From a virus: 64,000 nucleotides of DNA. A program made the position numbers and the translations under genes. This document shows, in pieces, positions 1 through 64,000 of the stretch. The stretch is from positions 32,001 to 96,000 of the IMG/VR virus record IMGVR_UViG_3300025728_000008; one strand, given 5' to 3'. The notes beneath the pieces are model-generated. The model worked only from the letters and a program-made list of their open reading frames with translations, was not told where the DNA came from and searched no databases. Positions within the stretch are counted from its first letter, which is position 1; the number at the start of each line of letters is the position of its first letter.

Positions 1-496
1 TTTCTCCCATGCAAGATGCTCTTTTAAAGTGTTAATAGAGATACGATTCTTCAATTTCTTTTTTAATACCCTAACCATATCCGACTTTGCTATGTGGTCT
101 TTCCATATTTTCATTACTGTGTCTGGATATCTCATAGCACCATCTCCTTAATAATAGTTTACTATATTTTGTTTCTTTTGTCAAGCGAATCATTAATTTG
201 TTTTTATTTTATTTCTGTGAAGTAATTACAAGACATCAAAGCAAATTTATGACCATTTTTTATATAATATCCTTGTGGTTCGTTACTGTTGCCAAATAAT
301 CTTACCCATAAAGAATCATCAAATGTCAATGGAATGTCTCTTGGTCTATCAAGCTTCACAAGATACAGAGTATTGCTATACCTTGACAATGTTACCCCAT
401 GTAATTCAATTGGTTTATCAGTATCAAGATAAGTTTTAACATAACGCAATGAATCTTCACTTATATTTTCTGTATCAATCTTTACATATTGTTGTT

Positions 497-691
497 TCAT
501 TCGGATTCCTCCTTTGTCCACCAGTCTGTAATAAATTCTTTCACTTTAATATTGATATACATATCATTAAGAGGATAATAGACTTTCACATATTCGTCAT
601 TGTATTTACCTTGAAACACCACAATGTCATCATCAGCATTTGTATATTCTTGACCGACAATAAATTCAAAAGTATAAGTTACTTTCTCCAT
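497..691 (-). CDS. Hypothetical protein (true start MEKVTY)
   Basis: RBS AAGGGAG and promoter directly upstream of ATG at 691; the longer ORF-track call runs through the promoter. Confidence 0.7.
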   Translation of the reverse strand: MEKVTYTFEFIVGQEYTNADDDIVVFQGKYNDEYVKVYYPLNDMYINIKVKEFITDWWTKEESE

Positions 692-1501
692 ATTATCATC
701 TCCCTTTGTTTTGTTACTCTTAGTATACACTATAATAATTCTCCCGTCAAGCGAAATTTTAATAATCTTCATCTTCTTCATAATCTTTTTTGTATTCAAC
801 CACTTCACGGATTGCAAGTGGAATGTCATAGTAGTTCATCCATTTAAGAGCATTGTGAAATTCTTCTTCTGTATCATATGTTCTTGTTTCAACATACTCT
901 TTCACACCGTGGTCATTACCTACTCGCACCTTAATTTCCCAATACTTTGATTCAACAATTAATTTTATCATAAAATCCCTCCTATTTATCTTCTGGGTCA
1001 TATTCTAATTCAATTTTAACTTTGACACCATCACCTAAATACTTTCCACCTGCTTCTGCAACGCTCCAGAATGCATCATATAGCTCCACAATCAAATTTT
1101 CAAGGTGTTTCTCTGTTGATTTAATTGGCGTAAACTGACCATCGTGAGACATCTCTGAAAGCATCTTATTATACTTATCACAACTTTTCTGGTCTTGCAT
1201 CGGAATATTGAAATTTAAAGTCTTTTTCCATTCCATATTAATTCCACCCTCCAGATTGTTTTTTCTTCATATCTAACAATTCTGAATCATAATTGATTAC
1301 ATATGTAAGTGCATCAATCTGTATATTCAATGTATTAATCAGATTCATTACACGAGAATAGTCTTTTTTCTCTTCATCAGACAGTTTAGACCAGTCTGCA
1401 ATACCGAAACCATTTTTTATTCCTCTTGCATCTTCTAATTGACCTTTTAATTCTTCACGCTTTTTTAATACTGTTTCTAATGATTTCATAGACATCTCTC
1501 C

Positions 1502-1783
1502 TTATTGTTTATCATAATTTTTTACTTCAAGATATGTAGTGTAAAAGTCATTTGTTTGATATTCTACCTTATATATTGCACCTTTTTCTAGTGGTTTTGG
1601 TTCATCATCCCAATACAGACTAACAACATTACCATTTTTATCTTCAAATATAGCTACTTGTTTTTCATATTTAGCTTTAACAACTGTATTTCCCACAAAC
1701 TTCAATTCTTTTTGTTCGAACGTTTGCCCACCGCCACACCCAACCAAGAGGACTAGAAACAATACTGTAATAAGTTTTTTCAT
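1502..1783 (-). CDS. Putative lipoprotein
   Basis: MKK, hydrophobic stretch, lipobox LVGC. Confidence 0.7.
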   Translation of the reverse strand: MKKLITVLFLVLLVGCGGGQTFEQKELKFVGNTVVKAKYEKQVAIFEDKNGNVVSLYWDDEPKPLEKGAIYKVEYQTNDFYTTYLEVKNYDKQ

Positions 1784-1797
1784 TATACCACTCCTTT

Positions 1798-4700
1798 ATA
1801 AAATTGAGTTTTTATTAAAATAATCCACCATTACTACCTTGACCTCCATCATCCTTACCTGTACCACTGTCATCTCCACCTTTGGAGAAACATAACCAAG
1901 TTAGGATGATGAGAAATATTCCAAGTATTGTATAAATGATACCTCCTAATATTAAACCCCATATTGGATACATAATATCACCTCATAAAAGTAAACTTTT
2001 ATTCACCAAATTCTTTTCTATTAACATATAGAATATTATCACAAAGTTCATCAAAACATTTAATGCTACAAATACTTCCATACGCACTTCCAACAATATC
2101 CTCATCTTTTTCAGCAACTATTGTTCTTTCACATACAGTACAAGTTCCTTTTACCATATAAATTCCTCCTTGTTAAAAGTAAAATTTTATCAATCTTCAT
2201 AGATAGAAACAACTACCTTTACCCTTTTCCCATTGTATTCTTCTAACAAATCCCCTAAATCTGCACCGTCATCTCCTATTATTTCGTGCCAGATATATCC
2301 ATAATGTTCATTGTCTCTGACAGTACCAACCATGACAACTTGTTCTGTTCCAGATGAATCCTTACCTATATGATAGCTCTTTTTATTTTTCATACAATCA
2401 TCTCCCTTGTTAAAATTAAGATTTTATTTACCAAACACCTAACAAAACACATACCCATATTAAACATGCACAAGACAATATATAACAGACAACACTTATA
2501 ATATTTCTCATTAAAACACCCTCTTTCCAATTGCTTTCTCTATGTCTTTTCTCCATTCGTTGTAAAGTTTTGTGGCATATTTATCTAAACCTAATTCTTG
2601 TATAACTTCTTTCACGTGAATTTTTAATTTGTCATAAGTTTCCTCATCGTAATCAATCTCAATCTCAAAACTTTTAACTAAGTCTTCTTTGCTTCCTGTC
2701 TCGGAATAATCAAAATCTATATCATCAATATCTTGATTGATTGAAAAGACATGAAACAATCCTTTTTCTGTTGTCAAGTATCCACACAAACCACCAAAAG
2801 CAGGAGGTGAAAATCCTCTTTCTTCCCATTTTCTCATAAGCATCTCTCCTTTGTATAAGTTAATTATACTACATTATGATTCTTTTGTCAAGCGAAAATT
2901 TTTAGACTCCGTATTTTACTAAACTACGAATTTCATCTACTGCTTTTGGATGTGCTTCTTCACATTGTTCTAATTCTTGTAAAACCTCTTTTGGAGAATA
3001 TCCTAATGAAATAGCTTCATTGAATGCATCTATTGTTTCTTGATACGTCATAGAATCATCCCATTAATCTTGCTTAATCGTTCTTCTAATGTCTCTAGGG
3101 CTTCTTTAACTCTATCATTACGCACTTTATGTGAAGCATGTTCAATATCTCCTTCAAACTCTGTATAAGCTCTAAGCTTGTAATTCATTCGTTGAATCAT
3201 TTTAAAAAGCACCATCACATCATTACCACTACGCTCATAAGTGTTGATAATGTTGAATAGCATAGCGTTATTTTCTTTACTTGCTTGCATTTTCATTTCC
3301 TGTACCTTTTTAGCAGTTTCGGATTCTGTTTGCCATTTGTCTTGTTCATACATACTCATTGAATCACCCCTATTTTACGTTTTTAAAAACTCCTTGCTCT
3401 TTCACATAATAATTATAAGTTGGTGCATATTTATCTACATAAGCCTGTGCATCATGACCATTATCAAACGATGTAATGTATGTAGAATCATTATCATCAT
3501 AATAAGCATCAAGCTTTTCAAATATACTGTAAATTGTTGCGACTCTAATAGTTTTCATTAAACCGCCCCTTTCACATATCGTCTAACGTATCTATAAACA
3601 TTATCACGTACTTCTGTATCATCCCAATCCCACTTCATAGCATCGTGATAGTATAATTCTTTAACGTTGATACCAATTTTAATTATTTCATCGTCACTTG
3701 GATTTTGACCTGTAATATCCTTATAACACATTACAATGATATCATTCATCGGCTTATCTTCTTCATTTTCTAAAGTATTCATGTATGCCAAAACCCAATC
3801 TAGCATATCGACTCTATCCATTTCTAATTCTTTTTCTAACTGTGTTCGAGTAGATTTAAGTTGTTCTTTTAATGTTTTCCATTTACCCATAACATCATCT
3901 CCTTATCTTAATTACATTTTATCACACTTCAAATCTTGTGTCAAGCGAATTATTTAATTACTTTTTCAAGTTTCTCAATAAAATAATTCAATGTATTCGA
4001 AACAGGGAAATCATAGGCTTCAAATGCTTTGTCTTTCTCTTCCTTCATTTCTGCTAAAATCTCCAGAATGCTTTCTGTGCTGTTTGGAGATAAGATAGAC
4101 CCTTTTGTATCATCAATCAACTCTCCAGAATCTATAACCTTATCTATCTCACTTCTCATGGAAAGTGCAGTGCTCTTGTATTTAACAAACACACTGTCAA
4201 TATCATTTTCATACTCATCATAGAATGCTAAAGATAAACCACTACCAATACCAGACCCACTTAACCCAATACGTACAGATGCACCTTTTTGTTTTATAAA
4301 CATTGGTGATAATTCATCATGAAATTTTTTACCCATTAGACATCTCTCCTTTTAATTTATTATTATATTCCTCTTGCATTTTTTTATCTTTCTTGTCATT
4401 ACCTAGTTCTCTACATGACCAACAATAAACTTCTGTTTCTTTTTGATTATACCAATCATGACACCATTTACATTTACACATTGCCATAAGCATTCCTCCA
4501 TAAAATCAGACTTTTATACAGATTTTTTAGCACCTCTAGGTAGTTTGCCAACTGTAAATGGCTTATTTAAATCTCTAGAGCATCTAAGCTCACCATTAAG
4601 ATTAACAAAGTAATAAGAGCCATCCATAATCACTTTCCGTTGGACTTGATGTATTTCTCCAAGATAATCAATTAATATAGTTTTCAATGTAGTTTCCATA

Positions 4701-7700
4701 GTTTTCATAGCATTACCTCCTTGATAATATGAGAATTTTATCAGTCTACTCCTTTAGTCCAGTTAGCCAATAATCTTGCATGACTAATAACATGACTTTT
4801 AAATACTTTTACTAGACCTGCAACTCTCTTATTTTCTTGTGATTTTTTTGCAAATTCTTCGCTTGTAAGTTCTTCAACAATTTCATTTGTCAACTTTTGT
4901 ACTAATATAGCTTTTTCTTGTATATTCATAAACATTCCTCCTTATTCGTCATTCCAATGTGTTCCTGTCACTTTACGAACACAATCAAGCAAATGCAACT
5001 GCTTCTTTAAATCACCATCATGTAATGCATCTTCTAGAAGGTCTAGATAAGATTTAAGCTGTTCCATTTCACCTGCACCGATAACATATTGTACTTGCAT
5101 ATACATCACTCCTCATCATCATTTAAACAGTCTTCACAAGCGTTACAAGACCAACAATAAGCACATCCACAATCATTTCCACCACAATCACAACAATCAT
5201 ACATATACTCGCAATTACATGGTTTTGTCATATTATCGACTCCTTAGAATTAATGTATTTATATTCTTATTATTGTTACACCATGTACACTTACCGTTCT
5301 TTTCAATATTATAGAGTGTTAGACACGCTTTACAGCGTTTTGCTTTTGGTTTAATCATAATATCACTCTCCTATATAATATTGTAAAACATTGTTGGTAT
5401 CTATAATCTCGCCCGTTCCTTTAACATGAATATCTCCTTTTTCAGTTTGAACCGCCACACCATTATCCCAATCGTAATTAGAATGAATTGTCATATATGT
5501 TTCAACTTTCAAATAACTTGTTCTTGGTAAAACAACCTTATTCATAATTTCCCATGCTAGTTGATTAGCCATTTAACATCACTCCTTGTTTGTTTGTATC
5601 TTTATTATACAATACATTTTATGCTCTTGTCAAGCGAATGATACATTTATTTTAAAGAAATTTTACTGAATCAATATCTTCAACTTCAATTAATCCAGAA
5701 GATTCATTAATAATTCTAACTGCATCTCTGTCTACTGTGAAAGCAACTCTAGTATTCATAGCATTCCTTTGCTGTAATTCAGCATTGAATGTATATTGTT
5801 CATTAAATAACGCTTGCCCCGAATAACTAGTATAACACAATAATCTTCCATTTTCCTGTGTTGCTTTATCTAGAAGTGCATCAAGTCTTACTTTTTGTTC
5901 TTCTCTCATTTTTAGTACCATTTCAAGAGTAACCTTCCCTATTATTTCTACTCTTTTTCTTTTACTTATTTGTACACGTGAATTTGCAAAAGGAAAGACA
6001 TCTCTTTCTTGAGCTTTCATAATAAAATCGCCTACTTCTGGTATTTTCCCACCTTCTGCTTCACCATAAAAAGCAGATTTTTTATTTTTCATACAATAAT
6101 GATTCCATGAATCAACATAGAAAGTTACAAATTTTCTTTCCGTTGCTTCTTCTGTATGAGAAAACTTCATAACACCTACGGAATATCCATCTAGAACTAA
6201 TGTGTCTTTGTAATCCTCCTGCAATTCAAGCTGTGAAGGATAGAATCTACTCATTTTCTTATTTCCTTTTTTTAGAAAAAATGCCATTCTCTTCATTAGC
6301 ATCAACTCCTTGTTTTTGTTTGTACCTCAAGTATACCATTATCTTTTATGTAAGTCAACAACTATTTTCATCACCCCTTTATTATCTCAATAAGATGCAT
6401 CAAAGTTGTCATAATAGCAATACCCGTAAGGATTCCAAGTCCATATATTTTATGTCTTTCATTCATATAATCACCTCCTGCATAAATCTAAAATTTTATC
6501 AATAACCAAACAATTCTCTACTAACCTCTTTAAACCCTTCTTTTTCAAGATGGCTTTTATAAATAGTCCATTCATTGCTAATGATTCTCTTGTTTGCATT
6601 GTAATGGCTACAAGTTAGACTATTACCATTATAACCAACATGTAATACGATATATGCTGTTGTATATCTTTCTGTATCTTGAGACAATACAAAGGTTTGA
6701 CCTTCTTTCAAAGTCTCATTCTTGAATTTGTTTACAACATCTAATAATATCATAACATCACCCTTTCATAAAACAATCCTTTTATCATTCTTTATATTCA
6801 AATATTGTCATAGTAAGTACGTTTAATTTACTAAAATCAACTTTCTCCAATAGTTTAACCATTGCTTTCTGTTTATCTTTAGCTTCAACATACTCAATAT
6901 CATATCCACCATTAACAGTTGCAAAAACAAATTTATAAGTATTCATAATATCTCCCCTTTATAAAAGATTTCTTTTATCTATAGATAATCAATCAATTTT
7001 ACATCTTTATTCAACATGTAATTCCCTTTGTAATCTATACCAATGATAGGATTGTTTTTATTTTGCATAGAAATAATATTGTCAATAAATTCTTTCTTTG
7101 TTTTGGTACTTCCTAATCCAACTAAGTATCCAACTTTACGTAAATGAGATATATCAATTCCTTGTATCTTATTATTCGGATACATTCTATTAAGATAAGC
7201 TTTCCTTTCTTCTTTATGCTTCTGATAATCTATTTGCCATTGCATCATATACATTCCTCCTATTCGATATCTAAATAAGAATATTGAACTATTCCAGACC
7301 AACAGACAGTATCCATTCTTATATCTGTAAATGTATCGTTTGTAAAGTGTATTCTCACTACCAAAGGCTTCCCCTCTGGCGAGTGGTGCGTTTCTTCTAC
7401 TTTTTTAATAGTAAACCCTTCTGCTAATCTCAAAGCCATTATAGGTATCATATAACCCCTCCTAATATTTGCTTGCTAATCTTATCAGATACACAAATCC
7501 AAGAATACATAGAAGCTTGACAATGTTTATCATTGATTCCATTTAATTTTGTCACATAATGTATAGAATATTGTTAGTTCTGTTTGGGTTAATAATTTAC
7601 CTTCATTCAATTTCTTCCAATCTATAATAATATTATCTCCATCCACTTTATAAGTTTTCTCTTCCATACAATCACTCCTTTTGTTCTTCTATTATCTTAA

Positions 7701-9566
7701 TAGCTATTTCTAAACCCCTCATACAACCACTCTTTTTAGTTGTATGAGGTAATTGTCTAAGTTGTGCTTTTGCTAATTCCTCGTGTAATCTGAGAAGAAT
7801 TTCAACCTTACTCATTAATATGCAAATCCAATAACTTAGCTGTCAATTGCATAAGAGATTTTCTTAATTCATCAATTCTTTCCTTAATGCTTTCTTTTGC
7901 TCCCTCATGATGTACCCGTTTTAAATCTTGTTCCAATATATTTATTTCTGATTTTACTTCTCTTATCTTTAATTGTGTGTGATGGACATGAAATTGAAGT
8001 TGTTCTTCTGGCGTTAATTCTTCTACAGTTGTATCTACATCAATGAAGTGCAATTTAAACCATGAATCATCATCTTCACTGCTCACACCATGAGGATTTC
8101 CTTGTTCATCCCATGCATACAATTCTCCATCTTGAATGTATGAAGTGTATGTTTTTCCTTTAAGGAAATAAAATAAGTGTCGTGATGAACCAAGAGGGAC
8201 ATCTTTTATACATTGAATCATACTAGTCATTAACATTACCTCCTTTAGCTTCAATCATGGCTTCAATTTCTTGTTTCAAACCATCAATCCGAGTTACATC
8301 AATCATATCCATTTGACGATGTACACGAGGGTCTAAATCAGTCATTTCAGTAAGGTTTGCCAATGCATTATATACTGCTCCACTAGCATCATCCAATTGT
8401 TTCCATACCGTTTTTAAATTGTTTACAGTTTTATTTATACGTGTCATATACATTCCTCCCGATATTTAGGTCTCACTAGCACCCGTTTTGATAATTCAAA
8501 GCACCATACTTTGCCTTCTGGTGATTCTTTTGATATATACCATGTTTGTATTCTAAATTTATCTTCTTCAAGCTCTCTTGCTTTTTCTAAAGCCTTGAAA
8601 TAGCTTGAATCCTCGATTGTCACATCAATGACTTCATAAACTGTTTTAGTTATCTTCATGCAGTGATACCAACTGGACTTCCTGTTGATTCTAAATGTTT
8701 AATAGATTCTTTCAGAATGCGTTTTGCACTGTCATATACTACATTTCCTAGTGCTAGACTAATATAACCTTCCATACCATCTCCACCAACCCAATCATCA
8801 GCAGGTGATATTTCATAATCATAACCACCACATTCTAAAGTAACTTCCATTCCACTTTCTAACAACTCAACTGCTTCATCAAATGTAATCATAAACAACA
8901 TCCTCTCTTTTGTTGATATCTTTAGTATACTATATTCTTATTCTTCTGTCAAGCGAATTATGAATAATTTTCAACAATTGTATATTTATTTGCTTTTGCT
9001 TCATCAATAGCTTCCTGTTCTGTTTTGTAGTAAATAGTTGTCAGTTGGTTGTTTCTTCCTAATAGAGAGTAATTACGACCAGAATTGAAACAATAAATAA
9101 CATATCCTCTATGAGTTAATCTGATTTGTACTTTCATCAACATCACTCCTTATAATTTTAATAAAAGGTAATCCGTTTTTATATTTCCTTGAGCAATTGT
9201 TGTAATCGTGCGATTTCTTTTTTAATTACATCTCTACGCTCCATTTTTTCATTGTCTATAGTTCTTTCATTGCTATGTTCAAATGCACATTCTAATCCTT
9301 CTATGATTGGTTCTATTCCTGTTTCAGCTTGTAATCGTATTAATACCCACCCCATAGTACTATATTTTACAGTAGAAGAAATTGTAAAGTCTTTAGTTAA
9401 AGAGCATGTTTGTAAATAAGCTCCATGACCTTTTTCATTTTCAACATTGAAATAATCTTTGCCTTTACTTGTTATTTCCCACTTACTATTATTTAGAACA
9501 TGATTTAGTACCTCTGTAAACGTCATAAACATCTCTCCCTTTATCTTAATAAAATTGTGATTTTAT
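1798..9566. repeat. Dispersed 18-bp palindromes WTAAAA-N6-TTTTAT at gene junctions (1798, 1985, 2173, 2410, 4500, 4724, 6482, 6768, 6961, 9549; also 18878 and 54435)
   Basis: Read directly; constant 6-bp variable spacer; mostly between upstream stop codon and downstream RBS; two copies have one arm mismatch. Confidence 0.85.
5652..6296 (-). CDS. Hypothetical protein, paralog of 16802-17482
   Basis: Shared N-terminus FLKKGNKKMS.F..SQLELQE.Y.D.L; own promoter and RBS. Confidence 0.8.
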   Translation of the reverse strand: MKRMAFFLKKGNKKMSRFYPSQLELQEDYKDTLVLDGYSVGVMKFSHTEEATERKFVTFYVDSWNHYCMKNKKSAFYGEAEGGKIPEVGDFIMKAQERDVFPFANSRVQISKRKRVEIIGKVTLEMVLKMREEQKVRLDALLDKATQENGRLLCYTSYSGQALFNEQYTFNAELQQRNAMNTRVAFTVDRDAVRIINESSGLIEVEDIDSVKFL

Positions 9567-10445
9567 ACAAATTTCTTAGGTGGCTAAAACCCCGTCTATT
9601 AACGGGATTCTAGCTCTTTGATTTTTTGCTCCCAATGTTCGATGCCATGCTTGTTAGTTGCTAATTGCTCAAGAATCTCAAGTCTTTCCTCTTGCATACG
9701 TTGATGATGCTTTTTAGCTTCATTTAACAATGATGTATGGATTAAATCAGCTACAGTTGCATCCTCTGGCATCGCTATTAATGGTTCAAATGTTAGGAAA
9801 TGTACTTTACCTCTTACATCATATTTATAGCGTTTATCTGCTGTGTATTCAATGTTATACTTCATAATTTTGTGGTACTCACCTTTGATGTGAATATCCC
9901 AACAATAATCTATTTGTAATCCTGTTTCATTTCTTTGAAGGATTTCATCTGTGATTGCAATGATTTCTTGATGAAGTTTTCCAATATTATCAAACTTTAC
10001 ACCTCTAAATTTTGCAGTTACCTCTGTATTTAATTGGTCAATTAACGATTTAAGTTTCATGAACACCACTCCTTTGAATTTGTTTTGTTTTCTTATTATC
10101 TCAAGTATACATCATAATTATTCTTTTGTCAAGCGACTAAAATAAAATTCTTTTTAATTCTTCAACAATGTCATCTCGTGTTGGTTTATCCTGCCTAATC
10201 GTTGCAATTAAACATTCAATTTCCGTCCTCATATCATCTAAATGTTCTTGTGCTGTTACTTCTTCTGCTTCTTCTGCAAATGCATTTTCAAGCTCATCAA
10301 CTTCATCATCAATTTGTTTATATAATTCCAACACTTCATAGTTTGGCTCTGTTAAATCATAGAGGTAATTGTGGAGGGCTTTGACACCCTCCAGATTAGC
10401 CTTAGGTACGTTTACAATCATACACATATGCATTCCTCCTAAATG

Positions 10446-11504
10446 TTATTTATATGTTCGTAATGACCCATGTAACTGTTCTACGAGACTTTTTAATGAT
10501 GCTTTACTTAAAATAATTTCATCTCTACCTTGATTAATTATAACATTGTTTCCAAATTCATATACAATTGTATCACCTTTTGAATCCTCCACTTGTGCAA
10601 ATAAATCTTCTACAAAATCAGTCTCTTCTACAAAATCCCCCATAAACATTTCTTCATAATATGCTACATCTTTATATTGGTATCCACCCATTGAATTTGC
10701 AACCCATTGATTTTGTGGTGGTACTTCTGTGAATGTATGGCAGAAGTCATTGATTACCCCAAATGTTTGCATGATTAACTTTACAGTTCGTTTCATTTCT
10801 GATATCACTACATATTCTTTATCAGTATGTTCATTGTAATATCCGCATGATAAGTTGATTGCATTTACTCCTGCTTCTGAGAATGTACAAGCATCAGAGA
10901 TACCACCTTCTACACACATGTAGTCAAGTCCTGCTAACTCTGAAACGTTCTCCATGAAGTTTCCTACTTCATCACAACAGAAGGCTTGCCAACAGCCTAC
11001 AACGATGTCTTTACTACCTCTTCTGTCACATACGATTGCTAAGTCTACACCTTCATACCATTCTTCTCTAATTCTTGATGCACCCACACATCCAATTTCT
11101 TCTTCTCTTGAGAATGCTACTAATACTTTACCATTGAAGTTTACTTTATCCATGTTACGTAATACTGTTAATATGATTGCTATACCTGCTCTATCATCAG
11201 CACCTAACGCACTACCTTTTCCATCTGGCATTTGAGCACGAATACTACCATTTTCAATGATTAATTCTTTGAATAATTTCACATTGGTTACAGTGTCCAT
11301 ATGTGCTGATAATAGAACAGTTGCACCCTTACCATTTCCAAATGTCTTTTGTCCTAGTAAGTTTCCATATTCATCTACATGCATTGTATCAACTAATTTC
11401 TCTCTACATAATGTCATTGCTAAGTAATCACGTACAGGCTTTTCATTTCCAGATGTAGCATGAATGTTTAATAATTCCACTAATTGATTTTCCATTTTTT
11501 TCAT
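10446..11504 (-). CDS. Zinc metallopeptidase, M20/M28/M42 clan
   Basis: Motifs SAHMDTV, GADDRAG, REEEIG, C-terminal YYNEHT; RBS before ATG 11504, promoter at 11570. Confidence 0.85.
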   Translation of the reverse strand: MKKMENQLVELLNIHATSGNEKPVRDYLAMTLCREKLVDTMHVDEYGNLLGQKTFGNGKGATVLLSAHMDTVTNVKLFKELIIENGSIRAQMPDGKGSALGADDRAGIAIILTVLRNMDKVNFNGKVLVAFSREEEIGCVGASRIREEWYEGVDLAIVCDRRGSKDIVVGCWQAFCCDEVGNFMENVSELAGLDYMCVEGGISDACTFSEAGVNAINLSCGYYNEHTDKEYVVISEMKRTVKLIMQTFGVINDFCHTFTEVPPQNQWVANSMGGYQYKDVAYYEEMFMGDFVEETDFVEDLFAQVEDSKGDTIVYEFGNNVIINQGRDEIILSKASLKSLVEQLHGSLRTYK

Positions 11505-11589
11505 TCGCAACACTCCATTCGATTGTTTGTTTTTGTTCTTACCTTTATTATACATTCTATTGTTTCTTTTGTCAAGCGACTTTTTATTT

Positions 11590-13209
11590 TTATTTCTTTT
11601 CATTAGCATCACGCTCCATTTTCTTAATTGTATAATCCATTTCCTCAATAGCATACTTCTGTGATGGTTTATGGAAAGAATAGTCTCTTCTCCAAGGTTG
11701 ACCTTCTTCACGTTTTCTTTCTTCCGTGATATATAGTCCTGCTGGCTCACCACGCTGACCACGGATACTCATATAAATTGTGCTTCTTTGCATTTCAGCT
11801 TTATAAGATAACTTTTCATTGATGAATACACGTATTGCAGGTTGGTCTCCATATGCATAAGTTTCTTCTACTTTATAACCATTTTTCTCTGCCCATTTAC
11901 GAATTACAGTGAACGTTCTTCTTTGTTTTGTCATTCAATCATCCCCTTATTTGTTATTAAGTTAATTATATCATTATTTTATGCTCTTGTCAAACACTTT
12001 ATGCATGATATATTTCAATTTCTCCATCATCTACCTTATAATTAACGTTCAATGTCTTTCTAACTGCTTCTGCACGTTTCTTAGCTTCTTTCTCTGTTCC
12101 ATACGTATTTAAATCAAAATACGTGTCGTCATCAGTCATAAAGTTAGATACGACTTCTACAATATAACCTTCTTCATCATTCTCATCATAATTATAAATA
12201 CGAACTGTTAAATCTTGCAAATTCTTTAACTTCTTCAACTTTTGTTTCAGTTCTTTCATACTCATATTAACTTCATTTTGTAATTTATCCACTTATATCA
12301 TCCTCTCTTTTGTTGTTACCCTTATTATACACCTATTATATTCTTCTGTCAAGAGAATTATGCCAGTTTATTTTTTATTTCATTTTGTTTTTCAAATGCT
12401 CTCTCATTCATTTCATTCATTCTTCTCCAATATTTATGGTCATCACTCATATTCCAATATTCATCTATATCACTAGCCCATTTGATTTCACTATACTCCT
12501 TCAACAATGCTAAAGCTTCTACATTTGATTTAACACGTTGAGGGTTTGGGTCAAGATTATCTCCATCTATTCTTTCTACATTTATAACATCATTTTCATT
12601 TTCAATTAAAACCTCTGCATACCATCCATAATCATAATCACAAATAGTTACAACAAGCCCACCATTATGATGATATTGAACATTACTAGGATGATGAGGT
12701 AGTTTATCTAAAAAGTTTAGAATTTTATTTTGTAATTCTTCTGTGTACTTCATGCCTGTTGCCTTTTCAACATATTCTAATGCTTCACGAACATTCATTT
12801 TAGCCATACAATCATCTCCTTATATAGTGTATTTAGATAATGTTAAAGCTTTCTTTTGAGCTGATTTAAGGCTCTTATATGTTCTGATAAACTCTCCATC
12901 TCCATCATATTCAACTTCTCCATGTCTAGCTCTTACTTTATGGAAATATAAATCATACTCACCATCAGTATCATCACTGCAAATTTCTACACAATGCAAC
13001 TCTTCAAGCTTCTGCTCAATGTTGTAGTCTTCTGTTTCAAACTCTTCATCATAAGTAATTTCAGTGTTTGGTTTGCGAATGAACGATTGCATTTGTTCAC
13101 AATCAAGACCTTCCCACTGAGTGTGACCATTATGTGTGATTTCTACTCTAAAGATTACATCTTCACAAATTGTATCTACTCTATATACATGAACTGTTGT
13201 TTTAGCCAT
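11590..13209 (-). other. Four small hypothetical genes (11590-11934, 11999-12292, 12358-12807, 12820-13209)
   Basis: ORFs with RBS; three have an immediately upstream TTGACA promoter. Confidence 0.75.
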
Positions 13210-13315
13210 TCGACCATCTCCCTTTGTTTTGTTACTCTTAGTATACACTATATTATATGCTCTTGTCAAGCGAATGTGATAAAAAATTTTCCCCACTTTT
13301 AAAGTGGGGCTATGC

Positions 13316-13822
13316 TTATGATACAAACGCTTCTTCTTTGATTTCTTCAATAATTTGATTTGCAATCTCTTCTAATGCATCAAACATATTGTTGTGGTCA
13401 TAGTCTTCTGTTTCTGATTCAATACGTGATTCAATTGCATCCTCATCAATTTCAGAAGTATCTTCATTGTCTAAGTAGTCATTAACTTTCTTTGCTACAT
13501 AATTGAAACACAATGCATCCATATTCTCATATATCAATTGGCTATAATATTGATAATAACCTGCTTGGAATATTTTAATTAAATCCACTGTACCATCTTC
13601 ATTTGCTCCTGCAATTCCTTCTTCTATTGCGCTTTCAATATGGTCTTGAATATCAGAAGCATATTTCCATACATCATAGTTGTAAATAGGTATTGCTCCA
13701 TCTGCAATCTTTGTTACTTCATCACAAATGTAGTCAGAGCCATCTTTATCATAAAACTCATCCAATACATCCTCTTCATCATTTAAAATATTATTTAATT
13801 CATATCCTTTTAATTCAATCAT
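13316..13822 (-). CDS. ocr: Ocr-like (T7 gp0.3-like) acidic DNA mimic, antirestriction protein
   Basis: [21 protein letters not shown] and [13 protein letters not shown] align by eye with T7 Ocr [21 protein letters not shown] and KDVIRILQARIYE; very acidic. Confidence 0.75.
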   Translation of the reverse strand: [168 protein letters not shown]

Positions 13823-13912
13823 GTTAGCATCTCCCTTTCTGTTGTCGATTGTTATTATATCATTATTCTATGCACCCGACAACAGAAAGATGACTGCTAT
13901 TTAAAACTAATT

Positions 13913-14101
13913 TTAATTTACTTTGTAATTCAATCCATAAACCAATGTCATTGCATAGTTTATGTACTGTTCAACGTTCTTTCCTTTACCTGTACTAATA
14001 GCTGTTTCAACAATCTCTTCTGCCATATACTTGCTTACTCCACGTGTCATAACACTCTTTACATACTTTTTATGCATCACTTCATTATACATATTCTTCA
14101 C
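13913..14101 (-). CDS. Small hypothetical protein
   Basis: GTG start with GGGAG RBS; upstream GTATC-N17-CATA sporulation-sigma-like promoter. Confidence 0.6.
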   Translation of the reverse strand: MKNMYNEVMHKKYVKSVMTRGVSKYMAEEIVETAISTGKGKNVEQYINYAMTLVYGLNYKVN

Positions 14102-14326
14102 GCTCCCGTTTGTTTGTTATATCATTAGTTTATGTGCCTATGTATTTGTCTGATACCCAATTTTGAAATTTTCTTTCAATAGTCCAATCATGACAACCAA
14201 AACAACCAGAAACAATCATGACAAGGTGAAATAAAATTTCATCTGTACTAGTTTACCATTAGTACAACTCTGTAATAGTACAGCATTATAACAGAACAAA
14301 GAAAAACCCACTAATAATAGTGGGTG

Positions 14327-14581
14327 TCAATGGTTATTGTTGTTGTTGATATTGTTCACTGTTACCTGTACTGGTGCTCTACTGGCTAGTAAAACATTCT
14401 TGTAATCAACACGCCCACTTAGAAGAAAGAAGTCTGCTATCCATAGGAAGCCTAAACCGCCCAATGTAAAGAGTTGTAATAATCCCATACCTATATCCCC
14501 TACATAAAATCTCCCTGCTCCTAGCACCCCGAAGAATGTGTGTAAAAGATACGCTACGAATTTACTCTTCATAGTTATCAA
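14327..14581 (-). CDS. TM2-domain membrane protein
   Basis: KSKFVAYLL..FFG.LGAGRFYVG..G.G.LQLFTLGGLG.LWIAD matches the TM2 pattern. Confidence 0.85.
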   Translation of the reverse strand: MITMKSKFVAYLLHTFFGVLGAGRFYVGDIGMGLLQLFTLGGLGFLWIADFFLLSGRVDYKNVLLASRAPVQVTVNNINNNNNH

Positions 14582-14631
14582 TCTCCTTTATTCATGATGT
14601 ATTTATATAAAGACACAATTGTGTCAAGAAC

Positions 14632-15024
14632 TTATTTTGACCAATAGCCATACATAGAGCATGAGCCACTATCCCATAGGTCATAATAGTATCCATTCTC
14701 AAGCGTAACAAGATGATTAGCTACTCTTAATACAAATGTACCTTCTTTGTTCTTTTGAGAAAATTCAGCTACCTTAGGACGTTTAGTACCACGTTTGATA
14801 GTTAATTTGTTGTATGTAAAGCCATTGTTGATTAGAAATTGTTTCCATGCTTCATCACAATTAGGCATAACTTTCAATTCAAATCCTATATCATATAATT
14901 CACTATACACTTCATCCCATTCTTTACCAGTTGCTTTACACATTGCCCGAACTACACAATCACCAGTTTCTTTCTTTAATGGATTAGGGTTGTAATACTT
15001 GTTTCTTGATTTAGCCATGTACAT
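14632..15024 (-). CDS. Papain-fold cysteine peptidase-like phage protein
   Basis: NPNP...GDCVVRA...NHLV...YYDLWDS, candidate Cys-His-Asp triad. Confidence 0.55.
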   Translation of the reverse strand: MYMAKSRNKYYNPNPLKKETGDCVVRAMCKATGKEWDEVYSELYDIGFELKVMPNCDEAWKQFLINNGFTYNKLTIKRGTKRPKVAEFSQKNKEGTFVLRVANHLVTLENGYYYDLWDSGSCSMYGYWSK

Positions 15025-15029
15025 TCCTC

Positions 15030-16737
15030 CTAGTCTTCTAGTTCATTTCTAATAAATGTATAACCTTCACCGAAATGACTTAATTGTGTGTAATATGTGA
15101 CTTCATCTTGACCATATAAACGTTGTTGAATCATATAAACATAACCACCAGTATGTGCATGTTCTACTCGACTTACAACTGTATATTCATATTCTTTACG
15201 AGAATACACATCACCTATTTTCATTAAATCACTTCTTTTCATAGACATTCCTCCTATATTTTACATTTGCATTTACGTTGTTTACATACAATGCATTTCG
15301 GAAGCGCTTTTGCCATTTCTATTAATTTCTGTTCAAACTCATCAGTCATTGTCTTTGTAGTAGTTGGTACATTGTTGATGATTTCAACCTTTACTCCACC
15401 AGACACATAATATCCTTGCTTATCCTTTCTAACATTTAAATATCCTGCATTTGTTTCTACTATCCACTCATTGTGATTACACCATGATACATTAAAGAAT
15501 AAGATTTCTGTATGATTCATGCACACCCCTCCAATTCTTCTCTGATTTTAGCTCTCAATTGCAGTTCTTCAATCAATTCTTCTCTACTCATTAAATCTGC
15601 TGAATATACTTCTAATACCCACATAGAGTCTCTTTGGTCTTTATATACTGTGAATAATGGTTCACCATTTTCTAGTATTTCATATGCATCATCATATTTA
15701 GTGTATAAAACACTATCAATGTATCTGCTTTCTGTTAAGTTTCTAAATCCATATCCTTCTGTGTCATTTAGCTTTTCAAATGTATCTCTCAACATGTCAA
15801 GGTTACGACCTTTTGCATTTGCTTGCCTAATACCTTCCTGCAACACGATTACAATACCATTTCTCATTTGATAGTTGATTGTCATCCACATCACTCCTTG
15901 TTTTGTTGTTAACTCTAGTATACTAAATTATATGTCTCTTGTCAAGCGATTATTCCATTTATTTTAAAATGGACAATCTAAATCTTCTTGTGTTAATTTT
16001 AATGGCTCAATCTTTTCAGCTTCATCAGATTCCTTCATTATACTATCAGTTCCAAGTAAACAATCTATCCACAAACTTGATGGTCTAGTTGTATACTGTC
16101 TTGCATATGGACGTACTACAATTCCTTCTGGTGCTACTCTCATTTCTTCTGCTCGTATTGGTTCTATTGTTCTTGTTCTTGAAATTAATCTTAAATCTGG
16201 CAAATCTGGGATTGCATCAATGTATCCACCTATGTTTCTATGTCTTTCATTAGTTGTTACTTCTTCAATAGCTTGATTCAATTGCTCTTTTAATTGATTG
16301 ACTTCTGCATCTTCTGTAGTTTCTTCTTTTACCTCTTCTACTTCTTTAGGTTTTTTGTATGGTTTGATAATATCTACATTTTCTGTATCACGTATAACAT
16401 AGCTTCCCCAAACTGTGTGCCTTGCATGTTCTTTCTTTACTTTGAAGATATAATCACCTTCTCGGTATTCCTCAACGCATCTATCATTCACATTATCACC
16501 GTAAAACTCCCAACCTCTTTTCCATTGAATATATCCACCTTTACTAGTATATAATTCAATGTAATCTGATTCATCAACCATTTCTGTTTCACCTGCAAAT
16601 GTAAATACTCCAATTGAATATTGTGGGTCTTCCAATTTCTTTGCATATGTTTCTTCTACACTGCGTTTTGTATCAAAGAACTTACCAATCATCTCATCAT
16701 TTTTTACTAATGCATATGCTTTAATTTCCATTAACAT
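15030..16737 (-). other. Four hypothetical genes (15030-15248, 15254-15526, 15517-15894, 15964-16737)
   Basis: ORFs with RBS. Confidence 0.75.
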
Positions 16738-16801
16738 CTCTCCCTTAATTGTTTTATTGTTTTTGTTCTTGTAAACAGTATATCATTAATTTTAATTTTT
16801 G

Positions 16802-17482
16802 TCAATCCTCATTTGAAACTTTACCAATTATTTTTATGTGGTGTGTTCCATCTGCTTGAATACTACCTCTTTGATAACCTGCTTTTACTTTATCCATATC
16901 AAGTTCAATAATATAATCACTTGTGCTAGGGCTTCTATTCTCTGTTTCAAAGAAGCATGAGACAGTACACCAACCACTTTCGATTAAATCTGCACCTGCA
17001 CTATTTACATATAATCTGATTCTATTTTTACTTACCATGAATTGTTTTAGGTCTTCTAAGAAATCCTGTCTATACTTTTTCTTTAATTCTTTTAGACTTT
17101 CATTTGTATATTTTCCTAAATTTCTAATTCTTGCTTTTGGTGCAATTTTAACTGTTGTACTGTTTGTTTTTTCTATAATATCTCTCTTGTCAATTTCAAT
17201 TTTTGTGTTCCATGTTTCGGGAATCTCTCCCCAACAATCTTCATAATTAGCATAAAAATGATGACCTCTTTTGTTATATCCTAATCCACAATCATCTGTC
17301 CATAATGTAATATATTCTCTTTCATCTTTACTCTCAATATGTGAGTACTGCATTTTGCCAATTGTGTATTCATCTTGAGATAATTTATCACTATATTTCT
17401 CTTGTAATTCTAATTGTGAGAAGAAAAACTGACTCATTTTCTTGTTACCTTTTTTAAGGAAATATGCATTTCTATTTACCAT
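16802..17482 (-). CDS. Hypothetical protein, paralog of 5652-6296
   Basis: Shared N-terminal ~60 aa. Confidence 0.8.
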   Translation of the reverse strand: MVNRNAYFLKKGNKKMSQFFFSQLELQEKYSDKLSQDEYTIGKMQYSHIESKDEREYITLWTDDCGLGYNKRGHHFYANYEDCWGEIPETWNTKIEIDKRDIIEKTNSTTVKIAPKARIRNLGKYTNESLKELKKKYRQDFLEDLKQFMVSKNRIRLYVNSAGADLIESGWCTVSCFFETENRSPSTSDYIIELDMDKVKAGYQRGSIQADGTHHIKIIGKVSNED

Positions 17483-17598
17483 TTAACCAACTCCCTGTTA
17501 TTTGTTGTTAAACCAAGTATAGCATGTATGTGTATCTCTTGTCAAGAGATTGTTTTAAAAATATTTGAGGGGATTTTTCACCCCTCATTATGTATGTA

Positions 17599-18384
17599 TT
17601 AATTATGTAAAATCTCACCTATGTCCGCCAATCCACCTATTGCTTCAATTTGACCTAACATCATATCTTTATAACTTTCAAAATATCCTTGTGCTTCTTT
17701 ATGTAGTTTTTCATTAATCATTATTGCCATTGGATAGATAACTTCTTCATGTGTTTGGTATGTATCAAAATGTCTTCTAAAATCTAATTTATCTATGACA
17801 CCATATCCATATTGTTTCTTGTCAAATTCACCAAAATCAACTATAACTGGTAATCCTGTATGCTTATCAATCATAACGTTTCCGCTATGTAAATCATCTG
17901 GACTGAATCCTGCTCTCATTATATCTTTAATTAGTTCTTTATATACATGATTGAAACGGGTACTAACAAAATTATCAATCTTTCCACTTCTAACTTTGTA
18001 ACGATAACTTGATATAGTATATCCATCAACTTTACTCATTATGACTGCTTTTACTTCTTTATTGTGATGGAATACCCCGTATAAACGGGGCACATGTTCC
18101 AGATGTTGTAATTGCCCTAATACTGAAATATCATGACTGCGCCAATATCCATGTTGGAATACTTTAATCGCATAATCTTTATATCCGAAAACAATTGCTT
18201 GTGCCCCGTGACCTAATTCATCCCAATCATCTAAATTATCTCTTCCCATAACTGCATTTTCTAACTTGCTACATATATATTCAAAGTCATCTAAATTTAT
18301 GTTTGGATTTAATCCTTTAAATTGTAAGTTTCGCATTCTTTCATTTAACGGGTGGTTAATAATATAGTTATCATGTTCTCCCAT
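17599..18384 (-). CDS. Protein kinase-like (Ser/Thr kinase fold)
   Basis: Gly loop LGHGAQAIV, AIK, catalytic DDLHSGNVM, IVDFG. Confidence 0.85.
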   Translation of the reverse strand: MGEHDNYIINHPLNERMRNLQFKGLNPNINLDDFEYICSKLENAVMGRDNLDDWDELGHGAQAIVFGYKDYAIKVFQHGYWRSHDISVLGQLQHLEHVPRLYGVFHHNKEVKAVIMSKVDGYTISSYRYKVRSGKIDNFVSTRFNHVYKELIKDIMRAGFSPDDLHSGNVMIDKHTGLPVIVDFGEFDKKQYGYGVIDKLDFRRHFDTYQTHEEVIYPMAIMINEKLHKEAQGYFESYKDMMLGQIEAIGGLADIGEILHN

Positions 18385-18445
18385 ATTTTCATCCCCTTTG
18401 TGCCAATTTGTGTTAAGGCTAGTATACTATTATTTTTTGTGCTTG

Positions 18446-18652
18446 TCAACTACTAACTGTAACTTTTAATCTATTATATAATTCGACACGTAAACAATTT
18501 ATTTCTTTATCACTTATAAACAATTGTGATGCATCAATGATTGACATCCCCATTCTTTCAATATCTCCTACATATAATTCATTGTCTAAGCCAATATTCA
18601 CCATATTCATTAACTGTAATGAAACCATACGATATTCTTTTGATTTTGTCAT
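18446..18652 (-). CDS. Small hypothetical protein (start MTKSKEY)
   Basis: RBS AGGGAG and sigmaK-like promoter upstream. Confidence 0.65.
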   Translation of the reverse strand: MTKSKEYRMVSLQLMNMVNIGLDNELYVGDIERMGMSIIDASQLFISDKEINCLRVELYNRLKVTVSS

Positions 18653-18672
18653 GAGCAACAACTCCCTTTGTT

Positions 18673-18707
18673 TTATAGTGTATCTTATGTGATTATATTT
18701 GATGTGT
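18673..18707 (-). promoter_or_regulatory. sigmaK-like promoter
   Basis: AC-N16-CATAagaT on minus strand. Confidence 0.55.
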
Positions 18708-19004
18708 GACTTGTTAGGGGTATATTGTTTTAAAAATAGTATTTGCACCCAGATTTTTATCTGTTTTGAGCCAATAATATATGAATCTTTGTTTGGGGCG
18801 CAGGACATTCAAAAAAATACTCTCATTAAAATATTCGTTCGTTCCATGCCAATGAAACAATACAGGCGAAAACGTGGATAAAATACGAATTTTATCAAGA
18901 AAAACAGGTGCAAAATGTTCCGTCTATTGACGGTATAAATTTTTTTGTTACTTCTGTATCAATAGAATTATAGCGAAAAACAAGGAAAATCAAGCTGATT
19001 CCCC

Positions 19005-19781
19005 TTATGATTCCATATTCCATACTAATCTGTTTATTTCTCCACACAATAATGATAAATCTTGATATGATTCATTTTCTTCATTTTTGACTGCTGTATC
19101 ATAAGCTAAGTTTTGTATCAATTTTATTGTCTTTTCTTGTTCTTTTACTTTTGCTTCCATCATGATTCTATATTCGTGATGTGCTTTAATTTTTAATATG
19201 TGAGGATATAATGTTGTTTTTGCAGTTTGCAAATAACGTGCATACTCTGGATATCTGTCTCTACCTTCTTTAAACAGTGGCAAGAAATATTCCTCTGTTT
19301 CCAATGCTTGACGATATTCTTTTTCTGGCGTTGCATCTTGTAATGTAGACATATTATGTTTTCTGTCTGCTGTCTTGACTAATAATTTTCGCCAATCTTT
19401 CAATATCTCATTTAAGTAATGTACGAATGCAACTCTATTTGTCTTATAATCAATATTTGGGTCTTTTGTTACTCCTAATACTACATCTGCTACTTCTTCA
19501 CCAAACAATGATTTAATTGTCTCATATGTAATCTCTGGTACATCTTCAATACTGTCATGCAATACAAATGCTGTTAACACTATTTTATCTGTTATGTTGT
19601 TATTAATAAGGTCTTGTGTCCCGTCTACAAGATGCATATAATAATGTGTACCATCATGACGTTTATATCCATTTGTTGCATTCATAGTAACCAACATCCA
19701 ATTTAATGCTTTTAATGTATCCCAACAACCTAGTTCCATTAAATCCTTTTGTAATTGTATAACACGAGATTCTACTGCCAT
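19005..19781 (-). CDS. HD-domain (p)ppGpp hydrolase-like protein (SpoT/Mesh1-type small alarmone hydrolase)
   Basis: KRHDGTHYYMH, LHDSIED, FGEEVADVVLGVTK, LVKTADRKHNM. Confidence 0.85.
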   Translation of the reverse strand: MAVESRVIQLQKDLMELGCWDTLKALNWMLVTMNATNGYKRHDGTHYYMHLVDGTQDLINNNITDKIVLTAFVLHDSIEDVPEITYETIKSLFGEEVADVVLGVTKDPNIDYKTNRVAFVHYLNEILKDWRKLLVKTADRKHNMSTLQDATPEKEYRQALETEEYFLPLFKEGRDRYPEYARYLQTAKTTLYPHILKIKAHHEYRIMMEAKVKEQEKTIKLIQNLAYDTAVKNEENESYQDLSLLCGEINRLVWNMES

Positions 19782-19849
19782 AATATCATCCTCCTAAAAA
19801 TGTAAGTAATACCATTATATTATTATTATTTGCTTTTGTCAACATTATA

Positions 19850-21230
19850 TAGTATATAGTCGCTATTTAATCACTATTGTTAATTTAATAACTAATGCTA
19901 ATATATGCATATATTGTGAGCAATATTTCAAATTTGCGGTAAGTATAATATAGGCATTTTTTCAAAAAATAAAGCGATAAATTTCTGGACTATTTTTTGC
20001 AGGTCTGATACTGTATCATATGTAATGGTTTCTAATGTGTGTGTGCTTGTGTTACAATTATTATGTTCTATGCTACATCATTATTACTATTTAATACTTA
20101 TTATTATTATTTGTTGTGTTTCTTCTTATATATAGTTAGAAGTGATGTAATAGTAATCTTTTTACATTATATGCTCATATTGTATATGTATCATGTGTTA
20201 TGCTCATCATTATCTATATTGCATACATACATATATTGCATACATACCTACATACATATATATGTACATACAGTATGGGTGATATTTCGAAATCGCACTA
20301 AGTTATATATAGTGGTTTTTTCAAAAAATCATCTCGTAAATTTCTGGAGCTTTTTCCCCGACTGGTGGCGCATCACAAAAACCAAATAAAAAGATATTTG
20401 AATATATCGGTATTTGAATATTACGATATGAGGATGAATTTGGAAGCCCGTGCAATCGGATATTCAAATATATAAATATATACAATTACATAAAGTAAGT
20501 ACGATACTATTTGTTAGGGATACAACTAAAAGTAAGTATAATAACAAATAGTAAGTTGCATAAATTAAATAAGCAACTTACAAAATAAATATTACAACTC
20601 ACTTATTTAATGTAAGTATGATAAATAAAAGTAAGTATAACCATGTAAATTATATAATATAAATATTTCTAAAATTAACAGTTGACAAACGGATATTTTT
20701 ATGAATTTCATTTATACAAAATTTATGTATATCTCATGTATAAATCATTAAAATTTAGGCTAAAATGTATAAATGAAGATACATAGCAGGGTATAATAAA
20801 CCTTGATATGAAGGGATTTATACATAAAAACTTATACAAAATACTGTATAAATACACTGTTTTCACTGAATATATACAAACATTCAAAAAACACAATATC
20901 CTCTGTAAGCTCGTTCACGGGTTTCTCTGGTGTTAATCCCTTGTCAAGCGACTAAAACGCTTAGAAACGATTTTGGAGCGTTTAACGGTTATTTTCAAGT
21001 TTCTTCTATATAATGCAAACAAAACAACAAATAAAAATTTTCCCTTATAATAGAAGAAACTAATAAATTTACTTGTAACATAACTGTAATATTCCTGTTA
21101 TTTGTTTGTAACATATTCCATGTTATATTATGTGTACAGAAAAGGAACACAAACACAAGAACAACTGTTCTGGTCATGTTCTCTCATTATATCGCTTGTC
21201 AAAAGACAAATGAAAAACTTTTTAAAAACT
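19850..21230. repeat. Long non-coding AT-rich block built from successive short-motif arrays
   Basis: CATA runs ~20220-20275, TATTTGAATAT ~20394-20470, AAGTAAG ~20490-20640, TTATACA x6 20710-20853; no credible ORF. Confidence 0.75.
21158..21171. promoter_or_regulatory. LexA/DinR (Cheo) box-like site
   Basis: aGAACaactGTTCt; second copy aGAACaaatGTTCa at 24552-24565. Confidence 0.45.
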
Positions 21231-21241
21231 TTTTTTAAAAA

Positions 21242-21270
21242 GAAGGAAACTTTTGAAAAGTAGCGAATAT
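21242..21270 (+). promoter_or_regulatory. sigmaH-consensus promoter P1
   Basis: gaAGGAaac-...-gcGAATat, AGGA-N17-GAAT. Confidence 0.75.
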
Positions 21271-22071
21271 AATAAAGTAAGAGCAACAGGGAAGGAAGTG
21301 AAAGCGATACGAACATAAAAAATAATGGTTTACCTCAAGTTCCTTGAAAAGTTAATAAAAGAAGTTTTATCTTGTATCCCTAGTGATGGATATCATGATT
21401 GAAGGACGGCAACCACCGACAAAATACAAGGTTTAAAACTTCCCTCTTTATTACTATAGAAAACATTCTCACGAGTGCTTTCTAAATAATATAAGAGGTG
21501 ATAATATGAAAGCTGAAAATTTAAGAAACTACATTGATAAGGAAGTAAAGGTTTCATTTTGGAATACATGGGAAGAACTTGTAAACAATGGTAATAGTTC
21601 CGAGTGGGTAGAAACAGCAGGGATTCAAACAATAAAAGGTAAAGTGATTTTACTTGACAATCAAGAACACATTTTACAAGATAGTGGGGAATTAAATTGT
21701 TTCCTTAATAAAGAAACAAAAATTACAATAGAGGTGGTTAACTAATGGAAACTTACAATCAATTACCAAAAGCAATGATGTTATTAAATCAAGGTTACGA
21801 TGAAGACGAAACAGCAAAAGAAATTGTAAAAGGCTTGCAAGATGTAAATGTTTATTCTCGCTACGGTATTGCACATAAAATTGTCGAAAAGGCTGTAAAA
21901 GAACTAAATGCTATCTATAATAAAAAATACGAAATTACGTTCGTACTTGATGGTAAAAAAGAAATAATCAACGTTGATGCAAGAAATTTTGCCCACGCTG
22001 ATTATTTAGCAGAAGAACACGCAATAAAAAACAACTTCCCTAGTCATACATGCAGAATCAAACAATTGTAA

Positions 22072-22130
22072 ATTTTTGATAGAACACTAGTTACTATAAA
22101 AAGTATAGTAACTAGAATTGTATCAAAAAT
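22072..22130 (+). other. Long intergenic hairpin with internal loop (RNase III-site-like)
   Basis: 10-bp outer and 12-bp inner perfect stems, starting right after a stop codon. Confidence 0.7.
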
Positions 22131-22830
22131 AAAATTAAAGGGGTTTTTAAAATGACAAACATTAAAGCGGTTGACTACTTATCACAAGTTCGTACAGTTG
22201 AGGAATTTGAAAAGTTCGTTTCATTACTTGCAAGCACTAAAGGAGCTATCACAAGTCAATTAAAAGGTTTTACATCTGTTCAACTAGTCGAGGACGTTAA
22301 CGGGCTAATAGATGAAATGGAATACACTGTAAAATGGATTAACGAACGTTTTGAAAGTGGCGCTTATTCTGGTAACTACGATGTATTAGAATCATTAAGA
22401 GAAAACAAGTCATATCTTAATAAATCAATATTCCAACTTAAAAACAATATTCAATATAGTATAACTATTCAAATACAGCAATATACAGAGGGTTTGGAAT
22501 GGAAAGATACACCAATCGAACATAGAGAAGTTTTAGGGGTTGACCGTGAAGAATGTGAAAACATTGCTTATCAAATGGTTAAAGTGATTTCTAACATAAA
22601 TGAAAATGAAATTCGCTACACTATTAACAACGGTTCAAACGGTCATTATGTGGGAAGTGATTACAAATTCAGAAACTACTATAAAGGAGGTAAAAACTAA
22701 TGTTAAAATTTATCAAACGTTTGTTCGTAAAGGAAAGCAAGCAAGATGTATACATGAGAAAGATTAACAATGTATTACAATTATGCGATGAACTGGAATT
22801 AAAAATAAAAAAATAAATTTCTTTTAAAAA

Positions 22831-22859
22831 GAAGGAATCTTTTACAGAACGTTGAATAT
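22831..22859 (+). promoter_or_regulatory. sigmaH-consensus promoter P2
   Basis: gaAGGAatc-...-ttGAATat, N17. Confidence 0.75.
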
Positions 22860-23326
22860 ATTATAGTAAGAAGTAAAACAAAAAATAATCATATAAAGGT
22901 GGTTAATAACATGCGATTAAATGAATTTAATAAAGTAAACTCTGTACGCCAAAAGGAAAACGGGGAAATCATGAGTCATGAAGAATATTATGGAAATGTA
23001 GTAAATGGAATAGGTTTAGAAAGACTAGTTCAACTGCTTCCTGCGACTAAAGAGGAAATGAAAAGAAGTATGAAAAGATATGGGAATTTAAGCGGAATAA
23101 AATTGAAAGTATGGGACAATTCCGCTCAACACTTAACACATTACGTTCACCGTATCGGTGTTAAACGCTTGTCATTATGTGAAGGTGTTTGTATCTTGAA
23201 ACAAACTGCTATAATGTACTTACAGGAAGAAGAAAAGAGAGAGAAGCAGGAAAAAGAAGAACTAGAAAGAATTGTAAAAGCCCGTCCAGTATGGTTATAA
23301 AAAAAATAAAATAAATTTCTCAAAAA

Positions 23327-23355
23327 GAAGGAATCTTTTAACAAGTGCCGAATAT
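23327..23355 (+). promoter_or_regulatory. sigmaH-consensus promoter P3
   Basis: gaAGGAatc-...-ccGAATat, N17. Confidence 0.75.
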
Positions 23356-23614
23356 AATATATTAAGAAACACAAAAAATAATGATGTAAAGGGGATTGGT
23401 TCATATGACTACACGAAAAAAATTAGGTGAAAAGGCTATCCGTAACAGACTACAAAAAGAGGTTGACAGAATGTTTACACCAATTGAACAGGAATTTATT
23501 GGATGGTATGAAGATACAGAAAATGATATTTCCTACACATGGAAAGGAGAACACAACGGAAAAGATTTCCGTCTAGTATGTTGTAAATTTAGAGGTACAG
23601 TCACAATTTGTTCA

Positions 23615-23684
23615 TAAATTTTGTTAGAAAATATTCTAGAATAATAAACCTAATTATTCTAGAATACTATTGTAACAAAATTTA
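23615..23684 (+). other. Long intergenic hairpin with internal loop (RNase III-site-like)
   Basis: 12-bp outer and 14-bp inner perfect stems, begins at the TAA stop. Confidence 0.7.
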
Positions 23685-24531
23685 AAATAAGGAGGTTGCA
23701 AGATGTCATTTCGTGGAATCTTAAAAGTATTAGCAATTATTATATTCGGATATTGCGCTTTACTTGTCTTGTCTCATCTAATAGTAAATTATGGTTTCTA
23801 AATATAAGGAGGTTACGATATGAAAAAACCTACTAAAGAAGAATTGAAAAGAGAGACAGAAAGAGAGTTATTACTATTAAGAAAGAATAAAGAAGCTATC
23901 ATTCAAAAACATATTGATAGAGGAATGAGCAGGGAATGGGCAGAAGAAGCATTTGAGGTATTTTATGAGATTTGGGGAAAATCATATGAATAATTGGTTT
24001 GTGTTCATTATGTTAACTGTCAATGATGATAAGTTACTTGCAATAGATAACGATAAAAGCATATTAGAAAAACATGATATTGTTATTCACTGGAATCTTA
24101 CAAAAGAAGATGCACTTTCTACAATGTATGAATATTCAAATAAACACAATATCAAAACTGTAAATTATAACCAATAAGGAGGAAAACACATGTACTATAA
24201 AATTAATGTTGCTAAAGATGGAAGGCATTTTTTCGCCACTGCTGAAAATAGTGTCCATTCAGAAGAAAAATTGAAAGAGGTTGTAAAAGTGTTTCGACAA
24301 AAGTTTCCAGAAAGTGAAGGTTATAAAATCAGTGCTATGTTAGTGCAAACAATAGGAAGTGAGGTTGAATTATGAAACTAAATAAATATATTGGTTTAGT
24401 TGTGGATAATATGGTAATCACTGGAATAGAAAAATATTTTGATGTATCAACTGAAAAAGAGGAAAAATGCTTTATTATAAATAATAGATATGGTGTAAAT
24501 TGTGAATTGTTCATAGAATCATATATGTAAA

Positions 24532-24585
24532 TTTTTGAATAAACCTGCCTTAGAACAAATGTTCATAGGTGGGATTATTCAAAAA
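24532..24585 (+). other. Long intergenic hairpin, third copy of the type
   Basis: 11-bp outer stem, inner stem with G-U pairs, begins after TAA stop. Confidence 0.65.
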
Positions 24586-24622
24586 ATTATTCGCAAAAAA
24601 ATAAAAAAATTCTTTTTTAAAA

Positions 24623-24651
24623 GAAGGAATCTTTTCACTTTTGGCGAATAT
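24623..24651 (+). promoter_or_regulatory. sigmaH-consensus promoter P4
   Basis: gaAGGAatc-...-gcGAATat, N17. Confidence 0.75.
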
Positions 24652-24697
24652 AGTATAGTAAGAACAAAAAATAATTATTTAAAAGGGGAAATGACAA

Positions 24698-25066
24698 ATG
24701 ATTAAACAAGTAAATGAAACGGTTAACCCACTTGCAAGATTCAGCGCTTTAAATGAAGATGTTAAAATTTATGTTCCTTCTACTGTTAGTGTATCGCATG
24801 AAGTTGACAATTCAACATTTGTAAAATATGTAGAAACTCAACTTTCTCAAGTATTTGGTGGTTGTACTACTTATTCAGCAAATGGAAACTATGTATCAAA
24901 TGATGGACATCTCATATCTGAAAAAGTGAATATAGTTCAAGCCTTTACAACTGAATTGCAAAATGAAGATATAGAAAAAGCAATTCAAATATGTGAATAT
25001 CTAAAACATGAGATGTCACAAGAATGTGTTTCTTTAGAAGTCAAGGGAAAATTATACTTTATCTAA
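24698..25066 (+). CDS. Hypothetical protein, possibly ferredoxin-like fold (DUF3574-like)
   Basis: FGGCT..G.YVS.DG.LISE pattern; family call tentative. Confidence 0.5.
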   Translation: MIKQVNETVNPLARFSALNEDVKIYVPSTVSVSHEVDNSTFVKYVETQLSQVFGGCTTYSANGNYVSNDGHLISEKVNIVQAFTTELQNEDIEKAIQICEYLKHEMSQECVSLEVKGKLYFI

Positions 25067-25099
25067 ACATAAAAAATAATTATTTATTTTTTCGAGAAA

Positions 25100-25128
25100 G
25101 AAGGAATCTTTCTTTCTTTCTCGAATAT
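25100..25128 (+). promoter_or_regulatory. sigmaH-consensus promoter P5
   Basis: gaAGGAatc-...-tcGAATat, N17. Confidence 0.75.
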
Positions 25129-25174
25129 AGTATAGTAAGACAAAAAAAATAACCGTATAAAGGGGAAATGTTCT

Positions 25175-26164
25175 ATGAAAAAAGTATCTAAATTAGTTGC
25201 TAAAATTGGTCTTGTTATTGCAATGTTTGGTAGTGGGTTCGCTGTAAACGAAATGATTCATGACAATGAGGTTCAAGCGCAAAAAGCAATTTCTACACCA
25301 GTTCAAGACATGGCAAAAGAAGAAGGGTTCAACATTGCTACTATTCCGAGTGATAAAGACAACATTTTCACACAATATTTTACAATCAAAAAAGTTTGGG
25401 ATAACGTTGTTGAAGCTGAAAATACATTCTATAAATACGATATAGTTTTCTTAGAAAAGACAGATTTTGACAATGTTGAATTGAAAGAAGGCGTGAAAAT
25501 TGCGGTTACTTATAATCATGATACAGTTGTAACAGTCACAAAAGCCGAACAAGAGCCACAAAAGAAAGAAGATACACCGCCACCAGTTGAACAAGTAAAA
25601 CCCGTCACACAAGAAAAACAAGTCGCTAAACCAATTGCAAAAGTTGACAATGTAACAACTGAAAAACCTGTCAAAAAAGAGGTAAAACAAGATAAACCAA
25701 AAAATGACAAAAAGCAAGTAGCACAAGAAAAGCCACAAGTCAAGACTGAAAAACCTGTCCAAAATCAGACTAAAGAACAAGCTAAACCAATTGTAAAACC
25801 CGAACAAAAAGAGCAAAAGAAACAAAATGATTCGTTTATTGAAAAAGATGAAAAACGTGCAAATTCGACAAAAGAATACATTATAACAGAGAATACACAA
25901 AACCAATTGATTCATGCAGAAAATGGAAATGAAAAGTATTTGTTAGAAAATGACAATTACAAAAAAGGTGACAAAATTAAAGTAACATTTGGTGACAGTG
26001 GTTATCATGATGACATCAAGAAACAAGAAAAGGTAATGAGTGATGAAGATAAAGCCTACAAAGATGCATTTGAGGAAAACGCAAAAACTGACATAAATCG
26101 TAATAACCCTAATTACGTACAAACCGAGGACGGTTCATTTGTACCGAAAAATTTCTGGAATTGA
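25175..26164 (+). CDS. Secreted or membrane-anchored protein with K/P/Q/E-rich linker
   Basis: N-terminal signal/TM segment; two similar small domains (AEN...LE...K.G.KI.VT) separated by low-complexity linker. Confidence 0.75.
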   Translation: MKKVSKLVAKIGLVIAMFGSGFAVNEMIHDNEVQAQKAISTPVQDMAKEEGFNIATIPSDKDNIFTQYFTIKKVWDNVVEAENTFYKYDIVFLEKTDFDNVELKEGVKIAVTYNHDTVVTVTKAEQEPQKKEDTPPPVEQVKPVTQEKQVAKPIAKVDNVTTEKPVKKEVKQDKPKNDKKQVAQEKPQVKTEKPVQNQTKEQAKPIVKPEQKEQKKQNDSFIEKDEKRANSTKEYIITENTQNQLIHAENGNEKYLLENDNYKKGDKIKVTFGDSGYHDDIKKQEKVMSDEDKAYKDAFEENAKTDINRNNPNYVQTEDGSFVPKNFWN

Positions 26165-26167
26165 TTC

Positions 26168-26200
26168 ACACAATTGTAACTTTTGCATAGAATACAGTAA
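26168..26200 (+). promoter_or_regulatory. sigmaK-like promoter
   Basis: AC-N16-CATAgaaT. Confidence 0.55.
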
Positions 26201-26250
26201 GAACAAAAAATAATGATATAAAATAAAAAATGAAAAGGTGGAATATTAAT

Positions 26251-27540
26251 ATGAAAACTCTTAAAAATGGCGTTCAAGTTGTGGAAAATGGATTGAAAGC
26301 AGATTTCGAAAAAACTCAAAATATGTTAGAAGAAAATGCATATACAGAAATATTTGATGCAGAATCAGCATTCGAGGACAGACCACAAAACAATTTTGAA
26401 AAAACTTACATTGTTAAAATTGAACGTCAAGAGGACTTCATGTTATTTACAAGAATGTTAACAAATGAATCAAACTGTATTGATAAAGAACGTAGTGTAG
26501 AATTATCAGAAAACCAACAATTGTATTATGCGGATAGAATCACAACGGATAAATTCCGTGAAAATCGTGATGAAATAAACGAACGTTTCAAAAATAAAAC
26601 ATGTGATTGCAAACCGTGTAATTTCAGAAAACCAACTTATGAAGAATGGCAAACGGGGAAATATGAAGGTAGAACAAAAATTAATAAAATTCTTAAAAGA
26701 AATGGATTCTCACAAGATGTACTTGATTACTATTCTTTACAAATCAAAGAAGAAAGTACAAAATGTATAACAATTTCATCTTTACCACAATTTATAGCAG
26801 GTATGTCCTACTGGTGCGAATTAGGCGAATGGGATGGTTACAGAGGTTCAAGTTGTCAAGATTTAAGACATGATGATGAAGATTATGCACTAAATATTGG
26901 TGGCGCTTTACATGATGACAAATTATTTATAGCAATGATGCATGAGAGCGTTGAAGATTTTGAAGATTTTACGGATAAAATGATTGCTAGAACTTTAATG
27001 AGATATGTCATAATTAATGGAGAACCTGCCTTAATTTCTTGTCAATATTATGGAAATAATACTACAAAAAATGAACTTGATAACGCAATGAACAAATTAA
27101 ATGAAGTGGGTATATTTGGAAGAAATATAACACGACAACGCTATGATGAGAATGGAAACAGCATCCGAGACAATGTAACAATTCATGAAGAAAGCGCAAA
27201 TGGAAAATATGAATATAGCGTTATTGATGAAGTAGACATAAACGAAACAATTGAGGAAACAGTGGATATTGATTGCCCTATGTGTAGTGGCTCTGGAAAG
27301 TATGAAGTATTTTCTCATAGAATTGATTCACATATAGAAATTGATTGTCCTATGTGTGGCGGTGGTGGTGAATATTCAGTATATGTATATGAAGAAATAG
27401 AAGTAAGTGAAGAAGTTGAAGGAACTAAAGAAATTCTTCCATACGTTGAAGGATACGACCACAATAGAGACAGAATAAAAATTGAAATTAATATGACACT
27501 TTTAGAAGAAGTCAGAAATTCATTTAAAGTTATTGCTTAA
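26251..27540 (+). CDS. Hypothetical protein with C-terminal DnaJ-type zinc finger
   Basis: Two CPMCxGxG motifs; RBS AAGGTGG. Confidence 0.75.
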   Translation: MKTLKNGVQVVENGLKADFEKTQNMLEENAYTEIFDAESAFEDRPQNNFEKTYIVKIERQEDFMLFTRMLTNESNCIDKERSVELSENQQLYYADRITTDKFRENRDEINERFKNKTCDCKPCNFRKPTYEEWQTGKYEGRTKINKILKRNGFSQDVLDYYSLQIKEESTKCITISSLPQFIAGMSYWCELGEWDGYRGSSCQDLRHDDEDYALNIGGALHDDKLFIAMMHESVEDFEDFTDKMIARTLMRYVIINGEPALISCQYYGNNTTKNELDNAMNKLNEVGIFGRNITRQRYDENGNSIRDNVTIHEESANGKYEYSVIDEVDINETIEETVDIDCPMCSGSGKYEVFSHRIDSHIEIDCPMCGGGGEYSVYVYEEIEVSEEVEGTKEILPYVEGYDHNRDRIKIEINMTLLEEVRNSFKVIA

Positions 27541-27558
27541 TTGCAATAGCTTTTTTTT
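27529..27558 (+). terminator. Rho-independent terminator
   Basis: gttattgc/gcaatagc stem plus T8. Confidence 0.8.
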
Positions 27559-27559
27559 A

Positions 27560-29700
27560 TGTTCTATATTCAATTAGGGGTATATTCAAATATTTAAATA
27601 ATCGTGCTCTCGATTTTGTTCGATTTCAGCGCAATAAATTAGTATATTCAAATTTTACAATATATGGATCAGATTTTATAGTCAATATACGGTATATTCG
27701 GATAAAACGATATAGTCATTTCGAAATATCGTTAGATTTAAATTTCTGGATATGGTTTAAATTTTGAATCACAAAAAAAATTATTTGTCAACTTTTTTAT
27801 TTGTCAAGACTTTTCTATATGCGAAATGTACGATATTTGCGAGATGCGGTTTTAAGAGACTACCTAATACAAATATACGTTGAGCATTTATTTCTCCTGA
27901 CAAGCGAAAATAAGAGCCTTAAATAAAACATCTAATAATACTAATATACGTATAACCTTTCTATATTAAAGATATTGAATAATGATTTAATAAAGGTTGC
28001 TAACACATAAAAGCGAATATGTCAAACTTAATTAATAGCTACTTACTTTTAGTAGTAACACTTTGTATATACGTTTCTGATATACATCTTATTATTGCAA
28101 TGTATAATACAGTTCTTATATTCGATAAATAGGATAAACGAATATAAACAAAGTCGAATATACATTCTTATATCGCAATTAATAAACATAAAAGGAAACC
28201 TCATTTAACTTTTATTATTAACTTACTTTTAGTAATCCAATATAGAAACCATATTTACTTTCCTATTATAGATTCGATATACAAAAGTAATTAGGTTATT
28301 GAATTACATTATATTCCCTAATTATAAGCTACTATTATAAAGGATATTACTTACTTTATTATAGTAATAATACGAATAGTAAGTTATGGATATTAAATAA
28401 GGATATGAATATAAATAAGGTAATACAATATAGTATATAGATTACATATAGTAAGTGAATAATAAGAAGTAATTATATAAACTAATAATAGTAACTAATA
28501 TATAATAAGTATATAACATATAGTAATGTAATGCATATAAGTAATATGATATGTAATGTATAGTAATGTATATGATATAAGTATATGATTAATAGTAATG
28601 TAATAACTAATAGTAAGTAATAGTAATAACATAAGTAATATACTTAATATACATAACTAATATATAATACAATACTAATAGTATATATAGTACTAACATA
28701 TGTATAGTAACATATAATAAATAAGTATATAACATAACATATATAACTAATATATAATATATATAATAATATATAATAAGTATAATATAATAAGTAATGT
28801 ACTAACATAATGTAAGTAAAGTATATAACATAAGTAAGTAAGATAATGTAATAAGATAAAGTAATATTAGTAAACTGTAAATGTGAATAACAAATGATAA
28901 TCGTAATATCTCAAATGGTGAATATAAATAAATCGAGAATATGGAATATAGGAAATGTGGGATATTTATAAAATTGGATATTGTGGTGAATTTCTGAATA
29001 TGGTGAATGTGGATTATTGGATATTTCAATATGTGGATTTATGGAATTTGGGTTTGTGGGATTTTGGGGAAAATCATATTTACATATTTATATGTAGTGA
29101 ATCTGTAGTTTCGCCACTCAATATAAGATTGTATGCGTGTAGGAATCGCAAATAATTATCAATGTAAGCAACCCCGAAAATACGAATATTACAAGCGAAA
29201 ATGAGGACGAACATTCGTATCAAATAAATTATAAAATGTTCGTATTAGGGGAATGAATCAAAAAGGACAGTCAAACAAGCAACCCAACTACATGACATAC
29301 TAAATTGTTTCTAAAGATAACATAATTAATCTTATGGGGGTACTTTCTACCAAAACACTTGACGGATTCCCTCCAAAACCCTATAGCACTTCTTCCCTGC
29401 TACTCAGAGAAAATTGGAACGTACACGTGCTAAATCCGAACATTCGCCAATTTTTGTCCCACAAAATTCATGTAAAATCTTGTCCAAAACAACCTTAAAT
29501 TTCACCCACAAAATCATCAATTTCATACGTTATTTCACACGCTATATTATCGTCTATAAAGGGAACAATCCCGTACACGTATTCGTATGTGCAGGGGAGG
29601 GGGTATCTTCCGACCTTTTGTATATAATTCACTATATACCGTATACAGAGGATATAAATGAGCATAAAAAAAAGACACTATCTACCGTATGTAGAAGTGT
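27560..29700. repeat. Long non-coding low-complexity block, candidate terminus/packaging region
   Basis: ATATTC/GAATAT motifs, ACTTACTTTT repeats, TAATA/AGTAA simple repeats ~28400-28880, G-skewed then C-skewed segments, G-runs near 29336 and 29594. Confidence 0.7.
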
Positions 29701-29711
29701 CAATTCTCGTG

Positions 29712-31589
29712 CTATTTCTTTATATAATCAATTACTTCTGTTTTGTATCCTTTATCCGTGAGACCTTTCATAATCCAACTAATAACATTGAAATCTAATC
29801 CTGTAATATCTTTTGCTTGATTAATATGATTTGTAGTTTTGATTCCACCTTCAAGCATATCATAGTAAAACAAATTCTTATCTATACGAATTACTTTAAT
29901 TTTCTTGTTCATTTTTATCTTCTTCCTTCAACGATTCTTTAGCCCACAAGTATCCAGTTTCGATATTTGTAATAGCAATTGATTTCTCTCTTCCATTCGG
30001 ACATAATAGACCAACCATAAAAATTAAATTCTTATATGCTTCTTTTAACATCTGTTCTTTATTCTCCATCATTAGCCACCCTTTTAATAAACATTTCCAT
30101 TTCTTCTGCTGACATATATTTTACGTATTTCATATTACCTTGTTCGTCTTTTTTAATGAAATCAACTTTACTTATTAATGAATCAAAATGTTCTTTCACA
30201 CCAAGACCCAATCCAGTTGTATCAATAATTACTTGATTTGGTTGATTATGTACAACGAGACTAATCAGAGATAATACAGCATCTTTTGTATTTTGTTCAC
30301 TATTGATACTCCAAGCACCAATGTATGTACCTTTTTTAATATCCATATTAAATACTTTCAAACAGTTTCTATAACAATCAACAAAAAATAATTTCATATT
30401 ATTCATTCTCCTTATAATAAATGTTTTGTAATTCTTTTGACAAATACTCAATACAATGTGTATGACCCGAAAACATACGTTCTTTACCATTATCATCTAC
30501 AAGATTAATTGCTGACCGTTCTTCATCTTGATTCAACATTCTAAAACACTTATCACACATTAAGTCTACATATAAAGGTTTTCTTTGCATATTATTCAAT
30601 CCTTCCGTGACCATCAATATAATTTAACATTGCTTCTGCAAGTGCTTTTTCTAAATCCGTATTAATACCTCTTGCTGATTTATCTAATTGTAAATTTCTT
30701 ATTACAACTTCACATAACCCACCTGCATCTGACATTATATGTATTGAAAAACCTCTTTCAACTAATACTCTCATCATTTGGTTCATCATATAAATCACTC
30801 CTTATTTTTTTAATGATTTAACAACAAACTCTAACCAACCCAACGCCCACTTTGGATATTCAATCCAACCTGCAATATAGCCATCTCTGATTGAGAAGTC
30901 CCAAAATCCAGTCCATTCTTTTGCTTTAACAACAGCAAAGGTATACATACCTGCACCGATAAGCAAATAGAATCCTAATACCCATAATAAAAATGACATC
31001 CCATTATCTCCTTTTATTCAAGAATAAGGCAGGGAATAATCCCTACCTCAAGTTTATTTATTTTCTTCTTTCCACTCATTGATTCCTCTAACACCGATAC
31101 GTCTTAAAAGATTTTGGTCTTGACCTACTCCTAATGTCAATCCTTCAATTGGTTCTGCACTTACAATTTCAAATTCTAATTCAAACCCATTAGTTTTAAC
31201 ATTATAAATATTAACTTCTTGTGGCAACCCTAAAAGCTCTTTCAATTCTTCAAGATAAACAACTACTGGTCTTCGTCCTAACATAGTATCAATCCCCTTT
31301 TATTCTAGAATAAATCTTTTAACTTTTGAGTGATACGGTTATTCTTTTCAATCTGTTCTTTTGCTTTGTCAATATCTGATTCTGCTTTAATGATTACTTC
31401 TTCTGCTTCATGAATAAGTTCATGTAAATTTTCTGTCTTCTTTGCTACACCATCAAACACACGTTTGAATGAATCAACTAAACCATCAACCTCTTGCCCA
31501 ATACTTTCAATCTTTCCATCACGGTCTAAATCAACTGGCGCTTGTTTATTCAACAATTTATCTAACCATTTCATAATATCATCCTCCAA
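29712..31589 (-). other. Cluster of about 8 small hypothetical genes
   Basis: Overlapping or abutting minus-strand ORFs with RBS. Confidence 0.7.
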
Positions 31590-31636
31590 GTTTTATTAGT
31601 TTATAAGTTTAAGGGGCTTGAGCGCCCCATTATGTA

Positions 31637-32494
31637 TTACTTGTCTGTCCAAAGGTCACAATCACAATCAGCAGGATGTGAGCCACATTTGCATTGTACA
31701 ATATCTTCTGCTTGACCTTCATTTGTGTCATCTGCATTTAAATTTCCTTTTGTATAAGGTAAAGCACCTTCAACACTAATATTGATTCCTTCTTCTGTTG
31801 CTTTTAAATCTTTGCCAATGATGATTAATCCTTCTGTGCTGATTTCTGGATTACGTCCATACATTAAACCAGTTACATAGTTTGCTAATTCTTGAGGATT
31901 TACTTCTTTGATTAATCCACGTTCGATTGAATCAAGATATCCATCATATGGTAATGATACACGAGTGTAATCTTCTTCTTCTAATAACTGATGCCCAACG
32001 AATACTACTGACATTAAATCAATTTCTTCTTCTAATTTGTTATTGCAAGCATATGCATATGAAACTTCTCCGTTTAATACTTGACGTACTACACGTACAT
32101 TGAAATCAATCTGTGGCTTGTTGCCTTTTAAGATATGAATATTTTCAAAGAAATCTACATGACCCTCAAATTCTCCAAGGTCTTTTGGATAGAATGCTGT
32201 TCCTGTTTTAACACGTTCAAGTTTTTTATTTAATTCATGGAAGACTAATGTTCCATCTTCTAATAATTCAATCTCGTAATCTAATCCGTTTTTACCTGCA
32301 AATACATCTCCATTGTATACTGGCGTTTCGTCTAACTCTCCTAAATAATGCAAAGGTACTGCTTCATCGAATGTAACTGTAACATGTGTTTCTTCTTCTG
32401 TTTCAATCGTGTATGTCTTTTTTAGTAAACTTAATTCTACGATATTACCAACTGTATTTTGTTCTTTACTATAAATTAAAATGTCATTAAACAT
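31637..32494 (-). CDS. Hypothetical acidic protein, possible YopX-like N-terminus
   Basis: VYNGDVF resembles the YopX IYEGDIV motif; own promoter. Confidence 0.55.
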   Translation of the reverse strand: MFNDILIYSKEQNTVGNIVELSLLKKTYTIETEEETHVTVTFDEAVPLHYLGELDETPVYNGDVFAGKNGLDYEIELLEDGTLVFHELNKKLERVKTGTAFYPKDLGEFEGHVDFFENIHILKGNKPQIDFNVRVVRQVLNGEVSYAYACNNKLEEEIDLMSVVFVGHQLLEEEDYTRVSLPYDGYLDSIERGLIKEVNPQELANYVTGLMYGRNPEISTEGLIIIGKDLKATEEGINISVEGALPYTKGNLNADDTNEGQAEDIVQCKCGSHPADCDCDLWTDK

Positions 32495-32620
32495 ATAATC
32501 ATCCTCGTTTCATTTTGTATTTGTGTTGCTAACTTATAATATTATTATATCATTATATTTAGCGTTTGTCAACAATATATGTTACATTATTTAAAATTAT
32601 TTTTAGTAGGTTGAAATTAA

Positions 32621-34954
32621 TCAACCCACTAATTGTTCTGGATATTCTGTTACAAGATTATCAAGTAGTCCATCCCAATCTGGATTACCATCATAAGCTT
32701 TAAGCATTTCTTGTAAGAAACTTCTACGTTCCATATTTGCAAATTTCCCGATACCATAATTTACTGCTTCTGCTTGACCTAATGTTAATAGGAATTTTTG
32801 AGCACGTGACTTGCCTGTGTAGATTAGGTTTGCATTTAATTGATATTTCATAGACTTGTCAATTACAACAATTACTACTTTATATTGAGACCCCTGTGAC
32901 TTATGGATAGTCATAGCCCACGAATGGATTAATGTTGACTTAGCATCTTCAAATTTCAATTTAACTACGATACCTTCAAAGTCTACAATGATATATTTAT
33001 CTTTCTCATTGATAGTTGTAATCTTTCCTGTGTCACCATTAAATACATCTGCTGTACCTTCACCTGTATCTTCTTTATCTAAATCTCCATTAAGGATATC
33101 ATCTAGTGTTAGTTTGTCATCGAATAAGTCATTTACTACAGGTACTTTGTACATATTAACAGTGTTCATAACTGAATCACCTACACGGAAAATTGTTTCA
33201 TCATCTTCTCTACCAAACACAAGTTCGTCTTTCAATGGAGACTCTGGATTAATAATCTCTTGAATTGCTTCATTGATTGCATGAGTTCCAAGTTTTCCTT
33301 TTTTAGTAGGAGATAAAACAATAACATCTTCTGGGTCAAATCGTTTAATAACATTTTTATAATGATGCAGGATTCCATCAAATACATAATCTTGGTCTAC
33401 TAAATGATACACACAATCAGTACCATAAACTTTACGTCCTTCAAGATTATTGTCAAAGAATTTTCTACCATGACGAATATCTGTTGTTCTATCTAGAATG
33501 CCACCATTTTTTTGACGGAATACTTTTTTAAGTTTAGAAACTTTAACACAACCACTATTGATTGCATCATATAAGAAATTCCCTACTCCAACGGATGGTA
33601 ACTGGAAATCATCTCCAACAAATAAGATACGAGTGTTATAGTTTGAGATTGCACCGAAAAGTTTAGCAAGGATGAAAATGTCACACATTGAAGACTCATC
33701 TATAATAATAACATCTTCTTGGATAAAGAAACTTGCATCTCCATCATCATCAAATGAGCCAATCTTTCTATGAATAGTACTAGCTTCTCTTCCAGTATAG
33801 CCTGTCATTACTTTTGATGCCTTTCCAGTTGGCGCAAGTAAAGCAGTTTTATAGTGTAGAGTGTCAATAAGTTCAAGTAGGATTCGTTGAAGCCAGCTTT
33901 TTCCCATGCCCCCTCCGCCAATTAATAACAGTAGGTTGTTCTCATTCCAATCATGGAAAAACTGTCTCTGATTCTCTTCTAGTTCTACTTCTTCTCTTTC
34001 ACAATAGTTATCTAGAAATGCTTCTAGTTCGTCTGTTTTGAATAACTTCTTTGACTGTGTTTTAAATTGGTTCATTTTCATTGCAACAAATTTTTCAGCT
34101 TTATAAACTTTCATAGTTGTATATCTGTCATCTACTCGTACAATGGATTCAGATGGTTCTGCTAGACGTTTTACAATAACCTTTTTAGAGATGTTTAAAA
34201 GCTCAACTGACTTGTTTAAAAGTTGTTTGCGTGTAATCCAAGAATGACCGTTACTATTCTCTCCACCAATAATAAATGCGAAACACGCATCTAGTCGAGG
34301 GTTTGCTTCCATGTCATATCCCATTGCTTTTGCAATAGCATCACATGTTTTGAATCCAACACCTTTAACCTTTGTTAATACATAAGGATTTTTTTCAATC
34401 GTTTCCATTACAAGTTGTGGATTCTTAAATTCTTTAATTAATTTATTTACCATATTATACTTGATGCCATGTTTTCCTAAGAAGACTAATAATTCGCTCA
34501 TTTCTAAATTCATTAAAACTTTTTCTTTCATCTTTTCAAATGTCTTATCTCCAAGACCTTTAACAATACTGTAATCAAATTCATCATTCTGAATCATGCC
34601 AATAACATCTTGCCCTTCATAAACAGCAAAGATGTTTTCTACTTGTGTTTCTGTAAGTATCATTTTGAAGAAGTTTTTTTGTTCATCAACTGATGTTGGT
34701 TTTTCTTGTTTAATGCTTTCTAATATGTATGACCCTGCGTATGTAGATTTATCATCTGGTTTAATTGTAACAGAATATTCTGTTCCTAAATCTAAGTTTG
34801 GTGCGATTCCTTTAAAGCTAATGTTTCCGTAGTTGTTTAATTTAACCTTATCAATATCTTCTGGATTAACATCACAAGCATAAATTCCAAAAGAGCTTTC
34901 TGAATCAAAAAACAATTGTCGTGTAGGTTTTACTTTCACTTCAACTTTTTCCAC
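32621..34954 (-). CDS. recD2: RecD2-like ATP-dependent SF1B DNA helicase
   Basis: HhH motifs, Walker A GGGGMGKS, IIDESSM, VGDDFQLPSVG, TIHKSQGSQY. Confidence 0.92.
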   Translation of the reverse strand: MEKVEVKVKPTRQLFFDSESSFGIYACDVNPEDIDKVKLNNYGNISFKGIAPNLDLGTEYSVTIKPDDKSTYAGSYILESIKQEKPTSVDEQKNFFKMILTETQVENIFAVYEGQDVIGMIQNDEFDYSIVKGLGDKTFEKMKEKVLMNLEMSELLVFLGKHGIKYNMVNKLIKEFKNPQLVMETIEKNPYVLTKVKGVGFKTCDAIAKAMGYDMEANPRLDACFAFIIGGENSNGHSWITRKQLLNKSVELLNISKKVIVKRLAEPSESIVRVDDRYTTMKVYKAEKFVAMKMNQFKTQSKKLFKTDELEAFLDNYCEREEVELEENQRQFFHDWNENNLLLLIGGGGMGKSWLQRILLELIDTLHYKTALLAPTGKASKVMTGYTGREASTIHRKIGSFDDDGDASFFIQEDVIIIDESSMCDIFILAKLFGAISNYNTRILFVGDDFQLPSVGVGNFLYDAINSGCVKVSKLKKVFRQKNGGILDRTTDIRHGRKFFDNNLEGRKVYGTDCVYHLVDQDYVFDGILHHYKNVIKRFDPEDVIVLSPTKKGKLGTHAINEAIQEIINPESPLKDELVFGREDDETIFRVGDSVMNTVNMYKVPVVNDLFDDKLTLDDILNGDLDKEDTGEGTADVFNGDTGKITTINEKDKYIIVDFEGIVVKLKFEDAKSTLIHSWAMTIHKSQGSQYKVVIVVIDKSMKYQLNANLIYTGKSRAQKFLLTLGQAEAVNYGIGKFANMERRSFLQEMLKAYDGNPDWDGLLDNLVTEYPEQLVG

Positions 34955-35182
34955 GTTATCCTCTCCTTTACTTTCATTATCATAATATTATTATATCATT
35001 ATTCTTTATTATTGTCAAGAAAATCTACTGTATACAAACCGTAAATTTCGGTACTAAATTAGTATATCATTATTTTTTACGTTGGTCAATAACTTTTTAA
35101 AATTTTTAGTATCAAAAGAAACTTTTAAACATATTGTGAAGTATAGGCAAAAGCACAAACAAATTTGAAAGGGGTTTTAAAT

Positions 35183-36013
35183 ATGATACAAAGTGGAGTA
35201 ATCGCAATTGATGACGGTGGAAGCAGTACTTGTATTGTAACAAAGCATGTGCAAGAAAAGTTTCCTAGTGTTAAAGGGTTATATGGAGACAGAACATTAG
35301 TGAACACAACTGGTAAGCATGACTTTGTTGTAGAGTATAAAGATAAGAAGTATGTAATGGGAACACTTGCAAAATACGATTGTAAGTATCCATTACAAAT
35401 GCACATCAACACAAAATGTCATATCTTCTTTGACTTATCAGTATTGGTTGCGATTCACAAATATGGATACCCTGTAAACTACCTCATAACTTCTGTACCG
35501 ATTAGTACTCATACAGATGAAGAAAAGACACAACGGATGCATCGACTAGCAGGGGAACACACAATTACAGTTAATGGATATAAAAAGACTTTTACAATAA
35601 TGGATGTAAAGGTTGCACCAGAGACAGCAGTTGCTTATTGGTTAAATGAGCCACATGGCAAAACAAGATTCATTGATTTGGGAAGCAGAACAATTGGATA
35701 CGCTACAACAATCTTTGAAGATGGGATTAACAGATTCATTGATACAGAGAGTGGAACAATTAAAGATAAAGGATTAGAAGCATTAGGTGATGACTATGAC
35801 CAAGAATCATTAGCCGATTATATTTGTGGTAAGTTATCTGCAATATGGAAAGAGAATGATAAAGTATTCATTTTGGGTGGTGGCGCTCATGATGGTCAGT
35901 TAGTTGATAATATTAGAAGATACTTTCCAAAAGCAAGTGTAATGGATGACCCACAAATGGTTAATGCATTATCAATGTATCAGCTTGGTAGATTAGCTTT
36001 TGACATGGAATAG
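35183..36013 (+). CDS. parM: ParM/StbA-like actin segregation ATPase
   Basis: IAIDDGGSST, VAPET, FIDLGSRT, LGGGA, PQMVNA actin-fold motifs. Confidence 0.85.
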   Translation: MIQSGVIAIDDGGSSTCIVTKHVQEKFPSVKGLYGDRTLVNTTGKHDFVVEYKDKKYVMGTLAKYDCKYPLQMHINTKCHIFFDLSVLVAIHKYGYPVNYLITSVPISTHTDEEKTQRMHRLAGEHTITVNGYKKTFTIMDVKVAPETAVAYWLNEPHGKTRFIDLGSRTIGYATTIFEDGINRFIDTESGTIKDKGLEALGDDYDQESLADYICGKLSAIWKENDKVFILGGGAHDGQLVDNIRRYFPKASVMDDPQMVNALSMYQLGRLAFDME

Positions 36014-36024
36014 GAGGGGATAAT

Positions 36025-36309
36025 ATGAGAACAGAAGAACAAGTAGATGCTATGATTGAAGAAATGACTGCAAGAACTAAGGGCAAGTATATTACTCAAG
36101 GTGTTTCATTTAACAAAACTTGCCCTCGCCAGATGGCGTTACTAAAAAAAGCTCTTATGTTATCAGTCTCCTTTAGTGGTTTAGCAAAAGAAGTATTGGC
36201 ATTACGATTTAGTGACTCTACTCCATCATATTCCCATAATACAAGTAATATGTCCACAAATCAAATCAATAAAGCACCCCAATCAAAAAGTGTTGGAAAT
36301 TTCTTATAA
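36025..36309 (+). CDS. Putative ParR-like DNA-binding adaptor
   Basis: Small gene directly after parM, VSFN strand plus helices, disordered C-terminus. Confidence 0.55.
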   Translation: MRTEEQVDAMIEEMTARTKGKYITQGVSFNKTCPRQMALLKKALMLSVSFSGLAKEVLALRFSDSTPSYSHNTSNMSTNQINKAPQSKSVGNFL

Positions 36310-36622
36310 TTTAAAGGAACTTTTAAAGAGTGTAGGCATATATATGATATTAAGAGAAATGTTTAAAAGAAATTTAAAAAATACGAAAAAACAGCAAAAA
36401 AGTAGTAAAAAACGTGAAAAAATCATAAAAAACTACAGTTTTTGTCCAAAAAGTATGATTTTTTTAAAATTTGAAGTACTAAATGAGTGTCTTAATTGTA
36501 ATTTAGTACTTTTTGGACGAAAATGACACCAGTATTATCAAGGGGTTTGGGATTTCGTCAAAATACCTACTTTATATATTAAACGAATTATCCCGAAACC
36601 GAAACCATGCGGAGGTGGATTT

Positions 36623-37087
36623 ATGAAGTTTAAATTAGTTGAAGGTCAAATGAGTTGGGTTAAAGAGGATGCAGTATCACAAATGAATGAACTATTACCA
36701 CTAACTTCTACATCATTAGTTGTAGATATCCCTCAGATTAAGGAATCAATCCACAGATATGTAAGAGAAGGTCTTGGAGATGGAAGGTTTGCAACTGTAG
36801 CCATAGGTGGAACTGGTGTTTTCTGGAAAGCATTTCTTATGTACATTTTCCCGTGGTTTTGCGATATAGCAAAAGTATTTTGCTTAATCAAAATAGCTCA
36901 AGCATTCTATGAAGAAAAGAGAGCAGGTAAAGATGGGTCAAGTGGAATGGGTGCAATCTTCACATATGGAAAATTCTACATCATGTTTTTAATGCTTCCT
37001 TGGTTTGTTGAACTAATTGACCAAATTGGAGGAACTATGTATGACCAAGTAAAAGCTAATCCAACTTTAACATTACCAAAAAGATAA
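36623..37087 (+). CDS. Membrane protein, VirB2/TrbC pilin-like (tentative)
   Basis: Two C-terminal hydrophobic helices joined by a short polar loop; operon context. Confidence 0.45.
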   Translation: MKFKLVEGQMSWVKEDAVSQMNELLPLTSTSLVVDIPQIKESIHRYVREGLGDGRFATVAIGGTGVFWKAFLMYIFPWFCDIAKVFCLIKIAQAFYEEKRAGKDGSSGMGAIFTYGKFYIMFLMLPWFVELIDQIGGTMYDQVKANPTLTLPKR

Positions 37088-37099
37088 AGGAGTGATGTC

Positions 37100-37825
37100 A
37101 TGAGAGTAAAATTAAATGGTAATGACTTCTTCCAAGTATCTAGTCCGTTTGGCTCTATAGATTCCGTCCATAAAACTCCACATTCTGGAATAGACTTGGT
37201 TATGGAAGAAGGTACAAAATTATACAGCCCTGTCGATGGTATTGTCGAAAGGGTTGTAGATTATGGAAATCAAAATATTGGTAAAGGAGTCATAATAAAA
37301 ACTAATACAGGAGAAACTATAATTATGGGGCATATGTCTGATACTTCAACAGCAGAAGTAGGAGAAGAGTTGAGTCGAGGTGAATTTGTAGGCTTATCTG
37401 GAAATACGGGACATAGTACTGGAGCACACCTTCATTTAGGAATGAAAGATGCAAATGGAAATGTCATAAATCCAGAAGGACTTCTGAATGATAATTATAA
37501 GAAGCTTCTCAGTAGCACTGAATCCCTTAACCCAATAGAAGATAAAGGTATGCTCCAATTTTTAAACGATTGGAGGAAAGAAGGATTCTTTAAAGCTGTA
37601 TATGGTAAAGATTTCTTCGAGGTAATGAAGGATGCATTTATAGAATTTTTTAGAGACTTGACTCAGTTTGTAGTAGACAATGCAGATTTATTTTTCTTAA
37701 TCCCTGCAATAATTTTAATGTTTGGAACATTCTTAATAGGGAGAAATAAATATTCAAAATTCATAGTCCCGTTATGGTTTGGGTACTTTGTTTCAAGTAT
37801 TGTGCATAACTTATATATGAAATGA
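37100..37825 (+). CDS. M23 family peptidoglycan endopeptidase with C-terminal TM helices
   Basis: HSGIDL, GHMS, GNTGHSTGAHLH. Confidence 0.9.
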   Translation: MRVKLNGNDFFQVSSPFGSIDSVHKTPHSGIDLVMEEGTKLYSPVDGIVERVVDYGNQNIGKGVIIKTNTGETIIMGHMSDTSTAEVGEELSRGEFVGLSGNTGHSTGAHLHLGMKDANGNVINPEGLLNDNYKKLLSSTESLNPIEDKGMLQFLNDWRKEGFFKAVYGKDFFEVMKDAFIEFFRDLTQFVVDNADLFFLIPAIILMFGTFLIGRNKYSKFIVPLWFGYFVSSIVHNLYMK

Positions 37826-37853
37826 TAAAAAAAAACAAAGGGAGAGATGTTAT

Positions 37854-38006
37854 ATGGAATATATTTTATTAGCAAAAGTTGGTTTCTTTGTAAAGGCTAT
37901 CGTGAACACGGGGTATGTAATTGCAACTAGCTACTTGGCAAAAACTGGATGGCAATATGTAGAGGACTATAAAACTTCTGTTGAGAATGAGAAAGAGGTG
38001 AAGTAA
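37854..38006 (+). CDS. Small hydrophobic protein (50 aa), absent from the ORF track
   Basis: RBS AGGGAG, open frame MEYILLAKVG..., stop abuts next ATG. Confidence 0.6.
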   Translation: MEYILLAKVGFFVKAIVNTGYVIATSYLAKTGWQYVEDYKTSVENEKEVK

Positions 38007-40802
38007 ATGATTGAATATCCACCTATGGTTATACCTCAAAAGAAAAAGAAAACTTTTAACATTAAAGAATTTGTCAATTTATATAGAGAACCTGTTATCA
38101 CTTATCAAATAACACCAAACAATGCACCAGAAGTTATAGAAAGAGAAGGTCGTGGAAGTAGAAGAAGCACTCCTAGATTCATGGACTTTGAAGAAGATAT
38201 CTTTAACAACAAACAACAATCTGATTTACTCTTAAATACAATCAGTGGTTTATTCTCGAAATTCTATGCACCAGAAAGAATACGATTTTCAAAGAATGGT
38301 ATTAAAGTTAAAATGAATGACATTGTAAGTTACAAGGTTATGCTAGTAGATGGAGCAATGAAATTTTATCTGACTGTCCCTAAGAAGTGGGCTAAAAGCT
38401 TCACTGGAGCTATTAAGAGAGATTGGGGTCAAGTGGATATTACAGAGGTTTCTGAAAGAATCGTAGACTTTAATCCGTCAAGGACTAAAGCAATGGATGT
38501 GCATTTAAGACACCATTATGCATTAGCCTTGAAACATGACAAGACACAAAACGATTCTTTCTATTCTTCATTAGCTTCAATTGCTTCAACAATGGATAAA
38601 GGTGAGAAAGTTTTAATTGACTATAACATCGAACCAGTCAACAACAGTTGGAAAGAAAAGGCTGTAAATAAAATTAAAGAATTTAAGAAAGGTAAAGTCC
38701 CAAACAGAGAAGATTCTTTTACAGCAAATGGAATGGCAGGGAAAGTATTCGATATGTTTAATGTCATATTTGATGAATTTATAGACATGATAGAAACGCT
38801 TATGGGAGCAGATAGTAAAAAGGATGACAAAGCTGAACCTTTATTTGACCTAAAATATACTGACCCGAAATTACATGCAAACGCAAAAGGATGTAAAATA
38901 CAGATTAGGGTGTTGGGTGAAGGACAAGAAGAAAAGAAAATGAAGCATATCTTTAAAAATATTGAGACATCTTTTACTCTTCTGAATGGAGATAATAAAT
39001 TTGTTGTGAGTCATATAAAAACAAAGCGTGGCATAAAATCAATTATAAAGGCAGTTGAAGAAGATAAGCCACAATTAGCAAAAACAACTGACATATACTT
39101 TGAGAAGGAGATGAATAATATTTTGAAAATTCCAAGTAAACAAACACTTAAAGAGTTTGATAAGGTCATCACACAGGACAATTTCACTCGAACAGAAATA
39201 AGTGCAGACTTCTTTTCAGATAAAGATGGTGCTATTCCATTAGGATTCACTTTGGAGAAAGAGTCTAGAAAAATTTACTTTGGAGGATACAAAAGAGATT
39301 GGTGGACACCTAAAGGGAGATATGTAAAAGATAAGACACGCTTAGATGACCGTAGCACTGCCACCATGCTCTTTGGCTCTATGGGGAGTGGTAAGACTAC
39401 CATGAGTGAAACACAAGCTCTATACACCTTTGGAGCGCATTTAAAGGATAGGGTAGAATGGAAGAAGCAAAGTAAGTCTGTTGTAGTATTTGATGTAGCA
39501 GATGGAGCAATGATAAATAACATTTATAACCATATTCCAGACTGGTTAAGAGACAGGGTTGTAGTTTTGAATCATAGTAACTTTAAAACACCTATTGCAG
39601 TAAACAATGCAGACCTTCAAGAATACAATGAAGATATAATGCAAGATGAGGATTATGCTTACACATTAGCAGAGATGGAAGCCAAGTTAGTTTTAGAGAT
39701 TTTAAAGTCAGATAAGACGATGGCAATGGACAGATGGTTTACTTCTGCACTGCAAGCAGTACACACTGTTGATAAGGATTATGGATATATTGAAGCCATG
39801 AGAACATTAATTGATGATGATTTTAGAGCTACAGAAATAATTCCTTTCCTATCTGACAGACGTTTGAAATTGGAAATGCAAACATATAACAATATGGCTT
39901 TGGCAGGTGAGACACTTAAAATAATTCAAACTATTGAAAATAGATTTTCGCAGTTGGAACGTGACCAAAAATTATGGGACTGCATCGCACAAAAGCCTTT
40001 ACGAGATGAAGAAGGTAAAGTAAAGTTAAATTTCCGTAGAATGATGGATGGAGATGAAGATGGAGCATATATGATTCTCGTATACATTCCAAAATCTGGA
40101 GTATCACAATTATACAGAAAATTCTTATTTGCACATTACTTTACAAAAATATGGAACGTTGCATTGTCAAGAGAAGTTGGGTTTGCAGGTCGAGAATACA
40201 GACCAGAAACATTAGTTGTCATAGATGAAATACACCAGATAATAGACATACCATTGATTGGACGATTATTTATAGACTTGTTTAAAGAACCACGTAAATA
40301 CTCTCTACGACTTTGGTTAACATTACATGGATGGTCATCATTAGCAAAAGCAGGTCGAGGAATTGAAGGTGACATTAAACAATCTATTATGGATAATGGA
40401 TGTAACCTTGTAATGTTAAAAGGTGGTGGAGAAGCATTTGAAAGTCTAAGAGACTTCTTGAATCCAATGACAATTGCAGACTTTAACAATCTGATGAATA
40501 TGAAATTCTGTGGCATATTTGCAATCCGTTGGAAAGACAAGAACCATGTATTTCAAGCCAAGTTAGGATTACCATTAGGAATGAATCCAGACTTCCAGAG
40601 ATATAGTGAAGTTGATTCTAATTTCTTAACAGCTTATAAGTCTGAATTTGGTCGAGACAAAGATGAAGTACGTGAAGACAATCTGGATAGAAGTTATCAG
40701 ATGATTGAACAGTCGATTCAAAGTGGTTTCTTGGAAGGAGATGATTCAGAGTGGCAAAGTCTAGAAGGACTTGGTATGGCAGAGAAGAAATCCAAAAAGT
40801 GA
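38007..40802 (+). CDS. VirB4/VirD4/HerA-like conjugation-type ATPase
   Basis: Walker A GSMGSGKT, VVVFD, Walker B VVIDEIHQ, EPRKY motif. Confidence 0.75.
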   Translation: MIEYPPMVIPQKKKKTFNIKEFVNLYREPVITYQITPNNAPEVIEREGRGSRRSTPRFMDFEEDIFNNKQQSDLLLNTISGLFSKFYAPERIRFSKNGIKVKMNDIVSYKVMLVDGAMKFYLTVPKKWAKSFTGAIKRDWGQVDITEVSERIVDFNPSRTKAMDVHLRHHYALALKHDKTQNDSFYSSLASIASTMDKGEKVLIDYNIEPVNNSWKEKAVNKIKEFKKGKVPNREDSFTANGMAGKVFDMFNVIFDEFIDMIETLMGADSKKDDKAEPLFDLKYTDPKLHANAKGCKIQIRVLGEGQEEKKMKHIFKNIETSFTLLNGDNKFVVSHIKTKRGIKSIIKAVEEDKPQLAKTTDIYFEKEMNNILKIPSKQTLKEFDKVITQDNFTRTEISADFFSDKDGAIPLGFTLEKESRKIYFGGYKRDWWTPKGRYVKDKTRLDDRSTATMLFGSMGSGKTTMSETQALYTFGAHLKDRVEWKKQSKSVVVFDVADGAMINNIYNHIPDWLRDRVVVLNHSNFKTPIAVNNADLQEYNEDIMQDEDYAYTLAEMEAKLVLEILKSDKTMAMDRWFTSALQAVHTVDKDYGYIEAMRTLIDDDFRATEIIPFLSDRRLKLEMQTYNNMALAGETLKIIQTIENRFSQLERDQKLWDCIAQKPLRDEEGKVKLNFRRMMDGDEDGAYMILVYIPKSGVSQLYRKFLFAHYFTKIWNVALSREVGFAGREYRPETLVVIDEIHQIIDIPLIGRLFIDLFKEPRKYSLRLWLTLHGWSSLAKAGRGIEGDIKQSIMDNGCNLVMLKGGGEAFESLRDFLNPMTIADFNNLMNMKFCGIFAIRWKDKNHVFQAKLGLPLGMNPDFQRYSEVDSNFLTAYKSEFGRDKDEVREDNLDRSYQMIEQSIQSGFLEGDDSEWQSLEGLGMAEKKSKK

Positions 40803-41617
40803 CCTATGACTTTATTCAGTCAAATGTTAAACCAACAATCAAAGATTTGGAGTTGTTGAAGATTGTGAGTGAACGAAAATTGGTTAACAGGTCACATTTG
40901 GAAATCATTACACCTTCATTTAGACACTTAACTAACAACAGAACAAGGCTCATTAATCGAACTATTAGGAAGTTATTTGATTCAATGTGTTTAGATAAGG
41001 TGCATGAGAAACAAGAATTAGGAAAAGGGAATGCCCCTGCTATCCTCGCTCTAGACAGGGGTGGCTCAATCCTTCTTGATATTCCTCATAGACGTAGGAT
41101 ACCACAGCAAAAGATGCTTGTCAATGGGAAGATTGAAATAAGAAGACATGTACCTTCAACATATCGTCATGCTAATGGAGTTAACCAAGTTGAAGTTGAT
41201 ACAATATTGTTTTGTCAAGAAAATGGCTATGAATTTGAATTGTGGGAGCATGAGAAACATGCTTCCTTCACATACAACAATGAGGACATACTAGTTATTC
41301 CAGATGTTTTCTATAGATTGAAAATAAATGAAAAGTCTATAGATTTCTTTTTGGAATTTGACACTGGAACAGAAGACAGATTGAGCAAGAGGAAATTACC
41401 TGTAATTTATAATAAAATCATCAACTATAAAAAATATAAAAGGTCTGGCTTGTGGACTTCACATTCAGAAACTTTCCCAATTATATTATTAGTAACAGAA
41501 GATTCTAAACGTATTCCATATTTTAATGCAAAATGCAAAGAAAATGGGATACAAGGGTTTGGAGTTTATCATGAGAATTATACTAAGTTTATGGAGCATC
41601 TTGCCAAAATGGTTTAG
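40751..41617 (+). CDS. Replication-relaxation (Replic_Relax-like) protein
   Basis: N-terminal wHTH-like region, H....N, IPDVF, FLEFDTGTE motifs; overlaps ATPase gene. Confidence 0.75.
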   Translation: MAKSRRTWYGREEIQKVTYDFIQSNVKPTIKDLELLKIVSERKLVNRSHLEIITPSFRHLTNNRTRLINRTIRKLFDSMCLDKVHEKQELGKGNAPAILALDRGGSILLDIPHRRRIPQQKMLVNGKIEIRRHVPSTYRHANGVNQVEVDTILFCQENGYEFELWEHEKHASFTYNNEDILVIPDVFYRLKINEKSIDFFLEFDTGTEDRLSKRKLPVIYNKIINYKKYKRSGLWTSHSETFPIILLVTEDSKRIPYFNAKCKENGIQGFGVYHENYTKFMEHLAKMV

Positions 41618-41830
41618 ATGCTCTTATTTTGCGTTCTAAGGCTTTTGAATACAAATACTCCAGAATGAATTTTAGAACGCTCTATGAAGCCGAGAGACAG
41701 GTTTAAATTAATTCTAAGATACTCACAGGGACAAAGATTAAAAATAATAATATATTTTGTTGACAAATTCGTCTAAGTATAATATAATATGATTATAGGG
41801 TCACTTAATAAAAATTCGGAGGTCGATATT

Positions 41831-42847
41831 ATGGCAAAATTAGGAAACGTATTTCATTTGAATAGCAGAGAAGAAAATAGAAACCCATATGCAAGTATTC
41901 TTACGTTCTTGAATCGTAAAGGTCAAGACAGTAAAAATACAAAGGATACTTACCAAAGACATATTCAAGATTTCTTTCATTCGATGAGAGGGAAGGAATT
42001 GTCTCAATTACTGGAAGATGACTTAGTATTTACAAAGACACAAACAAAGACATACCAAGTAGCTTTAAAAGAACAATATAAGGGAAGTACAGTTAACAAT
42101 GTTATAAGTGCATTAAAAGAGTGCTATAACCAATTAGAAGATGATGGATTCAATGTAAGTGCATCGTGGTTTAATTTAGAAAGATATGATGAGCATGATT
42201 CAGAAAGTTGGGATGCTTTCACACATCCAGAAGTTATTCAAATTATTAATTTAGTTTCAAGCACAAGAGCAGGTCGTCAAAAGTCATTACTTGTAAGATT
42301 AGCATATGCTACAGCATTTCGTAAAAAGTCATTGTTAGATTTAAAATTCTCTGACATTGTTGAAATTAGTGGAATCTGGTACATCAAAACTTTAGGTAAA
42401 GGTAATAAATGGTCGCACAAAAAATTGTCTGATGACCTATACAATGAGCTTATGAGTTTCAAAGAAGAAGCTAAACGAGACAAAATTTTTACTCTTACAG
42501 TAAAAACAGTAAACAAGATGATGGACTATATCCGTGATAACATTGATTTTGGTGACAGACGAATTGTATTTCATAGCTTCAAAAAAGCAAGTATTGAAGA
42601 AGTAAATGTAATTACAGGTGGAGATTTACGTGCAATGCAAGCGCATGGAGACCATAGCAATCCTGCAACAACAATTGATAATTACCTTGCTAAGAAGAAG
42701 TTAGAAGACCTAGTGGAAGTAGATGTGAATAGTAAAGTGCCAGTTGAAGAATTTGAAAAGCTAACAAGAGATGATTTGCTTGAATTATTAGCAAATGCAG
42801 ACAGAAACATTCAAATACAGTTATTGAGAAAGATGGGTAAAATGTAA
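41831..42847 (+). CDS. Tyrosine recombinase/integrase
   Basis: TAFRK, GKGNK, FHSFKK, GDHS, TTIDNY catalytic set; RBS GGAGGT; sigmaA promoter TTGACA at 41761. Confidence 0.85.
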   Translation: MAKLGNVFHLNSREENRNPYASILTFLNRKGQDSKNTKDTYQRHIQDFFHSMRGKELSQLLEDDLVFTKTQTKTYQVALKEQYKGSTVNNVISALKECYNQLEDDGFNVSASWFNLERYDEHDSESWDAFTHPEVIQIINLVSSTRAGRQKSLLVRLAYATAFRKKSLLDLKFSDIVEISGIWYIKTLGKGNKWSHKKLSDDLYNELMSFKEEAKRDKIFTLTVKTVNKMMDYIRDNIDFGDRRIVFHSFKKASIEEVNVITGGDLRAMQAHGDHSNPATTIDNYLAKKKLEDLVEVDVNSKVPVEEFEKLTRDDLLELLANADRNIQIQLLRKMGKM

Positions 42848-42861
42848 CCCATCTTTTTTTT
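42829..42861 (+). terminator. Rho-independent terminator
   Basis: aagatgggt/acccatctt stem plus T run. Confidence 0.8.
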
Positions 42862-43051
42862 ATTTATAGGCATCTTTCTTAGTACCCTGCATATACTGTA
42901 TCAAGGAGGTCGATAATATGAGAGATAACGAGATTCTGATTTACAAAGTGAATATGAGAAGTGAAGGGTTTAGGGTGACTAAAGTTAAAGACAGTCCACC
43001 AGAAGCTAAATTGTTAAAAGAAATTTTAAAAAAAGATTTAAAAAAGTGGTA

Positions 43052-43084
43052 ACACATTAGGTAAACGCACATATAATACAGTAT
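43052..43084 (+). promoter_or_regulatory. sigmaK-like promoter
   Basis: AC-N16-CATAtaaT. Confidence 0.55.
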
Positions 43085-43124
43085 AAAGGAAAACAAAACA
43101 ACAACCAAAAGGAGAGGGTTTTAA

Positions 43125-43355
43125 ATGACAACAATGACAATTTCTAAAGGTGTATCTTTCAACGAGTTAAAAGGTATCGTGGAGAATATGAATTTAAGAA
43201 ATTTAAATCACATCTTCCCAAGCAAAATCTCAAACGCAAAGTTGAGACACGAAGGAATTATCGAATTAATCGTTGATGAGGAAGGAACAGTATTTGCGGT
43301 AGTTGAAGGTAGTAACGAACCAATCATGTTTCCGCAACTTGCAACAGTTTGTTAA
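43125..43355 (+). CDS. Small hypothetical protein
   Basis: Strong RBS, own promoter, terminator caccc-gaaaa-gggtg after stop. Confidence 0.75.
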   Translation: MTTMTISKGVSFNELKGIVENMNLRNLNHIFPSKISNAKLRHEGIIELIVDEEGTVFAVVEGSNEPIMFPQLATVC

Positions 43356-43410
43356 AGCACCCCGAAAAGGGTGTTTCTTTTTTGTTTGTTAATTTCCATA
43401 TTTTTACACA

Positions 43411-43579
43411 TTTTAGCAGGTAGCTTACATCGCCTAATACTATATTATTAATTTATATATAATATATATTAATAGTGTATATATAATAAATAATAATATA
43501 ATTAATAATATATATATTATATATTAAATAAATAAATATAAATAATATAGTATTAGGCGATTTGAGCTACCTGCTAAAA
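43411..43579. repeat. 39-bp inverted repeat enclosing a 91-bp almost pure A/T core, candidate replication origin
   Basis: 43411-43449 vs 43541-43579, 2 mismatches. Confidence 0.85.
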
Positions 43580-43598
43580 ATACATCAAAAAAGAGTGC

Positions 43599-44432
43599 TC
43601 ATTGAACACTCTTGAATCTGTAAATATTCGGTTCTCCACCTTCATCAAGATTGACTCTCCACTTTCTTCTTTGCACTGATAACCATTTATGTTTCTCTAA
43701 ATTTCGTACATGTTTCTGAAATGTATCTTTTGCGATTCCTGTTTCTGCAATAAGAATAGACTGACTTAAACCACGGGCATTTCCTTGTAATCCTAAACAT
43801 TTGTATTTGAAGAATGCATATAAATATAAATCAACATTGTCAAGGTCTTCTTCATAAATGAATTTCATATATTCCTTTAACGTAATTTTATGTGTGTTAT
43901 TGTAATTGTATAATGTTCCTACATCACCTTCATTCTCGAAAAAGAAGTTAGGTATTTTTACTGTATAGTTTCTGTTCTTGACAATATCTTTGTACCTGCT
44001 ATAATTAATGTCATCAACGTCTAACATGTTGATTGTGATAAACTCTCTGATGGGGTACTCATTAATCTCTTCCTCGGTATACTCGAAAGTTACAGGATAT
44101 TCTTTAGTTGTAGTCGTGAGTCCTAAATTGTCGAGTATACCCTCTTTTTTTATAACCTTGTCAATTGTCTTAGTCGTGGCATCATATCCTAGTATTTGTT
44201 TAATGTCTTTGTTTTGAATATATGTATCGGTTTCTAAATCAACATAATGTGTATATTTGTAAAGGAAAGCTATTGTAACAATATAAGCATAAGCAAATGA
44301 AACCTGCTTCACATTACTTCTCCCTTGTTTGTCTACGATTTGTGATAATGTTTTAAAAATATGATTTGGTATTTGAACAGAAGCATCGCCATATAACTTC
44401 TGAATATTGTTAAAGTTTTCAATCATGTACAT
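43599..44432 (-). CDS. Putative replication initiator / winged-helix DNA-binding protein
   Basis: Two HTH-like segments, C-terminal SQSILIAETGIAKDTFQKHVRNLEKHKWL...PNIY; adjacent to IR-AT element. Confidence 0.55.
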   Translation of the reverse strand: MYMIENFNNIQKLYGDASVQIPNHIFKTLSQIVDKQGRSNVKQVSFAYAYIVTIAFLYKYTHYVDLETDTYIQNKDIKQILGYDATTKTIDKVIKKEGILDNLGLTTTTKEYPVTFEYTEEEINEYPIREFITINMLDVDDINYSRYKDIVKNRNYTVKIPNFFFENEGDVGTLYNYNNTHKITLKEYMKFIYEEDLDNVDLYLYAFFKYKCLGLQGNARGLSQSILIAETGIAKDTFQKHVRNLEKHKWLSVQRRKWRVNLDEGGEPNIYRFKSVQ

Positions 44433-44629
44433 AGAATCCTCTCCTTTTAGCCTATTTAAACTACCTCCTAAAACGGATTATAACATAAGACAATCTCAAA
44501 GTCAAGTAAATATATTGTAAATTTTCTAACTTTATGTACCAGATTTCTTTGACAAAAGCAAAATATAATGGTATAATAATATTATAAGGTAATACGTTAC
44601 CTTGCATAGACGACAGGTGGTGAAATTGA

Positions 44630-45076
44630 TTGGGGTCTGTAAGTATTGACATTAAGAAAAAGGAAAGAGAATATCAACACGTAAATCTTTCAGATGATGA
44701 CACAATAAAGTATTTAATATCGTATCGAAGTAAATTGGATAAAGCATATGGTGCATATTCAAATATTGAAATAAATCAAGCAGGAGATAATTTCGATTTC
44801 AATCAAGAAATAATAGTCTTGTATGCATCACTCGATAAACTTGTAGAACAAACAGTATTAACAAAGAAACAAAGAAAATTATTACATATGCTATATGAAG
44901 GACATACCATTCCAGACATAGTTGAATTGACGGAATCAGATAGCTCGGCAACTTATCAAATGTTAGACCGATTGGCAGGAAAGATAGCGGATACAAACAA
45001 TGACCTTTGGCACTATATGATGGGACACAAAGGAAAATTATTAAACAAGAAAGAGGGTTGTTTAGATGAAAATTAG
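44630..45076 (+). CDS. Sigma region-4/LuxR-like HTH protein
   Basis: LTKKQRKLLHMLYEGHTIPDIVE pattern. Confidence 0.6.
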   Translation: MGSVSIDIKKKEREYQHVNLSDDDTIKYLISYRSKLDKAYGAYSNIEINQAGDNFDFNQEIIVLYASLDKLVEQTVLTKKQRKLLHMLYEGHTIPDIVELTESDSSATYQMLDRLAGKIADTNNDLWHYMMGHKGKLLNKKEGCLDEN

Positions 45077-45099
45077 AACAGCAAAAATGATTAACGGTT

Positions 45100-45746
45100 A
45101 TGGTGAAGGGAATGTTATCAATGAAGATTCAGCTACCCAATGGAAAACAAAAAACTTTGGATGACAATATCCCGTTAGAAGAAAAAAAGAAAGTTGTACA
45201 GGAACTCACAGATAAGTGGGAAGCAATAGTTAGGTTAAATTGGCACAGCAAGTCAGTAAAGTATTTTTTAGATTCTTTAGCCAATTATCTTGTCTGGCAC
45301 AAAGAAGAAGATGAGAAACAATCAGAAGATAAAGAAGTTATGTCTAGGAATAAGACTAACAGATTACATCGAGGTAGAAAAGACATTCCGTTTTCATGTT
45401 TGAATGATAAAGATTCAGAATTATTATTTGGTGAGAGAGGTGGAGAGTAATGAGCAAGAAACTAACAAGATTAGAAAAAAGTACAGCTATTCTCAAACAC
45501 TCGAAATCCTCACAGTGGCGATACGTTAATACAGAAAATGAATTTACATACATGAATTTGAAATTTGTTATTAGTGAAAATGTTGAAGAATATAAAGTTT
45601 ACAATAAAGCAGGAACAATAAAAGATTATACGAATGAAGCGTATATGGAACAAATCTTGGTCGTGGTTGACCAAGAAGGATTGTTAAAATTCTATAATCA
45701 AAATTACGAATACATTGAACCTCAAAATATTAGAATATTAGTTTAA
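45100..45746 (+). other. Two hypothetical genes (45100-45450, 45450-45746)
   Basis: Translationally coupled ORFs. Confidence 0.7.
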
Positions 45747-45760
45747 AGGAGTGAAGTTGA

Positions 45761-46057
45761 TTGAACTTATCAGACCTAATTCATGAAGTCTGGAAAGACG
45801 AACGTGTAAGAAAACTTAAAATCAGAAAAAGTGAAGTAAGAGTAATTGTCAAAGTGGCAGTTGAACATATGGTAAACGGATTAATTAACAATGGAAAGCT
45901 AATGCTTACCAACTTATTTACTCTAGATATTCGAAAAATAAAGGGACGTAAAATTATGAATCTGCAAACAGGCAAGCACATGCATAGTAAAGATTATTAC
46001 AAGGTTGGGTTAGAGCCATCCAAAAAACTAAAAAACGAATTAAAAAAACTAAAATAA
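45761..46057 (+). CDS. HU/IHF-like DNA-binding protein
   Basis: MN.SDLI..V, L.L.NLFTL.IR....R...N.QTG arm, PSKKLK. Confidence 0.8.
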   Translation: MNLSDLIHEVWKDERVRKLKIRKSEVRVIVKVAVEHMVNGLINNGKLMLTNLFTLDIRKIKGRKIMNLQTGKHMHSKDYYKVGLEPSKKLKNELKKLK

Positions 46058-46074
46058 TCTAGGGAGAGATTAAT

Positions 46075-47304
46075 ATGAAATTTATCGTTGATACAAATGC
46101 ATTACTTAAAAATCCAGAAGTTGTTTTTGAATTTGATTGTGTGATTCCAAGTCACGTACTTAGAGAAGTAGAACAACTTGAACTGAAACGTAAAAGTGAT
46201 AGAACTTTACAATTTGAGATTCGTAGACTAAAACGATTCCTTGATGAGAATGAAGACAATCCGCATGTATACATTGATTTAAAAGATTACAAGTTTACAT
46301 TAGAAGAAGGTGGACTTGATGACCAATATGTAGATAATATCCTATTACAAGTTGCTGTGGATAACGGATACGGAATGATTACAAATGACCGTCTGTTAAA
46401 AGAGAAATGTAAGTTATACAAGATTCCTGTGCAAAAAATGGATGTAAGTAATTTCGTTGACAATAAAGGATTCCAAGAAGTTGAATTAGCAGAACCATTA
46501 CATAACAGACTTATGGAAAACCCAGAAATCAACCACTTTGATTTAATGGTAAATGAATACGCTATCGTAAATAATGTTAAAGACGGAGAGTTAATTGACA
46601 TTGTAAAATGGACAGGTGAAGTTACAAAGTCTTTACGTGATGCACAAGGAAAGCTAGGAGCTAAGTTTAAAACAAATCAATTCCATTACTTCCAACCACG
46701 TGATGAGCAACAAATCATGGCAATTGATTCAATTAGAGAAAACCAATTAACAATCTTACGTGGTCGTGCAGGAAGTGGTAAATCATTAATTACACTTAAC
46801 ACTGCTTGGAGAATGGTTGAAGAAGAAGGATACAAGCTTGTAATGTTTGTTAACCCAACACCATTACGTGAAGCACAAGAGCTTGGATTCTACAAAGGAG
46901 ACCGAATGGAAAAATTAATGCAGTCAGCAGTTGGGACAATGCTTAAATCTAAATTCGGTGACGAAATGGCTATTGAACAACAAATTCTAGAAAACAAATT
47001 AGACATTCTACCATTCGTAGATTTACGTGGATGGGATTCTGGAGACAGTAAAACGATTGTTTGGATTTTAGAAGCACAGAACCTAACAGCAGATTTAATG
47101 AAGCTTGGATTACAACGTATCACAGAAAGTACTAAAGTAGTAGTAGATGGAGATTACTTTGCACAGGTAGATAAAGATTCATACGCTTCAAACAATGGTA
47201 TGAAACGTATGTCAGAAGTATTCCGTGGAATGGATTTATTCGGAGAAGTTGAATTACAACAAGTACACCGCAGTCGTGTCGCAGATATTGCAGAATTAAT
47301 GTAG
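46075..47304 (+). CDS. phoH: PIN-PhoH (PhoH2-like) protein
   Basis: N-terminal IVDTNAL PIN domain, GRAGSGKS, LGFYKG, LRGWD, EAQN. Confidence 0.9.
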   Translation: MKFIVDTNALLKNPEVVFEFDCVIPSHVLREVEQLELKRKSDRTLQFEIRRLKRFLDENEDNPHVYIDLKDYKFTLEEGGLDDQYVDNILLQVAVDNGYGMITNDRLLKEKCKLYKIPVQKMDVSNFVDNKGFQEVELAEPLHNRLMENPEINHFDLMVNEYAIVNNVKDGELIDIVKWTGEVTKSLRDAQGKLGAKFKTNQFHYFQPRDEQQIMAIDSIRENQLTILRGRAGSGKSLITLNTAWRMVEEEGYKLVMFVNPTPLREAQELGFYKGDRMEKLMQSAVGTMLKSKFGDEMAIEQQILENKLDILPFVDLRGWDSGDSKTIVWILEAQNLTADLMKLGLQRITESTKVVVDGDYFAQVDKDSYASNNGMKRMSEVFRGMDLFGEVELQQVHRSRVADIAELM

Positions 47305-47333
47305 AGTGAGCCTTATGGCTTACTCTTTTTTTT
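47303..47333 (+). terminator. Rho-independent terminator
   Basis: agagtgagcc/ggcttactct stem plus T run. Confidence 0.8.
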
Positions 47334-47435
47334 AGGTAAATAATCTAAGACATTATTTGACAGTACTAAAAAATAATGGTATAATTGAGTCGTGCAACCT
47401 TTTTGCACAAATTATATTTAAAGAGGTGAACTGAA

Positions 47436-47753
47436 ATGGCAAGAAATATAAAGCTTGGTGTTTCGAATGTGGAAGTAATAGGCGGTGACAATCTTGAAGG
47501 AAGATTAAAGAACGTAATGATATCTGGTGTTAGAATGCAGTTAGATGATATCAAGTGTAAAGAAGTCACTGTTATTGCTCGTAAAAGTAATACAGGCTCT
47601 ATTTATATCGGTGGTAAAGATGTTAGTGGAACTAATTTTGGAGTAGAACTGGAAGCAAATGAAAGTTTTACATTTATGATTAGCAACTCAAATCTGATAT
47701 ATATAGATGCATCTGTAAGTGGCGAGGGTGTATCATATGTCACGATTTTCTAG
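47436..47753 (+). CDS. Small beta-rich hypothetical protein
   Basis: RBS GAGGTG; overlaps next gene. Confidence 0.75.
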   Translation: MARNIKLGVSNVEVIGGDNLEGRLKNVMISGVRMQLDDIKCKEVTVIARKSNTGSIYIGGKDVSGTNFGVELEANESFTFMISNSNLIYIDASVSGEGVSYVTIF

Positions 47754-50325
47754 TAATAAGGGTGGTAGTGGTGGTGCTTCTAATCTAAGTGGGTTAAAAG
47801 ACATCATATTTAATCCATTACCAGTTGAAGGAGATGTATTGACTTATGATTCATCTATTTCAAAATGGAAAGCAAAACCACCTAGTAATTCAAATGGTGG
47901 AGTATACTTCTTAGACTTGTCACGTTGGTCTGTAAAGAACAATGGAACAAACGCAGTAGCAACTACTAAAGGTATAAATGATGCTCTTACATGGGCATCT
48001 GGACAAGGTTATATTGAAGTTATTTTACCTAGAGGAACTTATCTTATTGATAAGGATAGTGCGATTGAACCTAAGAGTTTTATGACGTTTAATCTTAACG
48101 GGTCAACATTAAGGAAAGAGACAAATGGATACGAAACATATTCTGTTATTTCATTTAAACGTAATCAAATTTTCTCAAGAGTAACTAATGGAATCATCAA
48201 AGGAGATAAAGACACTCATGATTACACAACAGTTACAGGAACACATGAAGGAGGATTTGGTATTTCTTTAGGAAGCTTTACTCCTATTGCTGATGGTGGA
48301 AATAACATCCGACACATTTGTATTGATAATTTAGATATTTCAGAATGTACAGGAGATGCAATTGTTACAGCTAGTTTATTTGGTCAAATATTCCCAACTC
48401 CTACCAACTTAGCAAACTCATGGGAACAAGGAGCTATCAGTACTGTAGATGGAACTTCTGTTGTAAGTACTTCAAAAATTCGCTCAACATTAAAAATAGA
48501 CATGGCACAACCCGAAATAGTTAAATATGGATACTTTGGATTATATGGTGATGGTTATGGAGGACTAGGTGCAGAAATTTTATGTGACTACTATGATGTA
48601 TTCTTTTATACTTCTGGTGATGTATTTATTTCGTCAGAGTCAAATATTCAGTTCTTTGAAGATATTGATGTTCCTGCAAACGCTAAATGGGCAAAAGTAA
48701 TGTTGCATCAAAGCAATGTCCCAACACCTTCAAAATGTACAATTAACGTAAGAACTGCTTCATTTGGTCAATATATTTACATTGAGAAATGTGACCTTCA
48801 TCATTGTAGAAGACAAGGAATAAGTGTTGGTGGAACAAAAAATCTTTATATTAGAGATAACAATATTCACCACATAAAAGGAACACTTCCAGAAAGTGGA
48901 ATAGATGTTGAGGATGGATACGACATCAACCAATATATCCATATTGAAAATAACAATTTCCATCACAATGACAAATACAACATAATTGTTGTAAATGGTA
49001 AAAACGTATATATTCAAGGAAATACATTATCTAAAACAATGAATATAGGTTATGTTGGATTAGCAGTTAATGGTGGGGCGGATAATGTTATTGTTACACA
49101 TAACACTATTAAACTAAACAAAGTTGTTCTGTCTGGAGAAACGATTTTTGCTAACAACTATGTATATGGAACACAAGTAAACTTGAGTCCTGTTTATGCT
49201 ACACGAAAAATAAAAGTTCTTAATAATATTTTCTACAACATCAAAATGGTAATGGATTCTCCATTTGCTTATGCAGTAGAAGTTGAAAGTTGCAAATTCC
49301 TTAATGATGCTGATAAACTTAATTCTTTAAGTAATACATTACGATTTACACTTGATATTAAACAAGAACCACAAACATTTATTGATTGTATATTTGAAGG
49401 ACAAGATGTAGATTATTTAAGCTATGTTGCTTCAAATGCTACATTTAAACAAGGTTGGGTATTCCAAAATTGTAGATTCAAAAATACAAAAAATCCTAAT
49501 TTCATTGCAGGTAAATATTTAAATTGTGAATTTACTGATTTGACATCTCCAATTAACTTATCTAGAAACAACGATGGAACAAACAGCTTAGAATTAAGAG
49601 GTTGTAAATTTAATTCAACTGACAACAATAACGCAATGTTTACACTTGGAACTATACGTTCATTCGTAATGAAGGATTGTGTAATTGAGAAAACTAGTGG
49701 TTATGTATTTACAATACAAGCTATCTCTAATGAAGTCATTATCAATGACAACATAATTAAAATTACAAATGATGTTCTTCCAAGAGCAGTCATGACTTTT
49801 GAATCTTCATTCACAGGAAACTATATTAGTGTTGATAACAATTTCATCTTAGCAACAAACAGCACTCAAGTAGCTGTAGATAATAAAACAACAAATAATC
49901 CAGTATTTGTAATTAGAAATAACAACTTAAAGAAAACTACAGTCACAAGAAATGGTAAAGAGGTTGTAATTGGAAACATTATTGATGGAGTAATAGACCC
50001 TTATTTCAAATCAGCAAGCGCTCCAACATCATTATATTGGAAAGCAGGTCAAATCATTCAAAATACTTCATTAACATCTGGAGGATATATTGGATGGGTT
50101 TGTACAACAGATGGAACAGCAAACAATCAAGCATGGGTAGCGACTACACCTTACACAGTAAATACTGTAGTTAACGTAAATGGTAAAGTATACAAATGTA
50201 CGGTTGCAGGTACGAGTAGTTCAATTGCTCCAAGTCATACAACTGGAACTGCTTCTGATGGAACTGTAACATGGCAATATGTTGATGTATTAGCTGTGTT
50301 TAAAGCCTATGGATTAATTCAATAA
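47737..50325 (+). CDS. Right-handed parallel beta-helix (pectate-lyase-like) protein with C-terminal carbohydrate-binding module
   Basis: INDAL...VILPRGTYLI, repeated N/C-ladder turns, RRQGISV, GIDVE; C-terminal AW...Y..N.VV..NGKVYKC..AGTS (CBM5/12-like). Confidence 0.8.
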   Translation: MSRFSSNKGGSGGASNLSGLKDIIFNPLPVEGDVLTYDSSISKWKAKPPSNSNGGVYFLDLSRWSVKNNGTNAVATTKGINDALTWASGQGYIEVILPRGTYLIDKDSAIEPKSFMTFNLNGSTLRKETNGYETYSVISFKRNQIFSRVTNGIIKGDKDTHDYTTVTGTHEGGFGISLGSFTPIADGGNNIRHICIDNLDISECTGDAIVTASLFGQIFPTPTNLANSWEQGAISTVDGTSVVSTSKIRSTLKIDMAQPEIVKYGYFGLYGDGYGGLGAEILCDYYDVFFYTSGDVFISSESNIQFFEDIDVPANAKWAKVMLHQSNVPTPSKCTINVRTASFGQYIYIEKCDLHHCRRQGISVGGTKNLYIRDNNIHHIKGTLPESGIDVEDGYDINQYIHIENNNFHHNDKYNIIVVNGKNVYIQGNTLSKTMNIGYVGLAVNGGADNVIVTHNTIKLNKVVLSGETIFANNYVYGTQVNLSPVYATRKIKVLNNIFYNIKMVMDSPFAYAVEVESCKFLNDADKLNSLSNTLRFTLDIKQEPQTFIDCIFEGQDVDYLSYVASNATFKQGWVFQNCRFKNTKNPNFIAGKYLNCEFTDLTSPINLSRNNDGTNSLELRGCKFNSTDNNNAMFTLGTIRSFVMKDCVIEKTSGYVFTIQAISNEVIINDNIIKITNDVLPRAVMTFESSFTGNYISVDNNFILATNSTQVAVDNKTTNNPVFVIRNNNLKKTTVTRNGKEVVIGNIIDGVIDPYFKSASAPTSLYWKAGQIIQNTSLTSGGYIGWVCTTDGTANNQAWVATTPYTVNTVVNVNGKVYKCTVAGTSSSIAPSHTTGTASDGTVTWQYVDVLAVFKAYGLIQ

Positions 50326-50353
50326 AAAATTTCAAATAATGTAACATATTTAT

Positions 50354-50526
50354 TTGACAAACATAAAAGATAATGATATACTATGAATATAGTAAGGACA
50401 CCACCTTACACAGTGTACAAATTTTAGTTCGGGATATTGCTACCAACTTTATCCCGAAACATTTTTTAAAAAGTTTTAAATAATCTAAGATATCTAGTTG
50501 ACAAGCATAAAATATTATGATATAAT
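50354..50526 (+). promoter_or_regulatory. Tandem sigmaA promoters upstream of tRNA cluster
   Basis: TTGACA 50354/TATACT 50377 and TTGACA 50498/TATAAT 50521. Confidence 0.8.
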
Positions 50527-50557
50527 GAGATTATCAAGTTACGTAATTAACTTTTAT

Positions 50558-50632
50558 TGGGAAGTAGCGTAGTGGTAGCGCAACAGGCTGTTAACCTGTA
50601 GGTCGTGGGTTCGAATCCCACCTTCTCAGCCA
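50558..50632 (+). tRNA. tRNA-Asn(GTT)
   Basis: Cloverleaf, acagg-CTGTTAA-cctgt, TTCGAAT T-loop, CCA encoded. Confidence 0.92.
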
Positions 50633-50635
50633 TAC

Positions 50636-50708
50636 GGTTTGGTAGCTCAGTTGGTAGAGCAGATGACTGAACATCATCGTGTCGGTGGTTCGATTCCATC
50701 CCAAACCA
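50636..50708 (+). tRNA. tRNA-Phe(GAA)
   Basis: Cloverleaf, gatga-CTGAACA-tcatc; CCA not encoded. Confidence 0.85.
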
Positions 50709-50714
50709 TAATAT

Positions 50715-50791
50715 TTCGGAGTAGACAAACTGGTAAAGTCGCTTGGCTTTGACCCAAGAGCGTGAAGGTTCGACTCCTTCCTCCGAAGCCA
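50715..50791 (+). tRNA. tRNA-Gln(TTG)
   Basis: Cloverleaf, cttgg-CTTTGAC-ccaag, CCA encoded. Confidence 0.9.
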
Positions 50792-50794
50792 TAT

Positions 50795-50868
50795 GGGAGT
50801 ATAGTTTAGTGGTAAAACAACGGTCTCCAAAACCGTAGTCAGAGGTTCGATTCCTTTTGCTCCTGCCA
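50795..50868 (+). tRNA. tRNA-Trp(CCA)
   Basis: Cloverleaf, acggt-CTCCAAA-accgt, CCA encoded. Confidence 0.92.
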
Positions 50869-50885
50869 TATAAAATTAATATCAC

Positions 50886-50958
50886 GTGGGTATGGGGCAG
50901 TTGGTAGCCTACTGGCTTTGGAAGCTAGATGTCGCAGGTTCGAGTCCTGCTACCCGCA
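50886..50958 (+). tRNA. tRNA-Pro(TGG)
   Basis: Cloverleaf, ctggc-TTTGGAA-gctag; CCA not encoded. Confidence 0.85.
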
Positions 50959-50964
50959 TTTCAT

Positions 50965-51038
50965 GTCTCATTGGTCTAGCTTGGTTAAGATTTCTGGCTT
51001 CCACCCAGACGACATCGGTTCGAATCCGATATGGGACT
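50965..51038 (+). tRNA. tRNA-Gly(TCC)
   Basis: Cloverleaf, tctgg-CTTCCAC-ccaga; CCA not encoded. Confidence 0.82.
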
Positions 51039-51074
51039 TAGATTTAAAATAACAAAACCAAAGGGGATGTTTTC

Positions 51075-51659
51075 ATGGAAAAACGCACATTAACAATTAA
51101 AAGAGGTTTAACACGTTTAAATACAATCGAGTCTCAATTATCTGATGTAGTAGCTAAGATTCAAAAGTATGGTGCAATTTCTTCTAAAGAGAAAGTTGAT
51201 TTAGTAGATACAAAAGTTGCTCGTGACAAGAATCATGAATTGGCTCGTGGAGAGATTTCATCATTGTACCAAAAGCATCAAGACTTGTTAGCTGAATATA
51301 GTAAGATTAAATCAGCAATTAATAAGTCCAACCTAGTAACAAATGTTGAAATTGCAGGAAAGGTAATGACACTTGCCGAAGCATTGTTGATTGAAAAAGA
51401 TACACGTTTCAAAATTCAACAATTAACACAAGCATATACTTTCTCAGTATCTCGTGCAGAAGGTCGAGTTGAAACTTACAACGCTAGATTAAATAAAGAA
51501 AACTTGACAAGTGATGAGTTAGAGACAGCTATGGCACAAGTAGAATATTTAGTTGATTCTGCTGAAATTAAAAAACACCAAGAGTTTTTAAGTGAGTTTG
51601 TCGTAGAAATCAATGGTGTCATTGATGAGTCAAACATCGCAACAACGATTGAACTTTAA
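51075..51659 (+). CDS. Coiled-coil protein, DIP1984/DUF6847-like (tentative family)
   Basis: Pattern IK.AI.KSN..T.V.I.G..MTLAEAL, ending ID.SN..T.IEL; helical. Confidence 0.6.
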   Translation: MEKRTLTIKRGLTRLNTIESQLSDVVAKIQKYGAISSKEKVDLVDTKVARDKNHELARGEISSLYQKHQDLLAEYSKIKSAINKSNLVTNVEIAGKVMTLAEALLIEKDTRFKIQQLTQAYTFSVSRAEGRVETYNARLNKENLTSDELETAMAQVEYLVDSAEIKKHQEFLSEFVVEINGVIDESNIATTIEL

Positions 51660-51680
51660 GTAACAACTGATTTTTAGATG

Positions 51681-51962
51681 TATTGCTTGCATAACGATGT
51701 AAATCGACAAAAACAATCAACCCTTAAACTACATAATTTGTAGAAATATGAGAACAAACTACTTAGGATAAAGTGGTCTGTATTATACAGCGATGAATAG
51801 CATTCAGCATATTAGGGTTTAGTGTTTAGCATATTAACTTGATTAGCGGTTTAGGATTTAGTTTCATAGTATTTTTCCAAACCCTAGAATAAAACTTTTC
51901 ACAATAGTGATTGGTGATGATTTCCAAGTCGATTTGATATCTAGGCTGTTATGTAAGCAATA
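51681..51962 (+). ncRNA. Candidate structured ncRNA with internal YAG repeats
   Basis: 15-bp closing stem 51681-51695/51948-51962, second stem 51701-51708/51928-51935, eleven YAG-like units at 7-10 nt spacing; no ORF. Confidence 0.6.
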
Positions 51963-52011
51963 TTATTATTTATAATATTATCTAAGAATCTATATATAGA
52001 GAAGAAAAAAT

Positions 52012-52263
52012 TTGAGAATACAAGGGGATAGAGATATGAAGAATCGTAGAGAGCGTAGAGAAGAAGCACGTAAAAATAAAACAAAGTTTGAACCACAATA
52101 CAAATCAGCATTAAGACGTATTCCTGCACATGTGAAACAAAACGAAGATGGTACATATACAACTGTAGAAGCACAAGAAGTATTTGTCGGTGGCGAACCT
52201 CGCTCCTACAAAGAAGTATTTGAATCTAATTCAGATACAGAAGCAACAGCAACAACTGAATAA
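52012..52263 (+). CDS. Hypothetical protein (likely start MKNRR at 52036)
   Basis: RBS AAGGGG. Confidence 0.65.
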   Translation: MRIQGDRDMKNRRERREEARKNKTKFEPQYKSALRRIPAHVKQNEDGTYTTVEAQEVFVGGEPRSYKEVFESNSDTEATATTE

Positions 52264-52368
52264 TTTCTTGCATAATGCAAGTGGTCGGGAAGAGAAATAG
52301 AAAAGTCAAGAGCCTTGTGTTCTTGGCTTATTCTAGTATAAATAAATAAGAATAAAGGGGTAATTAGA

Positions 52369-52590
52369 ATGGCAAAGCGTACAAATTCATTTTCTGTTAA
52401 AGGTGAGCTTAATATGGCAGAAGGTGTAGTTTATGAAACTAAAAAGGATACAGTAGAAACTATTCCATTTTTTGAACACTTAAAATCATTTGATGGCAAA
52501 GTTGTTAAGATTTCTATTGTAGAAGATATTGAGATTTATGGTGTAGATGAAGATGACGATTATGAAGAAGAAGTTGAGGACGAAGAATAA
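52369..52590 (+). CDS. yonK: YonK-like protein
   Basis: SVKG.L.M....V.E.KK......F...L..FDGK.V.ISI resembles SPbeta YonK; syntenic position. Confidence 0.7.
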   Translation: MAKRTNSFSVKGELNMAEGVVYETKKDTVETIPFFEHLKSFDGKVVKISIVEDIEIYGVDEDDDYEEEVEDEE

Positions 52591-52609
52591 GAATTGGAGT
52601 GATTGAGAT

Positions 52610-53851
52610 ATGCGGTCATATACGAATAAACAAGGTGACAAAATTTCTGTAACAGAAGACCATTTGAATACAGCAGTACAGATTAAATTAGAATTACAAA
52701 AGGCTTCCCCTTCTGGATTATGTCAATGGGCGGTCTTAGTAAAAATGATGGAAGAAGAAGGTTATTTTGATGCAGACAATAATGAATCCTATCGTTGTCT
52801 TATAAAAGCATATCAAGATAAAATCGGCAAACTTCCAACTCGTGAAAAGCGTGAAAACTTTGTATCTGATAAGTTACTTACTTCTATTAAAAACAAAGTT
52901 GGAGAAATCTACATTGCAAAACGTGCCAATCAAGGTGTGTTAAAAGAATTAAATAAAGTAAAACGAGATGTAACAGATTCTATTTTAGTTGCAGAAGAAA
53001 TTCGTGAAGTATTAGAAAATTATGATTTTACAGAATTACAATTTAAAGCAGAAGAACTTAAAATTAATAACAAAGCTAAAATGATTGTTAGTTTGTCAGA
53101 TTTACATATTGGGGCATTAGTGGATAATAAGGTGAATAAATACAATTTTGAAATTGCTAAAAACCGTTTATCAAAATATTTAAACAGATTAATTGCAGAA
53201 ATTAAGATTAATGGAATCACAGATGTATATGTAATGAATACAGGAGATACAATTGAACATTCCTCTATGAGATTTGGTCAAGGAGCAGGAATTGAATTTA
53301 CATATTCAGAACAGATTGTAAGAGCATCTGATATCATTCAGAAGTTTCTAATGGCTCTCTCAGAGCATGTAAATGTAACATATGCAGGTATAGCTGGCAA
53401 TCATGACCGTGTGGATGGAGACAAAAATAAAAGTCTTGATGGAGACCATGCAGTAAAGGCTATAAACTATACAATTGAGCAATTCATTATTAATACGAAG
53501 AATACAAGAATTAAATACGAACAAGCAGAAGATTACAAGCATACATTTACTTTTGGTGGAAAGAACGTATTAGCGTTACATGGAGATTTAGATAATCAGA
53601 ATGATGCAAAATTACTATCTACACATTCAGAGCTTGACGGAATTGAATATGACTTAGTATTAATGGGTCACACACATACAAGATTTGTGAAAGAAGTTTT
53701 CGACAACAAATTTATTTCAGTTAGTGCGAGTTTAAAAGGTGCAGATAATTTTTCAGTTAATAAGTTGAGAAAGGTTTCCTCACCGTCACAAAGCTATCAC
53801 ATTATTCATGAAGATGGCGAAATTGAAGTGCGATGGGTAACTTTTAAATGA
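52610..53851 (+). CDS. Calcineurin-like metallophosphoesterase (SPbeta YonJ-like)
   Basis: SDLHIG, GDTIE, GNHDR, LHGD, GHTH. Confidence 0.88.
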   Translation: MRSYTNKQGDKISVTEDHLNTAVQIKLELQKASPSGLCQWAVLVKMMEEEGYFDADNNESYRCLIKAYQDKIGKLPTREKRENFVSDKLLTSIKNKVGEIYIAKRANQGVLKELNKVKRDVTDSILVAEEIREVLENYDFTELQFKAEELKINNKAKMIVSLSDLHIGALVDNKVNKYNFEIAKNRLSKYLNRLIAEIKINGITDVYVMNTGDTIEHSSMRFGQGAGIEFTYSEQIVRASDIIQKFLMALSEHVNVTYAGIAGNHDRVDGDKNKSLDGDHAVKAINYTIEQFIINTKNTRIKYEQAEDYKHTFTFGGKNVLALHGDLDNQNDAKLLSTHSELDGIEYDLVLMGHTHTRFVKEVFDNKFISVSASLKGADNFSVNKLRKVSSPSQSYHIIHEDGEIEVRWVTFK

Positions 53852-53875
53852 AAAACATTTTAATAAGAAAGAAGA

Positions 53876-54433
53876 TTGATGATGATGATGAATGAAGAAA
53901 GATTGGAATTGTTGGAGTATTTAAAAACTTTATCGGAATTGAATAAGAATGGATTCAAGTGTGGCAAAGAAATTACAGATGTATTAACAAGCCTACATAA
54001 GAATGGATACAATTTTGACAATGAAGAAACAGAAAGATTAAAAAGATTTGAAGAAATTGAAAAGAAATTAAAATTGGAAATTGCTTTTTCTGGAGATAAG
54101 CAGAAGCCAATGTATGGAAAATTAATTCGAGTATCAGAAAAAGAAAGAGGGTTAGGAAAGACTACATTATTGATTAATGCATCTTTAAAATATGATATCC
54201 CAATAGTTGTTGGTACAAAACACTTAATAGATGTTGTGAAGAAAAAAGCAAAAGCAATGTATGGTGAAAAAACAGAAGTCTCAGTATTATTAGCTAGTGA
54301 AGACCAGTTAGCAGGACGTAGGTTGCCTAATGGTGTTTTAATAGATTGTCAAATTGGTTTATTCGATTATATGACAGTTAAGAAGTGGTGTTTAATCCGT
54401 GGTGGATTCTATCATGACAGAGAATTTATTTAA
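53876..54433 (+). CDS. Hypothetical protein with Walker A-like motif
   Basis: RGLGKTT followed later by VLID. Confidence 0.6.
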   Translation: MMMMMNEERLELLEYLKTLSELNKNGFKCGKEITDVLTSLHKNGYNFDNEETERLKRFEEIEKKLKLEIAFSGDKQKPMYGKLIRVSEKERGLGKTTLLINASLKYDIPIVVGTKHLIDVVKKKAKAMYGEKTEVSVLLASEDQLAGRRLPNGVLIDCQIGLFDYMTVKKWCLIRGGFYHDREFI

Positions 54434-54588
54434 GATAAAAGAGCGATTTTATCAAAATACATACAAAAGTGCTTTGTAAAGCACTAATATATGAAGGGTA
54501 TTTTAAAGTGTCTCAATCGCAACTCTCCCTGTGGTTGGGACATCTAATAAATATCCTTTTCATATTGTGTGTAAAAGGAGTGAAGTAA

Positions 54589-55497
54589 TTGAGTACTAGG
54601 AAGAAAAAAGAGCCAACGCCTAAAAAGGAATGTTCATCTTGTGGTAATAACAAGGCAGTAACATATTTCTTTAAGGTTGATAGTCCACTGTTTCCAGATG
54701 GAAGAATTAATACGTGTCGTGATTGTGTTCGTAAACAAGTTGATATAAATGACTTAGAACAAGTAATTACATTCTTACGACAAATTGATAAACCTTTTAA
54801 TCAGAAGTATTGGGATGAAGCATTAAAATCTAAGAATCATCCACTAGGAGAATATGTTCGTAAAATAAACTCTCTTAATCAAGTAAAAGATAAAAGCTTT
54901 GATGATAGTCCTGCTGTTGGTATCGGTACTAGTCTTGATATCCAAGCTTCACAAGCCCTTGATACAATTGAAAGGGAAGATGGAGAGATTATTGAGTATT
55001 CTGATTCACTAGTTTCACGTTGGGGAATCGGATACCAAAAGCATGAATACTTACGATTAGAGAAGTATTACCAAGACATGATGATGAGTTATGAAATTAA
55101 AGATATCAACCATCGTCAAATGTTAAAGAATTTAGCAAAATTATCTGTAGAATTAGATAATGCATTAGCAAGAAAAGATTTTACACAGTATAGTAAGATT
55201 AATAAAGAATATGACATTATGTTGAAGTCTTCTGGTTTCAGACCAGTAGATAAAAAGAGTGGTTCAGAAGCTAGTGGTATGATGTCATTCTCTCAAGTTT
55301 GGGCAGAAATTGAAAAAGAAGGATTTGTTCCACCTAAACTTATTGACTTTAAAAAAGATGACATTGATTACATGTTAATGTATTACCAACAATTCGTACA
55401 GAGATTAGTTGACAAGCCTGTTACTGTTGAGCCAGATACAGAGTGGCGAGATGAGGTTATAGACTATGAATCAGAATCAGAAGAAGAAGAAAACTAA
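54589..55497 (+). CDS. Putative terminase small subunit / Zn-finger packaging protein
   Basis: CxxC...CxxC N-terminus; overlaps terL start. Confidence 0.6.
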   Translation: MSTRKKKEPTPKKECSSCGNNKAVTYFFKVDSPLFPDGRINTCRDCVRKQVDINDLEQVITFLRQIDKPFNQKYWDEALKSKNHPLGEYVRKINSLNQVKDKSFDDSPAVGIGTSLDIQASQALDTIEREDGEIIEYSDSLVSRWGIGYQKHEYLRLEKYYQDMMMSYEIKDINHRQMLKNLAKLSVELDNALARKDFTQYSKINKEYDIMLKSSGFRPVDKKSGSEASGMMSFSQVWAEIEKEGFVPPKLIDFKKDDIDYMLMYYQQFVQRLVDKPVTVEPDTEWRDEVIDYESESEEEEN

Positions 55498-57166
55498 TGG
55501 TGGCACTTATGATGCTGTTAAGGATGAATTTAGAAAATCCTTATCGTTCTTTAGAGAATACCCAGACTATTTTATAGATTATATTAAAACAGATATTACA
55601 CGTTTTGACTTAACACCATTCCAACGTGTTTTCTTGAGGTCATTCTTTAGAAATAAAAAAGTAGGAATAGTGGCAAGTCGTGGTATTTCTAAGACTTACA
55701 TAGATGTAATGGCGCATTATTTAAAATGTATGATGTATCCAGATGCTAGTATCTGTTTAGCAATGCCTACAAAAACTCAGTCAGCTAAAGTTGTTCAAGA
55801 GAAAGTAGAAGAACTTTGGAGAGATTATCCTATCTTAAAGAATGAGTTATTGGATTGGAAGTTCCAAAAGGATTATGTGAGCTTAAAATTCCGAAATGGT
55901 TCATCACTTGATACTTTAACAGTTGGAGAATCATCTCGTGGTCTACGTGCAAATGGTATTGCATTAGAAGAGATTGTTGATGAGAAAATGGATAGAGATA
56001 CAATCAATAACGTTATCCTTCCAATCTTAGCACAACCACGTATGACAAAGCATGGTGCAGACCCTAATGAATATTCAAAGACTCAAGCATATATCACTAC
56101 TGCTTCACATAAACAATCTTATTGTTATGAGAAATACATGGAATTGTTCAATGAAATGGTTAATGGACAACCTACTATTGTATTAGGTAGTTCTTATGAA
56201 ATGGGTACAAGATTTGGTACATTAGATTTTGCAGATGTTATTGAGAAGAAAAATTCAGCTACATATTCTCCTTTATCATTTGATAGAGAGTATGGAAGTA
56301 TTTTTACAGGTTCAAATGAACGTTCACTAGTAACTGTTGAAGAGATTACTAGATGTAGAACTGTTGAAGAAGCAGAGTTTAGGGTTGACCCTAATACAGC
56401 TAAGAAAAAAGATAAAGATGCAATTTACGTTCTTGCTTATGATATTGCTCGTGCAGAAGGTAAACAGACTGCTAACTCATCTTTAGCTGTAATTAAAGCT
56501 GTTCCTCGTGGAGATGGAACATTCCAGAAGTTCTTAGTAAATATGTTTACTAAAGAAGGTACACACTTTCATGAACAAGCATTATTCTTGAAAAAGAAAG
56601 TAGTAGAATATAATGCAAGTGTTTTAGTTCTTGACCATAACGGTATTGGTCGAGGGGTTACAGATGTTCTTGTAACAGAGATTGATGCAAACCCACCATA
56701 TAGTGTAACTAACGATGATAGATATGATAGATATAAGAAAGCAAATAGTGTTCCTATGTTGCATCTAATCCAAGCGCAAGCAAAAGATTCTAAGAATACG
56801 AATATCGTAAACGTATTTATGTCAACGATTCAGAATGGTGACATCTTTATGTTGAAGTCAGAATCAAATATGCGAAGTATTATTAGAGATAGAGATGGAA
56901 ACAGATTAGCTGAAAAGCTTATGCCACACATTCAAGTTGACAGAATGATTGATGAAATCATGAACTTAGAATATGTACAGACAGGAAATACAACAAATGT
57001 TAAACAGATTTCTAGAAGTATTGAGAAAGATAGATATTCTGCTTTAGCTTATGGAGTTTTCTATCTATATCAATTAGAACAAAAAAATAAGCAAAGAAAG
57101 AAACAAAGTTTCGATGCTTCAAGTTTCTTTGCAGTCAAAGAAGCTAAATACAGAATTTGGAATTAA
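55466..57166 (+). CDS. terL: Terminase large subunit
   Basis: LTPFQ, ASRGISKT, RGLRA..IALEE, ITTA, nuclease YDIAR, LDHNGIG, KDRYSA. Confidence 0.9.
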   Translation: MNQNQKKKKTNGGTYDAVKDEFRKSLSFFREYPDYFIDYIKTDITRFDLTPFQRVFLRSFFRNKKVGIVASRGISKTYIDVMAHYLKCMMYPDASICLAMPTKTQSAKVVQEKVEELWRDYPILKNELLDWKFQKDYVSLKFRNGSSLDTLTVGESSRGLRANGIALEEIVDEKMDRDTINNVILPILAQPRMTKHGADPNEYSKTQAYITTASHKQSYCYEKYMELFNEMVNGQPTIVLGSSYEMGTRFGTLDFADVIEKKNSATYSPLSFDREYGSIFTGSNERSLVTVEEITRCRTVEEAEFRVDPNTAKKKDKDAIYVLAYDIARAEGKQTANSSLAVIKAVPRGDGTFQKFLVNMFTKEGTHFHEQALFLKKKVVEYNASVLVLDHNGIGRGVTDVLVTEIDANPPYSVTNDDRYDRYKKANSVPMLHLIQAQAKDSKNTNIVNVFMSTIQNGDIFMLKSESNMRSIIRDRDGNRLAEKLMPHIQVDRMIDEIMNLEYVQTGNTTNVKQISRSIEKDRYSALAYGVFYLYQLEQKNKQRKKQSFDASSFFAVKEAKYRIWN

Positions 57167-57178
57167 TAGGAGGTGTAA

Positions 57179-58678
57179 TTGTTGGAACAAGCTAAAGAAA
57201 CAACGGAAAGAAAAAGTCTTATGCAATTTGATAGAATGGCTTTTCAAAGATTGATTGTTAATGATTTGAAGAAGTCAAGAGATGGACGTAAATTTTTCAA
57301 GAAATATACTCAAAAAGAAGTTCGTGAAATTGTTGAAAATTTCAGAGAAGAAAAAAATCAATTAGCTCTTATTGAGATTTCTAATGGATTATTTGCAAAG
57401 AGTCCTCAGTATCAACGTTTAATATGGTATCTTTCTAATATGGCATTATTCTCACATGTTATTACTCCTATTAAGGATATCAGAAAACTTAATAAAAGTA
57501 AAGTACATAAGCAGTACACTGAAATAGGTGAACTTGTTAAGCTTATGGAATTACGTCATGAGATGTCAAAAGTCTTATCGACAGCTTTTAAAGAAGATGT
57601 TTTCTATGGATATATTCATAGAGATAAAAAATCATTCTACATTCAACCTATTAAATATGATATTTGTAGAATCACATCTGTAGAAGATGGTGTTTTCAAC
57701 TATAGTATTGACATGAGATACTTTGAGAAAGACGAAGAAAGACTTGTACAATATGGGAAAGAAGTCCAAGAAAAATACTTTAACTGGAAAAAGGTTAAAA
57801 GTGTAAATGGAAAAGTAGATTCATTTATTGAACTTAGTGCAGAAAATACTATCTGTATTAAAATTAATGAGAATATGACTAATGAAATCTTCCCTCCATT
57901 TGCAGGTTCGTTTGATGCAATCTTTGATATCGAAGGATTTAAAGAATTGCGTAAGACAAAAGAAGAACTAGGTAACTATATGATTTTAACTCAACAGCTA
58001 CCTATGAGACCAGACAGTGAAGATAATAATGATTTCGCTATTGATGAAGATACAATGAGATTCTTCCATGAGATGGCAAGTAATACTGTCCCAGATAATG
58101 TTGGTATTATCACATCTCCAATGAAAATTGAGCCAGTTAAGTTTGAAAGAGATAGAGCAGATAGTGATGGCGTTCAAAAGGCACAACGTGACCTTTGGGA
58201 CGGATTAGGAGTTTCTAACCTGTTATTCGGTGCAGATAAATCTACTTCACAAGGATTAACAATGTCTATCAAATCAGATGAGCAAATTGTTTTCGGTGTA
58301 TTGACACAGATACAAAGATGGCTTAATAGATATTTAAAAAATGAATTTAAAGATTTAATGTTTAATATAAATATACTGCATGTAACTCAATACAACAGAG
58401 ATGAAATGTTCAAGATGTATTTAGAAGCAGGACAGTATGGTGTTCCAGTTAAGAGTCATGTTTGTGCGGTTGTTGGTTTAGACCCAATCGAAACAATGAA
58501 TATGGCATATCTGGAAAACGATATATTAGAAATGCAAGATAACTTTGTTCCTATGATGTCTTCACACACAATGGGTGGAGAAGAGTTAGCACAACAAACA
58601 GATGGAAGACCGAAGAAAGACCCTAAAAAGGTATCGGATGAAACTGCTCGTGCAAAGGACAAACCAAACGCAGAATAA
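57179..58678 (+). CDS. Portal protein
   Basis: 499 aa directly after terL; SPbeta-like synteny; C-terminal GRP motif. Confidence 0.75.
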   Translation: MLEQAKETTERKSLMQFDRMAFQRLIVNDLKKSRDGRKFFKKYTQKEVREIVENFREEKNQLALIEISNGLFAKSPQYQRLIWYLSNMALFSHVITPIKDIRKLNKSKVHKQYTEIGELVKLMELRHEMSKVLSTAFKEDVFYGYIHRDKKSFYIQPIKYDICRITSVEDGVFNYSIDMRYFEKDEERLVQYGKEVQEKYFNWKKVKSVNGKVDSFIELSAENTICIKINENMTNEIFPPFAGSFDAIFDIEGFKELRKTKEELGNYMILTQQLPMRPDSEDNNDFAIDEDTMRFFHEMASNTVPDNVGIITSPMKIEPVKFERDRADSDGVQKAQRDLWDGLGVSNLLFGADKSTSQGLTMSIKSDEQIVFGVLTQIQRWLNRYLKNEFKDLMFNINILHVTQYNRDEMFKMYLEAGQYGVPVKSHVCAVVGLDPIETMNMAYLENDILEMQDNFVPMMSSHTMGGEELAQQTDGRPKKDPKKVSDETARAKDKPNAE

Positions 58679-58701
58679 ATCTTTAAAGGAGGTGAAAGGG
58701 A

Positions 58702-60111
58702 ATGGGTAAGAAATTAGACTTTCAAGTAAGTATTAGTGATGTCAAAAAATTCCATCCTCAATTCTCCACCTGTAAAGTAAGAACGCTCTACACTGGTGAT
58801 AACCGTAATATGTCTCATATCACGCCAGAAGCGGTTGAAAAAGCTTTACCTACTGCTTTTAACATTCCTATCGTTGGCGAGTTCTCGATGGAAGCTAAAG
58901 ACTATAAAGGTCATGGTGGAAAGATAGATTTAGATACTTATAAATATGTACATACTACTAAGCCTTATGGAGTTGTGCCAGAATCAGCTACATTTAGTTG
59001 GGAAAAGGTTGAAGACAAAGATGGAGTAACCCGTGATTATTTAGTTATTGAGGGTTGCGTTTTATGGACAGGTAGATATGAAGAAGCTTTTAGCATTGTT
59101 GAAAGAGGTAAAGGTCAATCAATGGAGATTGAAGTTGTTACTGGAGAATGGGTAGAAGAATCTGAAACTTATCGTATTGATGATTTCATTTTCTCTGGAC
59201 TATGTATTCTAGGTGACGAAGTTGAACCTGCCTTTGAGAGTGCTAACATTTCAGCTTATTCATTTGAAGATACAGATTCATTCAAAGAAGAGTTTGCTCA
59301 GATGAAATCAGAGTTTGCTCAAATGATGATTGAATTGAAAGATTCTTTAGATATAAACAAGGAGGGTATTAATTTGACTTTACAAGAATTATTACAAAAG
59401 TATTCGATTTCTGCTGACGAATTAACAGAAGCAGGAGTAGTTGTTGAAGGTCTTGAAGGTGAAAACTTAGAGTCTGTTATTTCTGATTTCGCTAAGAAAA
59501 AGAAAGACGAAGAAGAAGAAAAAGCTAAAAAAGACGAAGAGAAAAAGCCAGAAGACAATAAAGACAACAAAGAGCAAAAACCAGAAGACAACAAGGATTC
59601 TAAGCCAGAGGATGAAAAGAAACCAACAGGTGATGACAAAGAGAAAAAACCTGCTGATGAAAAGAAACCTGTAGACGAAGAAGAAGAAAAGAAAAAGAAG
59701 AAAAAAGAAAAAGGTAAATTCTCTAATGCAGAAGACCAAGCAGATTACGATGCACTTTTAGCTTCTTATAATACTGTTGTTGCTGAAAATTCACAATTAA
59801 AAGCATTCAAAAAAGCTGTTGAAGATGCAGACCACGAAGCTAAAGTTGCAGAAGCAATCGTTGAATTAGGATTAACTAATGAAGATGAGGGTGTAACAGA
59901 AATCGTTGAAAACGCTCATAGCTTCACTTTAGAGCAAGTTAAAGAAAAATGTTACAGTATTTTAGGTCGCAAAGCATTTGCTAACAGACAAAACTTTTCT
60001 GCTAAACCAGAAAACAAAAATATTAAATTACCATTAGGTAACAAAAACAATGAAGAAGAGACACCAAAACAATATGGTGGATTATTCGAAAAATACTTAG
60101 ATAAAAAATAA
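58702..60111 (+). CDS. Prohead protease-scaffold protein
   Basis: NRN.S.I, IPIVG, QSMEI, GLCILG..VEPAFE N-domain; charged coiled-coil C-terminus. Confidence 0.75.
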   Translation: MGKKLDFQVSISDVKKFHPQFSTCKVRTLYTGDNRNMSHITPEAVEKALPTAFNIPIVGEFSMEAKDYKGHGGKIDLDTYKYVHTTKPYGVVPESATFSWEKVEDKDGVTRDYLVIEGCVLWTGRYEEAFSIVERGKGQSMEIEVVTGEWVEESETYRIDDFIFSGLCILGDEVEPAFESANISAYSFEDTDSFKEEFAQMKSEFAQMMIELKDSLDINKEGINLTLQELLQKYSISADELTEAGVVVEGLEGENLESVISDFAKKKKDEEEEKAKKDEEKKPEDNKDNKEQKPEDNKDSKPEDEKKPTGDDKEKKPADEKKPVDEEEEKKKKKKEKGKFSNAEDQADYDALLASYNTVVAENSQLKAFKKAVEDADHEAKVAEAIVELGLTNEDEGVTEIVENAHSFTLEQVKEKCYSILGRKAFANRQNFSAKPENKNIKLPLGNKNNEEETPKQYGGLFEKYLDKK

Positions 60112-60139
60112 GTTAAGAAATTATTAGGAGGAAATTATA

Positions 60140-60658
60140 ATGGCTATTTATGTTGTTCGTAAAGACATTTTAAATTCAGGCAAAGTTGGTAACTTAGAGT
60201 CTGTAATCGTACATAACGCAGGAGGTACTGCTGTAGAAATTCACAATGGTGTTTTCGTTACATTAGGAGACTTAATGGACGTTCGTAACCCACGTGAAAC
60301 TTTCAAAGCTACATTAACTAAAGCAGGAGACCACAAAGGTGAGGTTTATTTCATTCACAATGCAGAGGTAATGTATGACGAAAGATTATACAAATTGGAA
60401 GACTACCGTTGTCCTGCAAACAAAGTTGCACGTGCTTATCACTTAACTACTGGTGACATCATCACATTCACAAAAGATTTCTTTGGTTTCGTACCAGTTG
60501 TTGGAGATAAATTAATCGTTGGTGCTAATGGTTACTTAATCAAATCAGATGCTACAACAGAAGCAGAAGCTAAAATTGTATTCCAAGTTATCGAAGATTC
60601 TGGTTATGAATTACACCAAACTGAAAAAGCATTTGCAGTACGCATTGTGCGTAAATAA
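60140..60658 (+). CDS. Capsid decoration / head protein
   Basis: Between scaffold and MCP; strong RBS. Confidence 0.6.
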   Translation: MAIYVVRKDILNSGKVGNLESVIVHNAGGTAVEIHNGVFVTLGDLMDVRNPRETFKATLTKAGDHKGEVYFIHNAEVMYDERLYKLEDYRCPANKVARAYHLTTGDIITFTKDFFGFVPVVGDKLIVGANGYLIKSDATTEAEAKIVFQVIEDSGYELHQTEKAFAVRIVRK

Positions 60659-60687
60659 TTAAAGGTTTATCCAAGGAGGAAAATATA

Positions 60688-61683
60688 ATGCAAAAAGATA
60701 TTGTTAAATTAGCTGTAGATATCTCTCTAGGCAGAGTTACAAATTATTCAAAGCAAGAACAAAATGAAACATTACGTAAAGCGTTCGCTGACTTAATGGA
60801 GTTCTCATTAGAGGATGGTGGAATTTCTCGCCAAGTATTCCGTAAGCACAGAGCTGACATTTTCGAAATTTTAGAAGAAATTATCAATGAAACTTTACAC
60901 GAAGGTTTAGGTGGACAGTTTGATGGTTTCGCAGAGTATCGTAACCTTAAATGGGGCGACACTAACAAATTCAAAGTACCAGTGAAAGATATCTTCCGAG
61001 TAGCGTTGATTTCTGATGGTAATGGCGTTATGCGTAGACAGCGTTTACGTGACGACCAAGAGTTCCTAGTATCAGTTGATACTTATGGAATCGCAATCGG
61101 TGAAGACTTCCACCGCTTCTTAGCAGGGCGTGTACAATGGGCAGACTTAATGGGTCTTATCGCTGAATCATTTAAACGTGATTTAACGTTACGTATCCAT
61201 GATGCTTTAATGGCTTCATATGGTAAATACAATTCTACTTACCACTTCACAGGAAACTTAGACGAAGATAAGTTAGTAGAAACTGCAATGCACATCAAAG
61301 TACGTACTGGTGAAGATGTAGCAATTTACGGTACTAAATTAGCACTACGTCAAGTAGCTCCTGCTCAAGCAATGATTACTGACGAAATGCGTAACTACCG
61401 TAACAAAGTAGGTTACTATGGTGAAGTAGCAGGAATCGAGTTACGTGAGATTGACCAAGCTCATAACTACGGAACAGACGATTTCGCTATCAGTAACAAA
61501 ATGCTTTTAATCTTACCTCAAAACCATGAGAAAATGATTAAAGTTATCAACGAAGGAGATGCAATTATCCAAGACCAAGCGGGCGGTATCTCTGCTGACA
61601 TGATGCAAGAATACTTCATCTGTAACCGTTTCGGTATTGCAATCATCACTTCTAAAGTGTTCGGTTTCGTAAAATTACCGTAA
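60688..61683 (+). CDS. Major capsid protein
   Basis: 331 aa, strong RBS, highly expressed codon usage, position, downstream hairpin at ~61707-61726. Confidence 0.8.
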   Translation: MQKDIVKLAVDISLGRVTNYSKQEQNETLRKAFADLMEFSLEDGGISRQVFRKHRADIFEILEEIINETLHEGLGGQFDGFAEYRNLKWGDTNKFKVPVKDIFRVALISDGNGVMRRQRLRDDQEFLVSVDTYGIAIGEDFHRFLAGRVQWADLMGLIAESFKRDLTLRIHDALMASYGKYNSTYHFTGNLDEDKLVETAMHIKVRTGEDVAIYGTKLALRQVAPAQAMITDEMRNYRNKVGYYGEVAGIELREIDQAHNYGTDDFAISNKMLLILPQNHEKMIKVINEGDAIIQDQAGGISADMMQEYFICNRFGIAIITSKVFGFVKLP

Positions 61684-61765
61684 GACGTAAATAATAATGG
61701 TATATCTAGGGGATTCTTCCCCTAGTATATCATATGAATAAAAGGATAAAAAGGAGATAATTAAA

Positions 61766-62476
61766 ATGGCTTTAAAAAAATCAGATTTAATTAAAATTTT
61801 AGTAGAAGAATACGGATATGAAAAAGAAGATTTGAAATTTGATGCACAAGGTAAACCTTACACAAATGCAAAATTACAAGCTCTAATTGATGCAGAAAAA
61901 GAAGATGCAGAAGTTTTTGAATCTAAATCAAAACGTATTGTACGAGAAAAGAATCGTAAAATTAATGACCATGATTTAATTCCAGTAATGAATGGAGTTA
62001 TTGGTGGTTTATATTATCATTCCGAACGAACAAATAAGTCTTGGAATTTTGAATCTTTTGGTCAAGAAGATACTATGGAATATGGTGAGTTAATCACTAT
62101 GCGTAACAAATATCCAAGTTATTTAAAAGAATGTCGCCTAATTGTATTAGATGAAGAAGTACAAAGAGAATTTGGATTAGTAGAATTATATGACAATGTA
62201 ATTACTCCAGAAAATGTAGAAGAAGTATTCTTAAAACCATATGATGAAATTGTCAATTTAATTGATGTATTGTCACAAGGTAGTCTTCAAACATTCATCG
62301 AAAAAGCAAAAGAAAAATACAATAATGGTTCATTGGATAGCATGAGACTTATCAAATATATTGAAAATAAATTTGGTTTTCATTTAGAAGATTTAACTCC
62401 ATTAAATGATATTGTAAGTCAGAAAGAAACAGTTCAAATGGGTAGACAACAAGTAATACTTGTAGACAAAAGATAA
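61766..62476 (+). CDS. Hypothetical head-module protein
   Basis: Synteny after MCP. Confidence 0.65.
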   Translation: MALKKSDLIKILVEEYGYEKEDLKFDAQGKPYTNAKLQALIDAEKEDAEVFESKSKRIVREKNRKINDHDLIPVMNGVIGGLYYHSERTNKSWNFESFGQEDTMEYGELITMRNKYPSYLKECRLIVLDEEVQREFGLVELYDNVITPENVEEVFLKPYDEIVNLIDVLSQGSLQTFIEKAKEKYNNGSLDSMRLIKYIENKFGFHLEDLTPLNDIVSQKETVQMGRQQVILVDKR

Positions 62477-62499
62477 TGATATAATGTGAGGTGAGATAA

Positions 62500-62955
62500 A
62501 TGACAAACACACGCCTTGCAGAAGTTTATGATGGATTTTTAGGTAAGATATCAGATTATACATTGCTTTCAGATACGATAACAGATATGGATATTGATGA
62601 AGAACTATTCGGATATTTCAAATCTGCACGTGCAAAGTTCTTTAGATGTAGACAAAGTTTGAAAACAGTTACACTAGTCGATGATGAAAATGAGGAATAT
62701 GTTTCATTTGAAGTTGAGTTAACAGATTACGAAATTGAAGTTGTTATAGCATTAATGTTAGTTGAATATACTAAGCCTTATTTATTGTCAACAGAGGTTA
62801 TTAAACAATCTCTTAGTGATAAAGATTTCAGAATGTCGTCACAGGCAAACCAATTAAGAGAGCTTAGATTACTAGCAAAAGAACTTAAAAAAGAAGCAAA
62901 TAAAATGGTTTCTACTTATACTTACCAAAAGTTAGATAAGGAGAATTACAAATGA
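62500..62955 (+). CDS. Putative head-tail connector
   Basis: Size, synteny, DF...SQANQL motif. Confidence 0.55.
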   Translation: MTNTRLAEVYDGFLGKISDYTLLSDTITDMDIDEELFGYFKSARAKFFRCRQSLKTVTLVDDENEEYVSFEVELTDYEIEVVIALMLVEYTKPYLLSTEVIKQSLSDKDFRMSSQANQLRELRLLAKELKKEANKMVSTYTYQKLDKENYK

Positions 62956-63272
62956 TTAATGATAATTCAAGATTAGTAATTTATCTAAATTCAGTAGTAA
63001 ACAGTGTCTTTAAGATTTTACCTCTTTATGAAGAGAGTAATGTTGGAGTAGACACATATATCGAATCTTTACTATTTGAATTATATGGATTAAATGAAGC
63101 AGTCAATGTTGAGCATAGTTCCGAATATATTTCATTGCTATCTACATTAGAATCTGTCAAAACTGAAATTGGCAAAGAGAAAAGTAGAAAAGCTATTATC
63201 AAAAGAGAAATATTTAAATGTATTAACATTGTAAAAAACATGGTTGGCAAGCTAGAAGAAAAAGGTGAATAA
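62952..63272 (+). CDS. Hypothetical virion-module protein
   Basis: Overlap-coupled ORF. Confidence 0.65.
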   Translation: MINDNSRLVIYLNSVVNSVFKILPLYEESNVGVDTYIESLLFELYGLNEAVNVEHSSEYISLLSTLESVKTEIGKEKSRKAIIKREIFKCINIVKNMVGKLEEKGE

Positions 63273-63274
63273 CC

Positions 63275-64000
63275 ATGAGTGATTACATTGGAAGATACAG
63301 AAGACGTATGGAGCGTAACGGTAATGATGTTGGTGAAGCATATACAAACAACACCATTGCTTTTATAGAAGCCAACTTTAAATCCGCACCTACTTATAGA
63401 TTGTTGAAGGTATTCAGTTCTGAATATCCAGACATCAAAGAGATGGATTCTAGGGTTGTAGAAGTAGAGCGTATGGGTACTCTACGAGAAATAATCTTTA
63501 TGCCTAATCAGAGCTTAGAGACAGGCACTTATATTAAATTCGATGGAGATACTTGGCTTTTATTCGACAAGTACGGTGGTACAGGTTCTACTAGCGTGAA
63601 GATGTTAGCTCAGAAATGTAATCGTAAGTTGAAATGGAAAGACAAGGAAGGTAAGCTCCACGAATGGGATTGTATTGCAGGGTCTACTGATTTAGGGTCT
63701 AAAGCAAAGCAAAACCGAACAGAGATTGAATGGAACAAGTACGATGTACGACTTCCAATTGGTCAACTGTTTGTATTCGTTGAAGCAAATGCAGATACAA
63801 AGAAAATTCAATTGAATCAGAGATTCATATTTGGAGACAATGCTTTTGAAGTAATTGGTAGAGATGATGTAACAGGTATTACAAAAACAGGTTATGGAGT
63901 CATCCAATTAGTAATTAAAATTGACACAAAAAGATTGGTTGAAGATGACTTTGAAAATGGCATTGCATTTAACGATTATAAAGAAACAGGCACAGGTGGA
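63275..64000 (+). CDS. Putative head-completion protein, truncated by window end
   Basis: ATG at 63275 with AAGGTG RBS, frame appears open to the edge. Confidence 0.6.
   Translation, partial: MSDYIGRYRRRMERNGNDVGEAYTNNTIAFIEANFKSAPTYRLLKVFSSEYPDIKEMDSRVVEVERMGTLREIIFMPNQSLETGTYIKFDGDTWLLFDKYGGTGSTSVKMLAQKCNRKLKWKDKEGKLHEWDCIAGSTDLGSKAKQNRTEIEWNKYDVRLPIGQLFVFVEANADTKKIQLNQRFIFGDNAFEVIGRDDVTGITKTGYGVIQLVIKIDTKRLVEDDFENGIAFNDYKETGTGG

Follow-up and report, generated by a model that had tools for sequence, protein, structure and literature searches.

It was concluded that an 18-bp palindrome, ATAAAA-N6-TTTTAT, marks gene junctions in a large Bacillus phage and its relatives, and that conserved copies of it surround single genes that are swapped between these phages. 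Judged from the genome comparisons, the sites may be heterospecific crossover points and the probable target of an Xer-type tyrosine recombinase, likeliest a gp50/YomM-like one, a reading to which we give an even chance. The window, a stretch of 64,000 nucleotides, was part of a Tsamsa-like "Tyrovirus" genome of 159,412 bp (labelled G000). The genes of its motif arrays lay on the minus strand, and the centres of sites in these arrays were named in gene orientation. The following sites and associated palindromes were found (given without strand):

1798–1815: site with centre actcaa, exact, at the junction of the variable ORF 1815–1973 and the conserved gene 1502–1783; this centre was found in 6/6 Tyroviruses, and the homology with C30-3 broke at the 5' arm
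1985–2002: site with centre gtttac, exact; the arm TAA was the stop codon of ORF 1999–2157; a 29-nt identity island with C30-3, present in 4/6 Tyroviruses
2173–2190: site with centre ttttac; 3' arm TTTTAA in 6/6 phages
2410–2427: site with centre tcttaa; 3' arm TTTTAA in 6/6 phages
4500–4517: site with centre gtctga, exact; the identity island with C30-3 was precisely the 18-mer
4724–4741: site with centre ttctca; 3' arm TATTAT in the window's phage
6482–6499: site with centre ttttag; 3' arm ATTTAT here and in pW2, TTTGAT in Tsamsa and Nate, changed without compensation on the opposite arm
6768–6785: site with centre ggattg, exact
6961–6978: site with centre gaaatc, exact; a 24-nt identity island with C30-3, with different genes on both sides
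9549–9566: core of a composite site with centre tcacaa, exact; relatives had tcacga or taacga
9592–9605: second palindrome CCGTCTATTAACGG, 25 bp from the 9549 core, hairpin- or terminator-like, after the stop codon of gene 9599–10069
18878–18895: core of a composite site with centre ttcgta, exact, in a conserved non-coding stretch; the next gene began 220 nt downstream
18920–18933: second palindrome CCGTCTATTGACGG, 24 bp from the 18878 core
54435–54452: site with centre gagcga, exact, within a plus-strand block, 2 nt past a stop codon and without an adjacent ribosome-binding site; C30-3 carried a site with an equal centre

The original prediction had described twelve copies with conserved arms in the window. 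Their spacers had been read correctly on the plus strand, and eight copies (those marked exact above) were indeed perfect, when shuffled sequences were expected to contain 0.16 and contained 2 at most; however, the remaining four (2173, 2410, 4724 and 6482) carried one arm mismatch each. The fixed length of the spacer held over the whole genome, where 18 copies with N6 were counted, 0–2 with every other spacing from N0 to N15, and 0–2 of the reversed control TTTTAT-Nx-ATAAAA. The count was extended to nine motif-bearing genomes, namely G000, C30-3, G001, G005, G002, Perkons, E3, SPbeta and phi3T. The N6 copies numbered 19 in C30-3, 65 in G001, 59 in G005, 46 in G002, 38 in Perkons, 24 in E3 and 14 in SPbeta, and the shorter core TAAAA-N6-TTTTA was present 34 times in SPbeta and 30 times in phi3T. 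Other spacings and reversed controls gave 0–5 across the nine genomes, and when seven genomes were scanned de novo, the N6 motif ranked top among spaced palindromes. Four Bacillaceae or Paenibacillus chromosomes (4–6 Mb) contained 4–10 copies each, with 4–10 copies of the reversed control as well, and a Herelleviridae phage from the same host group contained 0. Since host-type chromosomes showed no enrichment, the binder of the sites should be phage-encoded.

The arms were inverted and symmetrically degenerate (ATAAAA/TTTTAT, or ATRAAA/TTTYAT in G001 and Perkons), with a symmetric half-site ATRAAA(B). Position 1 of the centre avoided A and position 6 avoided T, again symmetrically, and the 18-mer was flanked asymmetrically, by a stop codon at one end and a ribosome-binding site at the other. 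As had been proposed, inverted arms around a fixed 6-bp centre fit the core-site geometry of tyrosine recombinases, in which 6–8 bp are allowed. However, arm conservation spanned 6 bp, or 7 when the outermost positions of the centre, with their weak preference for T/A, were included, and the arms of known tyrosine recombinases span 9–13 bp, which counts against the recombinase reading.

In gene orientation, the TAA within ATAAAA of the array sites either terminated the gene or provided a second stop in frame, the 3' arm ended 12–19 nt before the next ATG, and an AAGGAGG-type ribosome-binding site followed directly after the arm. The class-1 sites were all within operons. This constant placement, the location inside operons and the ability to form a 6-bp stem with a 6-nt loop would agree with a motif that acts in the mRNA, as a small AU hairpin or an AU-rich element between the stop and the Shine-Dalgarno sequence, tuning the coupling of translation or serving for processing or as the site of a RegA-type translational repressor. 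Such an RNA-level signal, which had been raised earlier as an alternative, was considered extremely unlikely. The stems were AU-only and marginal (−0.5 to −3.7 kcal/mol), and the arms did not covary. At positions 3/16 of the G001 sites the pairs were A.C 17, G.T 11, A.T 14 and G.C 2, the A.C mismatch being the commonest variant, the Perkons arm pairs (9 unchanged, 21 single, 8 double) matched independence, and single-arm changes were fixed in Tyrovirus sites. As the arm variants showed no compensatory pairing, the site acts as double-stranded DNA rather than as a hairpin. Additionally, some sites were far from any ribosome-binding site, some lay inside a gene, inverted centres were tolerated, and a role in mRNA leaves the uniqueness of the centres within a genome (see below) unexplained.

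The ORFs 2190–2393, 4514–4708 and 6499–6753 were each bracketed by two sites, in agreement with the original prediction. The slot genes and the promoters upstream of them were as follows:

1815–1973, minus strand: slot gene of 52 aa, predicted membrane peptide; homologues in 0/5 other Tyroviruses
1999–2157, minus strand: slot gene of 52 aa, Cys-rich; homologues in 0/5 other Tyroviruses
2190–2393, minus strand: slot gene of 67 aa; homologues in 0/5 other Tyroviruses
4514–4708, minus strand: slot gene of 64 aa, its ORF closed by the TAA of the site
6499–6753, minus strand: slot gene of 84 aa; homologues in 0/5 other Tyroviruses
6785–6946, minus strand: slot gene of 53 aa; homologues in 0/5 other Tyroviruses
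2863–2891, minus strand: consensus sigmaA promoter TTGACA-17-TATAAT, placed to drive the operon with sites 2410–1798
5604–5633, minus strand: consensus sigmaA promoter upstream of the operon holding sites 4724 and 4500

The 4514–4708 product matched a 144-aa family of Herelleviridae phages, phrog_12815, over its N-terminal part. The donor of this cassette was without a site, which counts against the recombinase reading. Consensus sigmaA promoters were found only upstream of the arrays (2891, 5633 and 8952, minus strand), and the slot genes were promoterless and placed to be read from the upstream promoter. No promoter match of at least 10/12 overlapped a site, and weak 9/12 matches did so on the opposite strand only.

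Six Tyroviruses, representing at least three named genera and two unclassified records, were compared for site order. The six shared a series of sites that was collinear and had the same centres, and the occupants of the six single-gene slots belonged to different protein families in 29/29 cases. Slot coverage by blastn and tblastx was 0 for all pairs of three phages in 4/6 slots, and the slots differed even between phages that were 95% identical. Most occupants were seen once, and three protein families (F29, F7 and F13) were found in different slots of different phages. The idea that swapped accessory genes are bounded by these sites was borne out, conserved copies flanking unrelated genes among relatives, and the alignment of related phages that had been suggested earlier placed homology breaks at the sites.

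When G000 was compared with C30-3, 9/11 exact-match islands of at least 20 nt outside the homology blocks were sites. On the 5' side the identity stopped with the arm (a median of 0 nt further), and on the 3' side it ended 0–13 nt past the arm; homology breaks at the arm edges are compatible with strand exchange in the centre, which partner sites have in common. Genes between two sites had homologues in 0 of the 5 other phages, when the means were 0.9 for genes beside one site and 2.4 for genes without a site (P = 1e-4), and motif junctions were enriched beside unique genes with odds ratios of 6.6 and 10.6. Between SPbeta and phi3T, five sites were islands in non-homologous DNA, and homology boundaries were located at 10/29 site junctions versus 24/145 siteless junctions (P = 0.04).

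The centres were identical across phages while the adjacent coding backbone was only 74–86% identical. No identical pair of centres was found within a genome, when 7.3 were expected from a column-shuffle null (P = 0.0025) and 7.9 from the empirical cross-genome rate (P = 4e-4), and pairs differing by at most one base numbered 68 versus 102 expected (P = 2e-4). Therefore, a freely variable coupling sequence of the Tn916 type, which had been invoked in the original prediction, did not describe the centres, as these were position-specific, identical across six phages and unrepeated within a genome.

We proposed that the sites are bound as double-stranded DNA by a symmetric dimer of a phage-encoded protein, most likely an Xer-type tyrosine recombinase, which would also cut them. 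The 6-bp arms are common to all sites, and the 6-bp centre would be the identity of each. Exchange would probably require identical centres, and the sequence signature predicted from this, equal centres at orthologous sites and no repeated centre within a genome, was present. As a centre is unique in its genome, the sites of one genome would not recombine together and the array would be stable; as it is equal in relatives, a site could pair with the equivalent site of a relative that is co-infecting or resident. A pair of adjacent sites would let one promoterless gene be swapped, from ribosome-binding site to stop codon, with the neighbours untouched, while expression of the incoming ORF would be maintained by the stop codon that the 5' arm contains and by the ribosome-binding site next to the 3' arm.

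A comparable logic underlies heterospecific lox/FRT cassette exchange, an engineered method with 13-bp arms and an 8-bp spacer. There too the arms are common and the centre decides pairing, so that two incompatible flanking sites give clean exchange and excision is prevented. We infer from sequence statistics that the phage array may follow such heterospecific-site logic, for which, to our knowledge, no natural system has been described.

Not all exchange was located at the 18-mer. At 1985, one crossover lay 9 nt into the upstream gene; a second lay about 25 nt into the F29 gene, and others coincided with the ATG that followed a shared leader. Among the replacement edges between the close relatives Tsamsa and Thrax4, about 8/40 were at sites, when about 5.6 would be expected at random junctions (an estimate from 11 sites among ~79 junctions); so few edges at sites mean that most gene turnover does not need the motif. 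Crossovers that cluster at sites but also lie nearby would agree with another function at the DNA level, for instance if an enzyme nicks or cuts at the sites or if they are replication or packaging signals; breaks at the sites would then stimulate repair-driven gene conversion from co-infecting relatives. The centre was inverted at three orthologous sites, which suggests DNA processing at the arms and favors the same explanation, as do RuvC and other recombination proteins encoded by the motif-bearing phages (also reported in PMC9703825). However, no nuclease candidate common to all motif-rich phages was found and conservation of the centre is not predicted, and this explanation was considered improbable.

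A more serious rival, possible though doubtful, is that the palindrome is an operator for a dimeric phage regulator, acting for instance on early operons as a roadblock or stoperator-like silencer, or as a controller specific to junctions. The sites would then be the only short identity between variable genes, general or single-strand-annealing recombination would cross there, and swapping would be a by-product. Helix-turn-helix dimers typically recognize symmetric half-sites in double-stranded DNA, as here, and the crossovers outside the 18-mer and the many replacements without sites are as expected from such an operator. Furthermore, motif junctions lay between conserved genes in 5/19 cases in G000, and the composite sites were located in promoter regions, one of them with a sigmaA promoter on either side, upstream of the MrpR-like repressor gene; another site was just upstream of an extended −10 element. 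The conserved-gene junctions and the composite sites in promoter regions suggest a regulatory role. Precedents exist in the PeSLs of T4-type phages (PMC2839356, PMC4122927) and in MrpR, a repressor derived from a recombinase fold, with a repeated intergenic element as its binding site (PMC10516654). Efficient short-homology recombination would also select against identical centres within a genome.

On the other hand, an uncontacted centre should drift, yet the centres were more conserved than nearby coding DNA. Most sites were within operons and not at promoters, and a regulator shared by every motif-rich phage was not found; an MrpR-like protein is encoded by the window's phage but was absent from G001, G002 and G005. 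In SPbeta, the MrpR peaks map to SPBRE, a different sequence (PMC10516654). Finally, islands of 18–30 bp are short for homologous exchange, yet phages 95% identical differed in their slots.

With regard to the preferred recombinase reading, the candidate enzymes are the tyrosine recombinases of these phages, for three of which the Tyroviruses are named (PMC9703825). The one that had been suggested as the catalyst, with a start at 41831, was located in the window:

41789–42847, plus strand: Xer-type tyrosine recombinase (Tyrovirus gp19, SPbeta YopP-like) with Pfam Phage_integrase and SAM_1

This gene adjoined a Replic_Relax gene. It was not the best candidate, as it was absent from motif-rich phages such as G002 and its protein aligned a Lys at the second catalytic Arg (HxxK for HxxR, alignment A1). 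Every motif-rich phage encoded a gp50/YomM-like tyrosine recombinase of the Xer type, the only recombinase common to all of them, and the phyletic pattern makes this enzyme the best candidate for the binder. Its gene adjoined the tape-measure gene outside the window, and the G000 protein had the full R-K-H-R-H-Y catalytic set, with HxxR present. However, Lactococcus phage 949 has a gp50-like recombinase that is 55% identical, yet the motif was absent there, and another palindrome, located immediately downstream of gp50, has been put forward as the attP of the gp50 enzyme (PMC9703825). No recombinase gene was found beside the arrays in G000. The MrpR-like gene, the nearest with a recombinase fold, was separated from its closest array by ~5 kb, and more than 30 kb separated the arrays from the catalytic-type recombinases (74 kb and 99 kb of G000).

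The integron-like mechanism of the original prediction was not sustained. Promoterless single-gene units, imperfect palindromes between them and a suspected tyrosine recombinase do resemble an integron. However, attC sites act as folded single strands, conserve structure and move with the gene, whereas here the sequence was conserved and the sites stayed. Site order and centres were kept across six phages while the ORFs changed, and sites that stay while genes change do not make an integron. There was no attC-type folding, and neither an integrase nor IntI, attI or Pc was found beside the arrays.

The pdif modules of Acinetobacter plasmids share some features with the arrays. They contain many Xer-type sites with a 6-bp central region that bound one or a few accessory genes, as here, and they are shuffled between replicons (PMC6449649, PMC13141974). 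Moreover, Tyroviruses carry a plasmid-like module, so the replicon may live as a plasmid (PMC9703825). However, pdif sites are 28 bp long with distinct 11-bp XerC/XerD arms and use host enzymes, whereas here the 6-bp arms are identical and symmetric, the phage supplies its own recombinases, and the site order is fixed with position-specific centres while the genes change.

The PeSLs of T4-type phages, located in hyperplastic early regions, are likewise short conserved intergenic elements with variable small ORFs on their flanks, and they coincide with boundaries of insertion, deletion and replacement, as the 18-mer sites do (PMC2839356, PMC4122927). PeSLs are sigma70 promoters with terminator hairpins and are exchanged by homologous recombination (PMC2839356, PMC4122927), but neither a promoter nor a stable hairpin is contained in the 18-mer, and the centre is conserved and unique to each site. 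The stoperators of Cluster A mycobacteriophages also occur as dozens of short copies in intergenic gaps, often overlapping stop or start codons, and are asymmetric 13–14-bp sites that follow the direction of transcription and to which an immunity repressor binds as a monomer (PMC9283540, PMC6550527). The 18-mer is instead palindromic, with a variable centre of fixed length whose inversion is tolerated, and assignment to the stoperator class was rejected on these grounds and because of the distribution of the MrpR-like repressor. In SPbeta, a repeated intergenic element is bound by the tyrosine-recombinase-fold protein MrpR (PMC10516654), but this SPBRE is a 15-bp promoter element whose core, AAAATATGTATA, was unrelated to the 18-bp motif, and the 34 motif copies of SPbeta were distinct from the SPBRE sites to which the MrpR peaks are assigned (PMC10516654). 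In the Bacillus phage and many distant relatives, SPbeta included, the motif sites mark gene junctions by the dozen, and their unchanged retention in related phages around small genes that are swapped points to an undescribed gene-exchange system.

The window covers bases 32001-96000 of a virus record of 159,412 bp (G000). Among named phages, its closest relatives were the Bacillus phages C30-3 and pW2; the Thrax phages, Nate and Tsamsa came next. These relatives are temperate siphoviruses of large size from the B. cereus group, called Tyroviruses in one paper after three tyrosine recombinases that they conserve and whose role is unknown (PMC9703825). A text search showed that the words "palindrom" and "intergenic" were absent from that paper and from the Tsamsa genome paper (PMC3903500).

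The palindrome ATAAAA-N6-TTTTAT, an 18-mer of two arms around a 6-bp centre, was present in eight exact copies within the window versus 0.16 expected, and four further copies listed originally each carried one arm mismatch. Across the whole of G000, 18 copies were recorded for the N6 spacing versus 0-2 for each other spacing between N0 and N15 and 0-2 for the inverted arrangement. The predicted motif with a fixed 6-bp spacing at gene junctions was confirmed and extended. All genes of the motif range were minus-strand genes, and their operons were driven from the following promoters (window coordinates).

2891, 3944, 5633, 8952 and 10132: consensus sigmaA promoters

In gene orientation, the stop codon of a typical site was followed by 6 nt, TTTTAT or TTTTAA, 0-3 nt, AAGGAGG and ATG, the distance from the end of the 3' arm to the ATG being 12-19 nt. 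The stop was either the TAA within ATAAAA or a codon ending on the first A of the arm and followed in frame by that TAA. One site outside the window, at G000 98228-98245 (66228 on the window scale), immediately preceded an extended -10 promoter, TGTTATAAT; the gp50-like recombinase gene followed after about 1.1 kb.

A hairpin of RNA or single-stranded DNA, as one possible role of the palindrome, was rejected because of the lack of arm covariation and the marginal stability. At mirror positions 3 and 16 of 44 oriented sites of G001, a large phage record from IMG/VR, the combinations A.C, A.T, G.T and G.C were recorded 17, 14, 11 and 2 times, respectively, when 5.6 G.C combinations would be found if the positions were independent. 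The arms of phage Perkons also matched independence (both changed in 8 sites, one in 21, none in 9), and the single-arm changes in Tyrovirus sites were uncompensated and fixed across phages. As RNA, the stems reached a stability of only -0.5 to -3.7 kcal/mol. The centres showed a symmetric avoidance of A at the first position and of T at the last. Taken together, the absence of covariation, the weak stems and the symmetric avoidance point to a symmetric dimer, which would read the half-site ATRAAA on duplex DNA.

Further, the sites were compared with the boundaries of exchanged genes. C30-3 carried 19 sites of its own. Motif junctions were enriched beside genes having no homologue in the other phage, with odds ratios of 6.6 (P = 2e-4) and 10.6 (P = 3e-6) in the two directions of the G000 and C30-3 comparison. 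The ends of homology blocks between these phages coincided with sites, and sites accounted for 9 of the 11 exact-match islands of at least 20 nt outside long homology. One collinear series of sites with identical centres recurred across six phages, namely G000, C30-3, pW2, Tsamsa, Thrax4 and Nate.

Centres of the collinear series, in gene orientation: tttccc, tcttac, actcaa, gtttac, ttttac, tcttaa, gtctga, ttctca, ttttag, ggattg and gaaatc

Six single-gene slots, each lying between two neighbouring sites, held 29 occupants belonging to 29 different protein families; a gene in common was found in a seventh slot only, in Tsamsa and Thrax4, which are 95% identical. Within the stretch that all six phages cover, G000 genes flanked by two sites (n = 7) had a homologue in none of the five other phages, and the mean number of other phages with a homologue was 0.9 for genes flanked by one site versus 2.4 for genes flanked by none (P = 1e-4). 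The contrast remained when only small genes served as the reference (P = 4e-4). At orthologous sites with different neighbours, identity ended at the edge of the 5' arm (median of 0 nt past it) and 0-13 nt past the 3' arm. The same boundary pattern was shown by SPbeta versus phi3T: five sites were islands in non-homologous DNA, and homology boundaries fell at 10 of 29 site junctions versus 24 of the 145 junctions that lacked one (P = 0.04). An attempt to repeat the slot test in the G001 lineage failed, the IMG/VR relatives reached through a neighbouring kinase-like gene being at most 46% identical and having no motif. Mutual comparison of SPbeta, Geobacillus phage E3 and Perkons was not usable, since they were too divergent to have orthologous sites in common.

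The slot gene at 4514-4708 (minus strand) corresponded to the first ~60 residues of the 144-aa family phrog_12815. The full-length gene (435 nt, about 144 aa) was found, with a nucleotide identity of 76-79%, in Bastille-like Herelleviridae myoviruses that infect the same hosts and have no site. The homology stopped just short of the 5' arm, by a few nt, and the TAA of that arm closed the ORF. The slot gene looks like a gene fragment captured from an unrelated phage family. The conserved sites around swapped genes and the homology breaks at sites supported the original prediction in its reading of the sites as cassette boundaries; its analogy to integrons found no support.

The centres of orthologous sites were identical, when the coding backbone between two of the sites was only 74-86% identical. 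The chance of such identity was 1e-4 to 1e-8 per phage pair, and 0.08 for Tsamsa and Thrax4 (95% identical); the centre was itself used to delimit site families, which implies an ascertainment effect on these values, yet collinear sites with diverged centres were hardly seen. Within genomes, no identical centre pair was observed versus 7.3 expected by column shuffling (P = 0.0025) and 7.9 predicted from the rate between unrelated genomes (Poisson P = 4e-4), and pairs differing by at most one base numbered 68 versus 102 expected (P = 2e-4). Matching centres between partner sites are needed by Cre, FLP, lambda Int and Xer. Centres unique at home and identical in relatives would be the pattern expected of recombination sites in need of matching partners; neither rule is predicted for a plain operator or for an RNA signal.

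At three orthologous sites the centre of one phage was the exact reverse complement of that in a relative.

G000 6894 and C30-3 90693: inverted centre, homologous flanks
Thrax4 L156:34816 and Nate L157:34880: inverted centre, homologous flanks
SPbeta 99498 and phi3T 88478: inverted centre, the site being an island in non-homologous DNA

Such inversions were about as frequent as point changes in centres. Composite sites formed a second class, in which the palindrome CCGTCTATWGACGG was placed at a fixed 24-25 bp from the 18-mer core and always on its upstream side in gene orientation. Four were found in G000.

Window core 9549: composite site, CCGTCTATWGACGG at 9592-9605
Window core 18878: composite site, CCGTCTATWGACGG at 18920-18933
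G000 6936: CCGTCTATWGACGG of a third composite site
G000 20028: CCGTCTATWGACGG of a fourth composite site

Pattern scans of IMG/VR and of a genome collection gave mostly scattered single matches; the IMG/VR scan also led to four other large phage records (G001, G002, G003 and G005), and dense arrays were present in such unrelated contigs. Whole-record counts of ATRAAA-N6-TTTYAT were 65, 59, 46 and 12 for G001, G005, G002 and a 15.5-kb fragment, respectively, and in the same records other spacings gave 0-4 copies and the reversed pattern 0-1. These phages and G000 had only 12-16 distant proteins in common. Among named phages, 38, 24, 14, 6 and 2 copies were counted in Perkons, E3, SPbeta, Staphylococcus phage 6ec and Lactococcus phage 949, respectively, and the shorter core TAAAA-N6-TTTTA occurred 34 times in SPbeta and 30 times in phi3T. 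When all spaced 5-mer palindromes were scanned de novo, the motif ranked first in G000, G001, G005, G002, Perkons, E3 and SPbeta; it was not top-ranked in 949. The most enriched spaced palindrome of 949 (loci L278-L283), a phage without the motif, was ATTAT-N3-ATAAT, with 10 copies versus ~2 at other spacings.

Four host-type chromosomes (Bacillaceae/Paenibacillus) contained 4-10 copies each, with no excess over the reversed control, and a host factor site was rejected on this basis. A general feature of Bacillus phages was rejected as well, as the Herelleviridae phage Janet, from the same host group, had 0 copies. Since the motif occurred in several phages, was not enriched in host chromosomes and was missing from Janet, the binder should be encoded by the phages. 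The candidates in G000 were as follows.

Window 41789-42847, plus strand: Xer-type recombinase, beside a plasmid-like Replic_Relax gene, resembling SPbeta YopP
G000 18806-19816, minus strand, locus L143: MrpR-family protein, the "third tyrosine recombinase" of Tyroviruses, with Pfam domains MrpR_N_CB and MrpR_C_cat
G000 99340-100323, outside the window: gp50/YomM-like recombinase, beside the tape-measure gene, with the full catalytic set

The Xer-type protein had a lysine (HSFK) aligned at the second catalytic arginine, a change also found in SPbeta YopP and YomM, and had no sequence match in the PDB.

MrpR is a recombinase fold acting as the master repressor of SPbeta (PMC10516654). The MrpR-like gene of G000 lay 12-13 kb before the window begins, and a composite site was located upstream of this gene between two sigmaA promoters. 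The protein may be the lysogeny repressor of G000, and CCGTCTATWGACGG its operator. It was unlikely to be the common binder because of its absence from G001, G002 and G005. The motif was also distinct from SPBRE, the MrpR-bound promoter element of SPbeta, the core common to MrpR-bound promoters being AAAATATGTATA. A promoter for a YonO-type phage RNA polymerase was rejected, as YonO was absent from Tyroviruses and undetected in E3 and the ribosome-binding site abuts the 3' arm. A 20-nt element outside the window, ATTATATCATTATTTTTTGT (G000 148461-148480), had more than 10 matching places in C30-3 and may be part of a repeated promoter.

In large Bacillota siphophages that are very distant from one another, the catalytically complete gp50-like recombinase was conserved near the tape-measure gene or just upstream of it, with equivalents in G001, G002, G005, SPbeta, E3, Perkons and 949 and in 167 phage records by tblastn. 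Of the recombinase-fold proteins, only the gp50/YomM-like one was present in every motif-rich phage, and G002 (estimated complete, 46 sites) had no other recombinase. The recombinase at 41831, previously named as the candidate catalyst, was therefore not supported in that role. The link of the gp50/YomM-like protein to the motif is itself weak, given that 949 lacks the motif yet encodes a copy with 55% identity. The published attP after gp50 was rejected as an instance of the motif, being a different sequence.

Based on these comparisons, the sites are best explained as heterospecific recombination sites, a reading to which we gave an even chance. Dozens of 18-bp sites with common arms would serve one phage recombinase, and each site would carry a private 6-bp centre. 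With such arms and centres, co-infecting relatives could therefore swap single genes slot by slot, while the own genome would be protected from deletion. The logic proposed is that of engineered lox/FRT cassette exchange, evolved in nature. More tentatively, and at somewhat below an even chance, a natural heterospecific cassette-exchange system was proposed to operate across large Bacillales siphophages, in a clade broad enough to include Tyroviruses and SPbeta-like phages as well as Geobacillus E3, Psychrobacillus Perkons and several lineages known only from uncultured material.

The main rival, considered less likely but serious, was a regulator site at which short-homology crossovers also take place, as at PeSLs. 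The short arms and some crossovers just outside the 18-mer count against a purely site-specific model, as does the slot gene at 4514-4708, whose family belongs to phages that have no site. In Tsamsa and Thrax4, only ~8 of 40 replacement edges lay at sites, when ~5.6 would be expected at random (estimated from 11 sites among ~79 junctions); gene turnover in the early region is therefore high without the motif too.

Clean single-gene swapping at gene boundaries by phages is an old question from the modular theory of phage evolution. In these phages the boundary elements are explicit, countable and testable, and SPbeta, a phage amenable to genetics, has 34 copies of the shorter core. For the "orphan" tyrosine recombinases by which Tyroviruses are defined, and which many phages encode next to the tape-measure gene, the elements suggest candidate functions. 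A search for anti-defence or host-takeover genes would likely do well to start from the hypervariable slots. If the centre-identity rule is true, recombinase-mediated cassette exchange would have a counterpart in nature, and the system would provide a ready orthogonal site set for engineering Bacillus phages.

Follow-up and report, generated by a model that had tools for sequence, protein, structure and literature searches.

The closest described counterpart of this locus is the homologous "DNA translocation operon" of the lytic phages 0305phi8-36 and SPO1, for which Pathria et al. (2012) proposed a role in virion-free spread (PMC3357382). Their HHpred searches linked orf200 with the MobC relaxase of CloDF13 (4.4e-22) and orf201 with TraG; they assigned the ATPase to the VirD4/TraG-type coupling proteins and described the 286-aa polytopic ORF203 as VirB6-like (PMC3357382). 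Deletion of orf200-207 from 0305phi8-36 gave no growth phenotype in plaques; this is the sole experiment on such an operon (PMC3357382). The same genes were annotated as plasmid-like in Thrax phages in a 2022 Tyrovirus paper (PMC9703825). The Tyrovirus papers ascribe to the region a role in maintaining the plasmid prophage and trace it to a conjugative plasmid, leaving the membrane proteins, the peptidase and the homology to virulent phages undiscussed (PMC9703825, PMC7685451, PMC10454425).

We analysed a window of 64,000 nucleotides (the whole stretch of DNA under study) from a 159,412-bp virus genome that is 96% complete. The carrier is a tailed phage, a temperate Tsamsa-like (Tyrovirus) Bacillus siphophage, with genes for the terminase large subunit and portal at 55466-58678. 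The cluster described below is a Tyrovirus copy of the phage "DNA translocation operon" of 0305phi8-36 and SPO1 and is not new; nor is its reading as a virion-independent DNA translocation system, published in 2012 (PMC3357382). Added here are the VirB4 N-domain fold of the ATPase, its relatives in a coupling-protein slot, the absence of any other T4CP or FtsK from the phage and of VirB6 and VirB8 homologues from the cluster, the argument from gene order in virulent phages, and the spore-forming hosts.

Gene content of the cluster

The results showed five tightly packed ORFs on the plus strand at 36623-41617, all in the same orientation and all where the first-pass annotation had placed them. 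The intergenic gaps were 12, 28 and 0 nt, and the Replic_Relax and ATPase genes overlapped by 52 nt. A Shine-Dalgarno-like sequence preceded each of the five ORFs, and no terminator-like site was found within the cluster. Its proposed position between parMR and a tyrosine recombinase was also borne out, with ParM/ParR-like genes (including a PF17989 ALP) upstream and a recombinase matching PF00589 and PF02899 downstream. The features are as follows, in window coordinates.

35184..36013, + strand, ParM-type actin-like protein (ALP); PF17989 ALP_N 51.4 bits; phrog_691 partition protein 7.7e-50
36025..36309, + strand, 94-aa candidate ParR/ParG-like adaptor; phrog_32184 4.9e-41
36376..36432, no strand, six phased A6 tracts, read directly in the sequence
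36439-36455 and 36507-36523, 17-nt inverted repeats near the A6 tracts
36623..37087, + strand, 154-aa two-helix membrane protein; phrog_30989 9e-71
37100..37825, + strand, M23 metallopeptidase, 241 aa; PF01551 68.4 bits (cut-off 28.7); phrog_33207 4e-145
37854..38006, + strand, 50-aa hydrophobic peptide; phrog_31209 8e-33
38007..40802, + strand, 931-aa soluble ATPase; identified by fold, motifs and ESM Atlas neighbours
40751..41617, + strand, Replic_Relax protein (MOBC-type relaxase family), 288 aa; PF13814 50.3 bits (cut-off 25.3); phrog_9381 7.6e-84
41789..42847, + strand, tyrosine recombinase (Xer-like); PF00589 and PF02899

The most likely start of parM is ATG 35184, which follows a ribosome-binding site, and not the listed TTG 35165. 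SPO1 (gp27.9) and 0305phi8-36 (ORF207) carry an ALP homologue at the same position. The 94-aa adaptor candidate had no Pfam match; an ORF of 90-107 aa directly follows parM in most parM-carrying related loci, and the Thrax homologue was termed ParG-like, with a ribbon-helix-helix motif (PMC9703825). Judged by sequence, the A6 tracts and inverted repeats are a candidate parC and/or oriT. An HNH endonuclease gene interrupts the corresponding intergenic region in Thrax5.

Three small membrane proteins, one bearing an M23 cell-wall endopeptidase domain, precede the ATPase/relaxase pair. The 154-aa protein contains two conserved hydrophobic helices with a charged loop between them (consensus YEEKRGGRDGGTG; hydrophobicity peaks at residues 71 and 111), and the alignment of its family (47 homologues) had 21 invariant positions, all within the helix-loop-helix part. 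This topology resembles that of a VirB2-type pilin, and topology and position together suggest such a role. Its language-model neighbours with Pfam names were mostly TrbC, T4SS_pilin, DUF4134 and DUF2976, at scores (0.81-0.83) that provide a lead only, while hhalign comparison of the family with 0305phi8-36 ORF204, pCLK TrbC and SPO1 gp29.1 was negative.

The proposed membrane-anchored M23 peptidase was confirmed by its PF01551 match together with predicted C-terminal hydrophobic segments. Its sequence contains both metal-binding motifs, HxxxD and HxH, the catalytic domain covers residues ~27-125, and a conserved C-terminal region with a membrane hairpin covers ~150-241 (hydrophobicity peak at residue 195; second hydrophobic segment at ~221-239 by sequence reading). 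The homologue at related locus L012 keeps the C-terminal part and lacks the peptidase domain, and bacterial locus L034 has, directly upstream of the ATPase, a gene for an M23 protein whose membrane helices are N-terminal. The stop codon of the 50-aa ORF abuts the ATPase start codon. Altogether 8 loci encode this peptide (hydrophobicity peak at residue 4) in the equivalent place, and their alignment has 14 invariant residues and a mean column identity of 62%; the conserved position and the phrog_31209 match indicate a real gene, and by position the product may resemble VirB3. Small membrane ORFs also lie ahead of the ATPase gene in SPO1 (gp27.5-27.7), 0305phi8-36 (ORF202) and bacterial loci L030, L031 and L034.

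The ATPase and its Replic_Relax partner

The ATPase contains no hydrophobic segments and carries Walker A GSGKT (G462 and K463 invariant), Walker B D740/E741 and R763/K764. Its AF2 model (pLDDT 86; N-domain model 85) comprised an N-domain (~25-386) and a C-domain (~390-880) with an all-helical insert (~535-660). The N-domain aligned with TrwK/VirB4 residues 34-424 at Z 15.6 (rmsd 3.6 over 247 residues; next best 8.8), the top 11 Foldseek matches were all TrwK, and as modelled the domain is a VirB4 N-domain (DUF8128-type) fold. For the C-domain, Z was 22.9 with TrwB, 22.7 with VirB4 (4ag5), 21.6 with DndH, 20.5 with HerA and 16-17 with FtsK; the model places it among TrwB/VirB4/HerA-class motors, HerA and DndH being within ~2 Z of the T4SS ATPases. 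ESM Atlas neighbours (TM 0.66-0.72) carried PF26449 DUF8128 plus DUF87, TrwB_AAD_bind or TraG-D_C. Searches of Pfam and NCBIfam gave no match for the ATPase, neither to any curated T4SS HMM nor to PF03135, PF12846 or PF02534. The VirB4/VirD4-like assignment of the first-pass annotation was upheld by structure, through the TrwK/VirB4 fold of the N-domain and a C-domain that ties TrwB, VirB4 and HerA, and not by the curated HMMs. The modelled protein is a soluble ATPase of the hexameric-motor class, combining a VirB4-type N-domain with a TrwB/VirB4-type motor. The two-domain architecture of canonical VirB4 (TrwK of R388; T. pseudethanolicus) is recovered structurally, and TrwB and VirB4 have a similar helical insert and similar Walker/arginine motifs; sequence identity to these canonical ATPases is 7-15%.

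The Replic_Relax gene starts with GTG; its N-terminus is conserved in SPO1 gp27.3 and 0305phi8-36 ORF200, which supports this long form. Residues H140, D185, E202, D204, K222 and Y226 were invariant among the Tyrovirus-like, SPO1 and 0305phi8-36 homologues; catalytic-type residues are invariant across lineages in both the ATPase and Replic_Relax. The conserved acidic residues and lysine fit the restriction-endonuclease-like chemistry reported for the MOBC family. PF13814 is the MobC profile of CONJscan (PMC5357655, Table 1). As read from the gene arrangement, Replic_Relax is translationally coupled to the ATPase gene. The tyrosine recombinase gene has its own consensus sigma-A promoter (41760-41788; 12/12 consensus positions) and a terminator-like site (42826-42859); an ORF of 338-341 aa holds its position in at least 6 related loci, and it is probably a conserved neighbour outside the operon. 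Further downstream, the gene at 43599-44432 adjoins a large AT-rich inverted repeat, and its Thrax5 homologue is annotated 'replication initiator'.

Relatives in phages, plasmids and bacteria

The Tyrovirus gp11-gp18 regions (Thrax1-5, Tsamsa, Izhevsk, Kirov and PBC2) contained the same genes in the same order, with essentially no difference; DNA identity of the cluster was 74.6-89.6% (82-89% to Tsamsa/Thrax), and Tyrovirus ATPases were up to 96% identical to the 931-aa protein. The order ALP, small protein, membrane proteins, tiny peptide, ATPase and Replic_Relax was found in 10 IMG/VR loci and one Halobacillus contig. The ALP-to-relaxase order was also conserved in virulent SPO1 (gp27.9-27.3) and virulent 0305phi8-36 (ORF207-200), and is common to three unrelated large Bacillus phage lineages, two of them strictly virulent. 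Homology extended to Replic_Relax (SPO1 gp27.3; 27% identity, E 7e-30) and the ATPase (SPO1 gp27.4, 23% identity, ~1e-36; 0305phi8-36 ORF201, profile match 4.9e-116), and both phages likewise have small membrane ORFs, a tiny peptide just before the ATPase and a relaxase gene overlapping the ATPase gene. In contrast, the M23-membrane-hairpin fusion is a Tyrovirus feature, no M23 domain being found in 0305phi8-36 ORF203/204 or the scanned SPO1 ORFs of the region, whereas the VirB6-like ORF203 is missing from the Tyrovirus version. The latter resides instead in a temperate siphovirus beside a tyrosine recombinase, and its ATPase has a VirB4-type N-domain, unlike the VirD4/TraG-type class given by Pathria et al. 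(PMC3357382).

The recurrence of ATPase and Replic_Relax pairs in Bacillus phages, claimed in the first-pass annotation, was confirmed, and ATPase relatives were present on plasmids of spore-forming Bacillota, two of them adjoining a Replic_Relax gene. At locus L032, an ATPase family member is followed by Replic_Relax (36.6 bits) in an element that also encodes TcpC (PF12642) and a separate AAA_10 VirB4 (1e-115). The L033 member has 3 N-terminal membrane segments, passes TrwB_AAD_bind (27.6 vs 20.5) and TraG-D_C, and precedes a Replic_Relax gene (54.9 bits). The L034 set comprises an ALP, a 2-TM protein, a membrane-anchored M23 protein and the ATPase, and in clostridial plasmids a TrbC/VirB2 gene (PF04956, 28.5 bits) ends 4 nt before the gene for the ATPase relative. 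Since a relative coexists with a true AAA_10 VirB4 in one conjugative element, the ATPase appears functionally like a coupling protein rather than a channel ATPase; by gene context, the bacterial relatives in the conjugative element occupy the coupling-protein slot beside Replic_Relax. All ATPase relatives among phage (71/71) and plasmid (26/26) records, and all Replic_Relax relatives among phage records (62/62), came from endospore-forming genera, a pattern that may only reflect host phylogeny. Entrapment in spores has been reported for SPO1 (PMC12991052).

Proposed function and comparison with known systems

We give an even chance to the explanation that the module derives from type IV secretion/conjugation and processes and translocates DNA across a membrane without a virion. 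The term 'conjugation-like' holds for its gene content, with a VirB4-type N-domain and a MOBC-type partner, but 'minimal conjugation-like operon' was an overstatement: Pfam detected no VirB6-like polytopic protein, VirB8/TcpC-like protein or canonical VirB4 (AAA_10) in the cluster, and the 96%-complete phage genome contained no second T4CP or FtsK, PF01580 (FtsK_SpoIIIE) likewise being absent. In the proposed mechanism, the Replic_Relax protein would recognise and cut a site on the phage DNA, and ParM filaments would bring the DNA to a membrane site. The ATPase, docked on the small membrane proteins, would act as coupling/translocation motor for Replic_Relax, a role proposed because its relative in a bacterial conjugative element fills the T4CP slot beside Replic_Relax. 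The M23 domain would open the peptidoglycan locally, and the DNA would then cross the membrane. Because the module has no adhesins, VirB6, VirB8 or canonical VirB4, an existing septum is the most likely barrier, with, at a guess, the forespore or a chained sister cell on its far side; mating between free cells is less likely. Points against this explanation include the absence of a plaque phenotype on deletion in 0305phi8-36 (PMC3357382), the lack of any curated T4SS HMM match for the ATPase, the closeness of its motor domain to HerA and DndH, the missing VirB6-like and VirB8/TcpC-like proteins, and the pilin-like and VirB3-like roles being read from topology and position. In addition, the M23 domain lacks a signal peptide and lies N-terminal to the hairpin, so that its export is merely presumed, and some Tyroviruses lack the region (PMC9703825).

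Plasmid-prophage upkeep as the only function, the reading of the Izhevsk, Kirov and Tyrovirus papers (PMC7685451, PMC10454425, PMC9703825), seems unlikely. ParM/ParR would partition a circular prophage, Replic_Relax would nick for replication start or resolution, the ATPase would help replication or segregation, and the Xer-like recombinase would resolve dimers. This fits the ParM-type ALP with its adjoining small protein, the neighbouring recombinase, the PHROG label 'replication initiation by nicking' and the temperate lifestyle, two near-identical 162-166-kb records being filed as Bacillus plasmids. However, the ALP-to-relaxase module also occurs in strictly virulent SPO1-like phages and 0305phi8-36 (PMC3357382), and the shared order argues against upkeep as the sole function. 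Moreover, membrane peptides and a wall peptidase are unneeded for partition or replication, the fold of the ATPase and the gene neighbourhoods of its relatives match those of T4SS translocases, and the separate gene at 43599-44432 has the homologue annotated as initiator.

It is quite improbable that the MOBC relaxase and its own coupling ATPase ride the channel of a co-resident conjugative plasmid or ICE, making the phage genome or plasmid prophage mobilisable and not self-transmissible. MOBC relaxases typically have a dedicated coupling protein (CloDF13 MobB/MobC), the L032 genes form the coupling-protein/relaxase pair of an element with its own AAA_10 VirB4 and TcpC, the L033 relative passes T4CP Pfam models, and the phage cluster lacks VirB6, VirB8 and AAA_10; yet a pilin-like protein, peptidase and small membrane proteins are superfluous for a purely mobilisable element, and the ATPase, whose N-domain is of VirB4 type, lacks a membrane anchor. 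Passage of 130-220 kb through a foreign channel is demanding, with no clear profit for a virulent phage that lyses its host quickly. We regard as very unlikely a system other than a DNA exporter, either a HerA/DndH-like ATPase with a nuclease in inter-element conflict (defence, counter-defence or keeping superinfecting DNA out at the membrane) or DNA import as in archaeal Ced and H. pylori ComB. DndH-C (Z 21.6), HerA (20.5), TdpA and Sir2-HerA defence ATPases resemble the motor domain almost as closely as TrwB/VirB4 do, a profile search of PDB sequences ranked HerA (1.7e-6) and DptH above T4SS proteins, and the homologous operon is dispensable for laboratory growth (PMC3357382), but the N-domain match is specific to VirB4 and not the HerA HAS barrel, the partner is of the MOBC family and not NurA, Sir2 or DUF4297, and ATPase relatives occur in conjugation contexts.

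For the preferred explanation, translocation of processed DNA without a virion, the nearest relaxase systems are MOBC relaxases with a coupling protein (CloDF13 MobC/MobB; pAD1 TraX), where the phage relaxase gene likewise adjoins a T4CP/VirB4-class ATPase gene. Unlike that type, the phage system has no defined oriT and is carried by a phage of 159 kb, and its ATPase, with a VirB4-like N-domain, is not anchored in the membrane. Streptomyces TraB and SpoIIIE/FtsK are alike in concept only, as hexameric-class motors acting across a shared septum with no pilus or adhesin; the FtsK motor domain belongs to the same superfamily as the ATPase C-domain (Z 16-17), whereas the phage ATPase lacks their membrane-spanning N-terminus. 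The presence of a relaxase, unlike in TraB, SpoIIIE and FtsK, suggests that processed rather than intact double-stranded DNA would be moved.

Layout of the cluster and its surroundings

The virus record containing the window is 159,412 bp long and 96% complete, and the cluster DNA was 82-89% identical to that of the Tsamsa/Thrax/Izhevsk group (Tyroviruses), which are temperate Bacillus siphophages of roughly 160-170 kb; the best matches were Thrax5 and C30-3. A sequencing-run search returned one rhizosphere DNA run that contains 96% of the sampled words and probably represents the source sample, and it listed no RNA runs containing the window sequence.

Features of the cluster and its surroundings (window positions; strand where assigned)
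32621-34954, -, RecD2-like SF1 helicase, divergent from parM
35184-36013, ParM-type actin-like protein (ALP)
36025-36309, 94-aa ParR/ParG-like candidate
36623-41617, +, the cluster: 154-aa protein, M23 protein (241 aa), 50-aa peptide, 931-aa ATPase, Replic_Relax protein (288 aa)
41789-42847, tyrosine recombinase
43599-44432, -, 277-aa protein matching phrog_19047 (transcriptional regulator), called 'replication initiator' in Thrax5
45761-46057, +, HU-like protein
46075-47304, +, PIN-PhoH (YlaK-type) ribonuclease
47719-50325, +, 868-aa beta-helix tail-spike-like protein with a CBM5/12 module
55466-58678, terminase large subunit and portal gene

The first-pass annotation had described five co-oriented ORFs, and these proved to be real and closely packed. 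The intergenic spacings were 12, 28 and 0 nt, and the Replic_Relax gene overlaps the ATPase gene by 52 nt; every one of the five ORFs was preceded by a Shine-Dalgarno sequence, and a sequence scan found no terminator-like sites within the cluster. Each ORF, the 50-aa peptide included, matched a phage protein family in PHROGs. The identities proposed for the M23 and Replic_Relax proteins were confirmed by Pfam (68.4 bits for M23; 50.3 bits against a cut-off of 25.3 for Replic_Relax, PF13814, with 51 bits on the genome record), as were the ParM-type gene upstream and the tyrosine recombinase downstream.

Of a type II (ParMRC) partition system, the window showed the ALP detected by Pfam, a candidate small adaptor and phased A-tracts as a candidate centromere. 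These tracts lay in the 313-bp gap between the parR-like and 154-aa genes, where, at 36376-36523, six A6 tracts at 10-11 bp spacing were followed by a 17-nt inverted repeat (94% complementary, 51 nt apart), together a candidate parC and/or oriT. Thrax5 carries an HNH endonuclease gene within this gap. Scanning for consensus sigma-A sites revealed no strong promoter on the + strand upstream of parM or of position 36623, whereas perfect ones were present at the recombinase gene and at the RecD2-like helicase gene that diverges from parM. Upstream of parM (35097-35137), GTATCA, 15 nt, CATAT(T/G) and then AAGTATAGGC formed a promoter-like motif that was largely conserved, with all three parts complete in 6 of the 8 aligned Tyrovirus-like loci. 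Beside the gene for the 277-aa protein, a 72-nt inverted repeat (43411-43579; 79% complementary) surrounded a nearly pure A/T core and is a candidate replication origin.

The ATPase and its partner nuclease

The 931-aa ATPase gave no Pfam or NCBIfam match even at E 10, and a PDB sequence search with the single protein returned nothing useful. An exhaustive search recovered homologues in 168 cluster representatives of 750-950 aa, and a 65-sequence alignment showed that the Walker A Lys, the Walker B Asp-Glu pair and an Arg-Lys motif were invariant or near-invariant. A weak AAA_10 match was present in just 2 of 48 relatives, and hhalign comparison of the broad ATPase alignment with canonical AAA_10 VirB4 covered the Walker B region only (E 0.014).

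The AlphaFold model of the ATPase was confident (pLDDT 86) and was compared with known structures. The C-terminal motor (residues ~390-880) resembled TrwB (Z 22.9), the VirB4 C-domain (4ag5; Z 22.7), DndH-C (Z 21.6) and HerA (Z 20.5); because these scores are nearly equal, the motor domain alone fixes only the HerA/FtsK/VirB4/VirD4 class. The N-terminal 395 residues, modelled separately (pLDDT 85), were the deciding part: they matched TrwK/VirB4 residues 34-424 in a structural search against representatives (Z 15.6, rmsd 3.6, 247 residues), with the second-best structure at Z 8.8 and all further ones below 7. The best eleven Foldseek matches to this domain were all TrwK. Its counterpart in the ESM Atlas was PF26449 (DUF8128; TM 0.66-0.72), and DUF8128 domains in the Atlas were fused to DUF87, TrwB_AAD_bind, TraG-D_C or T4SS-DNA_transf motors. 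Structure comparison revealed the VirB4 layout, in which a soluble VirB4-type N-domain precedes a RecA-like motor bearing a helical bundle. Because the N-domain matches TrwK/VirB4, the ATPase as modelled is a soluble VirB4-architecture member of the uncharacterised DUF8128 class of T4SS-type ATPases.

This ATPase is not a coupling protein of the classical, membrane-anchored kind: it is soluble, has a VirB4-type N-domain and lacks an anchor, with no hydrophobic segment in its 931 residues and a peak 19-residue Kyte-Doolittle mean of 1.22. As to the relaxase neighbour of a coupling protein, the two genes overlapped in the window, SPO1 and 0305phi8-36, and were adjacent in two bacterial loci (L032 and L033). 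A predicted complex of the ATPase N-domain with the 50-aa peptide scored 0.00, but the peptide's own fold was uncertain and the score speaks neither for nor against an interaction. One ATPase with 93% identity (P0008) was located on a 166.5-kb contig filed at NCBI under Klebsiella pneumoniae, which is almost certainly a mislabelled or contaminating Bacillus phage contig.

The Replic_Relax protein was homologous to SPO1 gp27.3 (E 7e-30), and in CONJscan its Pfam family, PF13814, corresponds to the MobC relaxase class (PMC5357655). A PDB sequence search found no solved structure related to it. Six residues of the C-terminal domain (H140, D185, E202, D204, K222 and Y226) were invariant in 7 diverse sequences spanning Tyroviruses, SPO1 and 0305phi8-36, a pattern that fits an active enzyme under selection. 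The nuclease and the ATPase form a translationally coupled, conjugation-derived nuclease/motor pair.

Membrane proteins and the wall peptidase

The 154-aa protein had 47 homologues, in which the invariant residues lie mainly within a pair of hydrophobic helices and the charged loop joining them. hhalign comparison of this family with 0305phi8-36 ORF204, pCLK TrbC and SPO1 gp29.1 revealed no similarity, and none of the 29 members matched a pilin family in Pfam; the VirB2-like label for this protein therefore stays a topology-based lead. The 50-aa peptide was conserved in eight loci and occupies the VirB3 position. Searching the Atlas with the C-terminal portion of the M23 protein brought up no named lead. 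On a 127-kb IMG/VR contig (L012:3100-3516), the M23 catalytic domain has been lost and the conserved C-terminal region is retained with two membrane helices; the peptidase is therefore accessory to a conserved membrane protein. By sequence, the cluster encodes three small membrane proteins, one with an active-looking wall peptidase, next to an actin-like, putative partition pair.

The label 'minimal conjugation-like operon' goes too far for this cluster. The conjugation-derived nuclease/motor pair stood, and matches to AAA_10, VirB6, VirB8/TcpC and T4CP models were missing. Within the cluster, Pfam gave no match to TcpC or AAA_10, VirB6 and VirB8 were likewise undetected, and no protein of the cluster had more than two hydrophobic segments; elsewhere in the phage record, neither PF02534 (T4SS-DNA_transf) nor PF01580 (FtsK/SpoIIIE) was found. 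Of a complete Gram-positive conjugative T4SS (Tcp/ICEBs1/Tn916 type), only the M23 hydrolase and one ATPase were present.

Relatives, possible roles and published operons

The ATPase family occurred in three settings, namely Tyrovirus-like phages, strictly virulent phages and bacterial elements, the first of these including two 162-166-kb records filed as Bacillus plasmids. The virulent phages comprised SPO1-like myophages (SPO1 gp27.4, CampHawk, Shanette, CP-51 and JL) and the jumbo phage 0305phi8-36 (ORF201), with ATPase profile scores of 3e-223 for gp27.4 and 5e-116 for ORF201. The recurrence of the ATPase and Replic_Relax pairing in Bacillus phages, stated in the first-pass annotation, was corroborated by the overlap of the two genes in the window, in SPO1 (gp27.3) and in 0305phi8-36 (ORF200). 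The module extends over Tyroviruses, SPO1-like Herelleviridae and 0305phi8-36, and the relaxase at least is found in phage G. The Tyrovirus-like B. subtilis phages FADO and vB_BsuS_PJN02 also have the complete module. The whole arrangement is kept as a unit in three unrelated large-phage lineages, virulent ones among them, and this breadth of conservation implies a selected function.

Sampling 401 Bacillota genomes yielded three bacterial loci. In L032 (2459-10706), the order was ATPase, Replic_Relax, a 2-TM protein, TcpC and a separate AAA_10 VirB4, and the ATPase relative takes the place of the coupling protein in a canonical Gram-positive conjugation system. The relative in L033 (5181-7679) had three N-terminal membrane segments and passed TrwB_AAD_bind (PF10412) and TraG-D_C (PF12696); downstream lay Replic_Relax, an ORF that is SSB-like by its N-terminal sequence only, and an SF1 helicase. 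Together, L032 and L033 suggest that DUF8128 ATPases are coupling proteins of MOBC relaxases in Bacillota. In L034, ALP and a small protein are followed by a 2-TM protein, an M23 peptidase with a membrane anchor and then the ATPase; the M23 domain order is opposite to that in the window, and the peptidase-ATPase association therefore appears to have arisen twice. In clostridial plasmids, an ATPase relative directly follows a TrbC/VirB2 gene. On the C. botulinum plasmid pCLK (108421-111221), this distant relative (~22% identity) has a 4-nt overlap with the pilin gene and no relaxase annotated nearby; large clostridial plasmids of this type are MPF_T but 'non-mobilizable' per PLSDB.

Records with a relative, whether phage or plasmid, came without exception from endospore-forming hosts (71 phage and 26 plasmid records for the ATPase, 62 phage records for Replic_Relax). 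SpoIVA was present in 6/6 Bacillota genomes matching both ATPase domains, but in 323/401 of those sampled overall, which makes this a powerless test. The endospore-host pattern may be phylogenetic.

In the mechanism we propose, the nuclease would process phage DNA, ParM would bring it to a membrane site formed by the small proteins, the ATPase would couple and pump it there, and the peptidase would open the wall. The Tyrovirus paper of 2022 listed gp11-18, with ParM, a protein resembling ParG, a 'type IV secretion system protein' and a 'replication-relaxation protein', as plasmid-like genes supporting a plasmid prophage, and noted that they are missing from some Tyroviruses (PMC9703825); the Izhevsk and Kirov papers took the same view more briefly (PMC7685451, PMC10454425). 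Plasmid-prophage upkeep as the operon's only role is disfavoured, however, because the module is also present in virulent phages. The cluster lacks VirB6, VirB8, AAA_10 and adhesins, which speaks against a self-sufficient mating apparatus. Mobilisation of phage DNA through the channel of a helper element is less favoured than passage across a septum that two cells already share, into a sister cell or forespore. Our preference for septal transfer is weak, and it is based on the operon having its own wall hydrolase and membrane proteins and on all records with relatives stemming from endospore-forming hosts.

A specific form of septal transfer, which we regard as unlikely, is a delivery device in which ParM filaments at sporulation, with the relaxase and ATPase, would put a genome copy into the forespore or a sister cell of the chain while M23 thins the septal wall. 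Such a device would explain both why large phages of endospore formers, virulent and temperate alike, retain the module and why it is not needed in plaques, and it would rank as the first viral machinery dedicated to making 'virospores'. Any capsid-free movement of phage DNA, whether into adjacent cells or spores or by way of a helper plasmid's channel, would blur the boundary between phage and conjugative element and matter to the persistence of B. cereus-group phages in soil. The re-reading of the ATPase, with its VirB4-type N-domain and its relatives in the coupling-protein slot beside MOBC relaxases, provides a sharper, testable model and draws attention to an uncharacterised class of DUF8128-type T4SS ATPases; a conserved and puzzling module can now be described more precisely in this component.

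The system itself is already known. Both the observation and the DNA-transfer idea of the first-pass annotation are in print, the genes in the 2012 and 2022 papers and the transfer idea in that of 2012; our analysis confirmed the observation and partly supported the interpretation. Pathria, Hardies, Serwer and colleagues named orf200-207 of 0305phi8-36 a 'DNA translocation operon' in 2012, in which the relaxase resembled CloDF13 MobC (HHpred 4.4e-22), the coupling ATPase VirD4/TraG, one membrane protein VirB6 and a further protein MreB; they pointed out the SPO1 homologues gp27.3, gp27.4 and gp27.9, found growth unimpaired after deletion of the island, and proposed virion-free genome spread between touching biofilm cells (PMC3357382). 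We found no functional test of the operon in the literature beyond that deletion. A 2026 study reported SPO1 genomes entrapped in spores and mentioned the ParM gp27.9 in that connection (PMC12991052). ALP_N was found in the window ALP, SPO1 gp27.9 and 0305phi8-36 ORF207, in the same orientation upstream, and all three genomes carry hydrophobic ORFs between this gene and the ATPase gene. The window therefore shares with the phage DNA translocation operon of the 0305phi8-36/SPO1 type both the ATPase-relaxase overlap and the upstream ALP with membrane genes.

Follow-up and report, generated by a model that had tools for sequence, protein, structure and literature searches.

Several described systems pair a protein with an RNA that carries regularly spaced short motifs, or with an RNA of elaborate fold. 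In Bacillus subtilis, HutP, an alpha/beta protein that acts as a hexamer built of dimers, reads NAG triplets in the hut terminator RNA. It specifically recognizes the A and G of XAG motifs at a period of 7 (U498, U505, U512), that is, with 4-nt spacers, while the first base is free; the triplets lie in two blocks of three, joined by a 12-17 nt linker and flanking a terminator stem (PMC2425495). TRAP, an 11-mer ring, binds 11 (G/U)AG triplets in the trp leader, and such sites have 9-11 triplets with spacers of 2-3 nt. Type III antitoxin RNAs are long tandem repeats of roughly 36 nt, placed upstream of an endoribonuclease gene and behind a terminator. The Ro60 (TROVE) protein is encoded beside Y RNA, a structured RNA whose two ends pair, and GOLLD and ROOL are large, intricately folded RNAs of phages and prophages, of unknown function, that often lie near tRNA genes. 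Two further families are relevant here, neither of them with a known function: the orphan candidate small RNA RAGATH-27 (Rfam RF03100), and the DIP1984 protein family (Pfam DUF6847, PF20935; NCBIfam NF038048), which has a crystal structure, 3KDQ.

We compare with these systems a locus in a Bacillus phage, in a window of 64,000 nucleotides (positions 32,001 to 96,000 of IMG/VR record IMGVR_UViG_3300025728_000008; all coordinates below are positions in this window). The original prediction, made from sequence alone, was that a coiled-coil gene is followed by a closed RNA structure carrying eleven regularly spaced YAG units, and that the two form a ribonucleoprotein system. The features it described are all present where it placed them, and we confirm the observation. 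Its interpretation is supported only in part: the RNA is a genuine structured RNA of no named family, tied to the upstream gene, but oligomerization of the protein on the RNA remains an inference.

A conserved and doubly pseudoknotted RNA

The module lies directly downstream of six tRNA genes (Asn, Phe, Gln, Trp, Pro, Gly; 50558-51038, + strand) identified by ARAGORN and by Rfam tRNA scores of 58-75 bits. Upstream of these, at 50498-50526 (+), a sigma-70-type promoter (TTGACA, 17 nt, TATAAT with an upstream TG) matches the consensus at 12 of 12 positions. On the strength of this consensus match alone, it probably drives the tRNA array, the protein gene and the RNA as one transcript, and no terminator-like site was found on the + strand between the promoter and 52036. 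The protein gene occupies 51075-51659 (+), and the RNA, of about 283 nt, occupies 51680-51963 (+), so that its closing stem starts 21-22 nt after the stop codon. Between the RNA and the next gene, which encodes a 75-aa protein (phrog_28794), lies a spacer (51963-52035, +) that is almost 100% identical in four phages; it contains TATAAT at 51971-51976, and may be that gene's promoter and leader.

The two ends of the RNA pair to form the closing helix, P1, in which tattgcttgcataac (51681) pairs with gttatgtaagcaata (51948). Counting G-U pairs, the helix extends to 16-17 pairs (51680/81-51696 with 51947-51962/63). The longest long-range helix in the 377-nt spacer is 17 bp, compared with a mean of 11.5 in 300 shuffled sequences, of which 1 reached 17. 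The 5' strand of P1 (51681-51696) ends in a conserved ACG, and its 3' strand (51947-51962) begins in a conserved GGCUGU motif. A second helix, P2, is formed by aaatcgac (51701-51708) and gtcgattt (51928-51935), with ACCAC/GUGGU, ACUGC/GCAGU and AAGGUUGC/GCAACUUU among the forms seen in relatives. The pairing of cctaga (51883-51888), preceded by the conserved UUCCAAACC, with tctagg (51940-51945), which had been suggested as a possible pseudoknot, crosses P2, and so it is a true pseudoknot (P3). In relatives it takes the forms CCUACC/GGUAGG, CCCGA/UCGGG, CCACA/UGUGG and CCUAU/AUAGG. We also find another pseudoknot, PK2, between AAUCA at 51715-51719 and the loop (51918-51922) of hairpin P5 (UUGG...CCAA, 51911-51927); AAUCA/UGAUU here is replaced by GACCA/UGGUC and AACUA/UGGUU in relatives. 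A further hairpin, P4 (UCAC-AAUA-GUGA, 51899-51910), reads UCUCC-AAUA-GGAGA in the four sister phages, a compensatory change, although it aligns poorly in distant relatives. Finally, a variable domain of three small hairpins (51729-51743, 51758-51777 and 51778-51790, together 51729-51790) differs in sequence among the five close phages, yet in each phage it still folds into hairpins (for example, CUACA/UGUAG against AUACA/UGUAU).

In order to assess whether these pairings are maintained, we examined an unfitted MAFFT alignment of 20 homologous RNAs. We find that 82.5% of cells are paired, compared with 35-47% when partners are slid by 1-3 columns; 32 of 43 pairs are changed on both sides, compared with 8-15 in the slid controls; and 0 of 500 shuffles reach the observed score. 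In P1, 11 of 16 pairs are changed on both sides among the 20 RNAs; in PK2, 92% of cells are paired and 3 of 5 pairs are changed on both sides; and in P5, 87.5% of cells are paired and all 4 pairs are changed on both sides. The same holds on 12 relatives, in which P3 shows the strongest covariation of all, with 100% of cells paired and 3 of 5 pairs changed on both sides. A covariance model, R1, built only from 12 metagenomic RNAs and without this clade, hits 51680-51963 over its full length (model positions 1-268 of 268; 69.8 bits, E 1.7e-15). Likewise, nhmmer returns 51683-51960 (E 1e-18) as the only hit in the window. The spacer holding the RNA is near 100% identical in four sister phages, while the flanking genes are 83-90% identical. 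Phages pW2 and Thrax5 are sister phages of this one. A search of IMG/VR for close relatives, by protein words or by an exact RNA word, returned none beyond the window's own record.

Several lines of evidence indicate that the RNA is read from the + strand. G-U pairs are invariant or frequent in P1, where the terminal G-U pair is invariant in all 20 RNAs; the + strand folds better than the - strand (-82.2 against -66.3 kcal/mol); and in relatives, hairpins resembling intrinsic terminators, followed by U runs, can be read just after the RNA, although no terminator follows it in this window. We find no plausible open reading frame in the stretch: there are only chance ORFs of 33 codons or fewer inside it, and the one longer ORF (77 aa, - strand) only overlaps its 3' end.

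These observations also bear on whether the element might instead act at the level of DNA, as a replication or packaging site or as the remnant of a mobile element. A terminal inverted repeat of 15-17 bp does flank about 250 bp, HNH endonuclease genes are inserted nearby in sister phages, and the DNA sequence is very highly conserved. However, pairs are kept through compensatory changes and through G-U pairs, which would be A-C mismatches on the other strand; the helices cross as pseudoknots; the element always has the orientation of the upstream gene; and it is a single copy in the genome. We therefore regard a DNA-level role as very unlikely.

The YAG triplets form what we call a rail. All of those originally listed are at the positions given, but the first (CAG, 51788) lies in the 3' strand of the small hairpin at 51778-51790, so that the single-stranded rail (51795-51870) has ten units rather than eleven. 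These are NAG at 51798, 51805, 51813, 51820 and 51827, UAA at 51835, and NAG again at 51844, 51852, 51859 and 51867; eight of the ten are UAG. The spacing here is 7,8,7,7,8,9,8,7,8, compared with a strict 7,7,7,7,7,9,7,7,7 in metagenomic relatives, with the long step after unit 6 in both. In this window alone the periodicity is weak and not significant (lag-7/8 autocorrelation 0.44, reached by 26 of 200 shuffles), whereas in homologous RNAs it is strong (lag-7 autocorrelation 0.55-0.67, reached by 0 of 200 shuffles). We also considered whether the heptads mimic a T-loop or anticodon loop, and we rejected this reading because the T5-type units (AAAG) do not fit it and no stems flank the units.

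Association with a DIP1984-like protein

The upstream gene encodes a 194-aa protein that matches phrog_1491 (E 5.6e-19), and for which 157 representative clusters were found. Its scores against the DIP1984/DUF6847 family are below the curated cut-offs (16.9 bits against 27 for Pfam; 18.9 against 70 for NCBIfam), and it is about 40 residues longer; 14 of 40 relatives hit PF20935. Its predicted structure is an all-helical bundle (pLDDT 95.9) whose best match in the PDB is 3KDQ (Foldseek E 8.2e-4, probability 1.00, TM 0.52/0.64; the next match has E 0.1). Thus, the protein is a distant relative of this family, with the predicted fold of its solved member. Both phrog_1491 and the RefSeq entry for T5.085 carry the label ‘tail fiber protein’, but the gene lies among tRNA and early or nucleotide-metabolism genes, and the model shows no fibre-like fold. 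The label seems to be inherited annotation.

We next asked whether gene and RNA travel together, since homologous genes lacking a downstream closing stem and periodic repeats would have counted against the original prediction. In every relative examined the two are found together: every homologue with enough downstream DNA is followed by such an RNA or by an equivalent gene-free gap, often inside a tRNA array. Metagenomic homologues at 36-49% identity all carry the RNA, 7-34 nt after the stop codon, except for one that carries it 212 nt after. More distant homologues, in T5 (gene T5.085), S132, DU_PP_V, Pseudomonas M5.1, Bc431v3, QCM8, Xoo-sp15 and a gut phage, are each followed by a gene-free gap of 395-535 nt with the same layout: an end-to-end helix, periodic A-rich units, and a CCNNN/NNNGG helix before GCUG. 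In T5 the RNA would be about 345-357 nt long. Neither the profile nor the covariance model reaches the T5-like and Bastille-like RNAs, however, and the link to them rests on weak protein similarity (tblastn E 1e-4 to 1e-6; phrog_1491) and on a shared layout read by eye; a broad protein alignment was too diverse to be used for finding loci. The T5-type stretch occurs in 451 phage records, and it is annotated in almost none of them. Outside phage DNA the pair is nearly absent, with 1 hit, on a short contig of a metagenome-assembled genome, among the genomes of 185,579 species. Literature searches for DUF6847, DIP1984, T5.085 and T5 non-coding RNAs found nothing relevant.

A predicted fold of two copies of the protein scores 0.71, compared with 0.00 for the best of 3 controls. 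That mark was reached by 20 of 30 proteins solved as pairs of one chain and by 1 of 23 solved as single chains, although these counts hold only roughly because our own alignment was used. The runs agree in at least 95% of contacts, and the partner's pLDDT is at least 90. The result may reflect memory of a solved relative (3KDQ); it supports self-association as a symmetric homodimer, but does not show it. Furthermore, the predicted interface is closed, and is not the head-to-tail contact expected for a ring or a filament.

A putative ribonucleoprotein module

Our preferred interpretation is that 51075-51963 is a two-part phage module that forms an undescribed ribonucleoprotein. In this view the RNA would be made as the tail of the same transcript as the gene, which probably starts at the promoter in front of the tRNA array. 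The RNA would fold into a clamp, with P2 stacking inside P1, and with P3 and PK2 locking the 3' domain onto the 5' strand; the clamp would hold out a stretch of about 75 nt, apparently single-stranded, that contains the ten units. Several copies of the co-encoded protein, perhaps five dimers, would then dock on these units to form a defined particle. Because the module is embedded in tRNA arrays in most phages, we guess that the particle acts on host or phage RNA or tRNA metabolism during infection. We give this interpretation a probability of about 0.6.

Its parts are not equally secure. What our analysis establishes is that the RNA is real, conserved and structured, that it is read from the + strand, that it accompanies this protein family in the relatives examined, and that the number and spacing of its units are conserved. 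The accumulation of a discrete transcript, the binding of protein to RNA, the assembly of a particle and any cellular function are, by contrast, inferred from sequence and structure prediction alone. We consider it almost certain that this is a real structured RNA, and very likely that it forms a functional pair with the protein, although co-location could reflect co-transcription for reasons other than a complex. Whether the protein binds the rail is an even bet, and any particular cellular role is doubtful. The boldest version of the proposal is a new class of phage particle, present from Bacillus phages to T5, in which ten protomers (five dimers) of a DIP1984-like protein assemble at fixed positions on the rail and act on tRNA or RNA metabolism, or against an RNA-targeting host defence, during infection; this version is compatible with our evidence, but it is less likely than not.

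If the pair does form a particle, then it is a widespread and overlooked component of large tRNA-rich phages, including the model phage T5. It would add a protein-dependent RNA to the short list of large structured phage RNAs, it would provide a first functional handle on the DIP1984/DUF6847 family, whose crystal structure has lacked a function since 2009, and it would correct a common mis-annotation. The fixed number and spacing of the units make stoichiometry and recognition directly testable, and T5 makes the genetics easy.

It is also possible, though unlikely, that the element is a cis-acting 3' untranslated structure of the protein's mRNA, such as a processing or stability element within the tRNA operon or an autoregulatory site, with no function of its own as a particle. 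In nearly all relatives it starts 7-34 nt after the stop codon, it lies in a tRNA operon where RNase P and RNase Z cleavage must release the mRNA, and in relatives it is followed by terminator-like hairpins. On the other hand, two pseudoknots, five helices and a rail with a conserved number of units are far more than known stabilizers need, and sequence conservation exceeds that of the coding flanks. In one relative, moreover, a tRNA-like element is nested inside the RNA, which would cut a plain 3' UTR.

Comparison with described systems

The original prediction also raised the possibility of a decoy for a host RNA-binding protein or nuclease, and in Bacillus the obvious candidate is HutP, whose period of 7 resembles that of the rail. 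The RNA contains UAG-N4-UAG-N4-UAG at 51813-51829, which fits the first HutP block, and after a linker of 14 nt, also in the HutP range, it has UAG at 51844, 51852 and 51859; this second block has 5-, 4- and 5-nt spacers, no terminator is present, and the phage genome, to which our search was confined, encodes no HutP. A host decoy is not excluded, although we consider it unlikely. It is made less likely because the gene-RNA pair also occurs in phages of Escherichia coli, Salmonella, Pectobacterium and Pseudomonas, where HutP is not expected. In addition, relatives carry ten units in a 6+4 rather than a 3+3 layout, and neither the elaborate clamp nor the strict linkage to one phage protein is needed for a sponge. 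The HutP site is six triplets in a cis-acting terminator, not a free-standing knotted RNA with ten units, and HutP does not share the helical-bundle fold predicted here.

The two analogies named in the original prediction, TRAP and type III toxin-antitoxin systems, do not hold as memberships. A row of about ten NAG triplets could wrap an oligomer, as in TRAP, but the spacers here are 4-6 nt, the phage genome (the only one searched) contains no TRAP (TrpBP, MtrB) gene, and the protein fold is unrelated. A toxin-antitoxin pair, in which the repeat RNA neutralizes a toxic protein, would likewise place a protein gene next to a repeat-bearing RNA. However, the units here are 7-9 nt rather than about 36 nt, the RNA lies downstream of the gene, the all-helical protein has no match to ToxN-type or any PADLOC family, and the pair is found almost only in phage DNA; we consider this reading very unlikely.

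Similar to Ro60 and Y RNA, the locus combines a protein gene with an adjacent structured RNA whose ends pair, and in the related phage Tsamsa the same genomic slot after the tRNAs holds a DUF2828/vWA protein annotated as RNA-binding. The present phage genome contains no TROVE, DUF2828 or RtcB gene, the only YrlA hits are the tRNA genes, and the protein fold is different. Bacterial DUF6847 genes in Bacillota are also followed by a conserved non-coding stretch, but this element has no heptad rail, and it ends in a G-rich motif instead. In five Bacillota genomes with a DUF6847 gene, RtcB is absent (two genomes), on another contig (two) or more than 1 Mb away (one), so that proximity of the two genes is not supported there.

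Rfam searches at permissive thresholds, on the window, on the RNA alone and on 21 related loci, returned only tRNAs, one skipping-rope RNA and one sub-threshold match to RAGATH-27, and no family matched the RNA of this window. RAGATH-27 has no match in this window even at E up to 10 on the RNA alone, but in a gut-phage relative, L067, it aligns to the first 67 nt of the RNA (30.8 bits against a gathering score of 76.1), starting exactly at the 5' strand of P1 and covering that strand, the junction and the first hairpin. The 86-nt motif treats the P1 strand as unpaired, and lacks the rail, the pseudoknots and the 3' domain; it therefore looks like a catalogued fragment of one branch of the family that we define here. 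Finally, GOLLD and ROOL, neither of which gave an Rfam match, resemble this RNA in being large, intricately folded and found beside tRNA genes in phages, but they are much larger, and they have no dedicated partner gene or heptad rail.

Genomic setting and checks on the sequence

The window comes from a 159-kb phage record whose closest relatives are the Bacillus cereus-group siphoviruses C30-3, vB_BanS-Thrax5 and pW2 of the Joanripponvirinae. On the + strand, a consensus sigma-70-type promoter (50498-50526) is followed by six tRNA genes (50558-51038), a 194-aa ORF (51075-51659), a 377-nt spacer, a 75-aa gene, a YonK-family gene and a metallophosphatase/exonuclease gene. A gene for an 868-aa tail-spike-like protein, consisting of a right-handed beta-helix plus a CBM5/12 module, lies directly before the tRNA promoter (47719-50325).

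We first asked whether the features of the original prediction, namely a long closing helix, further pairings and a row of eleven YAG triplets, are present in the spacer. All of the pairings and triplets are found where they were placed, and the observation is confirmed. The closing helix is 16-17 bp long, counting G-U pairs; in 300 shuffles of the spacer, by comparison, the longest long-range helix averaged 11.5 bp and reached 17 bp once. The spacer folds better than its shuffles on the + strand (-82.2 kcal/mol, z -2.65), and better than the - strand (-66.3 kcal/mol). The first of the eleven YAG triplets lies in a small hairpin, so that the unpaired row has ten units, one of which is UAA. In this window alone, the 7-8 nt periodicity of the row is not significant, since 26 of 200 shuffles reach it.

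Conservation and structure of the RNA

The spacer is almost invariant in Thrax5, pW2, C30-3 and a contig from a public sequencing run (SRR17050893, Logan assembly), although the surrounding DNA is only 83-90% identical. The exception is a variable segment of 60-70 nt, which still folds into small hairpins in each phage. One hairpin changes from UCAC/GUGA to UCUCC/GGAGA. In pW2, C30-3 and the sequencing-run contig, HNH endonuclease genes are inserted inside the tRNA array just upstream of the module (positions 2033-2542, 1888-2367 and 2434-2886 of the extracted loci L002, L003 and L005), whereas the window lacks them, and the tRNA content differs between phages (Gln lost, Arg gained). In phage Tsamsa (NC_023007; locus extract L004, 919-2973), the slot between the tRNA array and the 75-aa/YonK/exonuclease genes holds not the DIP1984-like gene and RNA but a 480-aa DUF2828 + DUF7788 (vWA) protein annotated as ‘RNA-binding protein’, preceded by a 613-nt gene-free gap with no Rfam match.

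Distant relatives of the protein bring the RNA with them. An exhaustive profile search found 157 representative clusters of proteins, nearly all of them about 150-265 aa long. We retrieved contigs for homologues at 36-49% identity from metagenomes, and from one Bacillota metagenome-assembled genome, and every one with enough downstream DNA carries a recognisably homologous RNA 7-34 nt after the stop codon, except for one that carries it 212 nt after. In this relative the extra 212 nt lie between the gene and the RNA (L007:3598-3809), and there follows a further 1.1 kb of gene-free DNA containing two tRNAs and other structured-looking stretches (L007:4110-5264). In another metagenomic relative, a skipping-rope RNA (RF02924, 63.9 bits, above the gathering score) lies 9 nt after the end of the heptad-rail RNA and is followed by tRNA genes (L019:2063-2143). 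A sequence profile of 14 of these homologous RNAs finds window 51683-51960 with E 1e-18 as the only hit in 64 kb, and a covariance model of 12 of them hits 51680-51963 over its full length (69.8 bits, E 1.7e-15).

In order to assess the structure, we scored six helices on a plain MAFFT alignment of 20 RNAs: P1, P2, the hairpins P4 and P5, and two crossing helices. The crossing helices are P3, which is the cctaga/tctagg pairing of the original prediction, and PK2, which joins AAUCA at 51715 to the P5 loop at 51918. Across the alignment 82.5% of cells pair, compared with 35-47% when the partners are slid, and 32 of 43 pairs show changes on both sides, compared with 8-15 in the slid controls. None of 500 shuffles reaches the observed score. 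On the 12 metagenomic RNAs, P3 pairs in every sequence, with three pairs changed on both sides, and P2 is 88-92% paired. P4 is supported only within close relatives, and the alignments are small and partly related. We conclude that this is a doubly pseudoknotted RNA. The invariant and frequent G-U pairs in P1 fit an RNA read from the + strand; given these G-U pairs, the pseudoknots and the fixed orientation, a DNA-level element is unlikely.

In relatives, the row between the variable hairpins and the conserved GACAAAAUCC motif is a clean heptad repeat of consensus GUUNAGU, whose lag-7 autocorrelation of 0.55-0.67 is reached by none of 200 shuffles. A chain search finds ten NAG units with spacing 7,7,7,7,7,9,7,7,7 in relative after relative. 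The window has the same ten units with spacing 7,8,7,7,8,9,8,7,8, including the longer step after unit 6. A conserved number together with a conserved irregularity points, by inference, to a defined set of binding positions rather than to a loose sponge.

Reach of the family and the co-encoded protein

A tblastn search finds weak full-length relatives of the protein in 470 phage records, comprising T5-like Demerecviridae, Bastille-like Herelleviridae, Pseudomonas Otagovirus and a gut phage, and phrog_1491 unites them. In each one examined, the gene is followed by a gene-free gap of 395-535 nt, with an end-to-end helix of 13-21 bp whose sequence differs between lineages, A-rich units (AAAG) at period 7-8, and a CCNNN/NNNGG helix just before a GCUG motif. 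Our profile and covariance models do not reach these RNAs, so that this wider link rests on the protein and on layout read by eye. In T5 the gene is T5.085, labelled ‘tail fiber protein’, and the RNA lies at about 43142-43504, in a stretch that occurs in 451 records. The RNA is not annotated, although the T5 record lists other stable RNAs, among them a 719-nt ‘rnaX, stable RNA with unknown functions’ (T5s08; NC_005859 40848-41566, L062:1-567) about 1.6 kb from the module. The module lies inside or at the end of tRNA arrays in the window, Bc431v3, QCM8, Xoo-sp15 and several metagenomic contigs. In a gut phage scaffold (MT835544; L067:2334-2404), a tRNA-like element (Rfam tRNA 48.7 bits, with a 2-nt anticodon according to ARAGORN) is nested in the variable domain, inside the closing helix of that phage's RNA.

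AlphaFold gives a confident model of the protein (pLDDT 95.9), with long antiparallel helices capped by a small sheet. The only significant PDB match is 3KDQ, an uncharacterised Corynebacterium diphtheriae protein of the DIP1984/DUF6847 family; sequence matches to that family are below the curated cut-offs. A predicted fold of two copies supports a symmetric dimer, with a score of 0.71 against 0.00 for the best of 3 controls. That mark was reached by 20 of 30 proteins solved as pairs of one chain and by 1 of 23 solved as single chains, a calibration that holds only roughly because our own alignment was used. The runs agree in at least 95% of contacts, and the partner's pLDDT is at least 90; but the pass may reflect memory of the solved relative, and it does not show binding. 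Conserved polar residues outside the predicted interface (R10, T13, R14, Q66, D70, N86, N136, N187 and T190) are inferred candidates for RNA contact.

As read by eye only, true DUF6847 genes, present in 15 of 301 Bacillota genomes sampled (L069-L082), are also followed by a conserved non-coding stretch of about 200-240 nt, which contains a T-arm-like hairpin (GGUUCRANYCC) in four of the loci and ends in GAGGGYGGG-N3-5-GGGG, with no heptad rail and no Rfam match. A link to RtcB was not seen in five Bacillota genomes, or in this phage.

Interpretation and comparison with known systems

This is a real, undescribed RNA family with a dedicated protein partner, whereas its expression, its binding by the protein and its function are inferred; the interpretation given in the original prediction, that of a candidate ribonucleoprotein system, is partly supported. 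We commit to a ribonucleoprotein reading, in which the RNA clamp would present ten docking units and dimers of the co-encoded protein would occupy them. As to the cellular role we can offer only a guess: the embedding of the module in tRNA arrays, and the presence in the same slot of Tsamsa of a DUF2828/vWA protein annotated as RNA-binding, suggest a link to RNA or tRNA metabolism or to RNA-directed host defences.

No Rfam family matches the window, even when the RNA alone is searched at E up to 10. In the gut-phage relative, the orphan motif RAGATH-27 aligns below threshold (30.8 against 76.1 bits) to the first 67 nt of the RNA, so that this motif is probably a fragment of one branch of the family. 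TRAP, type III antitoxin RNA and Ro/Y RNA each fail a defining feature. HutP reads exactly this kind of pattern, NAG at period 7 (PMC2425495), and one block of the window fits it; however, the gene-RNA pair also occurs in phages of Gram-negative hosts, and the relatives have a 6+4 layout.
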